A DNA stretch of 64,000 bases from Marsupella aquatica. Taxonomy: Eukaryota; Plantae; Marchantiophyta. The stretch is from the NCBI GenBank assembly GCA_973895155.1, contig OZ316895.1, positions 20,040,803 through 20,104,802 on the forward strand, written 5' to 3'. Under the pieces are notes generated by a model that made no database searches, was not told the origin of the DNA, and saw nothing but the letters and a program-made list of their open reading frames with translations. The translations under genes and the position numbers were made by a program. This document shows, piece after piece, positions 1 to 64,000 of this stretch (positions are counted from its first letter, which is position 1; each line of letters opens with the position of its first letter).

Positions 1-3000
1 AACTGCACCAGAGTATCGTCGTGGGCCCTTCGTAGCCTCGTACATCTCGTCCATATCCCACAACAAAGGTGCAACCACCTGATGACGAGGAGAACTGGTC
101 ACTAAGTTCTCGTCGAAATCACTGTCTGAAGCTGCACTGCTGACTGCTACCAATGCCGTTGGACGAAAATGCGCCCCATTTCGAGTGAACCAGTTCATCG
201 TCCATCGGGTAACCCAGCAACACCAGAAGAATCCGTGGTGACCAACCTAACCTAATCTATATGCTAACCCTAAGGGCAATCTATCTCTGTCAGCAACACA
301 AGCACTCAGCATGGTGTGTTGGGCATCACTCCAACATCACCAGGAGAGAAATACGTAGCACAACTAGAATGTCTGGTTGCAAACCATCACTCCTATAGAA
401 TCAAGCGCCCACGCCAAACTAACATGGCGCATAAACAGGAAGCACATGTGGAGAGGATCCAATCAACAAGAAGATCAATAGTGATCATACATCAATCAAA
501 CAATGTTCATAATGTTTAATGTGGGGCCTTCATAATAGGCCTCTCAATGTTCAATGTCGTAGCTAAGGATCCATGCACAATTGGTTCAATCCATGCATCT
601 AGATGGATTCAGAAGCATCAAAAACCTTTAGGAGCTTATGATTTGGCCCAAAATGGCAATCTAAACAAACTAGAATGTGTATAAAATGCCTAAATGCTCA
701 TTCTATTAACATCAAAGTGGAAATGAGTGTGTGTACACAAGAGCACTTAAGAACCACATAGTTGAGCGCATGGGGAAGGAATAGCTTTGGGATGGGTGAC
801 CTCTCACTTGTAGTTCTGCACCAAAATGGCCGCTTCAAAATCAGCAGCTTGCAACTACTCCTCACGTACCAGCGGCTTACTGGCCCGCCCGCTCCTACTC
901 CGCCCTCACGCCCCTCGTCCCGAGTTGCCTCGAAGCCTCGAAACATCGAGATGAGCCAAAGAGTGAGCCCGCAACGCTTCGATTTCACAACATTCAGAGT
1001 TTCCCCGAGAGTTCCGCCCCCTGTTTCCCTTCACAAAAGTTCGCGGCGGAGCAAAGTACAGTCCGTCTCCCGCATCGACGTACTGTCTTCGCAGATCTGC
1101 AACGAGCGTCGGTTTGGCAACATTCAAACTTTGCCTTCACAAAACGCATCAACATTCCTGGCGGGTGGATCCTTCCAGATCGGCGCACGACGGTCGCTTC
1201 GGATCAGTGCCAACAACGTACAGTCCGCACCGCCAAATCAGCAACATGTGACAGTCATTTCCTTCACAAAAATGTGGATGTCGCTTCTACTTGACAGCCG
1301 TCTCGATTACACTTAGCGCCGCGTCCCTTCGCGAAACCATTGGAGCCCGATTTGGCAACATGCAATAGTCGTTTCCTTCCAAGAAATGCAGGTTCAGTGT
1401 GCGGAGTGCATCGGTCTTCGGCAAGACTACAGATCCAGCAACATTTGCCGGATCGATCCCTTCACACATATGCGGGCGACAGCAGCACATTGTCCAATCG
1501 CAAATCAGCAGATCAAACATTCACCCCCCACAGAGCACCGCACTCAATCTAGTTGCAGCCAATTGGTACACAAACGATTAGAGCCACAGACAAGCTACAG
1601 ATCTGGCAAACCTCCAACTCCAGATCCGCTCAAGAATGAAACTCACACGATCTCAACTTGGATCCACATACCGGCGATCCAATCAAGCAATACAATGCAC
1701 GATCCGAGATACCACGAACCATCGTCGAACACAATCAAACTGAAAATCAAAGCTCTGTCCAACAACAACAGAGTCCGATGCCTGATCTTTCAATGTAATC
1801 TCAATACAATCGGCACAATGATCCCGGTCCACAATACCCCATCAATCCCGCACCGATCCGATCACACATGTATGTCAAGCCAACGCACCTTGCACTACTC
1901 AAGGAATCCACGTTACACAAGCGGAGCTCACAGCCACCATAGCCACACTCAAGCTTCACTCTCTCCAAGGCTCAACATTGAAAGATGACCTTTCAATGCC
2001 TCACAAGTGAGAAGTACCCTCTCACACAAACCTGACAGAACCTTATCGGCTCATATAGCACACATACCAAACATACGGATCTAGATAGTACGATACACTC
2101 TAACACTACCTAGAATGGTGTGACAGCCTCCCTGGGACAACATGTTACTTCTTCCACCTCACTACTCCAAATGTGATCACTACTCTGTGTGATTCACATA
2201 CTTCCCCGGGCCCTACTCCTACTGGGGGCTGCCACTAAACACTGAAAACACCCAAGCACTCCACACGGTGTGGCCACCACCACCCTAGCGGCACCGCTAC
2301 ATCTTGAAGCTTGCCTAACCTAAAACATGCGGGACACACTTGTGTTATCAACCTATCCTATCCTAAGGGAGATTGACGGTGCCCATTACCACTCCGCTAA
2401 ACAAGGACTCACTTGAGTCCACAATTTCCTACCTACTCCACTTATCTTATATAACTAACCAGTCCACCGGCCTCAATCCCCCTAACTGCCACCACCAGTC
2501 CGTTGTAAACCGAGGGAGCCCCAACAATTGTCAAAACTATTTTTTTTGTCAAAATCCACTTAGAGAAAATATCTGGATAGGCTTGGTCTATCTGATTGCA
2601 ATTCCAAAAATGGTTGTAAAACATACATCAAACGGCCGAGATATGATTGTCCAAGTTTGAAGTGCAATTGGGTCAGTGTCTCCCTCCGTTTTGTCTGTAG
2701 AACACACGACAACCCAACCATTCTTTGAAAAAGGGATCCCCACCTCTGGAAAAACTGAGATCTCCCTTCCCCTCTTATGTACTTCCTCTGTACTGCTCCA
2801 AAGTTACAGTTTTCTCACAAAAGCTTGACTCGTCATATCTCCTTCACATTAGCTCCGTTTTGGCTGTGTCACACCTTGGTGAATTGTCTCGAGCTGAATT
2901 CAACAAACCCTTAGAGAGATGTGAGGAGAGATGATTCCAAGTTGGTTGAAAAAACAATATTTGTATGAGCAAGTCTGTACACTCATCAAAAGCAAGCGAA

Positions 3001-3819
3001 AGGGAGAGAGTGGAAACCCCACAAGCGAGGAAAGAGGAAGGGCGAAAGTGTGGGAATCCCTTCCTCTTGGGGAAAGATGTGGGAGTCCCTTCCTTGATGT
3101 GAGGAAGGGGAAATGGGAAAAAATGTGGGGATCCCTTTCTCCTTGGTGTGAGTAAGAGGAAGGGGAAAAAAAATGTGCCCCCACAAAGTGTGAAAGTGGG
3201 AAATGGAACACAAATGTGGGAATGCCTTACTTCTTAGGCCATACCACAAACATTACTACTAGGCCGCCTAGTTTTGCACAGACACTCAAATTTCTTGGGA
3301 TAATACTGTTTGATGTAGACCTGAACTCAACCAGGAGACCTTGATTCTGCATGGGGCTTGTTGAGGGCCTCAAAATGGACCCAAACATGACCTGGGACAT
3401 GACCATGTTTGGAGTGACACTAGCGGAGAAAAGCTTGTTCTAAGTTCCAACATTTTCTATTTTTCAACCATTTTTCCCATTTTCTGTCTCATGGGACACC
3501 TCTGGCCAGACACCACCCAAGCCTTCAATTGCTTGGGACCCTCAGTGGCTCCAATGCCACCCTGGGTAGACCAAATTCCTCTCTCAACTCCATTTCCCAG
3601 TTGTGGTATCAACTTATTAGAGCTAACACAAAAAAACTCAAAAAAATCCAGTTACTTCCAACACATGCATTTGTCTTTCAGCTTTCATGTACACAATTAT
3701 AATTCAGTACTAAGTTACTACCAGGTTTTAGTAAAAGGTGACCCTGTCACACTTGGTCCCCTCTTTATATGACAGGGTTTTAATTATTTGGTATGGATTT
3801 GATCATGATATATGCCATA

Positions 3820-5582
3820 CACAATTATGTAACTCTACAAGAAAACTAAAAATACTTAAATTGCCATTTTTAGTGCAGTATGTTATGATGTTGGTTTGTA
3901 TTGCCTCTCTTTTTCAGCAATGGTTAATATGTTAACTCTTGTACAGTTGAACCAACTCATTCAACAGCCAAGAACATGGGATTGGGCAGATCACATCGCC
4001 CTAGAGCTAACCTAGCCCAAACCCAATCCAGCCCAAGATCAAACCCTCTCAAGCGTTGTTCTTCTTGTGGAGCTTCTCACCCTGGTTGCTGTATTTCTGT
4101 GGCTAAAACCAGTTGTTTCCACAGAAAAGTGTTATAGATGTTGTCATATTGGTTCCCCTGTTTTTCTCTAAGAAAACGTTTGGGTTTCTGTTGAATGTTG
4201 TCACAATGGACTGGCAGTGACGGATCCAGTTTTCAGCTGAGTTTTTGTTCAGTCTATATCATGAGAGGTCAGGAGAGAATAGCAAAGACATTGGTAATTG
4301 ATAAGCTCTACGAGAGCTTTGGATTGAGGTAGTGCTGTCATCCAAAAACTGCCAATGTATTGAACTACTTTTTTGAGTTGGGAAGACATTACTAATTTGG
4401 ATTAGATTTTGACGTGCAATTTTGAGTTACCACCTTTAGCTAAAACTTAGCAGAAATAAGGATTTGGGATCAGGGACAGCCAAAATAGGGATTAGATTGT
4501 AGTATGGGTAGACATAAGTATACTATTGTAGTCTTCATAGGGTGGAGATTACAAAATGGCAGAATGCCAATATTTTTCATGTATTCAATTTTGAATATTT
4601 GAACTGTTGTTTTTACTTGTGATCACTTGTGTTGGATTCCATCTTTGATTAAAATATATCTGCTGTGATGAATCAAGATACACTTTAAGTGATTAAAAAA
4701 CCAAAGCTTCATCAGGCCTTGAACATCCTTCAATTTCAGAATGTGATAAAGGAGGAAGGTCTGATTCAAGACTACTATGTCTATCAAGATGCTAGCTAAC
4801 ATTTGACAGGGTGGAAATTGAGTGTTGGAAGGCCAGCACTGCCCTCAGGGGCCTCAATCAAAGGGGTGTGGCATCATGCTTGAAGGTTTGGGGGACTAAA
4901 ACTTAAGTCAATGAAGGTTTTTTGAGAATTGTTTAACCCCTAACTTAATAGAATATTCCCAAATGATTCTTATAATTCTCAAAACTGCATTAAGACTCAA
5001 CAAAAATTTAAAAGTCTTTCACTAAACCCAATAAAAAAACACTATACTTATCTGTGCATGATGGGTTGGAAGAAAAGAAGTGAGGACCCCGGGGCACTGC
5101 CATTATCTGAAGTTCTCCTAGAGCTTATCAATGCCCAATGTCTCTACCATTCTCTCCTGACCTCTCACAATCTACAATGAGCCAAAACTCAATCCATCAG
5201 TCATAGTCCAATTTGACAACACTCGACTAAAAAAACAGGAGAAACAAATGTGACAACATTTGTAACGTTCCTTAGTTTGTAAAAACAATTGATTGTAGGT
5301 CGACCATAGAAATCTTATGGCCAGGATGGGAGGCTCAACAGGGACAAAAATAGGGGGTTTGATTCTGGGCTGAGTCTGGGCCAGGCTAATTTCAGAGCAA
5401 TGCAGTCCATCCTATTGCACGTTCTTGACAGTCAGATGAGTTGGGTTAACTGTACATGAGTAAACTCAACTAAGGATAAAAATGAGTGAGAACTTAGTAG
5501 ATAAATTGAAAAAGTTGGCAACATACTAATTCTGCACTAAAACATTGGCAATCTAGTAATTCTCTCTTACAGTCAAATAATT
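3820..5582. mobile_element. Degenerate non-autonomous long-TIR (foldback/Mutator-like) element
   Basis: About 3820-4330 is an imperfect inverted copy of about 5110-5582. Examples: GAGAGGTCAGGAGAGAATAGCAAAGACATTGG..TGATAAGCTCTA near 4263 versus its reverse complement near 5119-5168; TGTACAGTTGAACCAACTCAT near 3940 versus ATGAGTTGGGTTAACTGTACA near 5436. No ORF inside; ends are approximate. Confidence 0.55.
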
Positions 5583-8500
5583 GTGATTCTTGTCATGAAA
5601 CCATGAGTTTGCCAGGACATAAATCAGTTGAAAGAAGCCAAGCACTCTTAAGACTACAAGGTAGAGGCAAGGGCAGAGGCGGGTGTATCATTGACTGAGT
5701 GAATTACCCTCTAAGATATACCAACCGCAGCCAAGGAAGAAGGATGGTGTGGTTTAACTCTACCTAGTTTCAAACTGGGCGATGAAAAGCCAAAGGTGTG
5801 AAAACGGAGTGCCGGAACACAAACCAAAGTATCAAGCACAAACGAAGGGGAGAGGGCCACTCAGAGCAGGCAGCACAGGGGACTGGGACAGGCAACATAC
5901 AGGCCTTGAGAAAACTAGGGTGCACTAACTTGACACAGATTGAAAAATGCAGTAATTGTTTCGACCACCTATGTAAGTGGTCCCAAATCCTGGACAAAGT
6001 AAACATTCCACATCAGGCCCGTTGCTTATCATATACTGTAGATTTGGTACCCCACCTCCATGGGCCCCTCTGGTCCAGTCTAGATCTATCACAATGAATA
6101 ATTAAAAACAATGGGCCCCCAAGTATTGTAAAGCCACCCTAACCCTGACTAACTCAGAGGGCTACTGCAGTTTGGGCAGTCATGCAGCTGCAGTGTCTCT
6201 GACATCCGTAGGCATTAAATGCCAAAATTGTTGATTATACTCTGTGTGAAAACACATAACACCTACCACGGTTATGATCCCGATGCAACCCTGTAAAGTC
6301 CATGTGCACTTTATTTTTCTGTATCTTCCAATTCTGCCATTCTGGATTCAATTTCTATGGATACGGTAGTCTGGAGGTACAGTACTGTCATAAAGCAACT
6401 CCATACGGAGAATTCTGAGAATGATGCTGAAATGTATAGTAGAAATCCCCGAGATCAATCATATGGTTGGTAGAATTAGCTTTGGGATGGGAGCCTCTAG
6501 TACGTGTAGCAGAATGGGAATTGATTACAATATTGATGTTGCTGCTGCACCATTCGAAATTTGGAACTCTCCTGCCACCTGCCTTCCTGCCTCCTTTGAC
6601 TGACCAGGGCTGTCTTCTGGAGCCCATCATTATTTTGTTTGCTCAGTTTTGATCTGCTGCAGTCCGGTAGTCTCGCAAGCTAAAGCTGCCTCTCCGCTGA
6701 TGAGACTATCCTCCTCTGCAGAAAGAGATTGGAACTGGCACAAGAGTCATCCTTCAAATTGTTTTCGTTGCCAGCACTCTGCACGTGTTACTCTCGCCCG
6801 TCCTCTGATCTATCCGAAAATGGGCCCAATTTCATGTTGAATCGATAGTAATAGGCTGACCTTCCACCATCATTCTACATTGCCACTGCTCTGCACGTGC
6901 CCTTCCCTTCCAGCTTCCCCCGCCCCCCGCCCCCCCCCCCTCCCCTGCCAAAATGTGTGGACCACTTTTCCTGGGAAGATTGAAATTGTGTCATCTAGTT
7001 GGAAGCTAGCCTTTGGTGTGCTTCCCCAGTTCGAAAAGCTTCGGAAGACTCAAGACTCGTCCCCTAATTTATTTATGAATTAGTGGAATCTCTGATCGTC
7101 AATGCTCGAGCTTATTAAGTATGACCATAAAAGTTCCCAAAACAGTTTCCTAGATTTAATTCGAAGAGTCGTCGTGAGGCGAAGAACTCTGATCAACTGG
7201 TAGTCTTCGACAGGTCGCCGTAGCTGCGCTAGTGCTCACTAAGCTGCCAAATGAAAGATTCACATCCTCCAGACACATCCCCGGACACATCCCACGGGAT
7301 TGGTCCCAGTTTCGGCGTGTGATGCAGCTGCTCCAATAAACAGAACGGAATGGGTCTCACCTTTCAAGTTGTCTTGTAGCAGCAGTACTGTACCACGACA
7401 ACTTAGAAATCTACGCTGACAGCAGTACCCTCCACATGTTTTGCCTAACCATTACCGCATGGGGGGTAATGGGGAACGGTCTTCCTTCCGAATGATTGTG
7501 AAGCCCTCTCGGTCAGGCTCACTACAGGATCCAACCGTGCATCCTTGTAGGACACATGAGACGTCGAGCTCCATTGAGAACGTTTCTTCAACAACTTTAT
7601 TCGGAGACCAGTGCATTTACGTTGCCAATGAAACAACAATCTTGAAGTCTAGTCTCCCTGCTCCAGTGTACTCGAGGTTTTCTCTTTTTTTCTTTTCCTT
7701 TGAGTTGGGGACAATTGTACACGTTACATGCAAAAGGACATCCTGAAGGTGTACCCCTGACGACCGTTATGGTTTGCCCTCAAGAATTCCGGTGGGGGTG
7801 TGAGCCTGTGAGACATGAAAAAGAAGCGGGCGGAGGGACTGAAGCACCAGCATTGGTGATATTCAACCGGTGGTACATGAGTGGAGGTGCATTGGGGTGA
7901 TTTTGTTTCGTCTGGAACTGCTATCAATCAGTCCAGTATGGTTCCAGTTTTGACTTACTAGTCAAGACTGCTGCAGCTGTAATTTCGCTTCCGATTCCAA
8001 GTTCTGGGCGATGGTCACGACTCACGAGCACGAATGGGTCGTGACAATGTGTAAACTGATGGCATAGCAGCACGAAGGTGGTGCCAGTCAGTCAATCAAC
8101 CCTTCTTGTTGCGAGGTTTATTAATGAAGCAAATAATTTGATTATTTTTACAAGTCAATGAATGACTTTCTGTCAACATCAGGTGACATAATGGGTCTAT
8201 GGTGAGGCCAGTCCATAATTCTAGTTCATATTCTGGCAAAAACGACAAGTCTGAGTTATACGTGTGTTTGGTCTGGCAATCTGGCATGGTTGTTCTTTTC
8301 CCTTAAGGTGGGGGGGGGGAGCAGTCAGGAGGACTTTAAATGTTACATGTGTGTGCAAGCCTTAGTGATGACATAGTTTCACACTTCATTAATTTACATA
8401 TTTTACAAACAGTTTATGTAAATTTGCATAAGCTTTAGTCAGGTTTTAACAGATCTTGTACAGTTTAGAAATCTGATACACCTTTCGCGGATTGCCAAGT

Positions 8501-10284
8501 AATCCACCACAACACGTGCATTGCACTACTACTGTACCCCGAAATTTCTCGATGGGCAGGAAACTTTCAAAATCTCAACGGCTTCTCAGCTCTGAGCCTT
8601 CCTTTGTGTGAATTCTTGTTACTTTGGGACCTCATCAAAGGAACACCAAGGACTGAGGGCAAATTCTAGCCCAGATTTGCCAAACGGCCCTCGTCACAAC
8701 CATTCCCAGTCGCCCCAGGACTGCCACTTTGTCTGGCTAGATTCACCTCCTTTTGTGATCTATGGCTGACGAATGGTCCAGGGCCCACAACCTAGTTCCC
8801 TCCAAAACAGTAGTCTACTGTAGCTGTTTGAACGAGGGCATTTCGTAAAAGTTCTTGAGCAAATCCCTAAACTACTGTAGATATCTCGGTTTGCAAAGAG
8901 GCCCTTGAATCTAGGGCTAAACAAATTCCAGAAATAATTTTAAATCGCAAACCAATGGCAAGAACTTTATGCCATCATACGTAAATGCTGTCAGTATGCC
9001 AATGGAGTGAAAGCACTCGTTTTCATCCTCGATTTGGACGGACCACGATAGCCAACCCTTCCGGTCTCGCATTCCTTCACCTGTCACAAGAAGCGATTGG
9101 GCACTACTCTGGCATGTATAGTGCCTTTTCGTAACAACATAAATGCCTTCTGATACCACCACTTTGCAAAGATCAGGACTTCAAGCTCTGCGAAGAGCAA
9201 ACCTGCGTCTGACATCATGCCAGAACGCACCCAATTCGAGGCGATAAGCTGGGCAATGTGCTGCAAATCTCCAAAGAAGATCAAATACAAGGTGGCTAAT
9301 ACGACTTGTTTGATTAGTGTTCATATTTCATACTTTCATCGCAAAACGAGGCAGTCCTTGTTTAGGGAGGTACATGTATTTCCATCTGCACATTTTATTG
9401 TTCCCTCCTGCAACTGTTACGTCTTACGGGTACTTAGTACATAGAGTACAAAGTGTGTGGCTCAGATTTCGAACGGTCATGGTCATGGTAACTGAATCAA
9501 ATCATTTAGATTTGGCATGCTCCCGGAGGAAGGCAAGCTCAAGTTCGATCATGTCACAAGGATTCAATTTCGAATAACAAATTATATTTTAGAAAAAACA
9601 AGCTCGAGTTCAATGAAAGCTCCCAATTCCACGTCCAGCACCCGCCCTAAACCCTCCACCTCCCATGGTCAAGTAATTTTTACATTGCAGAGGATCCACG
9701 AAAGGTAGAGCGATTATATCCAGCCCGACAAATTGACTGGTTCGGGAGTAGCACGTACAAAACCCACAATTTATTGTCTTCTTGTATAGCAGCTACGAAC
9801 GACTCGGCGAAGTATAATTTATCGGCAACTAACAAAATTGCCGTAACACTTCTCCGGCCCTGAGCCACTTCTTTACCTAGACAGAGACGCCTAATCGACT
9901 ATCTATCTACAACTTTACGGTGATTTCTTCCAACGAAATGCTGGCCTTCATCCACCCTTTAACCAAAAAGAGCTGGGGTGGAGGCACCACTCTCTCCAGT
10001 ATTTGCCTCTTACACCAGTTTCTCAATCAGAAACTACTTTATAGATTACATGGCTGGAGAACTTCCTGTTCTCAACTCAGGCATCCAGGCCGACCTTTGG
10101 ACGCAGTAAACTCCTAAACCAACCTACACTACTACCACATAGTTTACAGGGCTGGAGATGGTTTTCCTCACAGAGAAAACATCTCCTGCACAAGACTGAC
10201 AAACTAATTTACAACACCAGAGAGTATCTCTGACCGTCCTTTCCTTCAAATCTCCCCTTTTAGCGTGCGCAAAGACTGATGTCG

Positions 10285-12233
10285 TCATCCACGGTGACAA
10301 TCTTGACTAAGAACCTTCAACGCCACCTGATTGCTACTCGTGTCCAGGACCAAGTCGCAAGCAATGTTGCTTCTGTATAGCGGCCGAACAATCTTCCATA
10401 TCACATACGCCTCCGACTGCACCCGTACGTGTAACTGTAGTGGTAGTCCGTCCCCCGAGCTGAAGGTGCTCAAGAGATTTGGCCCGGCTCCATAAACGGG
10501 CGTCCTCGTCGCATGCACATCAACAGATCTGGTCCCCGTGCTCCTTTTCTTCTGAAAAAATTTCGGAGACTGCATTGCCAAACAAAACAGAATGCCAATC
10601 AGGCTCTCGAAATCAAGATTTCCAGGTCAGTACAATGCGACCTGATGAGACAGAGAAAATGACAAAGGTGTATGGCCCAGTCTAGAAGGAAGTCTTGCCT
10701 GTCCTGCGGCAACAACGATCTGCTGGTATAACAGCGTCACGTCCGGGGCAGAGACGTGGAACCCGAAGTACTTGGACGGGTTGGCAAAAGTGAGAGTTGT
10801 CGTGAGATTTGCGGTCAGCACCTGAGTGGGCACTCCAGTGGGATCATTCCCTTCATCAATTGAAATCGTCTGGAAATTGATGCTCTGCACAGGTCACAAA
10901 TGTAATCGATAAGCTCCAAAAGATCAATTGCGCCAAAAATGTGGCAAATGGGGTAGTCCTCGAGAAAACGGCCCCCTTTTCATCGATGATGTGATGTCAC
11001 AAAATGCTGACTAAAAGCTCCAACCTGGGTGACCTGTACTACCCGCGCAGAGAAGCGTTGACAATAAGCTTGAGGTGAAGGACACTTTTCACTTTGCTTT
11101 CAAAACCCTCATTGTCGTTTCGGATTGAGTTCGGATTGAGTTGTGATTACGGACCGAATTCCGGAACACCTCTTGCAGAAATGGATTGTCGACAAAAAGC
11201 CAGACCAACGTTACAACCGAACGACCACTGTGGCCCAGGAACTCACTAAGAGACGACCATATAAATGGCCTTAGTAAAGACACAGGACAAGATTTTCCAG
11301 AGACAACACACACAACTAGATATTAGACAAGAAACCGATGAGAAAGGATAGCAGAAACTCATTCGCGCTAAGTCAACCACTTACGACGCAACAGAGAGAG
11401 GCATTTTCCAACCAGGGAAATGATGTAAACCAATAAGATTGACTAATGAGTTCCATGCGGAAGGGGGGCCGACAAAAAAGTTGTAGAAACATTCAAGTAA
11501 ATAAATCGAACGTGAGAGTGGTCGGAGGTGTCACCTTGACTTGAATTTTCGGTGGAGAAGGGCGAACCACGAGCCAGTAGACAAACCCAATAATGACGAT
11601 GCAAAGAATGGCGAAGAAGATCGACAGCAACAGAGCACACCACCTCGAAATGCCCCTTCTTCCAGTGCTCCCATATGGACGGCTCTCTTCCTCCTCCTGA
11701 ATAGTCCCACCATTCCAAGGCTGGTATCCCTTCTTGTGAGGAATTGTGGCGGCTGTGGGAGCAACGGCAGCAGCCACATTGTTGGCATTGCTGGGCTGTG
11801 GAATCACTCTGCGTGAACCAAATGGCCTGGGGTTCGCGTAGAAAGCCTGCTGCTGCTGCTGCTGATGCTGATGTTGATACTGATGCTGATGTTGATACTG
11901 GTGCTGGTGTGGTTTGGAAGCGAAGGTCTTGTGGAGAGGAGAAGCCAATGGGCTAGCAGGGGGGGTAGACTTTGCAGCGAAAGATTGAGACAAAGAGTCA
12001 CCTTCATTGAAACTGAAGGAGTCTCGAGAAGGAGACTGAACGTAGTATGTCGGCCGAACAGCACGATCACCATGTCCAGCATTAGAGCCCTGAGCTGCGC
12101 CGCCAACCTGGTAGCTTACCAACTGAGTGCTCACCAGCTGAGACGCCCTGGGAGATAGGGGAGGAGTGGTGTAAACACTGGTCTCGGAATCAAAAGAGTG
12201 CCCCATCCTCCCATATCTGGCCGGCCGCGACAT
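10285..12233 (-). CDS. Companion of cellulose synthase (CC1/CC2-like) LEA_2-domain type II membrane protein, about 389 aa; exons 12233-11535, 10884-10699, 10569-10285
   Basis: CC-family motifs DSETS, RPTYYVQSPSRDS and W..IQEEE, a TM helix (CALLLSIFFAILCIVIIGFVYWLVV), then LEA_2 motifs PKIQVKSINF..GNDPTGVPT..FGFHV..KFFQ..PVYGAG. Exons join in phase 0 via AAG|GT..CAG and CAG|GC..CAG. Confidence 0.88.
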
Positions 12234-13099
12234 GACTTCTGCCTTTCAGTGAATCCCGTCTACTGCAGTGGCTACAAAGGCTTAGGCTTTCCCCAGCAGC
12301 CACCAAATCTGGATAAAATCTCTGCGTATCCCGACCTTGAAGTTTAAAACGGCAACCAATCTCGGGTTACCGTTACTGATGTATTGCAATCTTAGCACCG
12401 CCCTGAGAATCCCGAACAATATTTGAGGACCCAACGACCCAAAAATGTGAATGCCAAGCGCTAAGACCACAAAAGCTTAACCATCGCGTGCCTTTTGACA
12501 GCCTTTCTTTCCCCTCGAAGACAAGGAAGACAACCCATACAAACAGATGAGATAATGACACTGAAAGTGTCCCAAAGTTGTTCACCGTTTCTCAACTCCC
12601 AACTCTTCTCCGCCGCCGCTACTCACGTGTTACACTCTCCACTGTTGTCAACATTGCAGCATTCCCCCTCCCAGCAGAACAACGGAAAAGTCGTCCCTCG
12701 AGTTCTCAACCGCACCTGTATTGCAAACAGCCAGTCGGGTGGGTAAAGCGAGGCAACTCAGGGGCTCGAAAAGCATTCAGCACAGAAGTCATGTTCGCTC
12801 AATCTTTGGCTGCTTTGTCGGCTTATCGCCACTCTACAGCAAAACGAAGTGTTCAAAAGGTTGGTCGTTCCTCCTTCAAAAAACAGTTGAGAGCAATCTA
12901 ATGCTCACTCGCTCGCAAGGGGACACTTACCCAAAAACTACAGGGTACGCACAGCATACCGGAGCAACACTCCTCCACTGGACCCCCGGGAAAACAAACA
13001 AACCAACTCCGAAGGCAGCTGAGCTTGACAGGCTCCTAAAACCTCTTTGTGCTTCACGGTACACCCTTCTCTCTATCTATCTGGCTCTCTTTCTCTCTC

Positions 13100-13480
13100 G
13101 AAAAGTGGTCAGACCAAGTCACTGAGCTCACAGCGCTCTCTATATCTAACGCTCTCGCGAGAATGCAGACAAACCGACCATTTACACAGCTCACAATCCA
13201 CTGAGCGGAGAGAGCATTCACTGAGCTCACCTAATCAATTCTGAGAAAGCAGACACCAATCGGTGAGAACAGAACTCGCTCACCAAATCAATTCCCTCTC
13301 TTCTAGATCATTCAGTCTTCCTCTAGCTCTCGCTCGGAACGGACAGACCCAATCACTGAGCTGAACTCACTCAATCAGACCGAAATGCAGACCGACCCAA
13401 TCACTGAACTGAACTCACTCAGTCAGCCAGAAATGCAGGCAGACCCAACCACAGAACTGAGCTCACTCAATCACACCGAA
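13100..13480. repeat. Degenerate tandem array of about 50-bp units upstream of the CC-like gene
   Basis: Recurrent CAGACC(C)AATCACTGAGCTGAACTCACTCAATC-like units; three clear copies at about 13342-13480 and looser copies from 13100. Confidence 0.6.
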
Positions 13481-13752
13481 ACGCTGGAAAGGAGCAGTCC
13501 AGGCAGATCACAAAGCTGCTGCGCAGGGGAAACAAAAGTTCGGCATTGATAGATTTCCCGGCGAGGATACGTATTTAGTGAAGAGCAGAGGCATGCCCAG
13601 TTGCCCACAGCTTTCATGAAAGCCCTTGGGTACTATTTGTACTGCCACAACACAGGAGAGGGATTCGTACTCCGCAGGGAGGGGACTGGAGAAAGGGGAG
13701 AAAAAGGGGCAGGCTTCCCGCCCAACAACCACCCCTATATAGCCCCCCCCCC

Positions 13753-13899
13753 AGGGAAGTTGAGTTTTTATTGTTCTTCCAAAGTGAACGTTGTTGGAGA
13801 AGATGGAGCCCACAAAGGGAAGTTGCGCTTTTATTATTTCTCGAAAGTGAACGTTGTTGGAGACCATGGAGCCCACAGGGAGCCCACAGGGAGCCCACG
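13753..13899. repeat. About 63-bp tandem duplication followed by GGGAGCCCACA repeats
   Basis: GGGAAGTTG..TTTATT..AAAGTGAACGTTGTTGGAGA..ATGGAGCCCACA occurs twice, followed by further copies of the 11-bp unit. Confidence 0.7.
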
Positions 13900-14716
13900 T
13901 ATCAAAACAGCCCCAAAGAATTAACTAGGCTACCGTCTAATCTAATGTACCCTTTCAGAAGGTTTTTTAAACGGCTGAACTACCCAAAAAAATATCCAAC
14001 CGACCTTTCACTTGCATCAAAGTTGTTTTTCTTTTTCTGGATATCAGCTCTAACCAGTGAACCTTGGTTAATTCTTTCCCAGTAAAGTACTGTACATGGC
14101 TCGAAAACTTTTGTAAAATACCCTGCAAACTCAATTCAACACAATCGTCTTACCAGTGCCACCTTGTTTATTCCTTTCCCAACACAGTACATCGCTCGAC
14201 AACTTTTGTACATCACACTATCAAAAGACCCTATTTGCATGGTTGTGCGTTTCACCCAGCACTATGGTAGGGCCAACGAGACCAGTTTGGCTTATGATGC
14301 ATTCAAGTTGTCGTTGAAGGGAGCATTGAACTTTAGATTTTAGAAAATCAAAGTCATTGTAAAGTACAACATTTCACCTATCCCTAATACTGTTGCTCTT
14401 ATTAGGGCTTTGGATCTGCAGCTAGCAGGTGGTTTCAGGTCAGATTTCAAACCCCCTCTTTCATTGGCAGTGACGGAAAGGTAGCTAGGTGTGTGGGTAA
14501 TCTCCTGCAGATCAAAAACTTCCATTGCCCTAAAATAAAGCACGCCCCTAGTGATACCTTTCCAGAAAATCTCTTCCCAGAAAACCTGTATTACAAAGAG
14601 TGTGAGTCCAGAAGTTTTTGGAAAACCAGTTACCATATTGAGCAGTCATCCAGTACTATTGGCGGTGATGCTATTGGCGGTGAGCATCAGTGTCCTTCAG
14701 GACAAATTCAGAATTA

Positions 14717-15064
14717 GGGTCGTCTTGCATGTGAGAGTCTTCAAATAATTGGCCCTTTAAATGATCAGGTTGCACCTTTGGAATGAGTGAGAGTTTCCTG
14801 CCTCACCCCCTCCTGAGCCAGTACGTCCTCACTGCTATACTTGTGGAGTTTCAAGGACAAGGGCCGGAAACTTTCCTGCCCTTGAGGTCCTATCCTTTGA
14901 AGTCAGATAAAACAGATAGCAGGCACAAGGAATGACAAAAAACCAGAGACAAGAAAAGTACTCTACATCTCACAGGTAGCACTGGACAAAAGAATTTACA
15001 TCCAGCAATTTAGGAAGTGCAAATGGCCAATTTGTTTGAAGACTTCACACATGCAAGACAGCCC
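14717..15064. mobile_element. Tourist-like (PIF/Harbinger) MITE, about 350 bp
   Basis: Imperfect TIRs of about 40 bp (GGGTCGTCTTGCATGTGAGAGTCTTCAAA.. and ..TTTGAAGACTTCACACATGCAAGACAGCCC), with TTA on both flanks (14714-16, 15065-67). Confidence 0.75.
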
Positions 15065-16062
15065 TTAGCACTAGTGGCAGTAGCCAGCAGATTACAATTC
15101 AGCCCTGGCTTCTGGAACACTATTAGAGCCACCAACTGTTGGCTCTACAAGGTTCCATTGCCTGACTAGTAGTGTGGGTTTTTTACCGTGTGTGGCCCTT
15201 TCTGTTCATTTTGCTTGGGTCTTCTTGCCTGCTACTGAAGAGCCTCCGCATCCCCCCTTTTTTTTAAGTCTACAACCTTGTATTCTAGTAGGAGATTGCT
15301 ATTTTGTCCAAAATTACTAGAATGTCATCTGGTAAACAAAATTAAAAAAAGTGGCAAAGTAATATTTTTGAATAGAAAGAGTCACAAGGTATCAAATCTA
15401 GTTGAGGTAGAAGAGCTTTGATTGAAACCTGTTATGAAGATTTATTATAGGTGGGGAAAGGGGACGTGCTGTACTGTTTTGTATGTTGCTCATTTCTGCA
15501 CGGTTGAGATAATTGTCAACTGAAAAACACTCTCCCAGTAGAACTGTGAGCTGAACTCAGCTTACAAATAGAAACAGAGCAAAGACAATAGTAAGTTGCA
15601 ATCCTTGCATGTCACAATCTGGTTCTTACTTGGGTAATCTATCCTCTCAAGGGGAATATGGGCTGTAATCCCCCGGATCAACCCAAGGGTGTCTCAGACC
15701 ATGGTCCCCAAAGAGAAAATGGACCCAAAGACGAATGACCTATTGTAAACCCAATTGGTAAATATTTGCAACTATTTGTGGGCAGAGTCATGGCTCTTAT
15801 TCACACCAACAACACAAAGATTTAAGTGAGTGAATCCCTGGGCTAGGCTAGATGGCCCACAAACTTCAATGAAAATACAAAGAAAGATTCGCAGTGAGAG
15901 TTTACCAGTATGCAGCCCACCACCACTTGCTGGATATTGATACAGCAATTTTCCTTGTTGCACTCAACCAGTCATCTCCTACAAGCCCTTAGTGAATTCT
16001 TGGAGTAAGTTATGACAACTTAGTGCAACTACAATTGACACAAAACAGGTTATTATTTCAAT

Positions 16063-16510
16063 ACTAGCTCAATACCCATGCGTTGCACAAAAGATGTCGT
16101 TAAAATAAAGATGTTGTGGTTGCACCCAAGATGCTGCTACAAAACAAACTGTTGTGGCGCCCAAGATGTTAAGAGAAAAAGATGAGTTTCTCGAGATGTC
16201 ATGATGTGAAAGATGCCATGAAGATAAAAGATATTGTTAAGAAAAAAAATCATTTTGCCAAGGATGTGGTGTCACCCAAGATGTTGTCAAGTAAATAGAT
16301 GTAGTGTCGCCAATGATGTTGTTATGCCAAAGATGTAATTAAGTACAAAATGGTCAATAAGTAAAACATGTCAAAGATGTTGTGAAGTAAAAGATGTAGT
16401 TAAGTACATCTTGGGTCCTATACCTGTGCGTTGCACAAAAGTTGTCAAGGTGAGAAAAGATTTGAAAATGAAAAATGATGTACATGAGAGAAAACATGTC
16501 GAGGTGAGAG
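16063..16510 (+). mobile_element. Helitron/Helentron-like non-autonomous end followed by an AAGATGT minisatellite (copy 1)
   Basis: ACTAGCTCAATACCCATGCGTTGCAC followed by many degenerate AAAGATGT(T/C)GT units; a related copy starts at 19733. Confidence 0.4.
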
Positions 16511-19500
16511 CATGTGTTGTTTTTTTTTTAGGTTTTTGAGAAATGAATATTTTCAATATCTTTCATTTATATTCAAAATTGTTTCAAAATTTTCCAATTT
16601 TCAAGAATTTTTTATATATGAATAATTTAATTATTTTTTAATTAAGTTTTTCATTGTGGCAGGTATGGAAGGCTAAAGGGAAGCTTGGGCAGGAACTTAT
16701 TTTAGAAGGGGTGTATGGATAGATCTGACAGTGTGGAAAATTTAATGTTTTGATCAATGGTCAAGATTGATTCTCATTGTTTTTAGTTGTAAATGGAAGG
16801 GATCTGGATTATAGTGATACAAGGTAAAGGGAAGTCTCCTTGATAGTCATGCATTGCTAGAGTCCCTCCCTATTTCCTTTGTACTATTAGATTCCTTTTT
16901 GCTTGGAAATAGTGCACTCCATTTCATTCACACTACATTACTTTTTCTTTTTTTCCTTCTCTTTGGTTAGGTTTTTTCATGTTTCTCATTTTTGGGGCAC
17001 TGTAAATTTGAGTGATGACCACAGTCACTACTACAAGACGCAACCTTTTATTATAGCTTTTTGATTGATTATTGGGAATGATCTGTAAGCATATCATGTC
17101 CTGGACTAACCAAACACTTTTTGAATGTTACTTAATATGGTGCATGGGGGTTTAGGGTCACGGACTTTAGAGGCTGTGCATTAGAAATCCCTCATCTTTA
17201 TTTTCCCCTTGAGAAAACGTCTTGTTTTTGGAGCCATAATAGTTCAGACAGGATCTTGTCCAAACCTTTGAACTCAGATAGGATTCGGAAATGTTCATTG
17301 TATGAAAGTCAAGCTCTTCCACTAAAAATCTAAATTAGTATTAGTACTGTATGTTTTCACAGATCCTATGTGAGCTTAGAAATCTCACAAAAGCAAAAGG
17401 TTTGGGATGCTGATCCCATACAAGGAACGAGAAGCTCAGATAGACACAAAGGTTTGACAAGGTGCTTGAATGGACTCACAGAACCCTTATAGACACAATC
17501 CAAACCTCAAATTATACCCTCAAGGTACTAGTGCTGTTTACTTTATTTTGCTATAGTATGCACAAGCATAGTTTGATAGTGCCTCTCCAAAGTCTTCCTT
17601 ATACGAGTCAGGACACCCATCCATATGCTGAGAAGGGTTCCCCATACCCGTAGCTCTTATAGAAGAAGCTGTGGTGAAACAGAATCCGACTGTTATCCTT
17701 AGATCTAGGTAGATCCAAGGGTCATAGTTTATCTAAAGAGACTAAGTAAGGAACATACTTAGCATTTTCTCCTTCTCGCAAAGTGGCACTCCCCTGGCAA
17801 AAAACGAAAACTTTACTCTCTACTGATCCCGAAAAAGAAAAGTGTGATCATAGAAATTATTCAGATGTATATGGCTAAATTTGGCTGGATTTTTGCACCC
17901 ATAAATTACGTAGATGTAAGGGCCAAAAATTTACCTAGGAAAACTAGATGAGGGAGATGAACTCTCACAGGTCTCATCATGTCACACATTTCATTTTAGG
18001 GGTCCATCAAACAAATTCCTCCCCACAAGGTGGCATTCAGGTGACATTCTTTTAGTGAAAAGCAAAAAAACTTCCCTTCCAGTGATACCCAAAAAGTGAC
18101 ACGCAAAAAGCAAAAGTGAGATCCTGAAAATTATTTAGACCAAATTTTGTCAACGTCGTCACCAGCCCGGTCCGCTTGCCACTTGAAGGCATCCAGGTAT
18201 AATTATTACCACACCTTTAAGGTTTGAATTACAGCACATCGTTCATGACTGTCAGAGGCCGAGAACTGTGCGATCTGATCGGAACGTCAGATTGGATCTC
18301 ACTATCGACGGCCCGCATGACATCTACTGTGGACCGTTCACCAAGTTTTCCCGTACTTTGTTTTACTATTTTCTCCTTGTTTTGACTGAGGGCCCACGGT
18401 AATTGTTTGAGCGTATATCACGTGTTAAAATTTGCATCGTTGATGGCTGCCCCAGTTCCTGGAAAGGCCTCAGAGATCAGCACGAGGGTAATTTAAAGGT
18501 TTCTACTTTTTAGGCAAGAGGCTCATGTGTGAGTAAAAACGATTCTAAAAATATTGGATCTGTAATTTTCCCACATCAATTAATGGCGTTAGCTTTCTCT
18601 AGATTGAAGATAACAGTTAGATTCTAGCTAATGGGTCCGCTGCTAGTACGACGAGGACCTAATTTTACAATGTCAACTCTAGTAACACTTGTATCTAAAA
18701 ATGATACAATTTTTGGGGAATGAAAATAATTATAAGAGTAATTTTAGCATTTTGATGTGAACACTAATTATAAGGCACGTATGCATTATTTTCAAGAATA
18801 ACACACCTGACTGAGGAATAACACATCTGACTGCGAACGGTCCACACTAGATGTCAGGAGAATAATGTTTGGCCTTGTGTTATTTCCTATACTTAATAAT
18901 AATTTTTAAAAAAATGCACAGGTCATGCAAAACCCTGGGTGGCACTGCGGCAGAAGCATACTGCTGGATATCCTGCCCACACCAGAGCCAACTCAGCAGA
19001 TGGAGAGAGCTGGCCCTTATCATGTCCTCTCAAAGTGGAATTGACTGTGGGATGGACGAGAGGTTGTCCCTTCCCTTCCCCATGGACTCAGTAAAGTGAT
19101 TAGCGAGTTCAGACCCAAATACAAAAGTGACCAGTCACATTTGAATTCAAAGTTAGATTTCTGTCATTAAGCACTTTACTACTTTGACACCTTTGTGGAA
19201 CAAGTAATCAAGAAATCAAGTCCTGTTTTTGAAAGTGCCATTTGCTCAGTAGTGTAATGTTGTCTCAATGGAACAGCAAAGTGAAGGAGCAGATTGGGTT
19301 GTCTTTGTCTTGAAGCTACAACCGCAACCCAATTCAAAGCAAGCAAAATGGATCAGTGAGCTAGAAAGTATGAACAAAAACATTTGCATCACTCAGTTGC
19401 TCCCATGCTGTGGATTTGAGCCCTTAGTTTAAGAAAAAAATTGAGCAATCACAAACTTGTGAGTATTCAGAATGCATTTTCAAAACGCAACATGCTGTCT

Positions 19501-19732
19501 TGACAACTTACCCAATAGAGTAGTAAGATTCATCAAGTGTTTTGCGACAAAAATCTTACCTTTGAATTTGGCAGATGTGCAATTTATTTGAGGGAGTTTT
19601 GGATCTTCATTTCAGATCAATTTTTCAAGCATGGTCTTTGATGTCCCATTTAGTGTCTGACAAAGCTTGAAACATTTTGAGATCATTTGCTCCATTTCTA
19701 ATGAGCACAATGGTGGTCAAATATTATAAATC

Positions 19733-20000
19733 ACTAGCTCAATCAATACCTGTGCGCTGAACAAAGATGTCGATGTGTAAGAGATATTGTCCATGGAAAA
19801 GAGATATCATTTGTGGAAAAGACAACATTATGCAAAAGATGTCATTGTGTAAAAAATGTCATTCATGGAAAACATATTCTTGTGTAAATATGTCATGCGC
19901 AAAAGATGTCATTGTTGCGCAAAGATGTCGTCGTGTTAGGATGTCATGATTGCACAAAAAATGTCATTGTGCAAAAGATGTTTATGGAGAAAATGTTATA
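19733..20000 (+). mobile_element. Second copy of the ACTAG..TGCG.. end plus AAGATGTCAT minisatellite
   Basis: ACTAGCTCAATCAATACCTGTGCGCTG followed by repeated (GC)AAAAGATGTCATTGT units. Confidence 0.4.
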
Positions 20001-21369
20001 GCACGAATATTTCATTAGATCTTCACCTAATTTTTAAAAAACTTATATTAATCTGCAAGGAAAATCACCTATTGACTTCAATATATTTGTTCTCAGGTCA
20101 CATAGGGATACTCTCCATACCTCAAGGGGTCTCTTACTACATCACTCCATACCATGATAAACCTAATTATTTTCTTTAAATCAATGAGTGCACACCATAT
20201 ATTATCACATTTTGATGTGTGATTACCGGTAGGGTACCTCAAACCCTTGTACTACACCAGGCAACTGGATAAGTGCATGGAATTACTTTATGTAGTTGAA
20301 TGTTCATTGCACTAGATAATAAAAGCTTCTTATGTAGATGTTGCAATAATGGACAACTGCATTATGCACTCATAAATTTGCCATTTACAGTAGTGCTTGG
20401 AATATACACTTACAAATAGTGGTCAAAATGCAGTTCCCAAGGGAATGTTTTGGAAGATCCCAATAGTCTGCACAAATCCACTCAATGCACCTAGACAAGG
20501 TGGATTGGATGCTGCAACCTATATTCAAATTTTACAAAGAAACATACCAACAAGTTGTGGAAACTTAAATACATGTCTTAAGCCTCGCTAGTCCGACGTA
20601 GCCACTTTGGTTGGGAGCAGTTATTTTGCTACTTTCATTACGTGTATTCTCACTCCCTTGGGTAGAGCATTTTGGCATGACTACTTGGTGGATGGCTTGT
20701 TCATTGTATGCAAAATGACACTTCAAGCCTTATAAGGAAAAATTAATCCGTGGACCCCCATGTTCATCCAAGGAATGTGTGTTTGATGAAGTGAAATCAA
20801 TTTTCAACAACGCGGTAATCAACGGTTTTGGTCTCCCGATGATCTTGGTGTGTGCTCGTACAAAAGAAAACGCCCAAAAGATAGAGGAGATTTATCAACG
20901 GAAGGTTGAATATGGAGGAATTGAGTTTTTTGACGGTTTTTGCTTACACATTGGAGAAATCGTGTTTCTATTATTCATGATTGCTCGTTTGTGAGTTACA
21001 TTGAACATTACCGCCACAAGACAGACTGGAGGACAACACTTAGCTATTGGCAAAAGAGCGATTGTCGATTCGGTGGGAAGAACACACAAAACAAACAAGT
21101 CATCGCTTCACATGAAGGATTTGTAGTTTTTTTTATTTAAGAAAGCTATGGTGTGAGAGGGAGACCAACGATTGTTTCTTTGACATAGAGGCTGCATTTG
21201 GCGTCAACCTGTGTTTAGAGTGAGCTAGCTTCAGTTGAAGACTAGAGGAATGCGAACAATTCAAGCCGGGAAGCAAGCATTGTGGACAAGGGATGGCGAC
21301 GTAATCAAAAAAATCAAATTTCAACGGCTAAGTTTGTGACGGTGATGAGATTGTGATATCTCTTAATCA

Positions 21370-21870
21370 AGAAAGGGTTTCCAATGAACCTGAGATTGAC
21401 AAATTTTGTCAAGTTCCAAATGAGTTTTTGAATTTCTTTGCCTTTCCAATGAGTGTGAGTATAAGAAATATTGATCATGAGTCCATGAATTCTTTTAGCT
21501 TTAATTCCAACATTGAGTCCGACATTGACAAATTTTACGTCAGATTTTGTCACGATACTAAAGAGATCATGAGGTTTTCAATCTCTCTAGCTTTCTAATG
21601 TGTGACATTGAGATTATTCGTCAAGAATTAGAGAGATCATGAGTATCTGAATTTCTCTAGCTTTCCAATGTACCTAACATTGATAGATTTTGTCAAGTAC
21701 TAAGGAGATTATGAGTTTTTAATTTTACTTTAGCTTTCCAATGAGTGTGACATTGATAGATTTTATCAAGACAATACTAAAGAGGTCACGAGTTTCTAAA
21801 TCTTGATCTTGAGTTTTCCAATGAATCAAACATTGACAGATTTTATCAAGTACTAAGGAGATTGATTATT
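21370..21870. repeat. Degenerate tandem repeat of about 70 bp (roughly 6-7 copies)
   Basis: Recurring GACATTGA(T/C)AGATTTT(G/A)TCAAG..CTAAGGAGAT(C/T)ATGAGTTT..TAGCTTTCCAATG. Confidence 0.7.
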
Positions 21871-22638
21871 TAATTTTACAATGTGAAGCCAAAGGGGTTT
21901 TAACTATGTACATTTCTATTAGTTGGTTTTTTCAAGCTTGCAAACAATTAAAAAATACAAGCACTTTGATATAAAACACTGATATATCTTTGACAAACAT
22001 CAAAATGGTAACTTTATTTTATTAAATGACATATCTCCCTTTGTATTTTGGTTTTTTTACGTTCAATATTTATGGCATGGCGCCCCAAAAATTACGTTGC
22101 TTTTGCCACAAACAGGAATGTGCACGTTTGTTATTGTTAAAAGTAGGATCATTCCTGTTTGTGGCTGGTTGTGGTGATGTGGCACAACCTCGTGGCAGGG
22201 AATTTGCAAGAGACCTCTCATGGGGGTCCGTAAAAATGTTTTGCTAGTATAGTGTGAAGGTTTATGGTATGCCTAAAGACACCAATTCTATGGATGGCTA
22301 TGAACTGTAACCCTCCTGCCAGACTGGCCAGGGGTTACAAGAGTTTAGCCCATTGGGCTGGCACACCTGGAGTGTTATTCAATTCTGTCACAATTTTCAG
22401 GTCAAAACCAGAGAAGAACATACTCTTGGGAGGTTATGTTCATTAATCTTGGGGACCATGACTGTAAACCCCTTGGGCTCATTTGCCCATCAGGGGTTAC
22501 ATCCCATAGCCTCCTTGGGGCCATGTGTTGCCCTACATTTACACTTGCTAAAAGATATCTGCACTAGGCATCCCTAAACTGTAAACCCTTTTAAAAATAA
22601 AAAAATATCAAACTTTATAAAAATGCCGACGCGACACC

Positions 22639-22976
22639 TATAGAGGTTAACTCAGTCTTGGGTTGAACTATGGTTAGTATGTTAACTAGGGTTAGAGTAA
22701 ACCCTAGTTGAAGAGATTGGTCCTTATCTCTTCAACTTGTATGTGGTGTGTGAACACACAAGAGAGTTCTCAAGAGAGAACACAATGATACAGCAAGAGA
22801 TGAGAGCTTGAAGAGATGGGAGCTATGGTGATGCTTGAGTAGACACATAACCGTTAATAAAGCTTGGTCTTCCCGTGGACGTAGCCAACCTTGAGGCAAA
22901 CCACGTAACTATTGAGCACGTGTATGTTTGGAGTGTATTTCCTGATCTGATTTCTCCCCACAATTGGTATCAGAGC
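22639..22976 (+). mobile_element. LTR remnant (probably Ty1/copia) with tRNA-iMet primer-binding site
   Basis: LTR ends ..CCCCACA at 22962, followed by AT and TGGTATCAGAGC (22965-22976, complementary to the 3' end of tRNA-iMet). The U5-type motif CCCGTGGACGTAGCC..AACCACGTAA lies upstream. Start is approximate. Confidence 0.65.
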
Positions 22977-25697
22977 TCAGATTTTTTCAGTCGATTAGGA
23001 ACTCCATAGAACTTGCTTCAAGCAAAGCGAACAGCGGATGATTTCCTCTTCAAAGCGGAGCTATTGGAAGAAGATCTGCTGGCCCTGCCATTAGTGAAGA
23101 AACCATGCTGAAGCATTGATCCTCCAGATGAACAATCTGACCTTGGGGAAAGTCCACACTCCCCACACTTTCCTCCAACGTTCCTCCAATTCGTCTGTGG
23201 AGCCCTCTATGTCCACCTTTTGTCGAGTTTGGAGAATCTAGATCCGACACAGAGGAAGGAGTGGCCCAAACCTTGTTGGGATGGGACCAGCCATAGTTTT
23301 TCTTGTGCCAATCCCACTTCCAACTCGAGCACTGGTGCAGAGCCAGACCACCTTGAATCCTGCACCTCGAGATAGAGTCGTGAAACTGGCTAAATTCGTA
23401 ATGCCGATTTGTCTGGTGCTACGAATTTGGTTGTTCAGTTGTTCTTTCTCGATCCATTGGTTGTTGTCACCACTTAAGTCAGTGATTGACTTAATTCTCC
23501 TGTTGGCAAGGTATCTTCGGAGTTTGACCTGTTGCTCCATGAGATATCCTTATCTCTGAGATATAGTAGAGTTTGCTCAATGCTAAGGTGCAGCGGGAGT
23601 TGACTCCCTTCAAACTGGAAATTGAGCCTAAACACTACACCCGATGTTTATGGCAAAAAATAATGAATTATGAATTTGACAGTCCATAATTTTTCTATCC
23701 CTGACCTTATAAAATTATCCATCAAATTTTGTGAAAGTCCAGGAAGGTCGGAAGATTAGAAAGAAGCCTAACTGGAGTCCGATGTATAGGCTGAGTAGTA
23801 ATAGGTATGATAGGAGTTTTAGGAGCAGGTGCACTATTTTTGAACCTAGTGGTTAATCTGGTCCTCCTGGCCAATTACTGATTTTTTTTCTCTGTTTGCT
23901 CGGGCTTTCGGGCTCGTGGCCTTTGGGCTCCTTCTCGGGGCGGCCGCTGTTGCCCCGGGTGTTGGTCTGGGTTCCATCCCCTCCTACTTTTAAAATTAAA
24001 AAAATGGTCCATCATATTTGATATTTGAATCTTTGAGACCCCCATTTTCCAAGTGGGCTTCCTTTTCGTGAAGCTGCCCGGTCCCCGACTGCCCGCACCA
24101 TGAAGGGGTGGCGGTTCTGACAGAATCACACAACTGTAGCAGTTTGTACCGGTATCGGTCTTTGTTCCCAGATCACGGTGAATACGGTAGACTACGGCAC
24201 TGTGCCAGCAGTAACTTCTCTGGATACGGATTACGGAAGGAAACGGAACGAGACTGTTCCCATCTTTTTGTCATTCTCAAGGGGCGGGCAGTACCGTAAC
24301 GGGTCTGGCGTAAATACTTCGAACGGCTTGGTGGTGAAACATTTAAATTGTTACTGTTCACCAGTTCTGTATACATTATCCAATGTACTTATTACGTACC
24401 AAATTTCTAGCACAGAAGTCAATGAACGAAGGCTAAATAGGGTGTACTATCCTGCTTCGTGCAGTAAAATGGCGAAATATTAATTACTTTTATTCCAGGA
24501 AACAGCATACTGCCAAAATAGTAGAAAGCATTACGTGCTCGAATGGACCACCCAGATGAACCTTGAAACCTGGATAGACCAGGTTACTGTTGACGAGAAT
24601 GCGTGGAGCTTTTTGAAAGAAAATTTACTATATGAGTACACAATGAGTCCCCTAGTCTATGATTGTAAACTAATATGATACTCAAATAGAATATTTTATT
24701 GAATAATCTAGGATTTCTGCTGTCCATCTGGGATTTGCTTGTCCATCCAGGTCATCTTGTCAAACATTTAGGTCCATGGGGGCTTCAGTTTTCTAGAATA
24801 TCATTCTCCTTATTTACTTATTCTATTATGAAACGATTGTGCATAGGGAAGGATTTGGGAGGGATTATGCACAAACTATAGGGATTTGATGATATAATGC
24901 ATAAACTATAGGGAGGGATTTGCACAATCGTTTCATAATGCACAATCGTTTCATAATCCTTTCAGTTAGAGTACCTTTCACAGCTGAGCAACCTTTTCAC
25001 ATCTTAATGCGCCTCACTATATTCTCTATGTGATTTCAGGGCATTCATTGAGAATGTATTGTCAAGATTTGGGTGTCATTATGAAAATTCTCCTATACTT
25101 TTACAAAAAACAGGACAAACAAACAAAAACTTAAGCCTTTAAGTGTACTAAGGTGCTCTTACCTGAGCACTATGGCCCACAATAGCCTCTCATATATACC
25201 TAGCCCCTCAGGTAGTTTTCTATTTTTATTTCTATGGATGGTTTGGAGCCATAACCCTATGCCCCAGCCTGGCCAAGAGGTTATGACATTTTGACCCCCT
25301 CGCTAACCCACCCGGAGGTTATATAATTTCAAACACAAAGTTTTAATAAAAATAGAGCAAAGCTACACTCAGGGCTGTGCTTGTGAACCCATGACTACCC
25401 AAAGGGCATGCCTTCACTCCCTAGGGGATTATATCCCACAAGCCTAGCCTGACTACCTGTTCTTTGATCATAAATATAGGTGACTACAAAAAACCATGCA
25501 CTACTTTTTCTAAATTATTGACATTCATTTATGATTTGTCCCTGTTTCTTGTACCCCAAAGTTAAGTGAAGCAGGCCTACTTATGGTCAAGAGGCTTCAC
25601 TCTAGACCTAGACCATAAAAGAAATAGGTTTATATCCCAAATTACTACATTTAACTCTCACTAAGTGCGGGCTCTTGGGAAGACAGATCCGGCATGC

Positions 25698-25873
25698 TGT
25701 CGTGACATATAGTATCGTAGTCATAGTGTATCAAAAACATACAAGTTACCGGCAAGGCATATGTGCAAGCTGCTAGCAACCAACATGCATAGAAAAAGTC
25801 CAATCACATTCACAAGTGCCAAGAAAAAGCAAATGAAGTGGTATGTACGTAGTGGAGGTGTAAACCTCTGTAT
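25698..25873 (-). repeat. Repeat A, terminal copy (176 bp)
   Basis: Matches 26235-26410 with 4 substitutions by eye count. Confidence 0.95.
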
Positions 25874-26232
25874 ATAAAAGGCGTAAGAAAAACAATTGTA
25901 TTGAAATCAAATCAAAAACCGGCAGGATGCCAAGATCGGCCGGGAGCATCTAACGAATCACTGTGTGAATCCCGTGTACGGAACCGACGAGCACTGTCTG
26001 AGCTCTGTCAACAGCGATTCAAGAAGAACTGAAAAACCCACAAAGAAATACATGCCCTAAGCAAGCAAAGTCCTGGCATCACACTAACAAGCACATTTGC
26101 TTCAAGAATGGCCCAGACTTGCTACAAGAACATGTCGCTAACTCAGGTAGTACACTAGCCCTAACTACATACCTAGCGGGCAGGCAAGGGACATGCCGAT
26201 GTGCATAAGAGACACTGTCCCTCGGCATGACA
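25874..26232 (-). repeat. Repeat B, 3' copy (359 bp)
   Basis: Matches 35158-35516 with about 11 substitutions by eye count. Confidence 0.95.
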
Positions 26233-26234
26233 GC

Positions 26235-26410
26235 TATCGTGACATATAGTATCGTAGCCATAGTGTATCAAAAACATACAAGTCACCGGCAAGGCATATG
26301 TGCAAGCTGCTAGCAACCAAAATGCATAGAAAAAGTCCAATCACATTCACAAGTGCCAAGAAAAAGCAAATGAAGTGGTATGTACGTAGTGGAGGTGTAA
26401 ACCTCTGTAT
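26235..26410 (-). repeat. Repeat A, inner copy (176 bp)
   Basis: Direct repeat of 25698-25873, separated from B by GC at 26233-34. Confidence 0.95.
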
Positions 26411-26418
26411 CCCCCCCC
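26411..26418 (-). other. Putative polypurine tract (G8) for plus-strand priming
   Basis: C8 on the + strand directly abuts the inner A repeat, about 30 nt after the integrase stop codon. Confidence 0.6.
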
Positions 26419-26450
26419 AGACCACAGCCACAAGGAGGGCTGAAGAAAAT

Positions 26451-27770
26451 TCAGGTAGCACGTGGAGCACAAGAAGGGCAAAACCATAACCCTTCTGGCA
26501 CCTGGGTAAGTTCAGGCCAAAGGCAGAAAAGATGGTACCCTCCATTGCAATTGTCACACAGCAGCATCTGGTCAGCATCATCAATTCGCAAACACACCTT
26601 GCAAGGGTAGTCCACAGGTGGAATCCAAGTAGAAGTCACAATGGTGGGATCTAGGTTAGGCAGATGACAAGGGGCGCAATTCTTGGCATTGTCAGCAATT
26701 GTGCGCCCATCTGCCCCTTGTAACTCTAGCACTCCAGACGGTCGAATAGCTTTAACCCTGAGAATAGTTCGACTGGTAGAGGTGTCCAGGGTGTCGTTAG
26801 CTTGCCGCTGCAAGTACACAAAATCTCCCACATCAAACTTCCTGACCTTGGGCTGAAAAGTGCCCCCTCGTGTGTGTGCATAACGCAGTGTGTCCCTGTG
26901 CTGTGCAATGGCCAAATTCTCCATGGCCATGGGCATAACCCTCCTGAATAGGGCAGCCCTCTCAGAGATCACATCAGACCAAGTCACAGCTGAATCCAAG
27001 TCCACCACCTGAAGCATGTGAGCAGCAATAGCAGAAGGTGGAACTGGGTGACGACCAAACAACAAGAAGTAGGGAGAAAAGTTAGACAGTGATGCATGTC
27101 TGGACATCCTATACCCCATGGCAATGTAGGGTAAGGCCAGGTCCCAATCCTCCTTGTTTTTGGTGAGGCAGATCTTTCGGAGACCCTTCTTGCATGTCTA
27201 AACCATGCGCTCTGCCAAGCCATCTGCCTGTGGGTGATCTCGTGATGTCCGGCGATGATCAATGAGGGCCTGATCAAGTAGCTCCTGGAACTCTCCTCTA
27301 AACTCTGAGCCCTGGTCAGTGAGACATTCTGCACAAGCTCCAAAGCGGCTGAGAACTTGTTGTAGGAATGTCTGGCTGGTGCTACGGGAGGTCTTATCCG
27401 GCAATGCCACAAGTTCTATCCACTTGGAGAAATGCTCTATCATGATCATGATGTAGAGATTACCCTGAGATGTGAGGGGTAATTCTCCAGCCAAATCACA
27501 TGACCAGCGATAAAACATGCCCTGAATAGGGAGTGGATGAAGTGTGGGTTGCCGAGATATGAAAGAAGTCCTCACCCTATCACACTGTTCACACCGGGCA
27601 ATAACATCTCGAACCTGGCCATGCATGCCTCTCCAATGATAATGAGGGACCAAGAGGCTGTAAGTCCTCTTAACGCCAAAATGACCAAGCTCAGAATGTA
27701 CCTTACGGATAAGGCCAACCCTCTCATGAATGGGTGGAACCACCACTTCCCTGTCTGGCAAGCAGCGCAC
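26451..27770 (-). pseudogene. Integrase (HHCC Zn finger, DDE core, SH3-like region, C-terminal PHD finger) with one in-frame TAG at 27198-27200
   Basis: HSELGH..CEQC; SCDLAG, TDQGSEF and AERMV provide D,D,E; reading continues in frame ERMV*TCKKGLRK. PHD C4HC3: CKVC..LLCDNC..YHLFC..WFCPSC (26469-26603). Confidence 0.93.
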
Positions 27771-27785
27771 GAGATGATCTCCCTT

Positions 27786-29330
27786 TCACAAGTAGCGCTT
27801 GGACCTTTGCTGAATTTGGTCTCTCTGGGCAGTAGTAACATGTGTGGGTAACTCCCCATGCTGCAGAAATCTCAGAGTGTCGCTGTCCTCCCATATGTCC
27901 ACCACAGGTTGGTCAACAACATAGCATGGCAGCAAAGCAAGATAGGTCGATGCATGAAATGTAGGCAAGATGGAAACCTGGTCAAAATCTTGCCGTGCAT
28001 CTGAGGAATCATCAGAGGTAATCAAAGGGCTGCGGGACATAGTGTCAGCATTCTGATGTGTCACACCAGGCCTATGAGTTACCTCAAAATCATACTCCTG
28101 GAGTATGAGCGCCCAACGAGCAAGCTTGCCAGTAAGCTTGTCGTTGGTCATCAACCACTTCAAGGGCTGGTGGTCGGTGTAGAGAACAAACCTGGTCCCA
28201 TAGAGGTAGGGCCTATAATGTATGACAGCCCACACAACAGCAAGGCATTCACCCTCATAAGAAGAATAATGACTCTCTGCCTGATTGTTGCTCCTGGATG
28301 CATAGGCAATGACGTACTCTTTACCTTCCTCATCATGCTGGCCCAAAATGGCACCAATCCCAAGGGCACTCCAATCTGTGTGTAGCACAAAGACCTTGTT
28401 GAAATCAGGTCTTCTCAGCACCGGGTATTCTGAGAGCTTCTCCTTCAAAGTGGCAAATGCTGCCTCAGCATCTGTACTCCATGTCCAAGTCACATTCTTT
28501 TTCAACAAAGCATACAATGGGTGTGCAATGGTACTGAAATCTTTGATGTAGATCCAGTAGTAATTGCACAACCCAATAAAACTCCTCAAAGTGCGAACAT
28601 CGATAGGAGTGGGCATTTCCAAGATGGATACCACCTTGGCCCAGTGAGCCATGGTTCCATTTGGAAGAATGCGGTGCCCAAGGTATACTACTGATCTGAC
28701 AGCAAATTCACACTTCTTGGGGTGTATCTTTAGGTTCACCTTCTTAAGCCTCATGAATAGCTCCTCAAGGTCAAGTAGATGCTGGTCAAATCCTTTGCTG
28801 TGGACCAACACATCATCAATGTAGCGTTTCAGAAACTCAGCACCTTGAAGAACCTGGTCCATGACTCTTTGAAAGAATATGGGCGCATTCTTCAAGCCAA
28901 ATGGCATCACCAACCACTCCCATAGTTGGTTACTACCATGGAAAGCTATTTTCTTGCGGTCCTTTGCAAGCAGCAAAATCTGGTTAAAGCCTTGCCTTAG
29001 ATCCACAAGAGTGAAGATGTCTGAGTCTCCAATGCTGTCAAATAGCTCCTCTGGCCGTGGCATGGGGTACCTGTCCTGGGGTGTGACCAGGTTCAGTGGC
29101 CTGTAGTCCCCACACATGCGCTTCTCTGTCCACAATCCACTGGAATCCTTCTTTGCTGGCATCACTGTAGCTGCTGCAAAATCTGATGTAGATGGCTGAA
29201 TAAGACCAGCTTCATAGAGCTCTTGGCATCTCTCATCCACTAGCTGTCACTCATGCTTACTCAAACGGTGTCTCCGCCTGAAGATAGGTGTTTCATCAGC
29301 CAACTCAATGGAGAACTGCATAGTCTTGCA
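27786..29330 (-). pseudogene. Reverse transcriptase plus RNase H of the gypsy pol, with in-frame TGA codons at 29247 and 27786
   Basis: RMCGDYRPLN, DLRQGFNQI, MPFGLKNAP, YIDD; RNase H motifs TDWS..GAIL, YEGECLAVVWA, TDHQPL, NADTMSR. Both stops lie in conserved in-frame context (HE*QLVDE, RYL*KGDHL). Confidence 0.95.
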
Positions 29331-29784
29331 CTTACCCAAGTCCTTCATAGAGAAAGCAAACACATTCTCATGCTTGAGGAGCAAATTCAGCAGCTGGTCC
29401 TTCTGTCTTTTACTCAGGTGGTTGCCCATGATGAATGTGTAGTTGGCAACACTAGGAATAGGACCTGATGTACTCGTGCTTGAAGAGCCAGAAGTGCCAG
29501 CCTCTCCACTGTCCAAGCTACTAGCATGCTGCTGATAAGGTGATGAGGCCTCTCCAAGGCCTGCTGTATCTGTTGCTCTGGTCTGATCCACACCATGAAA
29601 CTCAGAAATAATGTCAGCCACATTACAAGGGACCTCCTCCCCCCTAACACTTGGACTGAAGTGGTGAGTGTTGGACAGAGGTAAGTGCACCTGGTCTGGA
29701 TGCCATGTAGCAGCACCATGGAGTGGTAGGGCTGGCACTCCTGATGCTGGATGAATGTACATCTGAAAAAGGATGCAAGTGACC

Positions 29785-30725
29785 AGAAGCCAAGTGAGAG
29801 CATTAAGATCCATTACCTTGCCAAGTAAAGCAGTCCTGGCTAGCCTGGTGATTTTGGTGTGACCTGTAGTACCGGGTTGGAAGCCCATAGCCCGTTCTCT
29901 CTCCTCAGGACTAGGTTCATCCCATGTACCGATAGAATGTCGATAAACCAGGCCAGAACCATCACCCTGAAAAGCATGTGCACCTGGAAAGGACACAAAA
30001 GTAGGCCAAGCAGCACGGGGCTGTCCAATGGTATTAGCTGGATACCAAGGTGCTGGCTCTTGCCGTGTAACCGGTTGGCAAGAACTGTCAGGATCCAAAA
30101 TCTGGTCCACTGTGAGGTTAGTGTCCCTAGATGTGTGGTGAAGAGCTAACTCCAACAAGGAAGGTGGTGCAATGTTAGTCCAAAAGTTACGAAGACGATG
30201 TGCATAAGAACCACAGTGCATTGCATCAATGAGAAGGGGTGGTCCCAAGTAGTGTTGGACCACACTGAAATCCTCTTTGACCTGTGGACGCTGGTCAAAC
30301 TGAGATGGAGTATTCTCAATGATATAACCAACAGCAGGATAAAGGGATTGAGCCCAGGTGAGAATCTGAACCAATGCTGTGAAAAGGCCAGAACGAGAAT
30401 CATGCAGTCCAGCACCGTGACCAGCAGCTGAAAACCCTTGGCATTCCCAACCAGCTATGATCAAATCAAGGGAGCCAAGAAGGGTTAAGTGCCAGTGCTG
30501 GACAAGCTGGATGTCTGGAGGGAAGAAAGAAAATGCAGACTTCCATGCACTATGTGGAAACTGCTGGGGAAATCGCTCGGAAAATTCCAGCAGACGGGAT
30601 TCAGCCACTTGCCTTGCACTTGGATCAATGTCCACGTAGATGTACTGCTTCACCACCATGCCAGACTGTAGGAGAGCTTCCAGGCCTGTAGAAATGCCAC
30701 CAAAAAGCTCAATCAATGTAAGGCC
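29785..30725 (-). CDS. DNMT3-like C5 cytosine DNA methyltransferase domain embedded in pol between protease and RT
   Basis: Ordered motifs I (ELFGGISTG), II (YVDID), III (DIQ), IV (DLIIAGWECQGFS), VI (IIENT), VIII (AHRLRNFWTN), IX (EERERAMGF) and X (RLARTALLGK). No stop or frameshift within the domain. Confidence 0.92.
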
Positions 30726-31079
30726 ATCTAAAAGAGGAGTCCATTTAACTGGTGCGCTCAAGATTGGGGCTATTGGCTGTCCATTGTGCTGCCCAAGGTC
30801 TTCAAACTTGCGCAATGCAGCCACCAAAGGTCCATGGGCTGCTTGGAGCTGTTGTACCACCTCTGGTTGATGATCCACGTTGCTGGAAAGTGCTGCTATA
30901 CGTGCAGCAGCATGTGCAGCAGCCACCTCATCGTCATCCTCCTCAATCCAATCTTGCAATGGGTGGTTGACATAGGTAGCTGTGTGCACTGCTTTCAACA
31001 CACAGTGGTGAGCCATAGGTATATGGGCACCATGCAAATCAAGTGGAATGTAGCCCAAGTGTGAGCCATCAGTATGCCA

Positions 31080-31430
31080 ATCAACTCTGTAGTATGCATG
31101 CTCATGCCAGTTGTCAATGGTAAAACCTGGTGGGAACAAAGCCTCCTGGCCAATGAGCACATCATACGTAGTGGCATTGGTAACCAAACATCTGACTGGG
31201 AAATGCAGTTCCTGATCTGTACCTCCATTAAAAGTGAGAGTGAGTAAAGTAGAACTCTCACCCAGCACATCCTCCACAGTGCCACTAGCAGCCCGAATGT
31301 GCCACTTGGATTGCTGTAAATGATCAGTCAACAGTCCCATCTTCTTGGCAAACTGAATGCCCAATATCACTGGTTGAGCACCTGTGTCTAGCATGACCAC
31401 CTGAGGAGTGTGACCCTCCAACTTGACCAC
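31080..31430 (-). CDS. Retropepsin-like aspartic protease domain (part of ORF 31985-29247)
   Basis: VMLDTGAQPVIL active site, IRAASG flap region and YDVLIGQEAL. Confidence 0.85.
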
Positions 31431-32039
31431 TGAATTCCTGTTGTCAACAATGGCAATGGTGGTGGAAACTGAAGTCCTGTCAATAGGCACCACTCTCGGC
31501 AAATGATGAGGTACCTTGTGAAGGGAGTTAGTGTCCACGGTCTTTCCACTCAACAACATAGCCAGGAAAGATGGAGCAGCATGACCAGAATCAAGTGTAG
31601 CTCTGGTCACACAATCAGCAGCAATCGGTATTGGGGCAGCCAAACCAGTGGAAACATGTAAAGGAGAAGAAAAAGGTCCAGTATGTACATGAGATTGGAC
31701 CTCCAAAACCGGTGTCACAGGGGTTGATGAAGAATGCAGTGAGCCCTCTAGCGCTCTAATGATAGCTCTAGCATCCAGCTGTAAATCATGGCAACTGAAA
31801 AGTGGAGTTGTAAGAATCCTTTGTGCCATACCGGAGGTGAAATGCTCAAGCAGCTCAGGAGAAACAACTCCCTGTGAAATGTTAGCAGCACCTGGTGGTG
31901 GAATGGATGTAGCTGCAGCTCCCTCCCCCCTCGCCAACAAGGTGCGCTCTTCAGCAAGTGTGAGTGGCTGAAAAGATTGGGGCATGACAGCCCGAGCGCC
32001 CCTGGCTCTAGTCAGAGGACCGGCAGCAAGACCATCAGC

Positions 32040-33581
32040 CTATACAATGCGGCGTGTGGGAGCAATACGGGAGGCAGCACTGGCCTGCTGGTAAGCAAAA
32101 CAGGAAGGGCAGAATGAATCTGAAAATTCTGCTGTAAGGCCAGGCTGTGGAGCAGAGGACAGCACACACTCACCCATATGAGCATCAAATGGTAAGCCAT
32201 AGAAAGAGCGGGGTAGAGGTGCTGAACTGTCAGCGGTGCCTGGGCCAGGGATGGGTTGCACGTGACCAGCCGGTTGAGAAGGACCAGCAGAGGCAGTGGA
32301 CTTGCCTTTGATGTTGGCAAGTTGGGCACGTAAGGACTCAACCTCATGAGTCAGAGACTGGAGTTGAGTTGCCTGTGCGTTATGAGCCTCCTTCTGAGCT
32401 GGTTGCTTCTGTGGCTGCTTGGGCAATTTGTTAGCACCGGGTGCTTTGCCACTGGAAGGAGGAGCAATGGATGTAGTAGGAGCCCTCCTAGCTGGGGGGG
32501 GAGTGGAAGCAGGAGCAGGATGAGGGGCCTGCTGTCGTAGCCGCTTCCGCTCTGGGAATTTGGCAAAACAAACTGCCTCCAAGTGACCCACTTTCCCGCA
32601 AAAATCACAAGACAGGTCCTCAGCAACAATATCACACTCATTAGCCTTATGATTGGGGTTACCACAGTAGTTGCAAGATGGCAGCATGAAAGCAGCATGG
32701 GCTGGCTTGGTCTTGGAACCATACTGTGGCACACGAGAAGGAGTGGCCAGTGTAGGGGTAGCAGCCTGGTACCTGGATTGCGGTGGACGCGCAATATTGG
32801 CCTCATAATGTGCATGGGCCAACTCAAGTTTCTCAGCAGTGTCATAGACATTGAGCAGGGTGTAGCTGTCTCCAAACTCTGAGAATACTTGCTGCAACAC
32901 TTGCGAATGGAGAGCTGGTGTGCCCTCCAATGCGCGAAGATAGCGATGAGCAGCCTCCAGGTCAGTGATGCTCTGGGTGTCCTCCTTCAGCTTGAGAAGC
33001 CGGCGATACATCATCTTCAAGGTTTCATCGCGCTGCCTCACAAAGGTGGCCAACTGCATGATTGTGTCAGCACTCTTGATTGGGAATTCCAATTCAAGAA
33101 CCTGGAAAAACTCAGCCACTGGATCAGCAAAGGCAGGGGAATCAATGGTGGGAGAAATGCCTGATGTAGCCTGTGCCAAGATAGTGGGAGTAACGGGCGC
33201 AGTGGTAGGAACTGGAGTAGGAGGGGAAGTGGCAGGAGCAGCAGCATGGGCTGCAATGGCATTCTGTAAGGCCAATTGTGAGGCTGCCGCAATTGCACTG
33301 GCATAGGTAGGGTTAGGCAACTGTGTGACAGCAAGCAGCCGTTGAGAATGCTGCTCATACACATCCAAAGCCTCATGGTGCACATACCTGGCTAGCTGCT
33401 TAAATGCAAAAGCATTTGTGAAATTGCTGCCGTACTTCAACTCCAATGCGTAAACGATAGTGTAGAAAGTGGATTTGAACTCACGTAAAGAGACAGTGCC
33501 TGGCCGCCCGCTGAAGCGCTCAATGCGGCCAGATGAGTGGTTGGCATCCATGCTGTATGTCGGTGAAGCAGGAACAACCAC
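32040..33581 (-). CDS. Gag with two CCHC zinc knuckles, in frame with pol across a single TAG; may originally have started at ATG 33817 (frameshift near 33600)
   Basis: IERFSG capsid-like start; CNYCGNPNHKANEC and CDFCGKVGHLEAVC knuckles; Pro/Ala-rich linker. After the TAG, 18 sense codons lead in frame to ATG 31985. Confidence 0.85.
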   Translation of the reverse strand: MVVPASPTYSMDANHSSGRIERFSGRPGTVSLREFKSTFYTIVYALELKYGSNFTNAFAFKQLARYVHHEALDVYEQHSQRLLAVTQLPNPTYASAIAAASQLALQNAIAAHAAAPATSPPTPVPTTAPVTPTILAQATSGISPTIDSPAFADPVAEFFQVLELEFPIKSADTIMQLATFVRQRDETLKMMYRRLLKLKEDTQSITDLEAAHRYLRALEGTPALHSQVLQQVFSEFGDSYTLLNVYDTAEKLELAHAHYEANIARPPQSRYQAATPTLATPSRVPQYGSKTKPAHAAFMLPSCNYCGNPNHKANECDIVAEDLSCDFCGKVGHLEAVCFAKFPERKRLRQQAPHPAPASTPPPARRAPTTSIAPPSSGKAPGANKLPKQPQKQPAQKEAHNAQATQLQSLTHEVESLRAQLANIKGKSTASAGPSQPAGHVQPIPGPGTADSSAPLPRSFYGLPFDAHMGECVLSSAPQPGLTAEFSDSFCPSCFAYQQASAASRIAPTRRIV

Positions 33582-34254
33582 GGATGCAGAAGGGGTAAAA
33601 ATGGCAATGAAGTGATAGCAGGCTTCGGGGTAGTGGTGAAGCGACCACCAAATGTAGCAGAAGGATTGCGTGGTGTGGGTGCTGCTGTTGTCTGCTGACG
33701 TTGCTGAAATTTCCGAGACTCCAATGAAATTGGCACCAATGGTCGTGGATCACTCCGTAAATGGTACCTGGGTGTCGGTGGTGATGTGCTGCTACCTCCT
33801 GGCTCGTCTGCTGACATGCTGTGTGGCAGTACCCGATGTACTCAGGTAATGTACAAAATGTATAAACATGTTGAAGAACCGTCAACCTCAAAAATCCGTC
33901 AGAGAAAAAGGACCCTTAAAAACGTGAAGACATTGGGTGCCCACTTAATTAAGTGTATAAACACGGGGCCCCGTTAAGTGTATACGTCGGGCCCCGATGT
34001 GGACCCGGGAACTAGCAAGCTCGACGGAAAAAAGGCCGGGCGCGCGTCGGCAGTGAAATCGTCCTCACGGGAACCGGCCGAGTGTGTAAACACACCCAGG
34101 GCACGGCACCCTATGCACAGCCCAAGGAGGCCCTATGCAGGTCGTTGTGAGGCGGAAGGAAAGACGACGGCCGAAAAGAAAAGAGAGGCGGATTACGAGG
34201 CGGAAAGGAGGCGAGGCGGGAGGCGAGGCAAAAGAAACCTGGCCAAACCGGGCC

Positions 34255-34660
34255 CTCTTAATGGCATGAGCCCTCCATAGGGCTTCGTGCCCCACCTTAT
34301 GTGCTCCCGAAAAGGGGCTACGAACATACTCCCCCCTCCTCTCCTGCAATGCAATTTGGGCCTCGTGCCCTGGCAGAAGACTCCCGTGAGAGGAGTCAAG
34401 TGTACTCCCCCCTCTTCAATGCTGACAGTGGGCTCCGTGCCCTGCAGGGGGACTCCTGAAGAAGGGAGTCGTGTGTGAACTCCCCTCCCCCTCCTTTTAA
34501 TTGCTGCTTAGGGCCTCGTGCCCTCTCCTGCGCTCCTGCCTTGGTTTCGTCTCCCCCTGCTTTAATGCTGCTTCGTGCCCTGCAGGAGACTCCCCCTGCT
34601 TTAATGTGTACTCCCCTCCCCTCCTCTTAATGCGCCATAGGGCCTCGTGCCCTCCATCCT
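34255..34660. repeat. Degenerate tandem repeats in the retroelement 5' leader
   Basis: About 6 copies of GGG(C/T)(C/T)CGTGCCC interspersed with CTCCCCCTC..TTAAT. Confidence 0.65.
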
Positions 34661-35145
34661 CTCTCGCTTATGCTCGGCCACGGCAGGAAGCAAAACGAAG
34701 GAATAGCGAGGCGACGAGGCAAAAAAAAGAGGAGTAAGAAAGGCAGAAAGAAAAGGGGTGTGCGGCCCTATGCCGTTGGGAAGTAGCGCGCAGTGGCCTA
34801 GGCAGTCCGGTGGTGGTCGCGCGGCAGCCGTGGCCGGGAAATGGCCATAAAAGCTAACGAAAAAGGGGCCCCAAACTCCCAAAGGGTTGCGAGTGAGGGC
34901 GCAGCGGCCTGTGCAATCGGCAGCAAGTCGTCGATGTAGGTCACAAAGAAGGTTGCGGCCGGAAAAAAAACCCGGGCCCCTTGTTATTTGTATACACTTA
35001 AGTATACAGTATACACATAACACCACAATAAACCCATAACTTTTAACTCGTCACTCCGATGTCCGTCAAAGAAATTGCAATGGCTTCACCAGAAAGTGTC
35101 GAAATCGTCACAAACAATCTTCTTCCCCTCACCACTATCTCGACG

Positions 35146-35157
35146 AGTTCTTCTTGA
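35146..35157 (-). promoter_or_regulatory. Putative self-priming PBS (Tf1-like), complementary to the predicted transcript 5' end at 35314
   Basis: 35146-35159 AGTTCTTCTTGAAT is a perfect 14-bp inverted repeat of 35301-35314 ATTCAAGAAGAACT and abuts the end of repeat B. No TGG-starting tRNA PBS at this position. Confidence 0.7.
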
Positions 35158-35516
35158 ATAAAAGGCGTAAGAGAAACAATTGTATTGAAATCGAATCGAA
35201 AACCGGCAGGATGCCAAGATCGGCCGGGAGCATCTAACGAATCACTGTGTGAATCCCGTGTATGGAACCGACGAGCACTGTCTGAGCTCTGTCAACAGCG
35301 ATTCAAGAAGAACTGAAAAAACCACAAAGAAAGACATGCCCTAAGCAAGCAAAGTCCTGGCGTCACACTAACAAGCACATTTGCTTCAAGAACGGCCCAG
35401 ACTTGCTACAAGAACATGTCGCTAACTCAGGTAGTACACTAGCCCTAACTACATACCTAGTGGGCAGGCGAGGGACATGCCGATGTGCATAAGAGGCACT
35501 GTCCCTCGGCATGACA
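35158..35516 (-). repeat. Repeat B, 5' terminal copy (359 bp)
   Basis: Direct repeat of 25874-26232; not followed by repeat A. Confidence 0.95.
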
Positions 35517-37748
35517 ATGCACTAAACCAGGTGGTGCGTTCCTTGATAAGTTAGCACACACCCCCTAAAACGTGCACTTATTGATATGGGCTGCTCTATC
35601 AGTGAGTAGCCCCTTACCTCATATCCCTGCCCTCATTCTTTACTCTACTAAGAATGGGTAATCCTGCATTTATTAGTAAAATGCTATTTCATGGCTTTGT
35701 GCTTTTACCCATAAGAGCAGACATACACTTATTGAGGGTAAGCGCTTATGAAGTTGTCTTTTAGGAAAATGATTGAAGCCCTGTGTGCGCTTACAACATA
35801 CGCTTAAAAAGCACTTATCCCGTGTTAGAAAATAGAGTAGGAGAGGATGCCCTGGGCTAATCAAGGGTAAGCGCTTATGGAGTCTGAGCTTAGACAGAGC
35901 CCACTATAGTAAGATAACCCCCTTTGGACCGTGGTTTACATTAATCTAACCCATTCGATGGGTTGGGGTACCTTTCACAACCTGAGGTATGGGATGCTTT
36001 CTGTTCCCTCCACTCCGTTCCTGGTTTAGACAGAGCTCGAGATTGAAACTCCGTGAAATGAGAGCTTGGACAATTCGGGATGCATCAAATTCAAGCAGCG
36101 AATCGTTGAAATTGGAGAGAGAGAGCATGGGAAATTGGAATGGAGATGGAGGCGACAGTTTATGGTTGGGAGGCGCCAGATAGACAGACGGAAACATCAG
36201 TTCGACTACGGAGCTGGGGAATTTTGGTTGTGAGTGATTCTAATGTGCGGCCCGATTGAAGTTTGGAGGTCCTTGAAGAAAGGGTTTCACATACAGGTAC
36301 TAAAATTGGATCATCGTCGAGAATTGCTTGTAGTTGGGAGTGAGCTAGAGGTGCTCCTTTCTTCCCCTTGTGCACCATCATTCTTGAGACCCACAACTGG
36401 ATGACTAGATAGACCCACAGCTGAATGAATAAGTAGTCGAAATTCTGGATGCAGTTTGCAACCACTCGCTCGTCAGCATTGCCGCCCAAGCTTCGTAGTG
36501 TCATTTCTTACTGACCTTGGGTCTGCTGCTGAGCTGAGCTGGTCTTGTTCTCTGAGCTGGTCTTGTTCTCATTGAACTACTTTCATCAGCTGATTTACGG
36601 GCCTCACAAGCCAAAGCCAAATCTATGAATGAATATTTTTCAAGACTTTTATCGCTAGTTGGCTTTCCATCCCCTCGCTTCAATATGAGCACTTCAAGCG
36701 TATGGGCAGAAGATTCTATTTTTCTGCAATGGGTGAGATAGGAAGGACCAATATCTCGAGACCTACCAGATACCATGGGTCGCCCACCCGTGTGGACACT
36801 AAGCCCTCTGGTAGACTGGGGTATGAAGCCCTGAAGTACCCTGTAGTCGGAATTCTCGCTGACGGACTACGATCGTGTCAACAGAAGCTCGAGACAGCTA
36901 TCCCTTGCTTGAACAGACGAAACTGAATGTTTAAGGTTCAATCAAATTCTATGTAAATTGGGTGGTTTTAAAAGTCGTTGACCTTTCGAAAAGTGAGCTT
37001 CTTTGGTGGAATTTTAGTTCCCGAGACAACCGCCCTGGGTAAGAGGCCGAAGTCCAAGATAATCTCTTACTGTACGCACAATCAAACCTAATGATCAGAC
37101 AGGTAGAATGTCCTTCAATCTCGAACACTAGTGGGACCAAAGAATTACTTAGCGCTGTGAACTCTAACTTGTCCTCGTTCTTGAACATGCTGGATAGTGG
37201 GACCACAAACCCTCCTTCTGACTCTAAAAGCGCATAGCTCTGAATTGGGCCAATCTCGCTCTTCATCACCAGTGAGTTATTAATGTTCGGTGAAGTACAG
37301 CGTAAAGTGAAGCGCGGAAGAAATGCTCATCTGTACTTTCGCAAAAGAAGATGGGTTACTAGAGTATCCTTTAGATTTGGTCAGGTTTCAACCAAAGCAA
37401 AGATCTTGCCGTTCTCTCAAAACAAGACTCCGCACGCGTTTAATTGATTTTGAATTTAAAGTACATGATTACGAAAAATCTGAAGGAAAGCTGGTGTACC
37501 AATATGTTTTCATCACCTCTTCAGTTTTTGCAGTTTTTGCAATTTTTGGTTTTGGTTTTGGTTTGGACTGTGTCAATTTTGCTCGAGGAGTACTGCATGG
37601 TTTGGTTGCGGTGAGACAGCAGATTGAGACTGATGCGGTGTAACTCCAACTTTTGTGCACATTGTCAGGACGGAATCGAATTCAGGTGTTGTGGCTCTTT
37701 TTGGTAGTTGGTACGGACCCTGTTCGCCGGATTTCTGAGCCCCTAGTC

Positions 37749-40700
37749 ATGAAGGAGCAATATGATTACCTATCCTTGGGGCAGGCAGTTCTGCGCAAAG
37801 GAGAGGAAGTTAACTTTTACGGTGCTGTTAGCGAGTACGAGCATCCGAAACCAACTCGTGGCTCAGGTGAGCTAAGTTTATTCGCTTTTTAATTTGAAGT
37901 AGTCCACATTGGATGGGTCTTCAGGTCTGTTTTGCGCTCTCATGCTCTTCATGTTTCTACATTGCTTAATATTCTTATTGCGACCCTGGTTTTCTTGCTT
38001 TAAACCCTAAAACCTTTAAACTTTTGATAGGCTTCTTGTCAACAGCTTAATGATTTCTGTTGCAACATAAGTCTAGGACTGTTCAGGGCTAGATGAGCTG
38101 AGAGAGTGTCGAGGTCAGTGTATGCATTATCAAGGCTTTGTTATGGCGCCACATCGAACTCGTGGACGCTTTGAGCTTATATTGACTAATTCATCGAAAC
38201 AATTCCCGACAGATGTGATCTGTACCATGAGTGTGGTGGACATGACCTACGACAATCCTGGCTTGAGGTTACTAATCTTTGCATCAGCAGCGAATTGCCC
38301 ACTAGTCAAGTCTATTGGTGATATAATTCGAGTCCATCGGGTTGAGGTGAGGCAGTCACGATGAACAGACTCTTTGCAATCTGATATGTTCCTAGAGCAG
38401 TGCTTTCGAACCCCTTTGTGTGAACAGAACGGCGTTTAATGCCGTGTAAAAACCTCAGTATATGCGTAGCTTAGCGGGATTGTTCTTCCTATATATCCCC
38501 CATCTATAGCCTTATGCGGTTTGCAACGAGATACCTCTGCCTAGCTCCTGAGGATTTACTGGACAGAGGCGTTAGTCATATTTTGCAAACGCAGGTTTTG
38601 TCTCTCTTCTAAAACTTGAGCAAGAAAGCTAGGTAGTCGTTCAGGGTGTCTTCGTCCATTGTCTGAAAAGGCAGAAGGCTCTTGCCCTGCATTCAGGAAG
38701 GACCTGTCTATCAGGCTGCCATCTTCCGGAAATGAGTGCCGGCCTTGCTGGATGCCGGTCAAGGATGTCTCTTGCTCTCTTTCTACTTGATAGCTAGTCT
38801 CTTGATTTGCCCTGTGGATTCCAATCCCATGGCCTATTTAGGTCTCTGTGGAATTTAAAATAATGAAATTGGTTCATTCATCCTTCCTGACGATGGAAGA
38901 AAAGATTTTACCGTTTTGTTAGTTCCGTCCGTCCAAGTCTACCCTGACTAGAGTTTGTCTCGTGTCAGAAGGAAGATGTCACCTGAGGTGTCTCCTTGTT
39001 AACGCATGGCTGAAACTAGAAATGAAGAACCACACATATATTGAATAGCGTCTTTGCTCAATTTCTGCTATATGTTCTTATTTAATTTGGGGAGATTTTT
39101 GACAGATGGGAGACTACAAGGGAGAGCCGCAGGCAATTGCTAAAATCAGCCGGAAGTCTTCCTACATCCTATTTCAGGGAAAGAATGGAAACGGTTATGA
39201 ACCCTACCAAAAAGCACATGGTACATTCTCGTTTGAGCCACATGATGAACAAAGAGTTGACGTCATGCGGAAGTGGATCGAATCTCATCCTCTGTACACG
39301 CGTGAGTTTACTTGACCCTACTGTACTTATTTGAATAGAAGAAAACTTCTCAGCTTCCTAGTTCTCAATCGAAATGATTCCCTTTAGCTTGTTGTAGCAC
39401 CAAGCATTCCACTGTTACGTATTAACAGAAGAGAAAGGTTTGATGACGGAACTAGGGTAATGAAACATATTCTGATTGGGCTTGTTTGGACCTTGGTCAA
39501 CTGATCGTTTTTCTTTGCACTTTTCAGGCGTAAGCGATTATTTAGTTCCTATAAGTGGAATTAAGGATTGCTCTTATTTTGATTTGTGCTGTAAGGTGCA
39601 AGATCTAGCTTTGACACCTGTTACTCCTTGAATGCTTAAATTTAAGTCAAATGTGAGAATTGAGAACGAGGCGGGATGAGTAATTGTGTGCCCAGACTAA
39701 ACAACCTTACACGCTCAGATATAATGTTGTCAGGATACCCAAGGAAGTAGAGTAACTCACCCTTCGCTGGAATCATCGCCAGATCCTTTATGTGGTGGAA
39801 AGAACACCAGAGCACTCCACCATAATCTACGTTTGGGATGGCACTGATGCAGTGCCGAGATTCATATCAATACTGTATGTTTGTTCTTAACTGGCTACTC
39901 ACATAATTCTTCGCTGCATTTTATTTTGAGCTTATGGGATAGAGTCTTACCAATCTTTGAGATACGCTGACCTCCTGCGCTACCTTTTGTTCAACTTGAC
40001 TTTGGCCCTCGTCACTCCTTACAATTTGTCTCGCTTGTATGTAGCAAACCAGAAACAGATGAAGATTTTGAATCGGAAGCAATTTGCACAAATGGTTATC
40101 CACAATCTCTCCTGCCCAGAGATGTACTTTGCGACCTCCCCCCATTGGGTACTGTGCTACCCATCATACAAGAGATCCAGTTGGACGATCTACCCGGACA
40201 ACTGCCCCAGTGTGGTGATTGGGTGAAGTTTCGGAATCTTGCATGTCGCAGTCGAGCAGGCATATCAGAAGCAGTATTTAGGCGTGAGAGCAAAATTAGC
40301 CTTCTCTCAAAAGACACTCAATTGGTTAAGAACTGTGAAAGGTACGCTCTTCCCTGCATCTAGTCTTGCTCTTGACAAAAGAATCAAGTTTAAGGATAGT
40401 TGGTAAGAGGAGCTTTATCAACCTCCAAGCCTTCAAAATCATAGTGCTTGCTTGACATTGTGGCTCTCCAGAATGCTCATGAAAGCCCACAGCCCTTGAC
40501 TTATGGTTGCAGTCTTTATGAAGTACGGATCCTTTCAGAGCAGGGCCGCCTTCCACAATCATCTCCGCAGCCTCCACAGTTATTGCAGTCATTGACAGGT
40601 AGGCCTTGAATATAGAGTGGGGAAATTGCTGCTAATATGACGATGCAGTAGAAGGTTCTGATCCTACTTTGTTCCCATTCCAGTGACAGACTATGAGCAT

Positions 40701-41482
40701 ATGCCCTTCTCAACCCTGAGGGAGGTTCTGGCACACCCACAGGTAAGGAGTCATCCTTTTAGATTGCCTTCTGGCTTACTCCTTAGACATATGAGGCCAT
40801 ATGTTATCCTGAATTATCGGTTCAGATTTCTCATATCTCCAATTCACTCTGATGCTATTTATGTTCCGTCTGTCTCTCAGGTAACTCAGAAGTTTCGCTG
40901 CCTCGTGCGAGTGATATCTACATGGCCATCAGAAGTTGTAGATTTCTGTGAACCTGTGACAAACCAAGAAAAGACCCCTACAACCGAACTTTGGAATCCC
41001 CAATTTGTATATACAGTCAGGTTGACTCTTGAGGATCCTACTGCCAGGCTTCACGCATACTTATATGACGAAGATGGGGTACGTGTCTCTCAATTTAATC
41101 CTCAATGTTGGTCAGTCAAGGATCCATTTAAGCCTGTTGGTTTCCGTTGATTTTGTCGCTAAAGATAAGTGCAACAGCGCTAGATCGGTAATTCTGACGT
41201 TGATATCTATCGTTCAATTCACCATCCATGGTTTTTGACGCGCAGGCAAAGTTTTTCAATGGCCACCCTCCTGCAGATTTACATGACTACGGTTCGATTG
41301 TAGGAGCTCTTCAAAGAAAGGTGCACAGGCTGTTAGGGGTTAGATTATCCGAAGAGAGTGGACTCCCGTCGTACCGTGACCCACCATGGATAAAGTGTTG
41401 CATCAAGTCCTACTACACTGACAAATCAAAACCTTGGGAAAGCAGATGCTTCAGAATATTCGGAACCACTTATCCTGGTTAA
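37749..41482 (+). CDS. POT1: Protection of telomeres 1 (OB-fold single-stranded telomere-binding protein); exons 37749-37866, 38213-38346, 39106-39301, 39528-39595, 39783-39874, 40045-40341, 40513-40598, 40684-40742, 40881-41078, 41246-41482
   Basis: VNFYGAV..PKPTRGSD, P.VKSIGDIIRVHRV, YFDLCCK, YVWDGTD, LPPLGTVL, GDWVKFRN, LTLEDPTARLHAYL, WIKCCIKSYY..FRIFGT; GT-AG introns in consistent phase. Confidence 0.93.
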
Positions 41483-41879
41483 TAACAGACTCTTTCCAGT
41501 CAATATCCATTGCAATTTTAACCAGGTAATTGAACAGTCAGATATATATGGGAAGATCCCAGCGATGATGTCCTGCAATTTGCTCCCTTCTGTGTGTAAA
41601 GAGGTGACCCGGCTCTCACACGATTGTACATTAATGTAGCTTTTGGGACACCTAGTTGGTGTGTCAACCTTGAACTTTCGTGGAGAATGCAATGGCCATT
41701 CGGCCTACTTTGAAACCCTTCTGACCTGGCACGTTCATAACACTGTCAAAGCTCCTACTGCATTTTGACGACATTTCAAGCCCTTGTGGCGGTTTAGTCT
41801 TCTGGGGTTTTCCCTTGTTGTGCCCCCTTTAGTGGGTCTTCTGCCTTTGGGATCACGTTATTTTAGATGGGCGCCTCTT

Positions 41880-42040
41880 GTTATTTTGGCAGTGCTATAT
41901 AATCCTAGGTACATAATCCTAGGTACATAATCCTAGGTACATTAGGGCACGTCTTGTTTTTTGGTAGTGCTATATAATCCTAGGTACATTAGGACACCTC
42001 TTGTTTTTTTGGCAGTGCTATATTATTCTGACTAGGTACA
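41880..42040. repeat. Short tandem repeats (ATAATCCTAGGTAC x3 inside a triplicated unit of about 45 bp)
   Basis: Visible directly downstream of POT1. Confidence 0.7.
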
Positions 42041-43427
42041 TTCTTAACACTGGTACAGCTGCCTATGGCATTCTCATAACTTCTCAAACACTTCCTACAC
42101 AACACGTCCACGATAGTGATATAGCTGCCATGGCATTTAATGAAAGTTTTTGAACCCTCAGCAACTAGCGCATGCAACGAGAACGTGAACAAACGGGATT
42201 GTTCTAGTGTAAGTCCGATCATCACAGGAACACCTTGCACGTGCGCGCACATCCAGTACAAGTACATGACTTGGCTCTGTACAACGGGGGAAACATGCCT
42301 GTAATTCTGACAAATTCCATGTGCTCCATACATGTGTGGCATAATTTGCTTAACATTTTTGTAGTGAACATGTTTGCTCGATTTCAAGATTTGTAGGGAA
42401 TATGGCACTCCAGACCAAACCGTTTTATTTGTTGCAAAATTTGCTTGATGTATGGGGAGAAATGCCCACCTTTGATTATGAACCTTTTGTTTATTACAAA
42501 ATTCGCTTGACATGTGGGATGAAATGCCCGCTTTTGGTCATTCGTAAAACTTCATTTTGATTGAACCTGTTCGGCTCAAATTTAGTGGCTCCCTGCAAAC
42601 GTGCCGTAGTCATCTTACGAAGTAGCGCAATAGTATTACCGGATGTACACTTTCTGAGTAACAGCGATGAGGATGTAGTCGTTGCTAATTTGCATCATAT
42701 AGCAGTACCTACTTTCCAGATAGTCACCCTTTGTTGACTTCAGATGTCTGCTATGAAGCTCTCGTGGAGGAGCTAACGTCTACTGTTCCGATTGCAACGA
42801 CTGTGTCACAAAATTGTACTGAATCACGATCCTACATGTATGCAACTTTCCAGCGATTCCTTTGTTAATTACTCTGCATCTCTCGGTGTAAACTATGTGT
42901 AACGTTAACATAGGGGTCCATTCCAATTAAGCACACAACAATGTAAACGCAGAAAAATGGAAGGGGCTCGCGTCAATTCATGTAATAACAGACTAATTCC
43001 ACATTCTTTCCGCCCCTTTCATCCCATCCTCGCTCAGAAATTTCATGAGGGCAAAACCAGCTACAACTGCAATTTTGCACGCCTCAGTGAGATGGCAGTA
43101 TATTTGCAGTGTTCACCCCAGCGAACTGTACATCAATTAGAAATACGCATGATAAAAAGTGGGGGCCAGAGAGGTACCGACAGTTGCCAATCACAGATGC
43201 TACTTGAAGCTCATGTTGTACAGCAAGGTCACTTCCCGAGTGCATTGGGTTCTAATTTAAATCAACAAGCGCGACCAGGAGAGCAACCAACACACATGGA
43301 GCAAAATCACCTGGCCAGCCGAAGTATTCGTTTTTGAACATTTGAGATAAGTTGGGCATGCCTCAGTGGAAGAAATCATTCGAACAACAAGACAGCCTAG
43401 AGGCATGTAGGATCGCTACCGAATTAC

Positions 43428-46182
43428 CTAGGAGGTTCTCTGCTTAACTCGTCGACCATTCGCATCGGCCCCGTCTGAGAACTGGCCCCATACAATCCTG
43501 TTTCTAGAAAATGAACCAACTTCCTCATCAACGCCTGCAATTGTTCTCAAAAGTTCGGATTGCAGGGATGGACAACTGTCCTTCAAGTACTCAAAGCCGT
43601 CCGATTGCATCACCGCTGTCAGAAGAAACAGAAAGACGATGAGATGTACAATCAAAACACTCGGACTCGGGCCATGTAAATATATGTAACGAGAAGAAAG
43701 AGAGTATCAGATATGGAGACTGAGGCTCACCCGGAAGATTGGAAGCCGCGAATTTCAGGCAAACGGATTTCAACTGCGATGCATGGTGTTGCTCTGCAAG
43801 AGCAAGAGTCGTGGCAACTGTGTCTGTGCTCACGTCTTCACACAACTTCGATTCACACAGCAACCTCAAACGGTCAAGCCCGTATCGATCTGCTGCGGCT
43901 AACAAATGCTGGGCCATGAGTGTAGAAGATGAGGAAGATGACCCCGTGACCTCAGTGGTATCGGGAAGTACGTCTCTGTAGATAAAATGCAACATGGCCT
44001 GCATTCACAGTAGGCATTCCCTCAGAACTGGCCCACAAGGACAATCAAATTGCTCCCAACAATTTGGCTGATAGAGATGGCTGCAGGCTAAGAACAAGAC
44101 TCGGCCACCAGATCTCTGAATTAACCCAAATATATAACCTCAGATACTGCAGGAAGCTTCAATTCATAGATACTGACTGCACAGTTTGCATTTCTTTAGC
44201 GGCATTTCGAATGGTCAGTACTCCAATCAAGGAACATCGTAAACTAGCGCACACATTATGGTAAAACATGAAATCCTAAATACCACAGATGTTCACAACG
44301 AATTAATAGGACGGGTTAATCCGTTGCGCAGCACTCCACATCATGTAGCAATGTTGCGAATAGCACACGACGGAACTGAAGAGCCCAGTCGTGTTACCCA
44401 CGAAATACCAGATACTAGAGATAGATGTCAACAACAAGTGAATTTAACAGATTGGGATGGCTGCTTTTAAGCTGCATTCAGTATAATACGCCACTAACCA
44501 TCAACACATGACGGAAACTCGAGAACACAGCAAGCTACGCATATAAACCCGTTATTTCAGATAGATATCAACAATCAACAAGAGTGATTGAATGACACAA
44601 CTCATTCCGCATGGCATTCACTACGGCGTCCAATACAACGAAAACGCGAGAAAACAGTCAGGTCACAACTGCAATCCATATATCACAGATGAATGTCCAC
44701 AGCCAAACAATTAACTGCATTCAGTATGATAAATCATGTTGCACCAATCAACACACAACGGGAACAGATACCAGTAAATAAACACATACGAACCCAATGA
44801 TGCTGATGTTTGTGTTGTTAAGTACCTTAAATACTGGAGCTTCCATATCTTTTATATGGATCTTGCCGCTATTCCGATCGCGCATTAGCCCAAAGAGTTG
44901 AGCCTTGAAAACAGGAGATCTGGCAGCCAGCACCAGCTTGTGAGCTTGGAAAGTCTCCCCGTCAACTTCAAAAGTCACGTCACCAAAGGTAGCATCACCT
45001 TCGCCGCTATCTAACAACGCACCGAAATGCTGACCCAAATCAGGCTCCGGCACCGAAATAGTATACAACTTCGGACTCTGTGTCGCTGACACAACTACCC
45101 CAACCGTACACGTGATAGACAGGGTGTCATTCTTCAAGAAATCAGATGTCTCTAATACTGCTCGCCGAAAAAAACGCTTATATCCCCTGGATCATGAGAC
45201 ACAGTAAGGACAATCACAAGATTAGAGAACTGCTCGTCTTTCGCCGATAACGGACGTAATCTGCAAATAGTCAGTCGGTAGGGAAGGAAAATGCTCTCCC
45301 CTACATAACGTAAGCTAACATTGAAAAGACGTCTCCGCCGGCAGAGAAAGCAATCCCCCGCAGATAACTCGAATAAGGTCAAAATCTGCACAACTCTTCC
45401 CTTTGGACTCTTCTCTGGCGGCAAGGAAAAATAGAGAGACCAGAAGGCCTGAGACAGAAATAAAACAGTATTGCTTAACTAGTACTCTTCTGCAGATAAT
45501 GGAGGTTGCAAGTAAGTCCTACGGTGAGTAGTGGTGAGAAAACAGTTCCCACAGAAATCAGACTGCATTGCAAAGTCAAGTCCGACGGCAGGGAAGAAAA
45601 TAATCGACAAACTGATCAAACGACAACAAATGTCTACGCCAGTACTTTCTGAAGACTAGAAAGATGATCAGAGAGAGCAGAGGGCCAACAATAACCACCG
45701 CCAACGGAAGCCAATAATGCAGGAACAAGTGCGAGAGTCACGAAAGAGAGAGTCAGATTGGGAGAGGTGCCAACATACCACATGCTACCGCGGTACTTAA
45801 GGGTGTAAGGGCCACTTTCGAGAGAGCGGTCGAAGTGGCTGTGCACCTTGTGCTTGGCCTTGTTGCTCTGATCCAAAAGAGTCAACTCGAAGAGCGCACG
45901 CACGTCCGTGCCCTCGCTCGCAAGTGCAATAAAAACAGAGACATAAAGCGAATTGTCCTCCGCGTTCTTTCCGTCGGGATAGAAGTAGATGGCCCATTGA
46001 TAACCACCCACGGTGAAGCTCTCGCTCGCGATATATTTCCCCACGCCCATCCCCTTCGCGAGAGAATAGCCATTTATTGTGAAATAGTGAGACCCGTTCA
46101 CAGTTTCAGTAACGCTGCGGGACCGAGTTCCTGCTCCCGCGCCCGCACTGCTGTCCTGCAAGGCCATCGGCGTCCGTGCCAT
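43428..46182 (-). CDS. BPM: BTB/POZ-MATH (BPM) CUL3 substrate adaptor; exons 46182-45779, 45186-44826, 43998-43731, 43615-43428
   Basis: MATH: [38 protein letters not shown]|[11 protein letters not shown]: [25 protein letters not shown] and [23 protein letters not shown]-terminus ends GRRVKQR. Confidence 0.96.
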
Positions 46183-46767
46183 GACCTTTCTTCCTTCATC
46201 CCCGCTCTAACTCCATTCCCGTCCCCCTCCCCCCCCCCCCCCTCCCTGTCCTTCCTCTCCCCACGAACCCTACTCTCTTGTCTCTCACTCTCTACCTCTC
46301 TTTTTCTCTTCTCTCCTACTTCGTCGCCCACAACTTCCACCTATGCTTCCTGCACCTCTAATCGCCACAGCCACAGAACACAACGCCTGACCTAATCTCT
46401 AAAAAATCGACCTCCAGTCCCCCGAATTCATTCCGATCGTTCGTGTCACCCTGTTCGTCTACCAATCACCTACTCCATTTCCATTCACCATCAATCCCCC
46501 CCTCCTCCTTATTTTCCGCCACTCCTCCTTGCGTCGTCAATCCCTCATCCCCCTCGTGCTCGATCAATTTGTGATCTCCCTGCTAGCCGATTGATTCTCC
46601 CTATTAGAACTATTGTCCGCTATTCGTCTCCGTGCCTGCCTCGATTGCCTCTCGACGCTTCTTCTGTTTTTCTCCTTCCTGTCCACTGTCTCTCGTCCGT
46701 CTCGTCCACACCCACCCGCTCCGGGTGGAGCAGGAAGGAAGTGTGACTCCTCGACTCGACTCCAATA

Positions 46768-46856
46768 CTCTCTCGTCTCTTCTCTTCTCTTCTCTTCTCG
46801 TCTCGTCTCGTCTCGTCTCCTCTCCTCTCCTCTCCTCTCGTCGCGCGTCGTCTCGT
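46768..46856. repeat. Pyrimidine-rich microsatellite (TCTCT/TCTCG/TCTCC)n in the BPM 5' region
   Basis: Visible directly. Confidence 0.8.
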
Positions 46857-47044
46857 TGAGGCAGCCTTCGCTGCGCTCCGCGTGCTGCCGCTCTGCTCGG
46901 TGCAGCGCTACCTCGGCCTATAGGACTAAGAACCACTCAGCCCGCAACGTTGCGGTATTTATGTACAGCCTGAGAAAAGGAGTTGTCTGAAGGACTCGTG
47001 TGCGAAGTGCTGCTGCTGCCGCTGCGGGTGCGGTGCGGTGCGGT

Positions 47045-47350
47045 TCTGTGGGTTGGGTTGGGTTCCTCCGTCGTTACGTCGCCGTCGTTGTGGGTTGATT
47101 GGGTTCTTCCTTTGTCCGTCGCCATCGCCGTCGTCGCCGTTGTATTGGGGTGCGTTACGTTGGGTTGGGTTGGGTTGGGTCCTCCTTCCTTATGTCGTCG
47201 TTGTCACGGGTTGAGTTCGGTTCCTCCTTTGGTTACATTGCCGTCGCCGTCGTTGTGGGTTGAGTTGAGTTCCTCCTTCGTTACGCCGCCGTCGTATTGC
47301 GTTGGATTGGGTTTCCTCCTTCCTTACGTCGCCGTCGTCGTGGTCGTGGT
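47045..47350. repeat. Degenerate GGGTT/CGCCGTCGT repeat array upstream of BPM
   Basis: About 4 copies of GTTAC..CGCCGTCGT..GGGTTG..GGGTTC.TCC. Confidence 0.55.
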
Positions 47351-49451
47351 CGACTGGCAGACTGGCGATACCCACTGCTGTCTTTGTTCTCACCGTATGC
47401 GGTGAGCATACGGTACCGTCCTCGGGCTTGATAGCACGCGCTGTACAATCGGCTCGCTATAAGTGCACACTCGATAAGTGTAAACCGTGGCCAGTTGCAA
47501 CGCGTCCCGTTCTTCCCCTCTTTTTCCGACCATTTAGCATTGAGATGGTCTATTAGCTTCCATAGACCACAATGTTTCACAAGATGCGCTAATAGACCAC
47601 CTCAATGTGCATAGAGCTCTGAAACGTTAGTTGTTGGGGTATACTAGGGCGTCTCAAGCTGAAGAAAATGCCGGGTTTTAGTTGGGTTGAGATTTCGCCT
47701 TGCGGGACACAGACCCAAAGTGTGCAGTACATTGAGTTGGCGACCGCACTGTTTTGCCAGGGCTTTTCTCTAACTGCAGGCCGCAGATTTTTCCAATACC
47801 TATAAGAGCTTGTACAACGCCTCTCAAAGTTTACCCCAAGACTCATGCCCAAAACTCAAGACCCAGCCCTGTTTTTGGCGTTGTTTTCTGGCGGTCAGCA
47901 GCCCGGATGCTCTCTAGAGACGCAAACTCTGAGATGCCCTTCTGTAGTGTCATCCCAGCTCACCCAAGATAGCATGAAAGATTAATTTTGTATTCCAGGA
48001 AATAAGGGTGCAAAAATAAGATTCTCCTTTTTCAGTTTTAATCTAAAAATAATGTATATACTGAACAGTCGTTGTTCACAAAAGATGTCAGAATAATTCT
48101 TAATGCTTACATGCAAAATTCCTTTGAGATTTCACAACCACTCCGAAAATATTCTGTCAGTCAGTCCAAAATTCTATAAATCATGATTTTTTTGAGCAAA
48201 CCTGGACCTGCTGGCGATAATTTTATTCGGGCAGACTCTTGTGTAAAGAGAAACTGAAGCTCCATATACCATAAAATTTGAGAAGATGCTCCAATATACC
48301 ATCGTGCTAGAGCTGTATTTGAACACAACAACACTCCATGTGCCAGAATCTGACCGTCCTCCTTAATGTAGGGAGATCTAATGGTAAAAAATTAATCCTG
48401 AAAAATAAGATATAAATGGTTCTTAGGAATCTTCTACTGTGGACCCGTACATTGGTCACAGGGAAACAAGGGAAAACCTAAAATAATCTGCTGCGCATTA
48501 TGAGCCCTTCACGTGTAGCAAACGGTGCGAAAAGGTTTCCTTAAATAAAGTGTCCCGTTGAGAAAGAAAGGACGGCTTTCCTTACAACATACGCTCTCGC
48601 AGATTATAAGCACTTCAAAAACTGAGGCCAGGATGGCCCACCATGTTGGGCACATTGCTTAATTGGACCACATTTTGGTGGTACATGTGAATTTTGGGCC
48701 CATAACATGATGCTTATGAAGCTTAAAATAATATTGAATTTTTCATTTGCAAGACTAACTAGATGATCCCATTGGAGGAAGACTAACTAGATGATTATGA
48801 ATCTTAAAACAATTTTAAAGTTTTGCATTTGCAAGACAAGGAGAGAAAGGAGAGACATGAAAGGAACACTGCAGACTAACACAATGAAAAATTGATCTAA
48901 TGGAATTTTCACTCTGCATTTCATGATGAGAAATGCAACAAAATGACCAAATATGCACTATCACTTTGATGTAAGTGTAGTTTACCTACTCTTCTTGAGT
49001 ATTTTGATTTGAGTTTATGAGTGATAGTGCGTATTTGAACTTCTTTGATATACTTTGATTTGAGTTTATGAGTATAAAGTTATTACAATGAAACTCAACT
49101 TTTGGGAAATGTAGTACATGGGAGTTTCAAAGACAACCTTGTGGTCCATGGGGGCTTCAGATTCAAACCCTTCACCTGTAGCAAATGTGGGAAAATTCGC
49201 ACACCCAAAGGAAGCAGAACCAAAATAATGTGCAAGAATTCGCACATAAAGGAAACAGTAGCTGAGCTTTCACTTTCTCACGTTCCGTGAATGAGACAAA
49301 GAGAGAGCCGACGAGGCGACCATGGGGCCCACAGTCAAACTCATCACGTCGCCATGGCAGCAGCTGATGACGCATGTGGACTTCTGGATGGGCCTCTGGT
49401 GCACCATGGCCCGCTTCACATGCATGACTTCCACTCGGGCCCTTTTTCGCA

Positions 49452-49565
49452 GCTGCTTCTTCAGGGGCATTGCGAACTACCAGACAAGGTTCCATGGGCC
49501 TGCTTCGCACTGCTTCTACAGGGGCGATGCGAACTACCAGACAAGGTTCCATGGGCCTTCTTCGC
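49452..49565. repeat. About 57-bp tandem duplication
   Basis: CAGGGGC..TGCGAACTACCAGACAAGGTTCCATGGGCCT occurs twice. Confidence 0.75.
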
Positions 49566-50815
49566 AAGACCACAAGCATACTTTTTAAGTGCCAAAATTA
49601 GGGAGAGTCTACCCAGTACCCACCTAAGAAATATAGGCCACTTTTGATTTCCTTCTGTAAGTCAAGTCATTGGAATCACATTAAATGCTGTTTGCTTGTA
49701 GTGGCTGCCTCTAGTGGGTACTTGCAGGTTTGCTGCCCCCAGAATAAAGATAAATACATGGAAACTACCATCTCAATAGTCTAGTGGGCCATGGGCTGAG
49801 GGTAGAGCACGAGAGTGCAGTGACAGAGGTGTTGGGTTTTGAATCTTGCTTGCTTCATTAGCCCTTTGCACACATATGCCTTCTCCTGTCAATGTTCACT
49901 AATCTACAGGACACCATTCAATTCTAGTGATGTTACTCCTAGAAGTGAGTCACTTTTGGGCAAAAATTAGTGACTGTGCTCGCCACTTTGGGCAAAAAAT
50001 AGTACAGCAAAAGTAGATAAAATAGGTTTTATGGCCAAGACAAAATCATCATGTGCTACCGACATACATGCCCCATAAAAATCCCAAGACAAAAACCTTA
50101 TGGCTACGTACATAAATGCCCCATATAAATCAGACTTTGTCTAAATCCATAGCAATAATGCCTTGATATGGTAGTAGTGCTTTGACACACCCTAGTAACC
50201 CCTTTACCCACCTAGGACACCCCTTTAGTAGCTACAATCTGACGGCTGTCCTTCAATTTCTAGTGGACTTGTCCGGTGAGAAATGGATGGTGAAAACAGT
50301 GTTTAAGGTCCACATGATTTGGTTTCCAGCACCATTTGGAAAACAGAATATAACAAAACTTGAGAAAAAAAAACCACCGACTTTTGTGGTGATAAATGGA
50401 TGGTAAAAACTGTGTTTGAGGCTCATATGGTTTTTGGTTTCCTTGACCATTTGGAAAAGCACAATAATATGCGAGACAAAACTCGGAAAAACGACGAAGA
50501 TTTGGTTCGTGTTTTGCACTCGGGCAGGCAGAAAAATGCCCAACTGCCCGGTGAAGAAAATCGGTTCTTCGCTTGCGCTGTGAATTTGCGACATTGCGGC
50601 AGAGTTCGCTCGTTTTTCTTGTGCCATCTCAATCATTCCATCACGAGAAGATTCAGTCGAAGATGAAATGGCTGCTTCTCACCTCTGCCATTAATTTGTG
50701 AGCAGCAGCTCCAAAAAGAAGAGCTAGTGAGCATAACCAGATTCGGTTCTCGTCTGTGGAGAGGTTATTGGACAGAATTCCGAAGAGGTTGTTTGCAGAG
50801 GTGGGAAATCGTGAG

Positions 50816-53702
50816 ATGTACGCGGGTGTGGGCATGTCGGGCGCATTAGCAGGACCAGCACGTTTTCTGCTCAGCTGCTGCGAATCTTCTTCTTCTTCTC
50901 TTTGTTCTTATCATGGATCATGGGCTTGCCGGAGTAGAGAGGCAGTCGAGGTTGGTAGAAGCTTTCGGTTGAAGACAGCCTCACAGACAGGTAGATTTGA
51001 TGTTGGCAAGAACATCCTCGACGGAGGTGGAATCTGGGTCCCCAGGAAGGTTTACCTACGCAGCCGACATGGGAGATATTGTGCAGATGAGTTTCCAGCG
51101 CGAGCTGCTTATGGTGGACTGCTGCGGCCGCTCTCGTCGTTGTCCAGTAGGGCACTCAGGGTTTCTGCATCTGCTGCTCCTGTACTAACTGATGGTGAGT
51201 GGCTCCAGTCCGATTCTTGGGTCCTTCAATGAACGATGTTTTGATGTGCCCATTTCATCGTTTTCCTCACTCGTGCGTTCGTAATAGTTATGTTCAATGC
51301 TGTCCACATTTTATATTGCGCTGACCTTCTCGCCAACCATTATGAATCGTTTGGTATCAGATGATGTGGCCTCCAAAGGGATAGATAGACTAGCGAAGAT
51401 GCCCATGTCCTGTGGGAGAATTGATTGGGAGGTTTTCACGCAGCGGCATTGCAAGTGCATTTGGCTTTTCTTTGAGTTCTCGTTCAGTTTTTGTGCTTTG
51501 ACTTGGGTTGACCGTGTTTAAGAACATCCTTTCCATGAAATGCATTTCGGCCTCAAGAAGGTTGACTCAATTCTCCCAGGGCATGAGCTCATTTCCTCAT
51601 CTATCTATCCCTTTTTTGGGTCCTATCATACGATTCATAATCGCTGGTGCGAAGGTGGGCGCAATGTGCCACCTCTCTCAAATAGGAGATCTGCAGCATT
51701 CGTCTGAATTATGGCTGTCCACTTGGACTGGTTGAGGAGCACGTTGATTTGGCGGGGAGATAGAGACATCGCATTCTTAAGGGAAGGGTGTAAGGTGCGC
51801 AAGAAGATCCTGAGGCATTGTCTGAAGAGTTGTAGAGCTTTGGAGGAATTTTCTCATAGAAAAAGCAATACAGCTGGTTTGTCTTGATTCAGGTATCAAC
51901 ATCAACACGGAGGCAAACATAGAAAACGCCTTGAAGGACTTAATCTTGGATGGCTCTAGGGCCACCAGTATTGCACATAAGTATGCTATCAAATCCGACT
52001 GCTTGTGCATCTGTGTCGTCATCTTCATAGTATACCGCCATTATCAACCTAGTCAAGCGAAATGAATCTCTTTTGTACTAGTAGTAAGAAGCTGCATTAA
52101 GTTATTTCCACCAACGTGATAAAGCTGCTCCACATTGACTCTGTCATATAGCAAATTTATCGCAGAAAACGATCTGCATATATATGTTTTTCCACAAAAC
52201 GTCCATAGAGCCACCACGCAGTGACCAGCAGCTATTTGTTTTTGGTGGAAAGCATACTGTAGACACATAGAGAAATGTTACTAAACCGCCACAGGTCGCT
52301 CCTTAATTTGTCAAACGTGGTTTTCCTCTTGAGGCTTAGACATATGACGTCAAGCATAGACAGTTACCGTTCCTATCACTTTTCTGAACAGACACTTTTG
52401 AGTCATATTTTACCATCCAACTCTGCCCTGGAGAGTGCCTGGTTCTGTCCTTTTCTGTTTTTGATCTATTTGAGTAGGAGCTCACGAATGTATAATCTTT
52501 TATATTGGCAGGGTGTGGCATGGTGTTGTGCGTCCAGGTGACACGGTCATAGATGCTACCTGTGGCAATGGTCTTGACACCTTGGTGCTGGCAAAACTCG
52601 TGTTTCAAGAAGGAACAGCTGGATATGTGATTGGACTTGATGTACAGCAAAATGCATTGGATAACACTTCGGCTCTTTTGGAGCGAGAGCTTAATTCTAG
52701 TCAGGTGTAATTCACAGGCTGCTCCTTTGTCATTTCTTCGCCGAGTTTCAATTCCTTCAAATCATAGGGCAGGAGTGTTGATTTGGTACTTCCTGTCGTT
52801 CTTTGGCTCATCGTTCAAATAGATTCCTGTGGATTACAAATTTAGTCAATTTTCTTTTGTATAATTGTTTCCCTGAATCACGCAGATGGATAAGGTGAGT
52901 TTGTTGCAGTTGTGCCATTCGCAGCTAGACAAGGTGGTTGATGAAAGCTCAGTAAGGTATTCCACCGCTTAATTTAGTCCATGTGTGTGATTGATAGCTT
53001 AGAATTTCATGAACAACCTAGTTCTTGCTTTCAATTCAGTTTAGTTGGACAAAAGCGCAATGTTAATCAGACTTACTCTTCGGCAGAGGTGTACGTGCAG
53101 TCACATTAAACTAGATGTGTATGGTGCTGGGACAGACTTGTGGCTTTCAATCTTGGCTATCAACCTGGAGGTGATAAAGGTATCATTACTCGAGCAGACA
53201 CTACAGTGACAGCTGTGGGTGCAGCAGTGAATGTGCTTGAGCCCCAGGGCCTGATAAGCATCATGTCATATGTTGGGCATCCAGGCGGAAGGTATTGTTT
53301 CTTTCCGAGTCCCTTTCTGGTTAAGTGAAATTGCTGTGCAAATGAATACTTTCGGCGGTGGAACAAGTCGAATCAAATTTCTTGTACGTGTTTCTCCTGT
53401 GTGACCCTGACTGGATGAAGGGGCTTCTCAATTTATGTGTTGACTAAATGGACATCCAATCACATTTGCAAAAAGAGCAATCCTATGTTTTGATGGAAAA
53501 TTAAGAGAGGTGAAACCATACCGAAGGCTTTATTCCGCAACTCTGAGATGTTTGTATAAACTGTTGCTTTGTGATCAGGGAGGAGTATGACGCTTTAAGG
53601 GAATTTGTGGCTGGTCTACCTCCCCAAGATTGGGTCTGCAGCCATCTAGAGTGGGTCAACATACCGCTTTGTCCGCACCTCATCTTCTTGCTTAGAAAAT
53701 GA
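50816..53702 (+). CDS. YtqB/MnmM-like SAM-dependent RNA methyltransferase, probably organelle-targeted; exons 50816-51194, 51893-51980, 52512-52704, 52886-52956, 53136-53291, 53579-53702
   Basis: [64 protein letters not shown]; Ser/Arg-rich N-terminus resembles a transit peptide; GT-AG junctions in phase. Confidence 0.88.
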
Positions 53703-54329
53703 GAGGCCATCTGTGAGCTTTTGGCACACCTGCATGCCAAATATCGTTTGCTTATTTGGTGAGTTGCATGGTATATAGCTTCAATGGCCGAGGAAGTTCC
53801 CACCAGTGTTGATAACTGGAGGCCATGGCACTAAGAGATCGTCTGTAGCAAGATTGCCATTAACCTTGATTTCCAGATCCCTCTGCCCGCCAGGTTAAAA
53901 GTCCATACAGATCTGCGGTGTTCAATTCCTGCTGGCCTGAGAATCTTCAGACAATTTTGTTCCTCGCCAACGGAATGAGCCAGTCTGTACTGGATGACAA
54001 GTCGCATACTAGTCTCAGAATTATCTATAAATCAGGTTCACTTTTTGACGGATTGCTCTACTTGCTATAGACATACTTCCTGTATTTGGTCAAGTGACAT
54101 CGCACTTAAACTGGTGTTAAACTACACATTTCTTTCCACAGCATTGCTGGTGTTGAAGGTGATTCTCGAGCACGGATGCAAGAAGTTTCAAAATGCGGAG
54201 ATCCTCTGCTGTGCACAACCTTCACTGTGTTTACACAAGCTCCATCCCGAGTAAGGCATCTCTCAAATTCAAGCTTAATCGGAAGAGACAGCATCCATGT
54301 GCACCAGCATTGACTCCTTCCATGCTTCC

Positions 54330-55740
54330 ATAGGCTTCTCCACTTGACCCCTTGGCAAACCTTCCATAATAGCTCTCAAAAATTCATAGCCAGCTGTATA
54401 TGCTCCTGCCTCGTACTAGTATACTGCATATCTTCAAAGAAGGTAACACCTCTCTCACTGCATCCCTTCACAACCAATCTCCCTGAGCCCAAGTTTCTCC
54501 TCATCGTTATTATCCATCGGAATCCACAAAAATGCCTTCTGCGAATCCTATCTCTGTGCAGGCACAACCGCAGCAAACTCTTAGTCCTGCACAGCCGTAG
54601 TCTGTACTCACATGAGACATGACGTTACCAAAGTGGAAATCTCGATGAGCTAGAAGCAGACCAGTTTTGTTCATCTCCTCCTGGTACCGCTCCGTTGCTG
54701 CCATAAGTCCCTCAACCTGTGGGATCAGGCTCCGCATGGAACTCAGCGTGACGTGACGTCGAATGGCAAAGACGTACTTCTCTCTCTGCGCAATCAAGAA
54801 GCAGACAAATGACTGGAACGGTTCGGCATAGTAGCCACTTGAACTTTCACTTTCTGGTGTGCAAATCCCAAAATGGTCCGCTTCCCTCACAGTGAAGGAC
54901 TGGCCTAATCTTGCAGATGGCTCCTTTACTACCACCAATCTTTTGAACGGGCCCTGCACAACCAGGAATACGTTCCATTATATCCCGAAGTTATGTGAAT
55001 TCTTATTGTTGGCAAAAGCTTGCTATTGTAAGATTCATAAGCAGAGCAGAGCGACCACTATCCTCTAAATCTTCTTCCATTCATACAGTACCTCGTCATT
55101 GAAGTACTGGCCAGGTGCTTCGATGTGCAAAACATGGAATTCCCGCAATTGCCGACTTTCTTCCTCGAGCTTCAAGACTGCTGGAAGCCTTTCCTCAACA
55201 TTGCTCTGAAGAACACCCTTCTAGTGCTTGAGGCGCTCTTTTAATTCCGCTAGGGTGGCATGAAAAGTTTCTGCAATCGGAATCAAGGTCTAGACAACGA
55301 AACCCTCTCCCTGACAGAGTTGCGGAGAGCTCTGACTTAACGAGATCGAAGCTCCGGCCGACGGCCGTGGTCATGAGTATGAATCCATAGCCTAGCGGAT
55401 TGTCTCTAGTGGCATTGTAACGGAGAACTCTTGGGACAGGCATCTGGGTGTAGGTGGCAAGCCATTTTAGGCATTCGTTTTGCGTTTTGGTGCTGGGGTA
55501 ATGAGGGGCCGAGATGCGGAGGATGAGGGTTGTAGGGGACGAGTTTCCGGGTGGTGCTTTGGGGAGGAATTGGGATAGTGTGGATGGAGGAGAGGAGGGA
55601 GTGTAGATTGTGTGATATGCCGCGGAAGTCGAGAGGGGAGGGTGACGGATGTGGGAAATGGAACGGAAAGTATCCGTAGGAGGGAATAAATGGCGGTCTG
55701 GAAGATTGATGGTGGCAGGTTTGTTTCTAAGATCTGCCAT
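54330..55740 (-). pseudogene. Aminoglycoside phosphotransferase (APH/choline kinase-like) pseudogene of fungal type
   Basis: ILRIS..KTQNE..WL..T.MPVPRVLRYNATRDNPLGYGFILM; Brenner motif AHRDFHFGNVM; after a frameshift TAVQD*EFAAVVPAQR*D..AFLW (DWE motif Trp mutated to stop). End is approximate. Confidence 0.75.
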
Positions 55741-57899
55741 AGCTTGTGGGCTGGAATTGCTGTAAAGACAAGGAAGTCTCGTTGCAAAAGTTGCAGAAGT
55801 TTGAGTGTTCCGAAGGGCTTGCTTGAACTTCACTGGCAAGTTAATTTAGGTGAGGAGCGTTGTAAGCTGGACAAGAGTTACTGCAGTCGTCAGAAACATG
55901 AGTAATGTACCAACAAGCTGCACTGCCACTTCGTTGAATTCTCGTTGAAATATGATTTTCATCCCCGAACTGCGATTGCCTTACCCGTCATACTAAACTC
56001 ACTGGGTCATCGTCTCTTGAATTTCCTTGAATCAATGACATTGGCAATCAGAGCAAGCAAACTGACCGAAGCATGAAATGAGTTTCGACCTACAAGTTGA
56101 CTCTCGGTTACTCTAATACCTCCTTTTGGTACCAAATCAAGCATGCTTAGAGAAGGATCATTCATATCTTGGCTTGCTAGTGACATGAACTGGCAGCTCC
56201 TCAAGACGATTACTAGTTCCAATATTATCAAAGGGATTTTGACGGTCTCAGATTTTCATGAAATATAAGCTGAAAAACCACCAACAGTGGCCGTCCGTTG
56301 TATTGTGCAATACTCAACTTTTGTATCTCTCAGAATTTTCACGTCTTCGGTTGGTAAAGAGGAATCGCCCCAAAGCAACCAGGTTTTATTTGGCCTCCAC
56401 ATTCGGCGACATGTCCACAGTTTTGCACGGTCTACAGCGAATGCTGCTCCCACACTTTTGTTCCAGATCACAAATTCTACTTGGAAAAGCAGAGTGGAGC
56501 AACGGGGGTTGTAAAAAGTCGTAGATCCTTACGATGCGGCAACCACCATTGAATTGTCAGGAGAAGGAGAAGTCTAGATTTCCGGCAAGTATGGTGCAGG
56601 CGTCAGGAATCTTCCAGCTTAAATCTCATTAGCAGTGCCATGCATGACTGTCGGAAATCCGACCCGAGTCGATGTATCCTCTGTACGTCGAGAATATTCT
56701 GATCTCTACGACTTTGAACCTTAATCTGCGAAGCTTCTTCTTCCTTTCCTTGACTACTTCTTCAAGCCATCGAGGCAAGGTTGGGAAATGGGAATGATGC
56801 ACCAACGGTAGGCCCCAACAAAGGTCAAGGACAATCAAGGGCCTTACATTCTCCGTGCTGTAAGACTCTGAAGGCGCTAAAACTGCACGAAGCTACCTAG
56901 CAGCTCATGAGAAGATGACATTTTCTAATTTTAAGTCCGTCTCTAGGCATCCAAAACGAGTTGGGTAGAGCTTCGAGTTGGGTAGAGCTGATAGAGTGCC
57001 ACGGATTCAGCAGTCCTGGCGGTTGCAGCAAAAAAGTCCCAGTAGTGAGGCTGCCTTGTACAGTAATGTACAGGGCCACTCGACGGACAGGAGCATAGCC
57101 CATCTTCCCGGCAAAAGCCCACCCATCCTGCTCCCAGTTCAGGTAGCACAGTCGGCAGAAGAAGAAACGAGACTACTTTGAAAGCATTCCAAGCTTTGCA
57201 ATATTGCGCTGCGTGTCAAAATCATCATGTGAGTAGATGTGATGAGCACATCAACGAGGCTGATGTTACCTGACGACGTGTGGGGAGCCACTCGCAGCCT
57301 TTGTACATTTATTCACTGGGCAATTGCTGGATCCCACCTCAATTGTGGTACCACATTCAGCAATGGGGCGGGGAAGTCACGGTGGCCAAAGTACCTTGCC
57401 TTTGGAATCGAAGCCTCGCGCCTACTCTTGTACTGAAGCGTAGACTTTTGACCGCAGGCAACATTCGAGAAAAACGTACGACTTTGAAAAAAATTGGTTT
57501 TGGATCGCACGATTGTGAGTCATACACGATTCTATCAACAATACAGCATATAAATCCGTGCTGTCTTCCAGTCTTCCAACCACTGGCTAGTCTCTCTAGT
57601 AGGGGGTCTCAAATATGTGACAGGGACGGTTGGCCACGGGGGTTGGCCAAGGATCGTAACTCAAACTCATCCCACGGGTGAGATTCATACGAGACAACTT
57701 TTTGGTAGCCCATAATTTAGGGCCCCTAAATCTATGCCCGCGGTAAAAGGTGAGGCTTTGCGGCCAAACCTATCGTGGATATTCAATTTTGAAACGCGCA
57801 CTACCGCCAACAGTCCATGGGGTCAGCCAGCAATTTTGAACAAGAGCGGCTGGTAGTATTGCGCCAAGACACAAATACCCAGGAGAGCATGAGATTTGA

Positions 57900-59418
57900 A
57901 ATCTGATTGTCGTGTGGGAGGTGGGCTTCAAAAGCGAGATGGAGCTCCAAATGCCAAAGGATTCGATCGATGTTCAGGGCCTGTCTGATGTGGGAGGAAT
58001 AGTTTTCATTACTCCATGCACAGTGATTCCCACTGTGCCCCGCCAAGTTCCCACAGGAGAAGCCAGTGGTGCATTCCAGGCTTCATCTGTGGCAACATGA
58101 ATGGCAGCCAGTCAAGGCACAAGGGCAGGAGGGGGCCATGGCGCAACAGGGACTAAGTTGACTAGGATCCACTATGCTCTGATCGTCGACTACTTAGAGG
58201 TCCAAGAGAAAATGCAATTTTGAGGCAAGTCGGAAAACAAGGTTGGGTAACAGATACCAATCTAAGAAATCTGTTTTTACTTCGATGGTAGCAATGCTAG
58301 CAGACTACAATTTCCCGAAGATGGATTGGGGCTAATCTGGCCAAGAGGTTTGGTAGGTACCAAGACATGTACAAGAATTCTATTGGTGAAGGCATTCTGA
58401 GGAGGAGCTTCAATGTGGGATGACTCTTGAGCCAAAACTAGACAAGATGTGCTCTCTCTTGGATAGAATGCATGTCATTTGTGGAGAACGTGCTAACATT
58501 CAATCTCCAAGCATTGCTAACCTTCCCCGGATGTGGAATTGTTGAGGCCCCTGACGACATTGAAGATCCAGCTCAAGAGAGCGAAGATGGCAAGGAAGAA
58601 CCAGAGGAGCCAACTTCGCCAACCTGGTTCATTATGCCTAGGTAATTTTATCGGTGTGATTTTGTACTCCAATATGCATTGTCAATGGCAATCATGCTTT
58701 GAATGTTGGCGTGACACATTCCCTGGTCTCACTTCGATTACTGTAAAATGCACATTCCCCATCGGATGTAGAGGACGACTCGCATCCTCCAACTCCACTA
58801 TAGGCTCCACTACCAACAGAAGTTGATCCGACCGCCTCTGGAACAGAAGAGGTCAGAGCAACATACCCTCCCAATCGGGAGGGTACCACAAACCATGCTG
58901 CATCAAGACCCACCCAAGCAGGACATGCAATGGAAATCAGGGTACAACACCTGTTGCACCAACGAGAACGACATCCAATTCAAGAGGGAATGACCGAGTT
59001 GTGCCACCAAAAAAGAAGGTTGCGCAGGAAGGGTCTGCCACTTCAAGGGATAGCTTGGTGGCTATGTATGTTGAGCATAAAAGGGACAAGGCATTGTTTG
59101 GGAAGGAATTGATTGGAAGCAAAATCCAATGGAAGAAGGAAGAAATAGACGATAGATGTCAAGCCTGACTTTGCCAAGAAAGATAAGTTAGACTGGGTGC
59201 ACAAACTGAAGTTGGAACAGTTTACTGCTAAGGAGGGTAAGAAGCATCTTCGCATGGACCAAAACCATCAACTGCTCATGGCACAGATGACCATGCGAGC
59301 ATCCTTCATGACAGAATTATGTAAGGCCAATAAGTCAGAGGAGCAAATAGCAAGGTTGGTGAAAATGGTAGATCCAAGAAGCACAAATTCTGGCCCGACA
59401 GACTTTGATGACAGCTAG
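57900..59418 (+). pseudogene. Harbinger accessory (Myb/SANT-like DNA-binding) protein remnant
   Basis: Fragmented frames KLTRIHYALIVDYLEV.. and KLDKMCSLLDRMHVICGERANIQSP, an acidic middle, and a coiled-coil-like end (KLKLEQFTAKE..ELCKANKSEEQIARLV); convergent with the transposase. Start is approximate. Confidence 0.5.
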
Positions 59419-60672
59419 GTCGGTACCGAGGAGTACATGCATGGAGGGAGATAGAAGATAAAGAGTACACAGTCTAATTAGAACATTAGACAACCTTTAC
59501 ATATGCTTCCACAATTTTTGTTACATGGAGTCCTCACTTGCAGGACTACATGTGAATGTACCGGCTGAACCATGTCATACATACAAATTTTGAGTTGCGT
59601 GTAATTAAGTGTGAATGTGCACCATATTTGCATGTTTCTCTTGTAATTACTATGTAATTGGTACCAAGGAGTACATCCACGTGTGAAATTAGTGGATCAG
59701 GGTGTGACATTCTATACAACGTCCAAACTTGTTTGCTTGCACACCAGAGGCAAACTCGAGCCTCTATCATGCATCTGCAGTATGAAGTAAGCAAAAGTTA
59801 AGTAGACTGCAGTCATGATTAGGTTTTGTGTGGGAGTCGACCTTCATGAAGTTTAGGCAGTTCAACCTAATCAGGCCGATTTCACTAACTTGATTGAAAA
59901 CTACTGAGCCAAACTCAATTTTGGAGGTGCATGATACATTCGTAGCCATGAAAGGGAAAAGAATTTGGGTGCATTCTGGATACCCATCAGATGCAAAGGT
60001 ATTGATAGGAATCCATGGGTTTCATACATGGAGCTTGAAGGCCAAAACTGTATTTGGAAGGATATTCGAAGAGCATCTTATGCACATGTGGATTTACTTG
60101 AGGTTGAATGCAAGCGAGCGTTCATGTTTATAGCTGACTCAGACCTTGATGACCTTCTCCACAAACAATGTTCGGATGCAGATGCATGCAGTTCCTCCAC
60201 TCACGTCGACCCGCAGACCAATCAGGTTGGCAATGTCAATTGAAACCGGAACACGTCTCCATCATCCACTACTAAGTATGATGAAAAGGGCAGGCAACAG
60301 TCAATCAGAAAGAATGCAAATACATAGTCCCAGCCTACTGATGTGATTTATGATTGAACTCATCTACTCTGCCCTCACCTCACATTTCCATCATAGATAT
60401 ATAGAGTTACAGTCGAGGATGACAATGAGCTGTCAATCAGGAATGTCTGTGAGCATCAATCTTAGAACATTCATACAGAATGGAAGGCACATGATATTTA
60501 GCACAACAATACATTTGTGATGTAATTGAGATGACTCATGTCCTTTCAGTCCCAAATTTTCATTATAAATAGCACATTTTGCAAGTGCCCAAGTGTACAT
60601 TGTTCAAGGTCATGAATGCTATGATCTAGTCTATTTTGTATTACCTACAACTAAATCAACATTCACTCATAA

Positions 60673-62150
60673 CTACACATCCCACAAAGATCCCCCTGGT
60701 TGTCGTGCAAAAGCAAGAGCTAGGGCCATAACTCCCATCTGCAACGTCCTTTCAACAGCTCTGGCTACCCTATCACATGCCATGTCAATAGGAGCATTGT
60801 TGCTTCCTAGGCATTCTTCCTGTGAAGGACCTGGTGGCCAATTGGTCATGTCCTCGTTTGTCCACTCGTCATTTTGTGTCACTACAAAATTGTGCAACAA
60901 ATAGCATGCTCGGATCCATCGACACATCCACACAGAGTCCTTTTTCTCATTCAATCAACACTGCTAGTACTAAGTAAACCCTTCCTGGCTGTGGTTGCAA
61001 CCTTTAGGGATGACCGGTTCATGTTCAGACTTAACTTGTCTGAAGAGGACCAATACTGCAGGATAAAATTCAGGCTACGTGAATGCTCCCCACATGGTCG
61101 CTACATACAAGAACACATATGGGCACAAGGATTTAGAGGACTTCAATTTTTGCATTGCCAAGACCAGATACATCAATGAACATTGCATAGGCATAATGAA
61201 ATCATGGTGGTTTTCACTAAAAGAAATCAGAACTCAATTGAGACTCATAGACTCATAGAATGAGACTCATAGATTTGCATAGAATGATACTTAGGATCGA
61301 GGGATAATGGCTCACCAACATTAAGGAAAGTAATCTTCCTGTTATGGTCGCACACACTCTGAGCATTGATTGAATACCGGAATTTCCTGTCAAAATAGCA
61401 CTCGCCATGGTTTTTTGGCCGTTTTGGGCCAATGGCATGGTCGTCCCATCTATCAAGCCAACACAACCATGGAATCCACACTTTGCAAACTCTTCAGAAA
61501 TTTGCAAACGCTCTGCTGAATTTGGCCACTGCAAATAATCACCAAGGGCAGCCGCAAGAGCAATCACAGTTCTAGCAGTGTAATTGACACATGAGCCCAC
61601 ACTTACACCCCATAAGAGCAAAGTACGTATTAGGCAAACACCATTTCCACTATGTCCTAGCCTGTCTAGGCAAGTTGCTAATTGCAGTGAAACTGGGGCC
61701 AGCTGATGACTCGAGTTGTTACAATACATAGGATGTAATTCAAAATCAACAAGGGCAAAAAATCCTTCCTTATCCATTCTACAGATCTGTCTAAAGTCAC
61801 TGAGGGGCAAAATTGATCTGAAAAAAGTATTAGCAAGTTCCTTTGTCCTTGGTGTTTTACATTGTTTCTCATAGTACCTCTCACTATCTAGGAGAGTATA
61901 CCAGTCAAACCACTGCCAATGTTTAGCATTCACATCACGTGCATGGGCTTGTGCTACATTCAACCTCTGAATCAGATGAAGAGTTCATGTCACAATCAGA
62001 ATCAGGAGACATGAACCCCCTGGTATGAGAGGAAGTATCAGTATCCTCACTCATGCCATCGTCATCACCAGAGCTCTCCATCAGAATACTTAGATACAAG
62101 TTCTCTCGGACCCACTTCAAGCATTGCTGCCGATTTGAAACCTTTGGCAT
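60673..62150 (-). pseudogene. PIF/Harbinger (HARBI1-like DDE) transposase with frameshifts and deletion
   Basis: FRQICRMDKEGF, APVSLQLATCLDRLG, GFHGCVGLIDGT, YFDRK.RYSINAQSVCDH, WIRACYLLHNF. Confidence 0.85.
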
Positions 62151-62384
62151 TCTCTGAAAAGGGCCTCTGAATCTAGCGCTACAAAAACTATGAGCACAAA
62201 TTCATTTAGTCAACAAAAATTGAGTCTGTGCATACTTTCAATTAAAAGACCAATCATGTACAAAAGTCTAAAATAGCAAACTACCTGATGCACTAGTGTT
62301 CCTCTTAGTCAAAATTTGGAATCCTCTAAAGCTTATGGAGGATATCGTAAACCCTAGTACCCTGGCCCAGGCCGTGCCCTTGGT

Positions 62385-63120
62385 TTACTCATCGTCGTTT
62401 ATATCCGCACCCCTAATGGCCCTACACAAATTCTCAAACAATTTCTTGGTACTGCCCACTTTATGTGGAAAATACTTGGGTGAGCATCCAAGGAGCATGG
62501 AAGCTGCATCCCACAAGTTCACATATAGAGGAGGTGTGTCTCCATGAATGGCATCAAAAATTACAATCATAAACAGAAAATTTCCATATAGAAGGCAAAT
62601 AGTGTGGACATGCAGTGAATTCAAGTGACTTAGAACACACTCTACCACTGGGTAGTCTATGAGGGCAAGCCTGGTACACAAATTTCCGTGGGTAAGGATT
62701 AGGAGAGACATAATTGGCTATCCACACTAATGCCGTTGGAAATGTGTGGATGTTGCCTCTACCCCTACTATACTCCACTTCAGCTACAGGCAGGTAAACT
62801 CTCCCATCTCTTCCTGTCAAAAAGAAAAATTGAGCTTCATTCAGACCCTTCACATCGCTATGCATCTAATATCACATCCCAATGGTCACATCAACACAAG
62901 AGTACACAAAAAACTTACCTTCAACCTAATCGAGCCTGAATTTGATGCTCAAACTTCAACAAGATATATCGGACAGCCCGCCTTTGACGTCAACTCGCCG
63001 CACTTCTGCACTCGCAAGAGCGTCATCCTCGCGCCCTTCTTCGCGTTCTTGCCTTGCCTCCTCTTGTGTGCTAAAGCTCCCCCTCACCTTCTCGTCGACC
63101 CTCCTCCGGTGATAGCTATG
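62385..63120 (-). pseudogene. RPA70 C-terminal-like Zn-ribbon OB-fold gene remnant inside the transposon
   Basis: FVYQACPHRLPSGRVCSKSL..C, then after a frameshift FMIVIFDA..LYVNLWDAASMLLGCSP, matching the YxACP..CxK / D..vt.fd.A..llG pattern; candidate intron GAAG|GTAAGT..TAG at about 62918-62866. Confidence 0.45.
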
Positions 63121-64000
63121 GCGGTCGTTGTATCACTCACAGAGTAGCAAGACAGCGTAACCTAGAGTTCAAACATGTGCTCACCGTTTTGACCGTTCGG
63201 GCCAAAACAGTCCACGGCAAACGGTAATATCCCGCGATCCGGCTGTGCGGACCAGCATAGGAAGTGCCACACATATTTTGAGCCGCTCCCGCCCAAGCCT
63301 AACCCGGGCGTAAAGTAATCCACAGCTCATATTTGAGACCCCCTACTGGAAGATCACTCCCGGGCCATTCTTGAGCAACAGCAATGTCTTGCAGTTATGA
63401 GTACGGCTGATACTTTGCTGGCGAGATTACCAATAACCCAAACAGTATCAAGTACTAAATCTTACATATATTTGGAGAGAAAAGGGTTGCAAGAGTCTTA
63501 TTTAATATTCCAATTCAAATTGGGACAGATACTATGGACATTTTTATCCCACATATTTTTCCGACATTGCTATATGGCGAATACCTTCTACCTTATTTTG
63601 TTTTATTAAAAATATGAGTTCTGAATTTTCTTTTAAATCTGGCCTAGTGTATCATTTCACTTTGTATTGGTTTGAATTTAACAAATTATCTAACCCCTTT
63701 AATTATATGATTTCATTTGATTTGATATGTTTTATTGTGATAGCTTATCATGTATTTGAAGAGATTTTTATCTGTCATTCATCCTCTATTGCACGAGGTG
63801 GTCAGACTCACCAGGATGCACCCAGTACAAAAACCAGAGATGCCCTGTAGGTTATATGTCCATTGGTGAAAAACTTTCCAACTCTTATGGTTTAGAGGCT
63901 AACAGGTGTCACCTAAATAGTGAATCTTTCAATAGGGCCTAAAAGTAGAGTACAAAGCTAGAGTATAAAGCTAACATACTTTTTTGTCAATCACAAAATA

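Follow-up and report, generated by a model that had tools for sequence, protein, structure and literature searches.

Structure of the element

The window, that is the whole stretch of 64,000 nucleotides of Marsupella aquatica DNA analysed here, harbours on its minus strand a retroelement with split terminal repeats, arranged as B-internal region-A-GC-B-A and flanked by a 4-bp target site duplication. The coordinates originally stated for B, A, GC, the G8 tract and the duplication were all exact on re-examination; the features are listed below in the orientation of the element.

35517..35520, minus: 4-bp target site duplication, 5' copy, GCAT (ATGC on the plus strand)
35158..35516, minus: B1, 359 nt, first letters TGTCATG; putative distal U3, R and U5; 96.9% identity to B2
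35303..35314, minus: predicted transcript start and 12-nt self-primer AGTTCTTCTTGA, inside B1; exact complement of the primer-binding site (PBS)
35146..35157, minus: predicted self-priming PBS, adjoining the end of B1; complementarity to B
33750..35145, minus: 5' leader, short internal repeats
32040..33749, minus: gag frame with weak CCHC knuckle (PF00098, E 0.004, below cut-off), closed by a stop
31137..31427, minus: aspartic protease (PF13975, E 6e-6)
29760..30734, minus: Dnmt3-like C5 cytosine methyltransferase domain within pol (PF00145, E 5.8e-6)
27786..29246, minus: reverse transcriptase (RT) and RNase H, 83% to a Calypogeia fissa protein
26640..27785, minus: HHCC zinc finger, DDE integrase core and C-terminal part (profile matches)
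26469..26603, minus: PHD finger, integrase C terminus (PF00628, E 2.3e-11)
26411..26418, minus: polypurine tract (PPT), G8
26235..26410, minus: A1, 176 nt; putative proximal U3
26233..26234, minus: GC spacer between A1 and B2
26226..26241, minus: internal palindromic end-to-end site, A end, GC and B start (CACGATA-GC-TGTCATG); candidate integrase substrate
25874..26232, minus: B2, 359 nt
25868..25879, minus: B/A joint, blunt junction between the predicted right and left ends of the cDNA; variable among relatives
25698..25873, minus: A2, 176 nt, last letters CACGACA
25694..25697, minus: 4-bp target site duplication, 3' copy, GCAT

The two B copies differ at 11 of 359 sites and the two A copies at 4 of 176, and the outer ends of the element are TGTC...GACA. 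At the B/A joint CCTTTTAT is followed immediately by ATACAGAG, overlap being absent. Contigs from three public runs (one of which may be the window's own source) span the joint between A2 and its flank with 0 differences, which makes an assembly artefact unlikely at this end.

The coding order is gag-protease-Dnmt3-like methylase-RT-RNase H-DDE integrase-PHD. The window element is a dead member of its Gypsy clade, with four in-frame stops; no frame of at least 60 aa in the 5' leader has a Pfam match. A stop codon lies in the integrase at 27200-27198. The DDE triad is intact (D97, D157 and E192 of the 27785-27201 piece, with 34 residues separating the second D and the E), and the best solved relatives of the integrase are Ty3 Gag-Pol (E 4e-14) and foamy virus integrase. 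The best solved relative of the methylase domain is DNMT3A (E 3.8e-6), the 17 best PDB matches all being DNMT3A or 3C, and its putative FGG, EC (PC in DNMT3A), EN and RxRxFW motifs align with those of DNMT3A. A profile search of 69 frames of at least 60 aa gave 0 matches to a tyrosine recombinase, and no chromodomain was matched, a PHD finger occupying the integrase C terminus instead. Characteristic of Ty3/Gypsy elements are the protease-RT-RNase H-integrase order, the HHCC and DDE integrase of Ty3 type, the TG..CA ends, the 4-bp duplication (4-6 bp being usual for the group), the PBS after the 5' repeat and the PPT before the 3' repeat; two complete direct LTRs around the internal region are absent, and copies take the form B-internal-A-B-A or B-internal-A.

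The layout is shared by related elements

Eighty related loci (the L001-L080 family) were sampled from short-read assemblies. Their 42 distinct intact 3' ends all stop at the end of A, with 26 distinct copies reading A-B-A and 16 reading A alone, while all 29 of the 5' ends begin at B and none carries A upstream of it (95% upper bound 10%). The B-internal-A copies constitute a second common form that the original prediction had not foreseen; all five complete copies ending in A alone start with B alone.

The 4-bp duplications of the 15 complete relatives comprise nine exact pairs, four with one mismatch, one with two mismatches and one atypical case, and no exact 3- or 5-bp duplication was found among them. 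Together with the window, 14 of 16 duplications agree within one mismatch, compared to 1.4 on shuffled pairing. The duplication is absent from L008, and no empty target site was seen. The loss of GC is evident in the relatives, whereas it cannot be read from the window copy because the window's own duplication begins with GC.

Mixed loose ends (agreement 0.42-0.56) from the window's own family cluster at the start of B (10, 6, 14 and 8 contigs in four runs) and at the end of A (8 contigs in run X1, 8 + 3 in X4). Mixed loose ends upstream of the A start (at least 9, 4 and 4) begin like the G-run of the PPT, which precedes A in the relatives too; some of these could be ordinary insertions beginning at A. 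A third family shows the same layout, PPT-A-GC-B-A-flank, at L086. A further locus, L084, is a collapsed loop produced by short-read mis-joining. The layout is a clade trait and not the one-off rearrangement that the original prediction had named as its potential undoing: 26 distinct relatives have the same 3' layout, and independent insertions share it with 16 different 4-bp duplications.

A conserved palindrome and a variable joint

The spacer between the end of A and the start of B is 2 nt in all 28 relatives, and the palindrome core GACAGCTGTC persists across four families whose RT identity falls as low as 40%. It also occurs in L084/L086 (RT 53%) and in L089 (RT 40%), whose LTRs are otherwise unlike those of the window and where, in L089, the palindrome is perfect over 16 bp; GACA-NN-TGTC is found in none of the three Gypsy loci examined as outgroups (L081, L087 and L090). 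The cleavage site originally proposed, CA-GC-TG, agrees with A2, which retains CA, and with the 20 of 28 relatives that have C at the place changed in A1, but not with the window's own internal site, where A1 ends in GATA and the sequence thus reads TA-GC-TG. The conservation of the palindrome suggests that the integrase likely cuts this mid-LTR site rather than using the ends predicted from reverse transcription.

The B/A joint behaves differently. Classed by eye, 14 of 26 B/A joints are imprecise versus 0 of 28 A-GC-B and 1 of 26 B/PBS junctions (Fisher P 3e-6 and 1e-4, respectively); counting only insertions and long deletions, the figure is 7/26 (P 0.004 against A-GC-B and 0.05 against B/PBS). 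Seven of the 14 (-1 and -2, in an AT-rich stretch) could reflect later slippage. Joint sizes of 0, -1, -2 and +1 nt occur among the relatives, alongside long deletions with 3-5 nt of microhomology (L021, L075), a 149-nt loss (L006), an 18-nt insertion (L077) and an inversion with its breakpoint exactly at the end of B2 and 15 nt into A2 (L056). A1 and A2 do not form separate lineages (0.863, 0.857, 0.860), and private deletions of 18 and 23 nt in L023 and L063 are each present in both A copies. Within the L001-L080 family, which is old, A2 has its own A1 as nearest in 3 of 19 copies and B has its own partner in 7 of 9, the within-element signal for A being weak (0.889 vs 0.86). The joint looks like an end-joining product made anew, in keeping with the original proposal of blunt joining between cDNA ends.

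Predicted reverse transcription

B is not followed by the TGG that a tRNA-type PBS would have; the PBS is instead complementary to B from position 203 onward, so that self-priming is indicated as sequence complementarity. The 12-mer has on average 1.4 mismatches to its own B versus 4.2 in control DNA (n=26), and two compensatory pair changes distinguish primer and PBS of the window's family from those of the L001-L080 family. A TATAAA precedes the corresponding site by 31-32 nt in 20 of 25 relatives; the window copy has none at that place. Given a PPT in front of A and a putative self-priming PBS behind B, reverse transcription is predicted to produce A-GC-B as the LTR, as first suggested; its termini would be AT..AT, and the TG..CA ends would lie inside it. 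The proposal that insertion ends derive from within this LTR is likewise supported.

A model for integration and its alternatives

We consider it probable that the DDE integrase cuts the left-repeat palindrome CA-GC-TG and inserts both of the resulting ends, and that the genuine cDNA termini are joined to one another by error-prone end joining. The layout, ends, duplications, domains, palindrome conservation, primer complementarity, variability of the B/A joint and lack of mirror forms in the sample are observed; the enzymatic steps and their order are ones that we infer from the sequences of dead genomic copies. The transcript is predicted to run from within B1 to within B2, its first 12 nt would likely act as a self-primer on the PBS in the manner of Tf1/Tf2, and plus-strand synthesis starting after G8 would give the cDNA A-GC-B-internal-A-GC-B. 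A staggered cut after each CA would produce a pair of CA-3' ends bearing 2-nt GC overhangs, identical to those left by ordinary 3' processing, and strand transfer 4 bp apart would create the target duplication with loss of GC. The end of B would be joined to the start of A either before integration, in a 2-LTR circle, or afterwards by gap repair. The lack of mirror forms implies that only the left-LTR site is used, likely because the left LTR becomes double-stranded first, when the plus strand still has ~9 kb to go. B-internal-A copies may stem from cutting of an earlier one-LTR intermediate or from later A-by-A recombination. With slightly less assurance, we favour the broader view that in a whole Gypsy clade of streptophytes, and probably of algae more widely, the attachment site has shifted away from the ends of the cDNA to a fixed LTR-internal palindrome, the integrase acting in a paste-in-like manner on pre-abutted ends, always in the left LTR, and the host joining the true cDNA ends, possibly only after strand transfer.

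The strongest competitor, which we regard as unlikely, likewise has the integrase cut the palindrome but lets the RT jump end-to-end from the B end onto the A start, on the same cDNA or a spare strong-stop piece. Retroelement RTs are capable of such jumps, extension at the right end only would account for the missing mirror form, and joints of 0, -1, -2 and +1 nt would be compatible with jumps involving a short overlap or extra bases; however, the deletions with microhomology in L021/L075, the loss in L006, the insertion in L077 and the inversion in L056 resemble the repair of free double-stranded ends.

Decidedly less plausible is the strict model, contained in the original prediction, in which formation of a closed 2-LTR circle precedes cutting at one or the other of its two equivalent internal sites. 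It yields the layout, the GC loss and the variable B/A joint, and retroviral 2-LTR circles can feed integration (PMC4372172; PMC1180852), but mirror copies, B-A-GC-B-internal-A, should then be equally frequent and are seen at 0 of 29 5' ends; the B-only starts of the five complete A-only copies also speak against it (P ~1e-6 on the assumption that the 16 A-only 3' ends represent mirror copies). Our preferred explanation includes a circle on whose left site the integrase has been fixed beforehand.

We give very little credence to replication of the PAT/TOC1/Ngaro kind, whereby an RNA spanning the whole unit would use A-GC-B as template for a circle junction, B/A would be inherited and a tyrosine recombinase would act in cis or trans. 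The repeat layout does equal that of split-repeat DIRS elements (PMC5890265, legends of Fig. 1e and Fig. 4c), but the 69 frames of at least 60 aa lack any recombinase match, the DDE triad is intact, the 4-bp duplications take 16 different forms, PPT and self-priming PBS sit where an ordinary LTR element has them, A2 follows the A1 of the same copy, and B/A varies. A one-off rearrangement, nested solo LTR or assembly artefact is scarcely credible: short-read assemblies may mis-join repeats, as at L084, but the 26 relatives, the matching duplications of complete copies, the third family at L086 and the numerous independent ends seen for the window's family all point the other way.

The accepted view is that LTR retrotransposons and retroviruses insert through the processed ends of linear cDNA. 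The in vivo weight of junction-cleaving routes is an old dispute, early reports having been termed "unsubstantiated" (PMC1180852). On the broader view, the clade would represent a second, obligate integration route for LTR retroelements. It would also be a natural case in which cutting of abutted ends, on a 16-bp substrate, is the normal route, and would tie retroelement integrases to IS3/IS30 paste-in chemistry. Tools demanding two TG..CA LTRs miss or mis-cut this high-copy bryophyte family, and LTR dating in such elements should compare B with B and A with A.

Comparison with known systems

The window element resembles Ty3/Gypsy elements (Metaviridae) in its PR-RT-RH-IN order, its DDE integrase nearest to Ty3, its TG..CA ends, 4-bp duplication and PPT, but differs in lacking a pair of complete LTRs and in having TG..CA inside a predicted cDNA LTR that ends AT..AT. 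The layout is not wholly undescribed, having been noted once: the Fig. 4 legend of de Mendoza et al. (2018, PMC5890265) gives KnitGypsy-Dnmt3 of the alga Klebsormidium nitens a DIRS-like repeat arrangement with Gypsy domains, and like the window element it combines a Gypsy pol and Dnmt3-like domain with split repeats. The parts of that report dealing with KnitGypsy-Dnmt3 offer no explanation and mention no ends, duplication, primer site, palindrome, mechanism, PHD finger or land-plant copies. A K. nitens retrotransposon protein, P0083 (44% RT identity; no methylase domain in its record), tentatively groups with the window clade in a quick RT tree of sequences gathered in this analysis only, where the SH-aLRT of 95 applies to a 24-row group whose inner forks are open.

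A self-priming PBS is known in Tf2 and plant Tcn1 (PMC5341516, PMC6317226), and the predicted PBS of the window element would be a feature common to it and to Tf1/Tf2 and Tcn1. The survey in PMC6317226 demanded two LTRs with TG/CA ends, and elements of the present kind could therefore not be listed intact. Where the chromoviruses (Tcn1, Tf1/Sushi) have a chromodomain, the window element has a PHD finger.

For PAT, TOC1 and Ngaro the site of abutted ends is the integration substrate. To our knowledge these elements have no DDE integrase or protease and no variable duplication. Their A-coding-B-A-B layout, also that of SymbioDIRS-Dnmt3 (PMC5890265), shares its split direct repeats with the window element. 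The latter, in contrast, shows no tyrosine recombinase match and possesses a DDE integrase, a protease, variable 4-bp duplications, a PPT and a PBS.

The IS30 junction has a spacer of 2 bp. In the copy-out/paste-in families IS3, IS30, IS21 and IS256, insertion by a DDE enzyme starts from a junction at which the left and right ends abut (PMC3299598). There the junction is built by the transposase on a DNA circle, whereas in the window clade it is a fixed part of the LTR that reverse transcription would copy.

The integrase of foamy virus cleaves both strands of a palindromic LTR-LTR junction after CA and thereby creates 2-nt 5' overhangs (PMC1180852), and cleavage of the CA-NN-TG junctions of foamy virus and HIV-1 2-LTR circles resembles the cut proposed here (PMC1180852; PMC4372172). 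In those viruses, however, the palindrome arises where two LTRs are joined and an ordinary provirus results, whereas in the window clade the palindrome lies mid-LTR, the product is permuted, and this appears to be the sole route in the copies sampled.

Structure and coding content of the window copy

The window element is a unit of 9,819 nt on the minus strand that is flanked by two copies of GCAT, and rechecking on the window sequence bore out every coordinate of the B-internal-A-GC-B-A layout proposed in the original prediction.

Repeat blocks of the window element
35516-35158, minus strand: B1, before the internal region
26410-26235, minus strand: A1, directly after G8
26232-25874, minus strand: B2, after A1 and GC
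25873-25698, minus strand: A2, abutting B2

B1 and B2 are mismatched at 11 of their 359 positions, A1 and A2 at 4 of 176 (K2P 0.029 for both pairs combined); with a grass substitution rate of 1.3e-8 this places the insertion roughly 1 Myr ago. No further copies of A or B occur elsewhere in the window, and an Rfam scan of the window returned no match. The site between A1 and B2 has decayed to TA-GC-TG in this copy, and the CA end is retained in A2.

A single reading frame, interrupted by four stops (32042, 29249, 27788 and 27200), encodes gag with a weak zinc knuckle, protease, a C5 methyltransferase, RT, RNase H, an HHCC-DDE integrase and a PHD finger (Pfam). The nearest solved structure to the methylase is DNMT3A, and the nearest solved relatives of the integrase are those of Ty3 and foamy virus. 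For RT, the top match comes from a liverwort, Calypogeia fissa (83%), with relatives also in Marchantia, Closterium and Klebsormidium, so that a bryophyte is the probable host. By its domains the element is a Gypsy retrotransposon, and a test for two complete LTRs failed to find them. TOC1, PAT and Ngaro are retroelements with split repeats; a tyrosine-recombinase element was rejected here for want of a recombinase match, and the other 64 frames of at least 60 aa contain neither recombinase matches nor Pfam matches past the cut-off.

Of the aligned related loci, 15 of 43 share the stop at the end of gag (32040-32042) and 10 of 63 that in the integrase (27198-27200), duplicates included in both cases; the remaining two stops occur in 1/74 and 1/75. 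Decay at recurrent positions may explain the sharing, or the gag stop may be a programmed one. The methylase lies between protease and RT in the window (29760-30734), two distant relatives (protein records P0145 and P0147) have it after RNase H and ahead of integrase, and it finds no match in the distant locus L089 or its sister L091; the domain has been relocated, or acquired more than once.

The layout across the family

Relatives were taken as the best 80 of 428 confirmed loci from a metagenome contig scan (RT 64–83% identical). They share the domain order of the window element and, despite a different LTR sequence, the same plan of layout. Nine loci were dropped as repeats of another locus's insertion, and four copies were set aside as truncated (L026), rearranged (L056 and L073) or cut by the contig end (L074). 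The distinct 3' ends comprise A-B-A in 26 copies and A alone in 16, while all 29 of the 5' ends begin at B, with A upstream in none. Both ends are present in 15 distinct copies, 10 long and 5 short, whose 4-bp duplications are exact in nine, carry one mismatch in four and two in one, and are absent from one (L008); no exact 3- or 5-bp duplications were found among them. The two-mismatch pair, AACA/AATG, would be as expected from CpG decay. The 26 A-B-A copies have this layout in common, and 4-bp duplications with at most one mismatch flank 13 of the 15 complete copies: the split layout is a family trait and not an accident. L086, from a third family (RT 53%), again reads PPT-A-GC-B-A-flank.

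The exceptional L008, a short form, has an imperfect 8-bp duplication (3955-3966 and 13031-13045) in place of the 4-bp one; its 5' flank ends in AGC, similar to the internal site, and L078 likewise has CAGC ahead of TG. In the distant loci L084 and L089, A-GC-B runs directly into the PBS side. Both were taken as collapsed assemblies, L084 on account of its 127-nt terminal overlap and L089 of its permuted order, and were counted neither as circles nor as A-B 5' ends. Contigs of L084, L086, L089, L091 and L092, all of this eukaryotic retrotransposon clade, sit in genome bins that carry bacterial labels, probably through contamination during binning. The 0.97 Mb of loci contain no solo B-A unit, a weak test as these were chosen by RT. 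Close alignment to viral contigs yielded no relative, and distant alignment three ordinary Gypsy-like loci only.

The window's own family was followed in four public runs, in which the A and B repeats are much deeper than the flank (contig depth from thousands to 280,000, versus 14–81 for contigs of the A2 flank); this depth denotes a high-copy family and is not readable as a copy number. Mixed loose ends cluster at the start of B (10, 6, 14 and 8 contigs in the four runs) and at the end of A (8 contigs in run X1; 8 + 3 in run X4), and none lie at an intact B end among the matches listed for the four runs. A 317-nt loss of B that reaches as far as an intact A start is seen in a single contig from X1 and another from X4.

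Putative self-priming and the predicted LTR

In the window copy, the 12 nt following B1 pair without mismatch with positions 203-214 of B, and across 25 relatives and the window the PBS differs from its own B by a mean of 1.4 mismatches, versus 4.2 in control DNA. TATAAA is found 31–32 nt upstream in 20 of 25 relatives, and two compensatory pair changes separate the primer and PBS of the window family from those of the relative family. A tRNA-type PBS was rejected, there being no TGG after B. The arrangement is the one described for the self-priming elements Tf2 and plant Tcn1 (PMC5341516, PMC6317226), and would likewise serve for self-priming. A G-run precedes A in the relatives. Because the putative self-priming PBS follows B and the G-run precedes A, the cDNA predicted from reverse transcription has A-GC-B at each end, with AT..AT termini and without TG..CA.

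The internal site and the B|A joint

Within this predicted LTR the TG..CA ends lie back to back, forming an internal site CAYGACA-GC-TGTCATG that is palindromic at 14 of 16 positions and retains its 2-nt spacer in 28/28 relatives. GACAGCTGTC is found again in L084/L086 and in L089 (RT 40%), where the palindrome is a perfect 16 bp; three outgroup Gypsy loci lack it. A GACA-NN-TGTC match in L091/L092 falls in coding DNA and was disregarded; both loci stop short of the 3' repeat. In a quick tree the families that carry the palindrome fall together with a K. nitens protein in a single group (SH-aLRT 95), the inner forks of which are open. If the two strands were cut in a staggered way just after each CA, the ends would be exactly those of normal 3' processing.

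The B|A joint corresponds to the predicted right cDNA end joined to the predicted left one. Classed by eye in 26 relatives, it is blunt in 12, 1–2 nt short in seven, 1 nt long in three, carries an 18-nt insertion in one and long deletions in three, two of these with microhomology. Length changes affect 0/28 of the A-GC-B and 1/26 of the B|PBS junctions (Fisher P versus B|A, 3e-6 and 1e-4, respectively); leaving out the −1/−2 class, the excess at B|A has P 0.004 and 0.05. The A1 and A2 sequences are not split into lineages of their own, and in two elements both A copies carry an identical private deletion. The own A1 is nearest to A2 in only 3 of 19 copies, which counts against remaking; it is seldom nearest because the family is old and uniform. 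The variation at the joint suggests that B|A is made anew at each insertion. The inversion in L056 breaks exactly at the end of B2 and 15 nt into A2, breakpoints that in this one case behave as free ends would. Internal inversions with opposed element halves were seen in 4 of 12 dot-plotted related loci.

Internal inversions in related loci (dot plot)
L010: 3417-3802
L049: 2923
L056: 7556 and 13298
L071: 3009

A closed 2-LTR circle would offer two equal sites and so yield the mirror form, B-A-GC-B-internal-A, as often as the observed one; the mirror form occurs in 0/29 5' ends (upper bound 10%), and the five complete short copies begin with B alone. The outline of the original interpretation, a cut inside the LTR and cDNA ends joined to each other, stands, and the symmetry implied by its circle does not. 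Cutting appears confined to the left site. The left LTR would be double-stranded within ~540 nt of synthesis after the second strand transfer, with the right one waiting ~9 kb; because the left is completed first, integrase may already be fixed on it. The cDNA ends could be joined before strand transfer, as a circle, or after it, by repair, and the short form may derive from the one-LTR intermediate, or else from A-by-A recombination at a later stage.

Other features of the window

4238-4335 and 5094-5191: inverted repeat with arms of 98 nt that are 80% complementary and separated by 758 nt; perhaps the termini of a small DNA transposon
11493-12245, minus strand: frame of a host plant gene ending in a hydrophobic stretch that presumably resembles NHL/LEA2 proteins; no family match above cut-off
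45634-46206, minus strand: host plant gene, MATH-domain exon (PF22486, E 1e-20)
51315-51665: nested inverted repeats with 42- and 43-nt arms that make up a long, hairpin-like stretch without an Rfam match
55195-55845, minus strand: 216-aa frame, no Pfam match at E 0.01; we take its middle to resemble aminoglycoside/choline phosphotransferase-like proteins
61253-61984, minus strand: 243-aa frame, no Pfam match at E 0.01; its 'GLIDGT' stretch presumably resembles PIF/Harbinger transposases

Comparison with known systems

De Mendoza et al. 2018 describe KnitGypsy-Dnmt3, and one of their legends has its repeats arranged as in DIRS elements (PMC5890265); the supplementary figures may show the element ends. 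The available portion of a 2026 preprint names streptophyte Gypsy-DNMT3 without mention of repeats (10.64898/2026.05.21.726589). In the open literature searched, 'KnitGypsy' occurs in PMC5890265 alone, 'split LTR' or 'permuted LTR' in none of the matches listed, and no prior account of the palindrome, primer, duplications or route was found, with subscription journals, Repbase Reports and bioRxiv supplements outside this scope. We consider the window element likely to be a land-plant relative of KnitGypsy-Dnmt3 whose route of integration is probably a distinct one and can be tested directly. Two known systems offer a precedent: foamy virus integrase is described as making such a staggered cut after CA at its own CA-AT-TG junction (PMC1180852), and IS3/IS30-type transposases as inserting from abutted ends (PMC3299598). 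By likeness to the former we propose that the CA-GC-TG junction is the cut site in this clade, and by likeness to the latter that insertion may proceed from its abutted ends.

Follow-up and report, generated by a model that had tools for sequence, protein, structure and literature searches.

The window (the whole stretch of 64,000 nucleotides of DNA analysed here) contains a retroelement of the Ty3/gypsy type on its minus strand, which encodes gag, a protease, a C5 DNA methylase, reverse transcriptase (RT), RNase H, a DDE integrase and a PHD finger. On the coding (minus) strand, the element begins with TGTCATG at position 35516 and ends with CACGACA at position 25698, and it is flanked by a 4-bp target site duplication (TSD). 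Two sequences, named X and Y, are each present twice, and a slash is used here to mark the joint at which X2 directly abuts Y2. The features are listed in the direction of the coding strand.

35517..35520, minus strand: left copy of the 4-bp TSD, GCAT on the coding strand
25698..35516, minus strand: whole element, 9,819 bp, with the order X1-ORFs-Y1-GC-X2/Y2
35158..35516, minus strand: X1, 359 bp, starts with TG; 96.9% identity to X2
35301..35314, minus strand: predicted self-primer and putative RNA 5' end; exact 14-nt complement of the X end plus the PBS
35146..35157, minus strand: PBS-like site that immediately follows X1 and is complementary to the self-primer
32040..33581, minus strand: gag-like ORF with a CCHC zinc knuckle (E 0.004, below the Pfam cut-off); ends at an in-frame stop
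29247..32039, minus strand: pol part 1, encoding an aspartyl protease and a C5 cytosine DNA methylase; terminated by an in-frame stop
27786..29246, minus strand: pol part 2, encoding reverse transcriptase and RNase H; terminated by an in-frame stop
27198..27785, minus strand: pol part 3, encoding the H2C2 zinc finger and the DDE core of the integrase; terminated by an in-frame stop
26451..27197, minus strand: pol part 4, encoding the C-terminal region of the integrase and a PHD finger
26411..26418, minus strand: PPT (G8), directly before Y1
25874..26410, minus strand: putative RT-defined LTR, Y1-GC-X2, 537 bp, ends AT…AT
26235..26410, minus strand: Y1, 176 bp, starts with ATACA after the PPT; 97.7% identity to Y2
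26226..26241, minus strand: internal att-like junction, composed of the Y end (CA, here TA), the spacer GC (26233-26234) and the X start (TG)
25874..26232, minus strand: X2, second copy of X; 96.9% identity to X1
25873..25874, minus strand: X/Y joint (…TTTAT/ATACA…), putative join of two RT-made cDNA ends
25698..25873, minus strand: Y2, terminal copy of Y, ends with CACGACA; four differences from Y1 in 176 positions
25694..25697, minus strand: right copy of the 4-bp TSD, GCAT on the coding strand

The coding region consists of five consecutive in-frame pieces split by four stops, which show that the copy in the window is dead. The C5 DNA methylase was detected above the cut-off (PF00145, E 5.6e-6), and the best matches of the integrase among solved structures are the integrases of Ty3 and foamy virus. 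The usual spacing in canonical Ty3/gypsy integrases is DD(35)E. The gap between the second D and the E is 34 residues in the window (27201-27785), in all four loci that match the pattern (4/4) and in all but one of the 40 related long proteins scored; this DD34E spacing may be a signature of the clade and may relate to the chemistry of cutting an internal site. Pfam searches of the 26 reading frames of the element of at least about 100 amino acids gave no match to a tyrosine recombinase, and the 21 frames (at least 100 amino acids) outside the five pieces gave no Pfam match. No chromodomain was matched in the element, which has a C-terminal PHD finger instead. The nearest named protein, from the liverwort Calypogeia fissa, is 83% identical. 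This match and a POT1A-like exon elsewhere in the window (40662-41150) point to a plant host, probably a bryophyte. Polyproteins that combine methylase, RT, RNase H and integrase, in some cases with a PHD finger, are widespread (P0121-P0162), and named examples are found in Haematococcus, Monoraphidium and Chlamydomonas eustigma.

In the standard scheme for LTR elements, the repeat of the cDNA spans from the PPT to the PBS. The PPT adjoins Y1 and not X, and the PBS adjoins X1 and not Y, in the window, in the loose contig ends of its own family and in every intact relative. With the PPT at Y and the PBS at X, the LTR made by RT would therefore be Y-GC-X (537 bp), with the TG/CA pair lying inside it. 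X1 is predicted to be the site of the promoter, the transcription start site and R-U5. The sequence after X1 contains no recognised tRNA-type site; an exact 14-nt complement of it is present 155 nt upstream, inside X. For control stretches, the longest complements did not exceed 10 nt (control maxima of 7-10). Among 28 copies of X located at 5' ends, the one in the window included, 17 have an exact complement of at least 10 nt and six have none. The primer-PBS duplexes of the two families differ at two positions, on both sides, and the helix is present in both the MFE and the centroid folds; the fold of the leader as a whole is not more stable than those of shuffled sequences (z -0.48). In 12 of the 16 relatives examined, TATAA precedes the primer by 31-32 nt; the X of the window itself lacks a canonical TATA at the corresponding position. 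Repeated G-rich units of 50 nt are present in the 1.5-kb leader (34270-34660), and the contig depth of the leader stretch 34025-35047 is far below that of the rest of the element; this stretch may be subfamily-specific.

Self-priming has been described for Tf1 and Tj1 (PMC4600332) and has been predicted for the plant element Tcn1 (PMC6317226). According to the accessible text of these papers, Tf1/sushi elements and Tcn1 resemble the window element at the sequence level in having a PBS that is complementary to the predicted 5' end of their own RNA. Unlike the window element, they have ordinary terminal LTRs and a chromodomain, and no methylase.

An earlier note on this DNA had described the two termini as being repeated head to head inside the element with a 2-bp GC spacer, and this arrangement can be read directly from positions 26226-26241, which are CATGACAGCTATCGTG (minus strand …CACGATA GC TGTCATG…). 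Position 26236 is an A here and a G in the terminal copy. As written, the 16-mer palindrome has two mismatched pairs, and restoring the G of the terminal copy leaves one, as the note had stated. We rejected the palindrome score as an argument for significance because on its own it lies within chance: among the 63,985 16-mers of the window, 296 contain two mismatched pairs or fewer, and 23 contain no more than one. For the 16-nt pattern with two mismatches allowed, 0.57 occurrences are expected by chance; the 20-nt junction motif has one match, and none was obtained in 100 shuffles. What exceeds chance is that the junction is identical to both termini as well as to the corresponding junction in another family. 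When the LTR of the window was compared with those of seven relatives, the sole strong local similarity in all of them (7/7) was found at positions 155-187 of 537, centred on the junction.

The window's own family was analysed in four of 17 listed sequencing runs; the four come from two studies and two coded organisms, one of which may be the source of the window. Contigs with a single flank have a depth of 14-81 and element contigs of up to 1,200-4,200, which suggests that the family is high-copy, with the restriction that contig depth is not copy number. Among the variants listed for the four runs (40 of 46), none changes the spacer at 26233-26234. Heterogeneous flanks (agreement 0.42-0.5) begin exactly behind position 26232 in three runs (9, 10 and 15 contigs) and just before the end of Y in two runs (10 and 11 contigs). 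Among the loose ends listed (24 of 223), the PPT and the PBS are found as loose ends at the X/Y joint, and one variant of this joint, 1 nt shorter, is present in the family.

For a wider comparison, the best 80 of 452 loci from a metagenome scan were kept, in which the RT-RNase H region is 62-79% identical. Mapping of X and Y in these 80 loci identified 27 with a right end of the form Y-spacer-X/Y, corresponding to 23 distinct insertions by flank, and 24 in which Y is followed by other DNA; the remaining loci are too short or truncated. The 23 insertions represent one related family plus that of the window, and not 23 independent lineages. A spacer that differs from copy to copy or is identical to the host flank had been named in the earlier note as evidence against a templated junction. 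The spacer is 2 nt long in 23/23 insertions, and it is identical to the flank in 3 of the 23. Its bases are GC (8), GT (5), AT (5), AC (3), AA (1) and TC (1), and nearly every variant can be derived from GC by C>T or G>A changes in CHG context. The expectation of a conserved core ACAGCTGT across copies was thus correct for its length and not for its bases, which have decayed by C>T and G>A changes in old copies and remain GC in 8/23.

These results bear on the possibility that X and Y together form an ordinary TG…CA LTR, and that the observed layout is the outcome of a rearrangement, a misassembly or an insertion in nested or tandem position, the spacer coming from the host as it does in IS3 circles. 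It is true that X2/Y2, taken by itself, resembles a TG…CA LTR, that the GC of the spacer equals the first two bases of the right TSD in the window copy, and that the spacer bases vary in relatives. However, the PPT precedes Y and the PBS follows X in every intact case, the layout is repeated in 23 insertions with single matching TSDs, each boundary is reproduced in contigs of four runs, and the spacer variants point to GC and seldom to the flank. Because a match between spacer and flank occurs in only 3 of 23 relatives, the match in the window is a coincidence. We consider an ordinary LTR to be a highly improbable explanation.

The X/Y joint behaves differently from the spacer. It is exact in 10 of the 23 insertions and altered in 13, versus none of 23 with a spacer altered in length (Fisher p 2e-5). 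When the copy's own X1 and Y1 were used as the control, the joint was altered in 4 of 13 copies (window included), and two of the 13 imprecise joints (L002 and L037) may be 1-nt differences inside X. The changes include the addition of 1 nt and the loss of AT, and only two of the 23 are large. In L011, about 148 bp of Y are missing at the joint, and the CA end and the TSD are kept. In L053 (11050-11846), the PBS and about 290 nt of leader lie between X2 and Y2, an arrangement that we regard as a fossil of an aberrant cDNA end. The constant length of the spacer argues that the junction is templated, and the ragged X/Y joint with its PBS remnants argues that this joint is made anew from RT ends. 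What is made anew in each cycle would thus be the X/Y joint at 25873/25874 and not the CA-GC-TG junction. The first 99 bp of X are partly duplicated in tandem at the 5' end of one insertion, represented by two loci with the same flanks (L028:3674-4063 and L074:2615-3004).

Both ends were available for 21 distinct insertions, whose TSDs match at 4/4 positions in 11, at 3/4 in seven and at 2/4 or less in three; a perfect 5-bp TSD was found in none of the 21. The repeat-free form X-internal-Y was found with both ends in nine further distinct insertions. We rejected this form as proof of the integration of 1-LTR circles, since recombination or assembly collapse can yield the same form. Indeed, L034 (X-internal-Y) and L061 (full form) have both flanks in common, and the Y of L034 is a mosaic of the two Ys of L061, which shows that X-internal-Y can come from the full form at one site. 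A long-range repeat in L030 and repeats in L062, considered as X1/X2 pairs, were dropped, as they belong to other insertions.

Textbook LTR elements and retroviruses integrate a linear cDNA by its ends. For the window element, the reading that we favour with some reservation is that integrase cuts the internal junction, the RT-made ends probably having been joined first as a 2-LTR circle. The RNA would start at the self-primer in X1, end in X2 and prime itself at the PBS, and the product would be a linear cDNA of the form (Y-GC-X)-internal-(Y-GC-X), with non-att ends AT…AT. The two cDNA ends would then be ligated, often imprecisely, giving the X/Y joint. At the upstream junction, integrase would nick each of the two strands behind its CA and thereby generate 2-nt 5' overhangs, the geometry that is described, in the accessible text of PMC11054761, for 3'-processed retroviral ends. 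The 2-nt spacer would be lost, and strand transfer at a stagger of 4 bp would yield host-X-internal-Y-GC-X/Y-host, the form seen as product, and the downstream junction would be left intact as the template for the next round. We infer this mechanism from integrated copies alone.

A closed 2-LTR circle contains two identical junctions, so that products of the form X/Y-GC-X-internal-Y would also be expected. None of the 26 distinct 5' ends (29 rows) is preceded by a Y end. The circle would thus need an added asymmetry, and a linear precursor would fit this result at least as well. The asymmetry might be provided by commitment of integrase to the upstream junction before joining, by cutting of a linear molecule followed by host repair, or by a joint that RT itself makes. 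The preference for the upstream junction could perhaps be explained if the upstream LTR is the first to become double-stranded and integrase binds it while the downstream LTR is still incomplete.

It is possible, though in our view rather unlikely, that no circle is involved, that the linear cDNA is cut by integrase at its upstream junction, that integrase holds and inserts both new ends, and that the host afterwards repairs the break between the free X end and the free Y start in the chromosome. The product and its imprecise X/Y joint would be the same, the 0/26 result would be explained more easily, and linear DNA is the established precursor in retroviruses, as stated in the accessible part of PMC11054761. 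On the other hand, each insertion would entail a chromosomal double-strand break, yet 10 of the 23 joints are exact and large changes are seen in only two. We give still less weight to an end-to-end template jump in which RT itself makes the X/Y joint, with Y-GC-X-internal-Y-GC-X-Y(-GC…) as the product and integrase then cutting its att sites. Exact and +1 nt joints are compatible with such a jump, synthesis in L053 ran through the PBS and the leader before the join, and the observed asymmetry could be built in. Neither tandem nor further-extended copies were found among the 80 loci, though, and the deletion on the Y side in L011 resembles end resection; both observations speak against the jump, which we regard as improbable. 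Common to the circle, to host repair after cutting and to the jump by RT is that the junction is likely a functional att pair. The proposal in the earlier note that it is a templated integrase substrate is borne out to the extent that the junction, which is family-wide, element-borne and not host-derived, is the best candidate for such a substrate.

The A at 26236 lies in this candidate substrate. The position reads G in 97.8-100% of the contig depth in 4/4 sequencing runs (2 studies; 14-26 contigs each), and the A is therefore private to the window copy. It is a common deamination-type change, which is the commonest type of decay. Among the relatives, CA has become TA before the spacer in 8/23 internal junctions versus 1/23 right termini (p 0.02). 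The mostly internal location of TA fits decay after insertion that is not passed on, and its scarcity at termini may reflect a block of integration; alternatively, old copies may simply be immobile. CA is invariant at integrating ends and is an established requirement. Progeny of the window copy would take the end of Y1 into both LTRs, integration should then be blocked by the TA end, and the prediction that such progeny would be non-integrating is plausible. The effect on autonomy is moot because the same copy contains four in-frame stops.

More distant relatives were sought by a scan of genome contigs, which gave 41 loci. Four of these (L082-L085) were examined as retroelements, and the other 37 are weak short matches on prokaryote contigs. 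L083 encodes an RT that is 44% identical, together with a methylase and a PHD finger. Its end consists of a G-rich tract or PPT, about 115 bp and then CACGACA GC TG; it is represented by one contig, which stops 2 nt beyond the spacer. In a quick tree, which comprised 83 rows and no named gypsy reference, L083 is the sister of a Monoraphidium protein with a support of 100. These data suggest that the junction may be older than land plants. No usable junction was found in L082, L084 or L085. All four loci are eukaryote-type retroelement contigs inside prokaryotic MAGs, probably as contamination, and L084 is an 11-kb contig with a terminal overlap of 91 bp. The viral contigs scanned contained no relative of the element; an exact motif match on one of them (L081) lies within an ORF, on a contig without a retroelement protein, and was treated as chance.

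The chances seem to us evenly balanced for the broader proposal that these elements form an old clade of green plants and green algae, marked by the methylase, the PHD finger and DD34E, in which integration is uncoupled from the cDNA ends, the normal route being a 2-LTR circle of which a DDE integrase nicks a heritable internal att palindrome on both strands.

A C5 DNA methylase inside a gypsy Pol has been reported for KnitGypsy-Dnmt3 of Klebsormidium nitens (de Mendoza et al. 2018, PMC5890265), and the repeats of that element are described as DIRS-like, A-coding-B-A-B, with gypsy-type domains (PMC5890265, Fig. 4c legend). Both properties, the methylase in Pol and the A-coding-B-A-B repeats with gypsy domains, are those of the window element. 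The accessible part of that account gives no termini, TSD, position of PPT or PBS, internal junction or mechanism, and the two elements are compared by description. The repeat layout is thus already in print once, unexplained in that text as far as it is accessible. A K. nitens retrotransposon protein (P0083), which is not known to come from KnitGypsy-Dnmt3, is 44% identical, and the quick tree has an unresolved backbone. The literature searched, with Repbase Reports and subscription papers lying outside the search, contained no account of an internal att site or of a mechanism in such elements, and no second paper that mentions KnitGypsy-Dnmt3.

With canonical Ty3/gypsy elements (Metaviridae) and retroviruses, the window element shares the gag-PR-RT-RH-IN order, a DDE integrase, TG…CA termini and a PPT, and its 4-bp TSD is within the canonical Ty3/gypsy range of 4-6 bp. 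Canonical Ty3/gypsy elements have two full terminal TG…CA LTRs bounded by PBS and PPT, whereas the TG/CA of the window element lies inside the RT-defined LTR, so that its integrated copy is, unlike theirs, a circular permutation. It also differs from them in its DD34E spacing, its PHD finger and the lack of a chromodomain match.

Split direct repeats (A1-ORFs-B1-A2-B2) with an internal copy of the joined ends are described for PAT, Ngaro and VIPER (PMC4157794). As far as the accessible text goes, these elements share the split repeats with the window element but have a tyrosine recombinase, in contrast to its DDE integrase, 4-bp TSD and lost 2-bp spacer. Two further systems were checked. Troyka, for which the accessible text of PMC12440569 gives CG…CG termini and a 3-bp TSD, was rejected in view of the TG…CA termini and the 4-bp TSD of the window element. 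Kuafuorterviruses gave no fit.

Abutted ends with a short spacer are a DDE substrate in IS3/IS30 elements as well, which is an analogy only. In IS3/IS30-type circles, the spacer is a piece of the donor flank, and the transposase newly forms the junction. The junction of the window element is inherited through RNA, and the element, which has RT and RNase H, is not DNA-only. The likening to an IS3-type junction in the earlier note did therefore not hold as a membership, because the junction is copied by reverse transcription as a part of the LTR.

Palindromic LTR-LTR junctions are reportedly cleaved by foamy virus integrase (PMC1180852), which speaks for the cut proposed here, and cleavage of 2-LTR circle junctions by foamy virus or HIV-1 integrase is the subject of three papers (PMC1180852, PMC1905944, PMC4372172). 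A circle-junction model had been put forward for SNV in 1984 and was rejected for retroviruses (PMC11054761), a point against the circle reading. In foamy virus and HIV-1 2-LTR circles, integrase would act on palindromic head-to-head LTR ends, as proposed for the window element. The foamy virus, HIV-1 and SNV junctions come from ligated cDNA ends, are predicted to give 4-nt overhangs, and represent a side route or a rejected one. In the window element, by contrast, the att pair would be templated inside the LTR, 2 bp apart and separate from the ligated ends, and would apparently serve the normal route.

The idea of integration through an internal palindromic junction dates from 1984 and was rejected; all that survives of it is a side activity, itself disputed, of the integrases of foamy virus and HIV. 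A naturally occurring, abundant family built around such a junction would offer a defined 16-bp substrate for testing circle-junction chemistry. If the proposed mechanism is true, a DDE element has converged on the split-repeat design of tyrosine-recombinase retrotransposons. Moreover, LTR finders that require two terminal LTRs, such as the approach described in the accessible text of PMC6317226, would miss or mis-annotate this high-copy clade of bryophytes and algae.

Outside the element, degenerate tandem arrays with units of about 40-80 nt are located at 21370-21863, 19761-19981 with 16072-16446, 47060-47343 and 41869-42029. Inverted repeat pairs, which are possible ends of MITEs or DNA transposons, are located at 4238-5191, 51315-51665, 18318-18856 and 57595-63350. 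Finally, a plus-strand frame at 40662-41150 encodes a POT1A-like OB fold (E 8.6e-24) and is probably an exon of a telomere-protein gene of the host.

What the first reader, a model, noticed from the sequence alone, without database searches (positions are those of the whole stretch)
29785..30725. DNMT3-like cytosine methyltransferase built into the Pol polyprotein between protease and RT
Seen: the major C5-MTase motifs occur in order, in frame with PR and RT and without disruption. Segments closely resemble DNMT3 catalytic domains (LFGGISTG vs LFDGIATG; AHRLRNFWTN vs AHRARYFWGN; TRLARTALLG vs SRLARQRLLG). Known: retrotransposon-encoded DNMTs were reported in dinoflagellates and charophytes (de Mendoza et al. 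2018) and proposed to methylate retrotranscribed DNA. Inference: the neighbouring genes indicate a land plant, so this extends the system to embryophytes. The enzyme would be packaged with RT and could methylate the cDNA or circle before integration.
Basis: partly seen in the sequence, partly recalled or inferred. Interest (0 to 1): 0.86.

Follow-up and report, generated by a model that had tools for sequence, protein, structure and literature searches.

The report
Liverwort retrotransposon carrying DNMT3-like methyltransferase
This is a broken copy of a repeated liverwort jumping gene whose family keeps a DNMT3-like DNA-methylase domain inside its enzyme chain, with relatives from green algae to mosses; the domain likely methylates the element's new DNA copies, and its split end repeats suggest that each copy is likely closed into a ring and reopened at an internal palindrome before it inserts.

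Summary
The domain is real: a complete C5-methyltransferase (PF00145 above cut-off; AlphaFold model closest to DNMT3A/B) lies in frame between protease and RT of a Gypsy-type element (25698-35516, minus strand) in a leafy liverwort near Calypogeia. This copy is dead: four in-frame stops, one just after the domain. Catalytic residues are present, and dN/dS against a sister family is about 0.08, like RT and integrase. Activity is unshown, and phage methylases fit the family profile as well as human DNMT3A, so a host-DNMT3 origin is not established. It matches the known KnitGypsy-Dnmt3 kind, including DIRS-like split repeats; relatives occur in Marchantia, Calypogeia, Sphagnum, Closterium and chlorophytes, so this is an old green-plant lineage, not a fresh capture. 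The more surprising part is the repeat anatomy (B-internal-A-B-A): a self-priming site with compensatory changes, a polypurine tract, an apparently end-joined B|A junction, TG..CA ends from an internal CA-GC-TG palindrome, and 4-bp target duplications. These point to integrase opening a 2-LTR circle internally (inferred; the missing mirror-image product is unexplained). This scan has reported the same family and idea many times, in this genome and others.

The parts
25698..35516 (-). Whole element, TG...CA termini, order B1 - internal - A1 - B2 - A2
   Evidence: other copies end at the same two points with unrelated flanks
35517..35520 (.). 4-bp target-site duplication ATGC (partner at 25694-25697)
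   Evidence: 4-bp duplications in related loci
25694..25697 (.). 4-bp target-site duplication ATGC (partner at 35517-35520)
35158..35516 (-). Repeat B1 (359 bp), 5' end of the element; 11 differences from B2
35303..35314 (-). Predicted self-primer and transcript 5' end, 12 nt (14 with the last two bases of B1) complementary to the PBS
   Evidence: 2 of 20000 mononucleotide shuffles hold the 12-mer; two compensatory changes in the sister family; function inferred
35146..35157 (-). Predicted primer-binding site directly after B1, not of the tRNA TGG type
32043..33551 (-). gag with CCHC zinc knuckles; followed by a stop that most other copies lack
   Evidence: (zf-CCHC 17.6 bits, below cut-off)
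31137..31427 (-). Aspartic protease (LDTGA at 31391)
   Evidence: (27.2 bits, just below cut-off 28.2)
29787..30725 (-). DNMT3-like C5-cytosine methyltransferase domain: catalytic Cys at 30443, Glu at 30317, Arg at 30197 and 30191; motif IV reads ECQ instead of PCQ
28668..29129 (-). Reverse transcriptase core (YIDD at 28823), cut off from the upstream frame by the stop at 29247-29249
28092..28406 (-). RNase H
27201..27785 (-). Integrase H2C2 and DDE core (D 27497, D 27317, E 27212), bracketed by stops
26469..26603 (-). PHD finger at the end of Pol; nearest solved relatives WSTF, CHD4, KDM5, ATXR5, BAZ2B
26411..26418 (-). Polypurine tract (G8) abutting the start of A1
   Evidence: same position in all 24 related 3' ends printed
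26235..26410 (-). Repeat A1 (176 bp)
26226..26241 (-). A1|B2 junction: the two termini back to back with a 2-nt GC spacer (internal att palindrome; one base differs in this copy)
   Evidence: CA-GC-TG read directly in L015
25874..26232 (-). Repeat B2 (359 bp)
25698..25873 (-). Repeat A2 (176 bp), 3' end; B2|A2 at 25874/25873 joins the PBS-defined end to the PPT-defined end

Best explanation
This is a dead copy of a Gypsy-Dnmt3 retrotransposon whose Gag-Pol carries a conserved DNMT3-like methyltransferase that, in working copies, likely travels in the particle with RT and integrase and likely methylates the new cDNA, which is predicted to be closed into a 2-LTR circle and reopened by integrase at a palindrome inside the LTR. 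Steps. (1) Shown: one frame gag-PR-MTase-RT-RH-IN-PHD; split repeats B-int-A-B-A; TG..CA ends; 4-bp duplication. (2) Inferred: the functional LTR is A+B. The transcript starts near 35314, folds back on the PBS and self-primes as Tf1 does; the plus strand starts at the PPT; ordinary LTR reverse transcription gives linear AB-int-AB whose ends lack TG/CA. (3) Inferred: the two ends are joined (B|A), and integrase makes a 2-nt staggered cut in CA-GC-TG of the 5' LTR, which yields two recessed CA-3' ends like processed retroviral ends, then inserts them with a 4-bp duplication. (4) Inferred, least supported: the MTase methylates the duplex cDNA or circle, probably at CG, so that new copies enter the genome already methylated; the PHD finger would steer integration by reading histone H3 tails.
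For: MTase: fold (pLDDT 95) closest to DNMT3B/3A (Z 29.0/28.1, rmsd 2.6/2.4; M.MpeI 25.2, HhaI 22.9; Foldseek). Catalytic Cys kept in 79 of 80 related loci although 78 of those 80 carry stops in the domain. Window versus loci dN/dS, medians: MT 0.079 (55 of 80 unsaturated), PR 0.097, RT 0.061, RH 0.094, IN 0.069. Sister copies carry the domain at the depth of PR and RT. MTase and RT trees both split PR-MT-RT from RT-RH-MT-IN elements (SH-aLRT 99 on 55 of 89 rows; 100 on 35 of 69 rows), so domain and element have travelled together. Route: PBS and primer differ from the sister family at two positions on both sides and stay paired; PPT abuts A in every 3' end printed; B|A is exact in the window and 8 of 11 loci, lacks 2 nt at an AT microhomology in two loci that are not sisters (L027, L065) and has a one-base difference in L006, as end-joining would leave; the A|B spacer is GC or a transition product of it in 12 of 12 loci; 4-bp duplication perfect in 8 of 13 loci, one mismatch in 3 (L046 read by eye). 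Retroviral integrases can cut palindromic LTR junctions internally (PMC1905944, PMC4372172; abstracts).
Against: No activity data; the Klebsormidium homologue was inactive in yeast (inconclusive per authors). CpG depletion of the coding region (o/e 0.28) is not specific: a transposase-like stretch in the same window has 0.34. This copy has Val at motif X (29816), seen in 0 of 80 relatives, so it may itself be damaged. A 2-LTR circle has two equal palindromes, yet 0 of 26 readable 5' ends show B-A-B while 11 of 24 3' ends show A-B-A (Fisher p 7e-5): the model needs an unexplained bias. 13 of 24 3' ends have a single A; one (L028) shares its site with an A-B-A copy (L013), so these can arise later, but direct trimming of linear cDNA is not excluded. 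dS to the sister family is near saturation, so ratios are rough; among the decayed loci MT dN/dS is 0.38, like the other domains.
Confidence: 0.55

Rival explanations
1. The MTase fold is kept for a non-catalytic or narrow job, such as binding the cDNA or marking one of the two att palindromes so that integrase cuts only the 5' one, not for general cDNA methylation.
For: Motif IV has ECQ for PCQ in most of the family (72 of 80 loci); Klebsormidium domain inactive in yeast; the 0/26 versus 11/24 asymmetry asks for some mark; the palindrome and termini hold CHG and CG sites.
Against: SAM-binding and all catalytic residues are conserved; Marchantia members keep PCQ; the domain is found in two different Pol positions, which fits a free-acting enzyme.
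Confidence: 0.2
2. The split repeats are copied from the RNA, as usually proposed for PAT/Ngaro-type elements (model recalled): the transcript runs through A2, so B|A is templated and no end-joined 2-LTR circle is needed.
For: Same A-ORF-B-A-B layout as tyrosine-recombinase elements (PMC6681497 passages; PMC5890265); explains why B-A-B 5' ends are absent; B|A is exact in most copies.
Against: PPT and PBS sit exactly at the two halves of the B|A junction and are conserved, the PBS with compensatory changes; non-sister loci share a microhomology deletion there; no recombinase found; 4-bp duplications are present.
Confidence: 0.2
3. The domain is a neutral passenger or a chance host-gene insertion in this copy.
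For: This copy and nearly all related loci are broken.
Against: Same position in all related loci with neighbouring domains in view; dN/dS about 0.08; relatives from chlorophytes to bryophytes.
Confidence: 0.03

Closest known systems
KnitGypsy-Dnmt3 of Klebsormidium nitens (de Mendoza et al. 2018, PMC5890265; called 'streptophyte Gypsy-DNMT3' in bioRxiv 10.64898/2026.05.21.726589)
   Same: Dnmt3-type domain inside the Pol ORF of a Gypsy element; DIRS-like repeat structure with Gypsy domains (Fig. 4c legend); conserved catalytic residues; purifying selection.
   Different: Host is a liverwort, with relatives in mosses, Closterium and chlorophytes. PBS, PPT, internal palindrome, TSD and an integration route are not described in the parts I read. 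I could not see Fig. 4c, so domain position and PHD were not compared, and no K. nitens sequence was named among my hits.
SymbioDIRS-Dnmt3 and PAT/Ngaro/VIPER split-repeat elements
   Same: A-ORF-B-A-B repeats; DNMT3 in Pol (SymbioDIRS, active on CG in yeast).
   Different: They integrate with a tyrosine recombinase; here a DDE integrase, TG..CA ends and a 4-bp duplication.
Tf1/Sushi and Tcn1 chromoviruses (PMC6317226, PMC4600332 passages)
   Same: Self-priming PBS complementary to a site in the 5' LTR; Gypsy domain order.
   Different: No chromodomain here but a PHD finger; no MTase or split repeats reported for them in the passages read; RT placement against REXdb lineages not tested.
HIV-1 and foamy-virus integrase cleavage of 2-LTR circle junctions (PMC1905944, PMC4372172 abstracts; PMC1180852 listing only)
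   Same: Integrase cuts a palindromic att junction inside DNA, and circles can feed integration.
   Different: There the palindrome is the end-to-end junction and the route is a side path; here it lies in the middle of the LTR and would be the main route.
DNMT3A/B/C and phage DNMT3-like methylases
   Same: Fold and motif order; profile scores 80.7 bits (DNMT3A) and 63-79 bits (four phage enzymes).
   Different: Only 18-29% identity to either; no PWWP or ADD; not circularly permuted as DRM2.

Membership tests
Gypsy-Dnmt3 (KnitGypsy-Dnmt3 kind) | Gypsy domain order PR-RT-RH-IN with DDE integrase | tested here: met
Gypsy-Dnmt3 (KnitGypsy-Dnmt3 kind) | Intronless Dnmt3-type domain inside the Pol frame | tested here: met
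Gypsy-Dnmt3 (KnitGypsy-Dnmt3 kind) | DIRS-like split repeats | tested here: met
   11 distinct related loci with A-B-A 3' ends
Gypsy-Dnmt3 (KnitGypsy-Dnmt3 kind) | Catalytic residues conserved, purifying selection on the DNMT | tested here: met
Gypsy-Dnmt3 (KnitGypsy-Dnmt3 kind) | One clade with the K. nitens sequences; same domain position | not testable with these tools
   no named K. nitens retro-DNMT among hits; figure not held; Closterium falls on the same side of the tree as the window
DNMT3 family | C5-MTase fold nearest to DNMT3, motifs not permuted as in DRM | tested here: met
DNMT3 family | Descent from eukaryotic host DNMT3 rather than from phage or bacterial DNMT3-like enzymes | tested here: inconclusive
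   same profile: DNMT3A 80.7 bits, phage enzymes 78.7, 76.5, 75.7, 62.7; no host DNMT3 sequence was in hand for a tree
DNMT3 family | De novo cytosine methylation activity | not testable with these tools
   needs an assay
DIRS/PAT/Ngaro tyrosine-recombinase elements | Tyrosine recombinase gene | tested here: not met
   none in the main frame or the 8 other ORFs of 120 aa or more inside the element; DDE integrase present
DIRS/PAT/Ngaro tyrosine-recombinase elements | Split direct repeats | tested here: met
Chromovirus (Tcn1, Tf1/Sushi) | Chromodomain at the end of integrase | tested here: not met
   PHD finger, no chromodomain at E<=0.1
Chromovirus (Tcn1, Tf1/Sushi) | Self-priming PBS | tested here: met
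   sequence complementarity with compensatory changes; priming itself not assayed
Chromovirus (Tcn1, Tf1/Sushi) | RT-RH-IN placement in the clade | not tested
   no reference lineage sequences in hand

The most novel reading that the evidence does not exclude
An ancient green-plant lineage of DDE-integrase retrotransposons, from chlorophytes to liverworts and mosses, replicates by a route not established for any LTR element: it self-primes, end-joins its cDNA into an obligatory 2-LTR circle, methylates that circle with its own DNMT3-like enzyme, and integrates by cutting a palindromic att site inside the LTR, with methylation possibly choosing which of the two palindromes is cut.
Probability: 0.35. 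Interest if true: 0.8.

Novelty: new member of a known kind. Interest (0 to 1): 0.5.

Why it matters
Retrotransposon DNMTs were described in an alga and in dinoflagellates, where genetics is hard and their role is open. Relatives in Marchantia polymorpha (annotated gag-PR-MTase proteins) put the question in a tractable land plant. Annotators should also know that these domains inflate DNMT3 counts in bryophyte genomes and that LTR finders will miss such elements. If the circle route holds, 2-LTR circles, usually seen as dead ends, are the normal precursor for a whole DDE-integrase lineage, and the odd DIRS-like repeats noted in 2018 get an explanation.

Tried and rejected
No whole genome was held, so copies could not be counted; contig depth (about 110,000 over the element against about 100 in the flank of run X1) shows a large repeat family but is no copy number. 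No RNA holder was listed among 13 runs: no evidence on expression either way. Recent horizontal transfer between the liverwort and the Sphagnum-like family: rejected, pS is 0.64-0.74, near saturation; an old transfer or old paralogous lineages remain possible because Calypogeia groups with the Sphagnum-like family, not with Marchantia. Cluster look-up named no host for the metagenome relatives; their tie to Sphagnum rests on 77-98% protein identity of P0001, P0007 and P0059 to named Sphagnum proteins. Reading the repeats as a one-off deletion plus duplication: rejected, the layout recurs at independent sites. A 2-bp duplication with GC as part of the end: rejected, other copies end at TG with variable neighbours. 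A programmed gag stop: rejected, relatives read through. CpG depletion as a sign of self-methylation: not specific. Motif VIII conservation in the loci is not counted as evidence because the scan pattern was drawn from it. Literature searches for a land-plant report or for this route found only the 2018 paper and later one-line mentions of 'streptophytes'; subscription papers, Repbase reports and bioRxiv supplements were not searchable, and the 2018 supplementary figures were not among the term hits. No complex prediction was run.

Full report
Observation. One minus-strand frame, 33551 to 26451, encodes gag (CCHC), protease, a 313-aa methyltransferase, RT, RNase H, integrase and a PHD finger. 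The methyltransferase (29787-30725) passes PF00145 (29.7 bits, cut-off 22); its 17 PDB sequence hits are DNMT3A or 3C. The domain is whole, but the polyprotein is not: stops lie at 32040, 29247, 27786 and 27198. At two of them (27786, 32042) nearly all contig depth in four runs reads another letter (the table shows only 40 of over 1100 differences), so this copy decayed after insertion. The repeat pairs differ at 15 of 537 positions (K2P 0.029), 7 of them at CG.

Host. The BTB/POZ-MATH exon at 45778-46182 is 99% identical to Calypogeia fissa, 93% to Riccia and 87-88% to mosses, and intron-split POT1-like exons lie nearby. The host is a leafy liverwort at or near Calypogeia. The element's flanks are bridged by contigs in runs X1, X2 and X3, so it is a genomic insertion.

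The enzyme. The AlphaFold model (pLDDT 95.3) matches DNMT3B and DNMT3A best (Z 29.0 and 28.1), ahead of M.MpeI (25.2), HhaI (22.9), DNMT2, DNMT1, DNMT5 and CMT (Foldseek agrees). The catalytic Cys, Glu and two Arg align with those of DNMT3A. In 80 related loci, 78 of which have stops in this domain, the Cys is kept in 79, Glu in 61 and the two Arg in 64 and 73, most changes being transition-type. Against these loci the window's dN/dS is 0.079 for the methyltransferase and 0.06-0.10 for PR, RT, RH and IN; dS is close to saturation, so the figures are rough. Two cautions. And no activity is shown; the Klebsormidium domain did not methylate yeast DNA, which the authors call inconclusive.

Range. 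Named relatives are in Calypogeia (68-78%), Sphagnum, Marchantia (36-43%), Closterium, Haematococcus, Chlamydomonas eustigma, Chromochloris and Monoraphidium. Of 199 proteins with a near-whole domain, 23 have it before RT, 121 after RT/RNase H and before integrase, 55 could not be placed. Both the methyltransferase tree (55 of 89 rows) and the RT tree (35 of 69 rows) split these two orders cleanly; named members are streptophytes on one side and chlorophytes on the other. The trees are unrooted, so one capture followed by a move, or two captures from related donors, both remain open.

Repeats. In sense order the element reads B1 (359 bp), internal part, A1 (176), GC, B2, A2, with TG..CA ends and ATGC on both sides. 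Other copies end at the same points with unrelated flanks: 8, 13 and 8 contigs at the B start in X1, X3, X4 and 6, 8 and 7 at the A end in X2, X3, X4. The sister family shows the same layout, with 4-bp duplications perfect in 8 of 13 distinct loci, one mismatch in 3, two in 1 and none in 1. de Mendoza et al. noted that KnitGypsy-Dnmt3 has DIRS repeats with Gypsy domains but give no route in the parts I read.

How it likely replicates. A G-rich tract abuts the start of A, and the 12 bases after B1 are complementary to a site 157 nt upstream in B. In the sister family PBS and partner both differ from the window at two positions and still pair; among 29 loci, 7 match perfectly as scored and most others have 1-2 transition mismatches, while control 12-mers average over 4 mismatches. 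This is the pattern of Tf1-type self-priming. Ordinary LTR reverse transcription would then give AB-internal-AB, with ends at the PPT and PBS and no TG/CA. The TG and CA termini sit back to back inside the LTR as CA-GC-TG, and the PPT end and PBS end are found joined at B2|A2. Opening an end-joined circle at the 5' palindrome gives exactly B-internal-A-B-A. B|A is exact in 8 of 11 loci, but two non-sister loci lack 2 nt at an AT microhomology and one differs by a base, whereas the PPT|A junction does not vary. A 2-nt staggered cut of the palindrome gives two recessed CA ends; retroviral integrases can make such internal cuts (abstracts). Against the simple model: the mirror product B-A-B-internal-A was seen in 0 of 26 5' ends, against 11 of 24 A-B-A 3' ends. 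The 13 single-A ends can be secondary (L028 shares its site with A-B-A locus L013), by recombination or assembly collapse. The PHD finger resembles those of WSTF, CHD4, KDM5 PHD1, ATXR5 and BAZ2B, which I recall as readers of unmethylated H3K4; PHD-bearing Gypsy elements are known in Chlamydomonas.

What was read. PMC5890265: parts 1-4 of 7 and two supplement term searches, figures not seen. bioRxiv 10.64898/2026.05.21.726589: part 1 of 5 and passages. bioRxiv 10.1101/2022.06.16.496473: passages and section 17. PMC4372172, PMC1905944: abstracts. PMC6317226, PMC6681497, PMC4600332, PMC12344493, PMC6453930: passages. PMC1180852: listing only. Searches found no land-plant report and no description of this route; two later papers say only 'streptophytes'.

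Verdict. A real, conserved DNMT3-like domain in a dead liverwort copy of the known Gypsy-Dnmt3 kind: a new member with a wider range than published in what I could search. The inferred internal-palindrome route is the more novel part, well constrained by sequence but untested and with one unexplained asymmetry. My reading was written down before I saw earlier notes; searches show that this scan has reached the same family and idea many times in this genome and others, which is not independent support.

Noticed in passing
window 34280-34943: The 5' untranslated part has short C-rich tandem repeats and far lower contig depth than the rest of the element (about 1,800 against 110,000 in X1): it varies strongly among copies; related loci also have tandem repeats here.
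   Followed up: no
window 21000-23000: A second high-copy repeat with 70-80 bp degenerate units, at contig depth like the retrotransposon in X1, X2 and X4; not identified.
   Followed up: no
window 3931-5465 and 51315-51665: Long imperfect inverted repeats (65-81% complementary): possible foldback elements or hairpin RNA loci.
   Followed up: no
window 39900-41200 and 43591-46206: Host genes: POT1-like OB-fold exons and a BTB/POZ-MATH gene.
   Followed up: partly
window 54510-55845 and 61253-61984: Broken ORFs without Pfam match; by recalled motifs a phosphotransferase-like gene and a Harbinger-like transposase.
   Followed up: no
L013 and L028: Same insertion site, one with A-B-A and one with a single A, about 9% apart: loss of B-A after insertion, or an assembly collapse.
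   Followed up: yes
L043, L023, L030, L049, L051: Tandem, nested or head-to-head neighbours of the same family; may reflect insertion into own copies.
   Followed up: no
P0388 (Calypogeia fissa): A second Calypogeia family, 78% identical to the window's methyltransferase, with an uninterrupted gag-PR-MTase-partial RT protein.
   Followed up: partly
P0003, P0005, P0010, P0011, P0014 (Marchantia): Annotated as hypothetical proteins ending after the methyltransferase, with PCQ at motif IV where printed; their gene ids gave no paper hit.
   Followed up: partly
runs X1-X5, X11, X13: Near-identical words of the element occur under five organism labels; only A, B and C were laid, and C lacks most of the repeats and flanks.
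   Followed up: partly

Follow-up and report, generated by a model that had tools for sequence, protein, structure and literature searches.

A split-repeat Ty3/gypsy element of the liverwort Marsupella aquatica with a candidate self-primer at its repeat boundary

A Ty3/gypsy retrotransposon in the liverwort Marsupella aquatica carries a single complete long terminal repeat (LTR), and that one lies internally, which raises the question of how reverse transcription of such an element is primed and which of its repeat boundaries are the DNA ends made by reverse transcriptase (RT). The element lies in a stretch of 64,000 nucleotides (assembly GCA_973895155.1, contig OZ316895.1, positions 20,040,803 to 20,104,802 of the forward strand) that was analysed as a whole and is referred to here as the window. 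A first-pass annotation of the window had read a 14-bp inverted repeat at the boundary of one repeat segment, B, as a tRNA-independent, Tf1-like self-priming signal that defines the true LTR end and supports a permuted-LTR model. The layout of the element is as follows.

25698..35516, minus strand: whole Ty3/gypsy element with TG...CA termini, in the sense order B - internal - A - B - A
35517..35520, unstranded: target-site duplication on the 5' side, 4 bp, ATGC on the plus strand
25694..25697, unstranded: target-site duplication on the 3' side, 4 bp, ATGC on the plus strand
35158..35516, minus strand: 5' B repeat (downstream U3, R and U5), starting with TG, with 35158 at its 3' end as the predicted RT-defined end of the LTR
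26451..33749, minus strand: gag-pol reading frame with zinc knuckle, protease, C5 DNA methyltransferase, RT, RNase H, DDE-type integrase and PHD finger
26411..26418, minus strand: polypurine tract of eight G residues (G8), abutting the internal A at the predicted RT-defined LTR start
26235..26410, minus strand: internal A repeat (upstream U3)
26226..26241, minus strand: internal attachment-like site at the A-B joint, made of the A end, a GC spacer (26233-26234) and the TG start of B
25874..26232, minus strand: 3' B repeat, which with the internal A forms the one complete LTR, 537 bp
25868..25879, minus strand: B-A joint, candidate LTR-LTR junction, a blunt exact join of the primer-defined end and the polypurine-tract-defined start
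25698..25873, minus strand: terminal A repeat, ending in CA

The coding region has the Ty3/gypsy domain order protease-RT-RNase H-integrase, and the best solved-structure relative of its RT is Ty3 RT (E 4.6e-66). Both an RNase H domain and an integrase core (rve) were found in the pol of the element, and the best named protein match comes from another liverwort, Calypogeia fissa (83%). Behind the integrase, the window element has a PHD finger and no chromodomain. The gag-pol frame is broken by four in-frame stops, at 32040, 29247, 27786 and 27198. TG...CA ends and a target duplication within the 4-6 bp of Ty3/gypsy elements are likewise present, but the two complete LTRs that such elements have between primer site and polypurine tract are not: the only complete LTR is internal, half copies stand at both ends, and a full 5' LTR was found in 0 of 22 relatives. 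Split direct repeats are a trait of the DIRS, PAT and Ngaro elements, for the last two of which a circular intermediate is the usual model, but the tyrosine recombinase of those elements had no Pfam match among the 25 other open reading frames of at least 90 aa.

The two B copies (35158-35516 and 25874-26232, 359 bp) are 96.9% identical, with 11 differences in 359 positions, and the two A copies, aligned over 178 bp (25696-25873 and 26233-26410), are 97.8% identical, with 4 in 178. At the A-B joint of the window, A ends in TA where the relatives and a distant family have CA, making a joint of the CA-GC-TG type. In contigs from four public runs of two studies, many unrelated flanks abut the edge at 35516, and empty-site contigs from the same runs enter 35517 from sequence resembling the left flank; because of these varied flanks and empty sites, we regard the element ends and the 4-bp duplication as real. 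The element is nested in another repeated sequence, with 10-20 contigs per run showing the empty site (about 25650-25697 and 35517-35800), and the right flank at 35517-35800 is covered by further copies in the contigs. Its leader contains short degenerate tandem repeats at 34290-34660 (families D12 and D13), and the leaders of relatives are also repeat-bearing.

The layout recurs beyond this copy. We collected 80 metagenome loci with 56-83% RT identity and mapped authentic A and B copies onto all 80. At the 5' end, 22 distinct insertions in normal orientation all begin with B alone, and none has A upstream (one of them with only 181 nt of room). The arrangement A-B-A closes the 3' end of 14 independent insertions, and a single A that of 19 loci; the single-A elements are compatible with 1-LTR circles or with later A-A recombination, and short-read collapse is also possible. 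Among the 17 relatives with TG..CA termini and both ends present, the 4-bp duplication is perfect in 11, matches at three of four bases in 4 and is absent in 2. A distant family is represented by a contig of 53% RT identity, L083, that combines a DNA methyltransferase (DNMT) and PHD finger with a G7 tract, a CA-GC-TG joint and a TATA-like box, and by its sister contig L085, which also has a G7 tract and carries A-B-A ending in CA ahead of a flank. Recurrence in 14 independent insertions and in this distant family rules out the layout as a one-off accident.

Several loci were left out of these counts: the duplicates L006 and L008 (which appear to equal L007), L032 (equal to L031) and L013 (equal to L012), the loci L017 and L077 with rearranged or cut tails, and those too short to reach an end. 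L016 shares a 3' flank with L014, and the two were counted once; the 5' B of L014 (L014:3512-3802) is inverted relative to the element, marking a rearranged copy, and was also set aside. The distant contig L083 (G001:C201) is filed in a cyanobacterial assembly with at least seven eukaryotic Ty3/gypsy contigs in all, one of them bearing a chromodomain, and we regard these as contamination there; besides L083 they are C16, C91, C92, C123, C148 and C259. No relative turned up when viral contigs were scanned at the protein level, and two hits of a DNA pattern scan in viral contigs were rejected as chance, L081 being a phage coding region and L082 having no split repeats.

Three features at the 5' B boundary bear on priming.

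35303..35314, minus strand: candidate self-primer, the predicted first 12 nt of the transcript, with the start placed by TATA spacing in relatives
35146..35157, minus strand: putative primer-binding site of 12 nt, complementary to the predicted RNA 5' end, abutting the B boundary and apparently not tRNA-like
35102..35199, minus strand: predicted U5-leader stem, about 35164-35199 with 35102-35136, a fold prediction that is not conserved in other families

The inverted repeat is as perfect as first described: 35146-35159 matches the reverse complement of 35301-35314 at every base, the pairing can be extended on neither side, and on the minus strand the inner arm does begin with an A preceded by a T-run and a C. 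The B boundary splits the outer arm, leaving 12 of its 14 bases (35146-35157) outside B and 2 inside, and the bases 35301-35302 add two nucleotides of complement that reach into the LTR end. The length of the repeat is not the point, because exact inverted repeats of at least 12 bp within 400 nt number 14 across the 64 kb of the window, 6 of them at least 14 bp long. It is the position that stands out. When B was shuffled with dinucleotide composition kept, 11 of 20,000 shuffles gave a comparable match, defined as a perfect complement of at least 12 nt, anywhere in B, to sequence starting 0-5 nt past the B boundary; the corresponding figures are 1 in 5,000 for the distant family, and 2 and 0 in 5,000 for the relatives L010 and L070. 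Neumann et al. (2019) call an element self-priming if at least 10 bp of its LTR are complementary to sequence 0-5 bp past the LTR (PMC6317226), and here we find 12 nt at offset 0.

Signs of a tRNA primer were sought in several ways. The triplet TGG is absent from the 3 nt before and the first 8 nt after the boundary in the window, and the boundary is also without TGG in all three families; the 64-kb window contains no tRNA genes. In a weak test against 14 phage-locus tRNAs, the best match to the primer site spans 6-7 nt, and an Rfam search over the site returned no credible family, only a chance-level match (E 0.71).

Contigs of the window family in the public runs show how the site varies. 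Some copies lose the match at 35145-35146, the far end of the primer site, and 0 of 14 common variant sites fall within the 28 arm bases (p 0.07, not significant). Contig depth over 35146-35516 is about 10 times or more that over the leader at 34970-35139 (depth here is not copy number), and some contigs diverge right past the 12-nt primer site. The depth step and the divergence may reflect solo repeats, or a non-autonomous partner with the same B and primer site.

Covariation of the two arms, proposed earlier as a check on the pairing, is present in the form of two compensatory changes and of a separate 12-mer in the distant family. Pairs 5 and 10 are changed on both sides between the window and the 22 relatives, and L083 has an unrelated 12-mer that is fully paired with its own site only (12-13 nt). 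Duplex energies are -15.4, -13.1 and -14.6 kcal/mol for own-family combinations, against -0.7 to -8.6 for cross-family ones. Across the 22 insertions with distinct flanks, all of them old, mutated copies, pairing is kept in 242 of 264 base pairs with G-U counted (12 of 12 pairs in 7 insertions, 11 in 10, 10 in 3 and 9 in 2), a count that leans towards the model because the primer site was located by a sequence motif and the arm start by a TATA-distance rule. A cross-family DNA alignment left the arms out of register, and the pairs were counted from scripted anchors. Within-family covariation at pair 11 is borderline (Fisher p 0.052). The proposed pairing of the predicted first 12 nt of the transcript with 35157-35146 is supported by exact complementarity in the window and by covariation in the relatives.

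The position of the inner arm fits a transcript start in the relatives: the TATA box lies 32 nt before the arm start in 17 of 22 (range 29-33), and the TATA-like box of L083 lies 29 nt before it. A TATA box at -32 is missing from the window family, for which a start at 35314 is predicted from the spacing in the relatives. We hold with high confidence that the 12-base site and its complement in B constitute a tRNA-independent self-primer.

Folding of the RNA gives a picture that depends on length. When the RNA is folded only to the end of the primer site, the primer helix has a pairing probability of 0.90-0.98 in four sequences (the window, L010, L070 and L083). With 30-150 nt more downstream RNA, the nested fold of the window loses the helix (probability 0.001-0.13), and with 150 nt of downstream RNA its probability is 0.0 in L010 and L070, while it is kept in L083. 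The competitor in the window is the U5-leader stem, which is predicted there, partial in L010 and L070 and absent in L083; stem and primer helix fit together only as a crossing, pseudoknot-like structure, an arrangement that the folding program cannot score. A U5-IR stem reportedly adjoins the primer duplex in Tf1-type elements. Folded plainly, 35120-35314 does not outscore shuffled sequence (z 0.44), and the primer helix is missing from the result. The primer arm of L083 also pairs, as one side of a perfect 12-bp hairpin, with sequence immediately upstream of the predicted start (L083:7228-7255); this could conceal the arm in the RNA's 3' copy and not at the 5' end.

If the site primes reverse transcription, the B boundary should be an end made by RT, and here evidence independent of the motif is available. 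In the six relatives that hold both B copies, B-to-B homology ends at the primer site, exactly in four and at most 2 nt away in two, so that the coincidence of B boundary and primer site claimed for the window extends to 6 of 6. In the window, boundary and primer site also coincide, but the proposal that priming begins exactly at 35158 stands only to about one base, because B-A joints with one extra primer-site base exist. This extra base, the first of the primer site, was seen in one insertion (L014/L016) and in one window-family contig, and fits a retained or shifted primer base. Allowing for that single base, an RT-defined end at 35158 is very likely.

The other repeat joints can be read in the same light. 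The B-A joint of the window (25874/25873) is an exact blunt join of an end of the 35158 type and an end of the 26410 type. Of the 14 insertions, 6 have it exact and 8 show it altered, by losses of 1-3 nt, about 147 nt or more than 200 nt (with microhomology) or by single extra bases, and this imprecision is likely what end-joining would leave. Among the same 14, the polypurine-tract joint, a G-run followed by an ATACA-type start, is preserved in 12, and all keep the CA-NN-TG spacing at the A-B joint. Divergence between A copies is 0.085 within an element and 0.12-0.13 between elements, and private changes are common to both copies; because of this closeness and these shared changes, A appears to be re-copied in each cycle. 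An element's own second A copy is its nearest neighbour in only 5 of 12 cases. Three of the 14 insertions (L003, L033 and L040) have an internal A without a 15-nt unit that is present in the terminal A, a difference that is unexplained by plain copying. The A end consists of two tandem 15-nt units, each ending in CA; both copies in L063 have one unit, and in L012 a single unit closes A, where the duplication is perfect. For the permuted-LTR model, the self-priming signal offers support in that the RT-defined end differs from the TG..CA end, but a circular intermediate is not proven by the signal alone.

The mechanism that we favour as a whole, and consider probable, combines self-priming, end-to-end joining of the cDNA and opening by integrase at the internal CA-GC-TG. 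Transcription would start at 35314, and the RNA would anneal through its first 12 nt to 35157-35146; RNase H may then cut past nucleotide 12, by analogy with the Tf1 cut past nucleotide 11. Minus-strand DNA would start at 35158 and plus-strand DNA past the G8 tract at 26410, two boundaries that are both visible in the sequence, and the resulting linear cDNA would have the order A-B-internal-A-B, with ends that are not TG..CA. End-joining of these cDNA ends would leave the B-A joint. Integrase would cut on both sides of the GC spacer in the A-B site of the left LTR, and insertion with a 4-bp duplication would give B-internal-A-B-A. We also lean, with somewhat less assurance, towards joining before integration. 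A free circle has two equal A-B sites and should also yield the mirror layout B-A-B-internal-A, but that layout is seen 0 times against 7 among complete elements (p 0.016).

The absence of the mirror layout, together with the unequal A copies in 3 of 14 insertions, is why a second reading stays alive, although we think it unlikely. Here the element would self-prime but form no free circle: integrase would cut the linear cDNA in the left LTR and insert both cut ends, and the host would then join the original cDNA ends in the chromosome. The product would be the same B-internal-A-B-A with the same imprecise B-A joint, and a linear molecule is asymmetric and could account for the missing mirror layout (0 of 22); linear DNA is, moreover, the proven substrate of retroviral integrase (PMC11054761). 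Against this, integrase would have to make a chromosome break that is repaired between the correct two ends, and the preference for the left site would still need a reason.

A third reading, which we judge very improbable, is replication in the manner of PAT and Ngaro elements, in which RNA would extend to the terminal A, the internal A-B joint would template the circle ends and the B-A joint would be inherited, leaving the inverted repeat and G tract as relics or with another role. The repeat order indeed matches the one drawn for split-repeat DIRS-type elements (legends of Fig. 1 and Fig. 4c in PMC5890265), and the 3 of 14 insertions whose internal and terminal A differ in length would suit it. 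However, in three families the repeat boundaries coincide exactly with primer site and G tract, the primer shows covariation, the B-A joint varies by insertion, the A copies are homogenised within elements, and the element has a DDE-type integrase and 4-bp duplications, with no tyrosine recombinase among the 25 other open reading frames. About as improbable is that a host tRNA fragment or other small RNA primes and that the inverted repeat serves as RNA structure in packaging, translation or the control of transcription. Competition between the primer helix and other folds in longer RNA would suit this reading, but the site differs in each of three families and in each is complementary to that family's own predicted 5' end, with no TGG at the boundary, a best match of 6-7 nt in the weak comparison with 14 phage-locus tRNAs and no Rfam family over the site.

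Self-priming of the favoured kind has precedents, and we compared the element with them. In Tf1, the RNA's initial 11 bases pair with the primer site and cleavage by RNase H falls between 11 and 12 (PMC7175516, PMC4600332). As in Tf1 and Tf2 of Schizosaccharomyces pombe, in Tj1 and in the Tf1/sushi group generally, the RNA is predicted to begin with a complement of the site directly past the 5' LTR, and the element shares with Tf1/sushi the Ty3/gypsy domain order. Those elements have no tRNA site, and the boundary here showed no TGG and no more than 6-7 nt of match to the 14 phage-locus tRNAs. It differs from Tf1 in pairing over 12 nt where Tf1 uses 11 and in having split repeats where Tf1 has two full LTRs, and from Tf1/sushi in bearing a PHD finger and a DNA methyltransferase and no chromodomain. 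Primer cleavage is demonstrated in Tf1, whereas for the window element it would follow by analogy.

A quick, midpoint-rooted tree of RT-RNase H with 35 rows, which contained no Tf1 or Tcn1 sequence and omitted L098 as too short, places the window element and L083 among 21 rows that form a green-plant clade (SH-aLRT 99), together with proteins of Klebsormidium, Closterium, Marchantia, Calypogeia, Haematococcus and Tetrabaena, and sets the window element apart from three chromovirus-type rows (99). Among the tree rows, a Pfam chromodomain occurs in L095 only. The Tf1-like reading of the first-pass annotation is supported as to mechanism: in its priming the element likely resembles Tf1, but it lies outside the Tf1/sushi clade in this tree and probably does not belong to that group. 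Near the clade are three Gypsy proteins (P0219, P0225 and P0226) that have PF05869, which we take to be an adenine methylase family, in place of the cytosine methylase.

In plants, self-priming has been predicted for 12% of elements, in Tcn1 and TAR, and Tcn1 is present in mosses (Neumann et al. 2019, PMC6317226). The accessible text of that study treats Tcn1 and TAR as ordinary two-LTR elements, and the window lineage is not among the self-priming groups that it names. Phygy, a moss non-chromovirus considered for its 4-bp duplication, was ruled out because it uses tRNA-Trp, found in 81% of elements (PMC6317226), and the idea that Troyka elements carry three LTRs was not borne out in the available part of PMC12440569.

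Closer in layout is KnitGypsy-Dnmt3 of Klebsormidium nitens, whose repeats are described as arranged in a DIRS-like way in the legend of Fig. 4c of de Mendoza et al. (2018, PMC5890265); the accessible text of that paper does not give a primer, an attachment site or a mechanism. The window element resembles it in carrying a cytosine methyltransferase within a Gypsy pol and in its DIRS-like repeat order, and Klebsormidium pol proteins belong to the same clade as the window element. With PAT and Ngaro it shares the order X-internal-Y-X-Y, in which the internal joint mirrors the two ends (layout per PMC5890265); unlike those tyrosine-recombinase elements, it combines a DDE-type integrase and TG..CA ends with 4-bp duplications, a primer site and a polypurine tract. 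The open-access literature yielded no explanation of how elements of this clade are laid out or primed.

The joining steps have parallels too. Integration of retroviral DNA from 2-LTR circles was proposed by Panganiban and Temin in 1984 and later rejected (recounted in PMC11054761), and circularisation of retrotransposon DNA driven by end-joining has been described in Drosophila (bioRxiv 10.1101/2022.09.25.509424). Like the 2-LTR-circle model, the favoured mechanism has integrase act on a symmetric CA..TG joint inside closed DNA; unlike it, the attachment joint is encoded within the LTR and is separate from the joint of the cDNA ends.

Extended to the green-plant Gypsy clade with PHD finger and DNMT, the mechanism seems to us evenly poised between right and wrong. 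The clade, in liverworts, other bryophyte-type hosts, charophytes and perhaps chlorophytes, would have uncoupled the ends made by RT from the ends used by integrase, self-priming independently of Tf1/sushi, closing its cDNA through host end-joining and using a DDE integrase at an internal CA-GC-TG. Textbook accounts have LTR elements integrating from the ends of linear DNA, with circles leading nowhere. If the mechanism is true, a DDE integrase uses in nature an internal, pre-joined attachment site, probably on joined cDNA, and the element presents a natural, obligatory form of the circle route rejected for retroviruses; the repeat order of KnitGypsy-Dnmt3, noted without explanation, would be explained as well. 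Self-priming itself is already known and a new lineage is a modest addition, though the self-priming proposed here may be an independent origin outside chromoviruses. Primer site and polypurine tract together would serve as a ruler that fixes the ends of RT-made DNA, which differ from the ends of the inserted copy, and this suggests that LTR-finding programs would miss or mis-trim the clade.

Elsewhere in the window, host genes encode a MATH-BTB protein (43591-46206, minus strand) and a POT1A-like OB-fold protein (40662-41150, plus strand). Other inverted repeats, with nested arms at 51315-51665, 98-nt arms at 4238-5191 and arms of 19-20 bp at 24825-24957, are possibly small DNA transposons.
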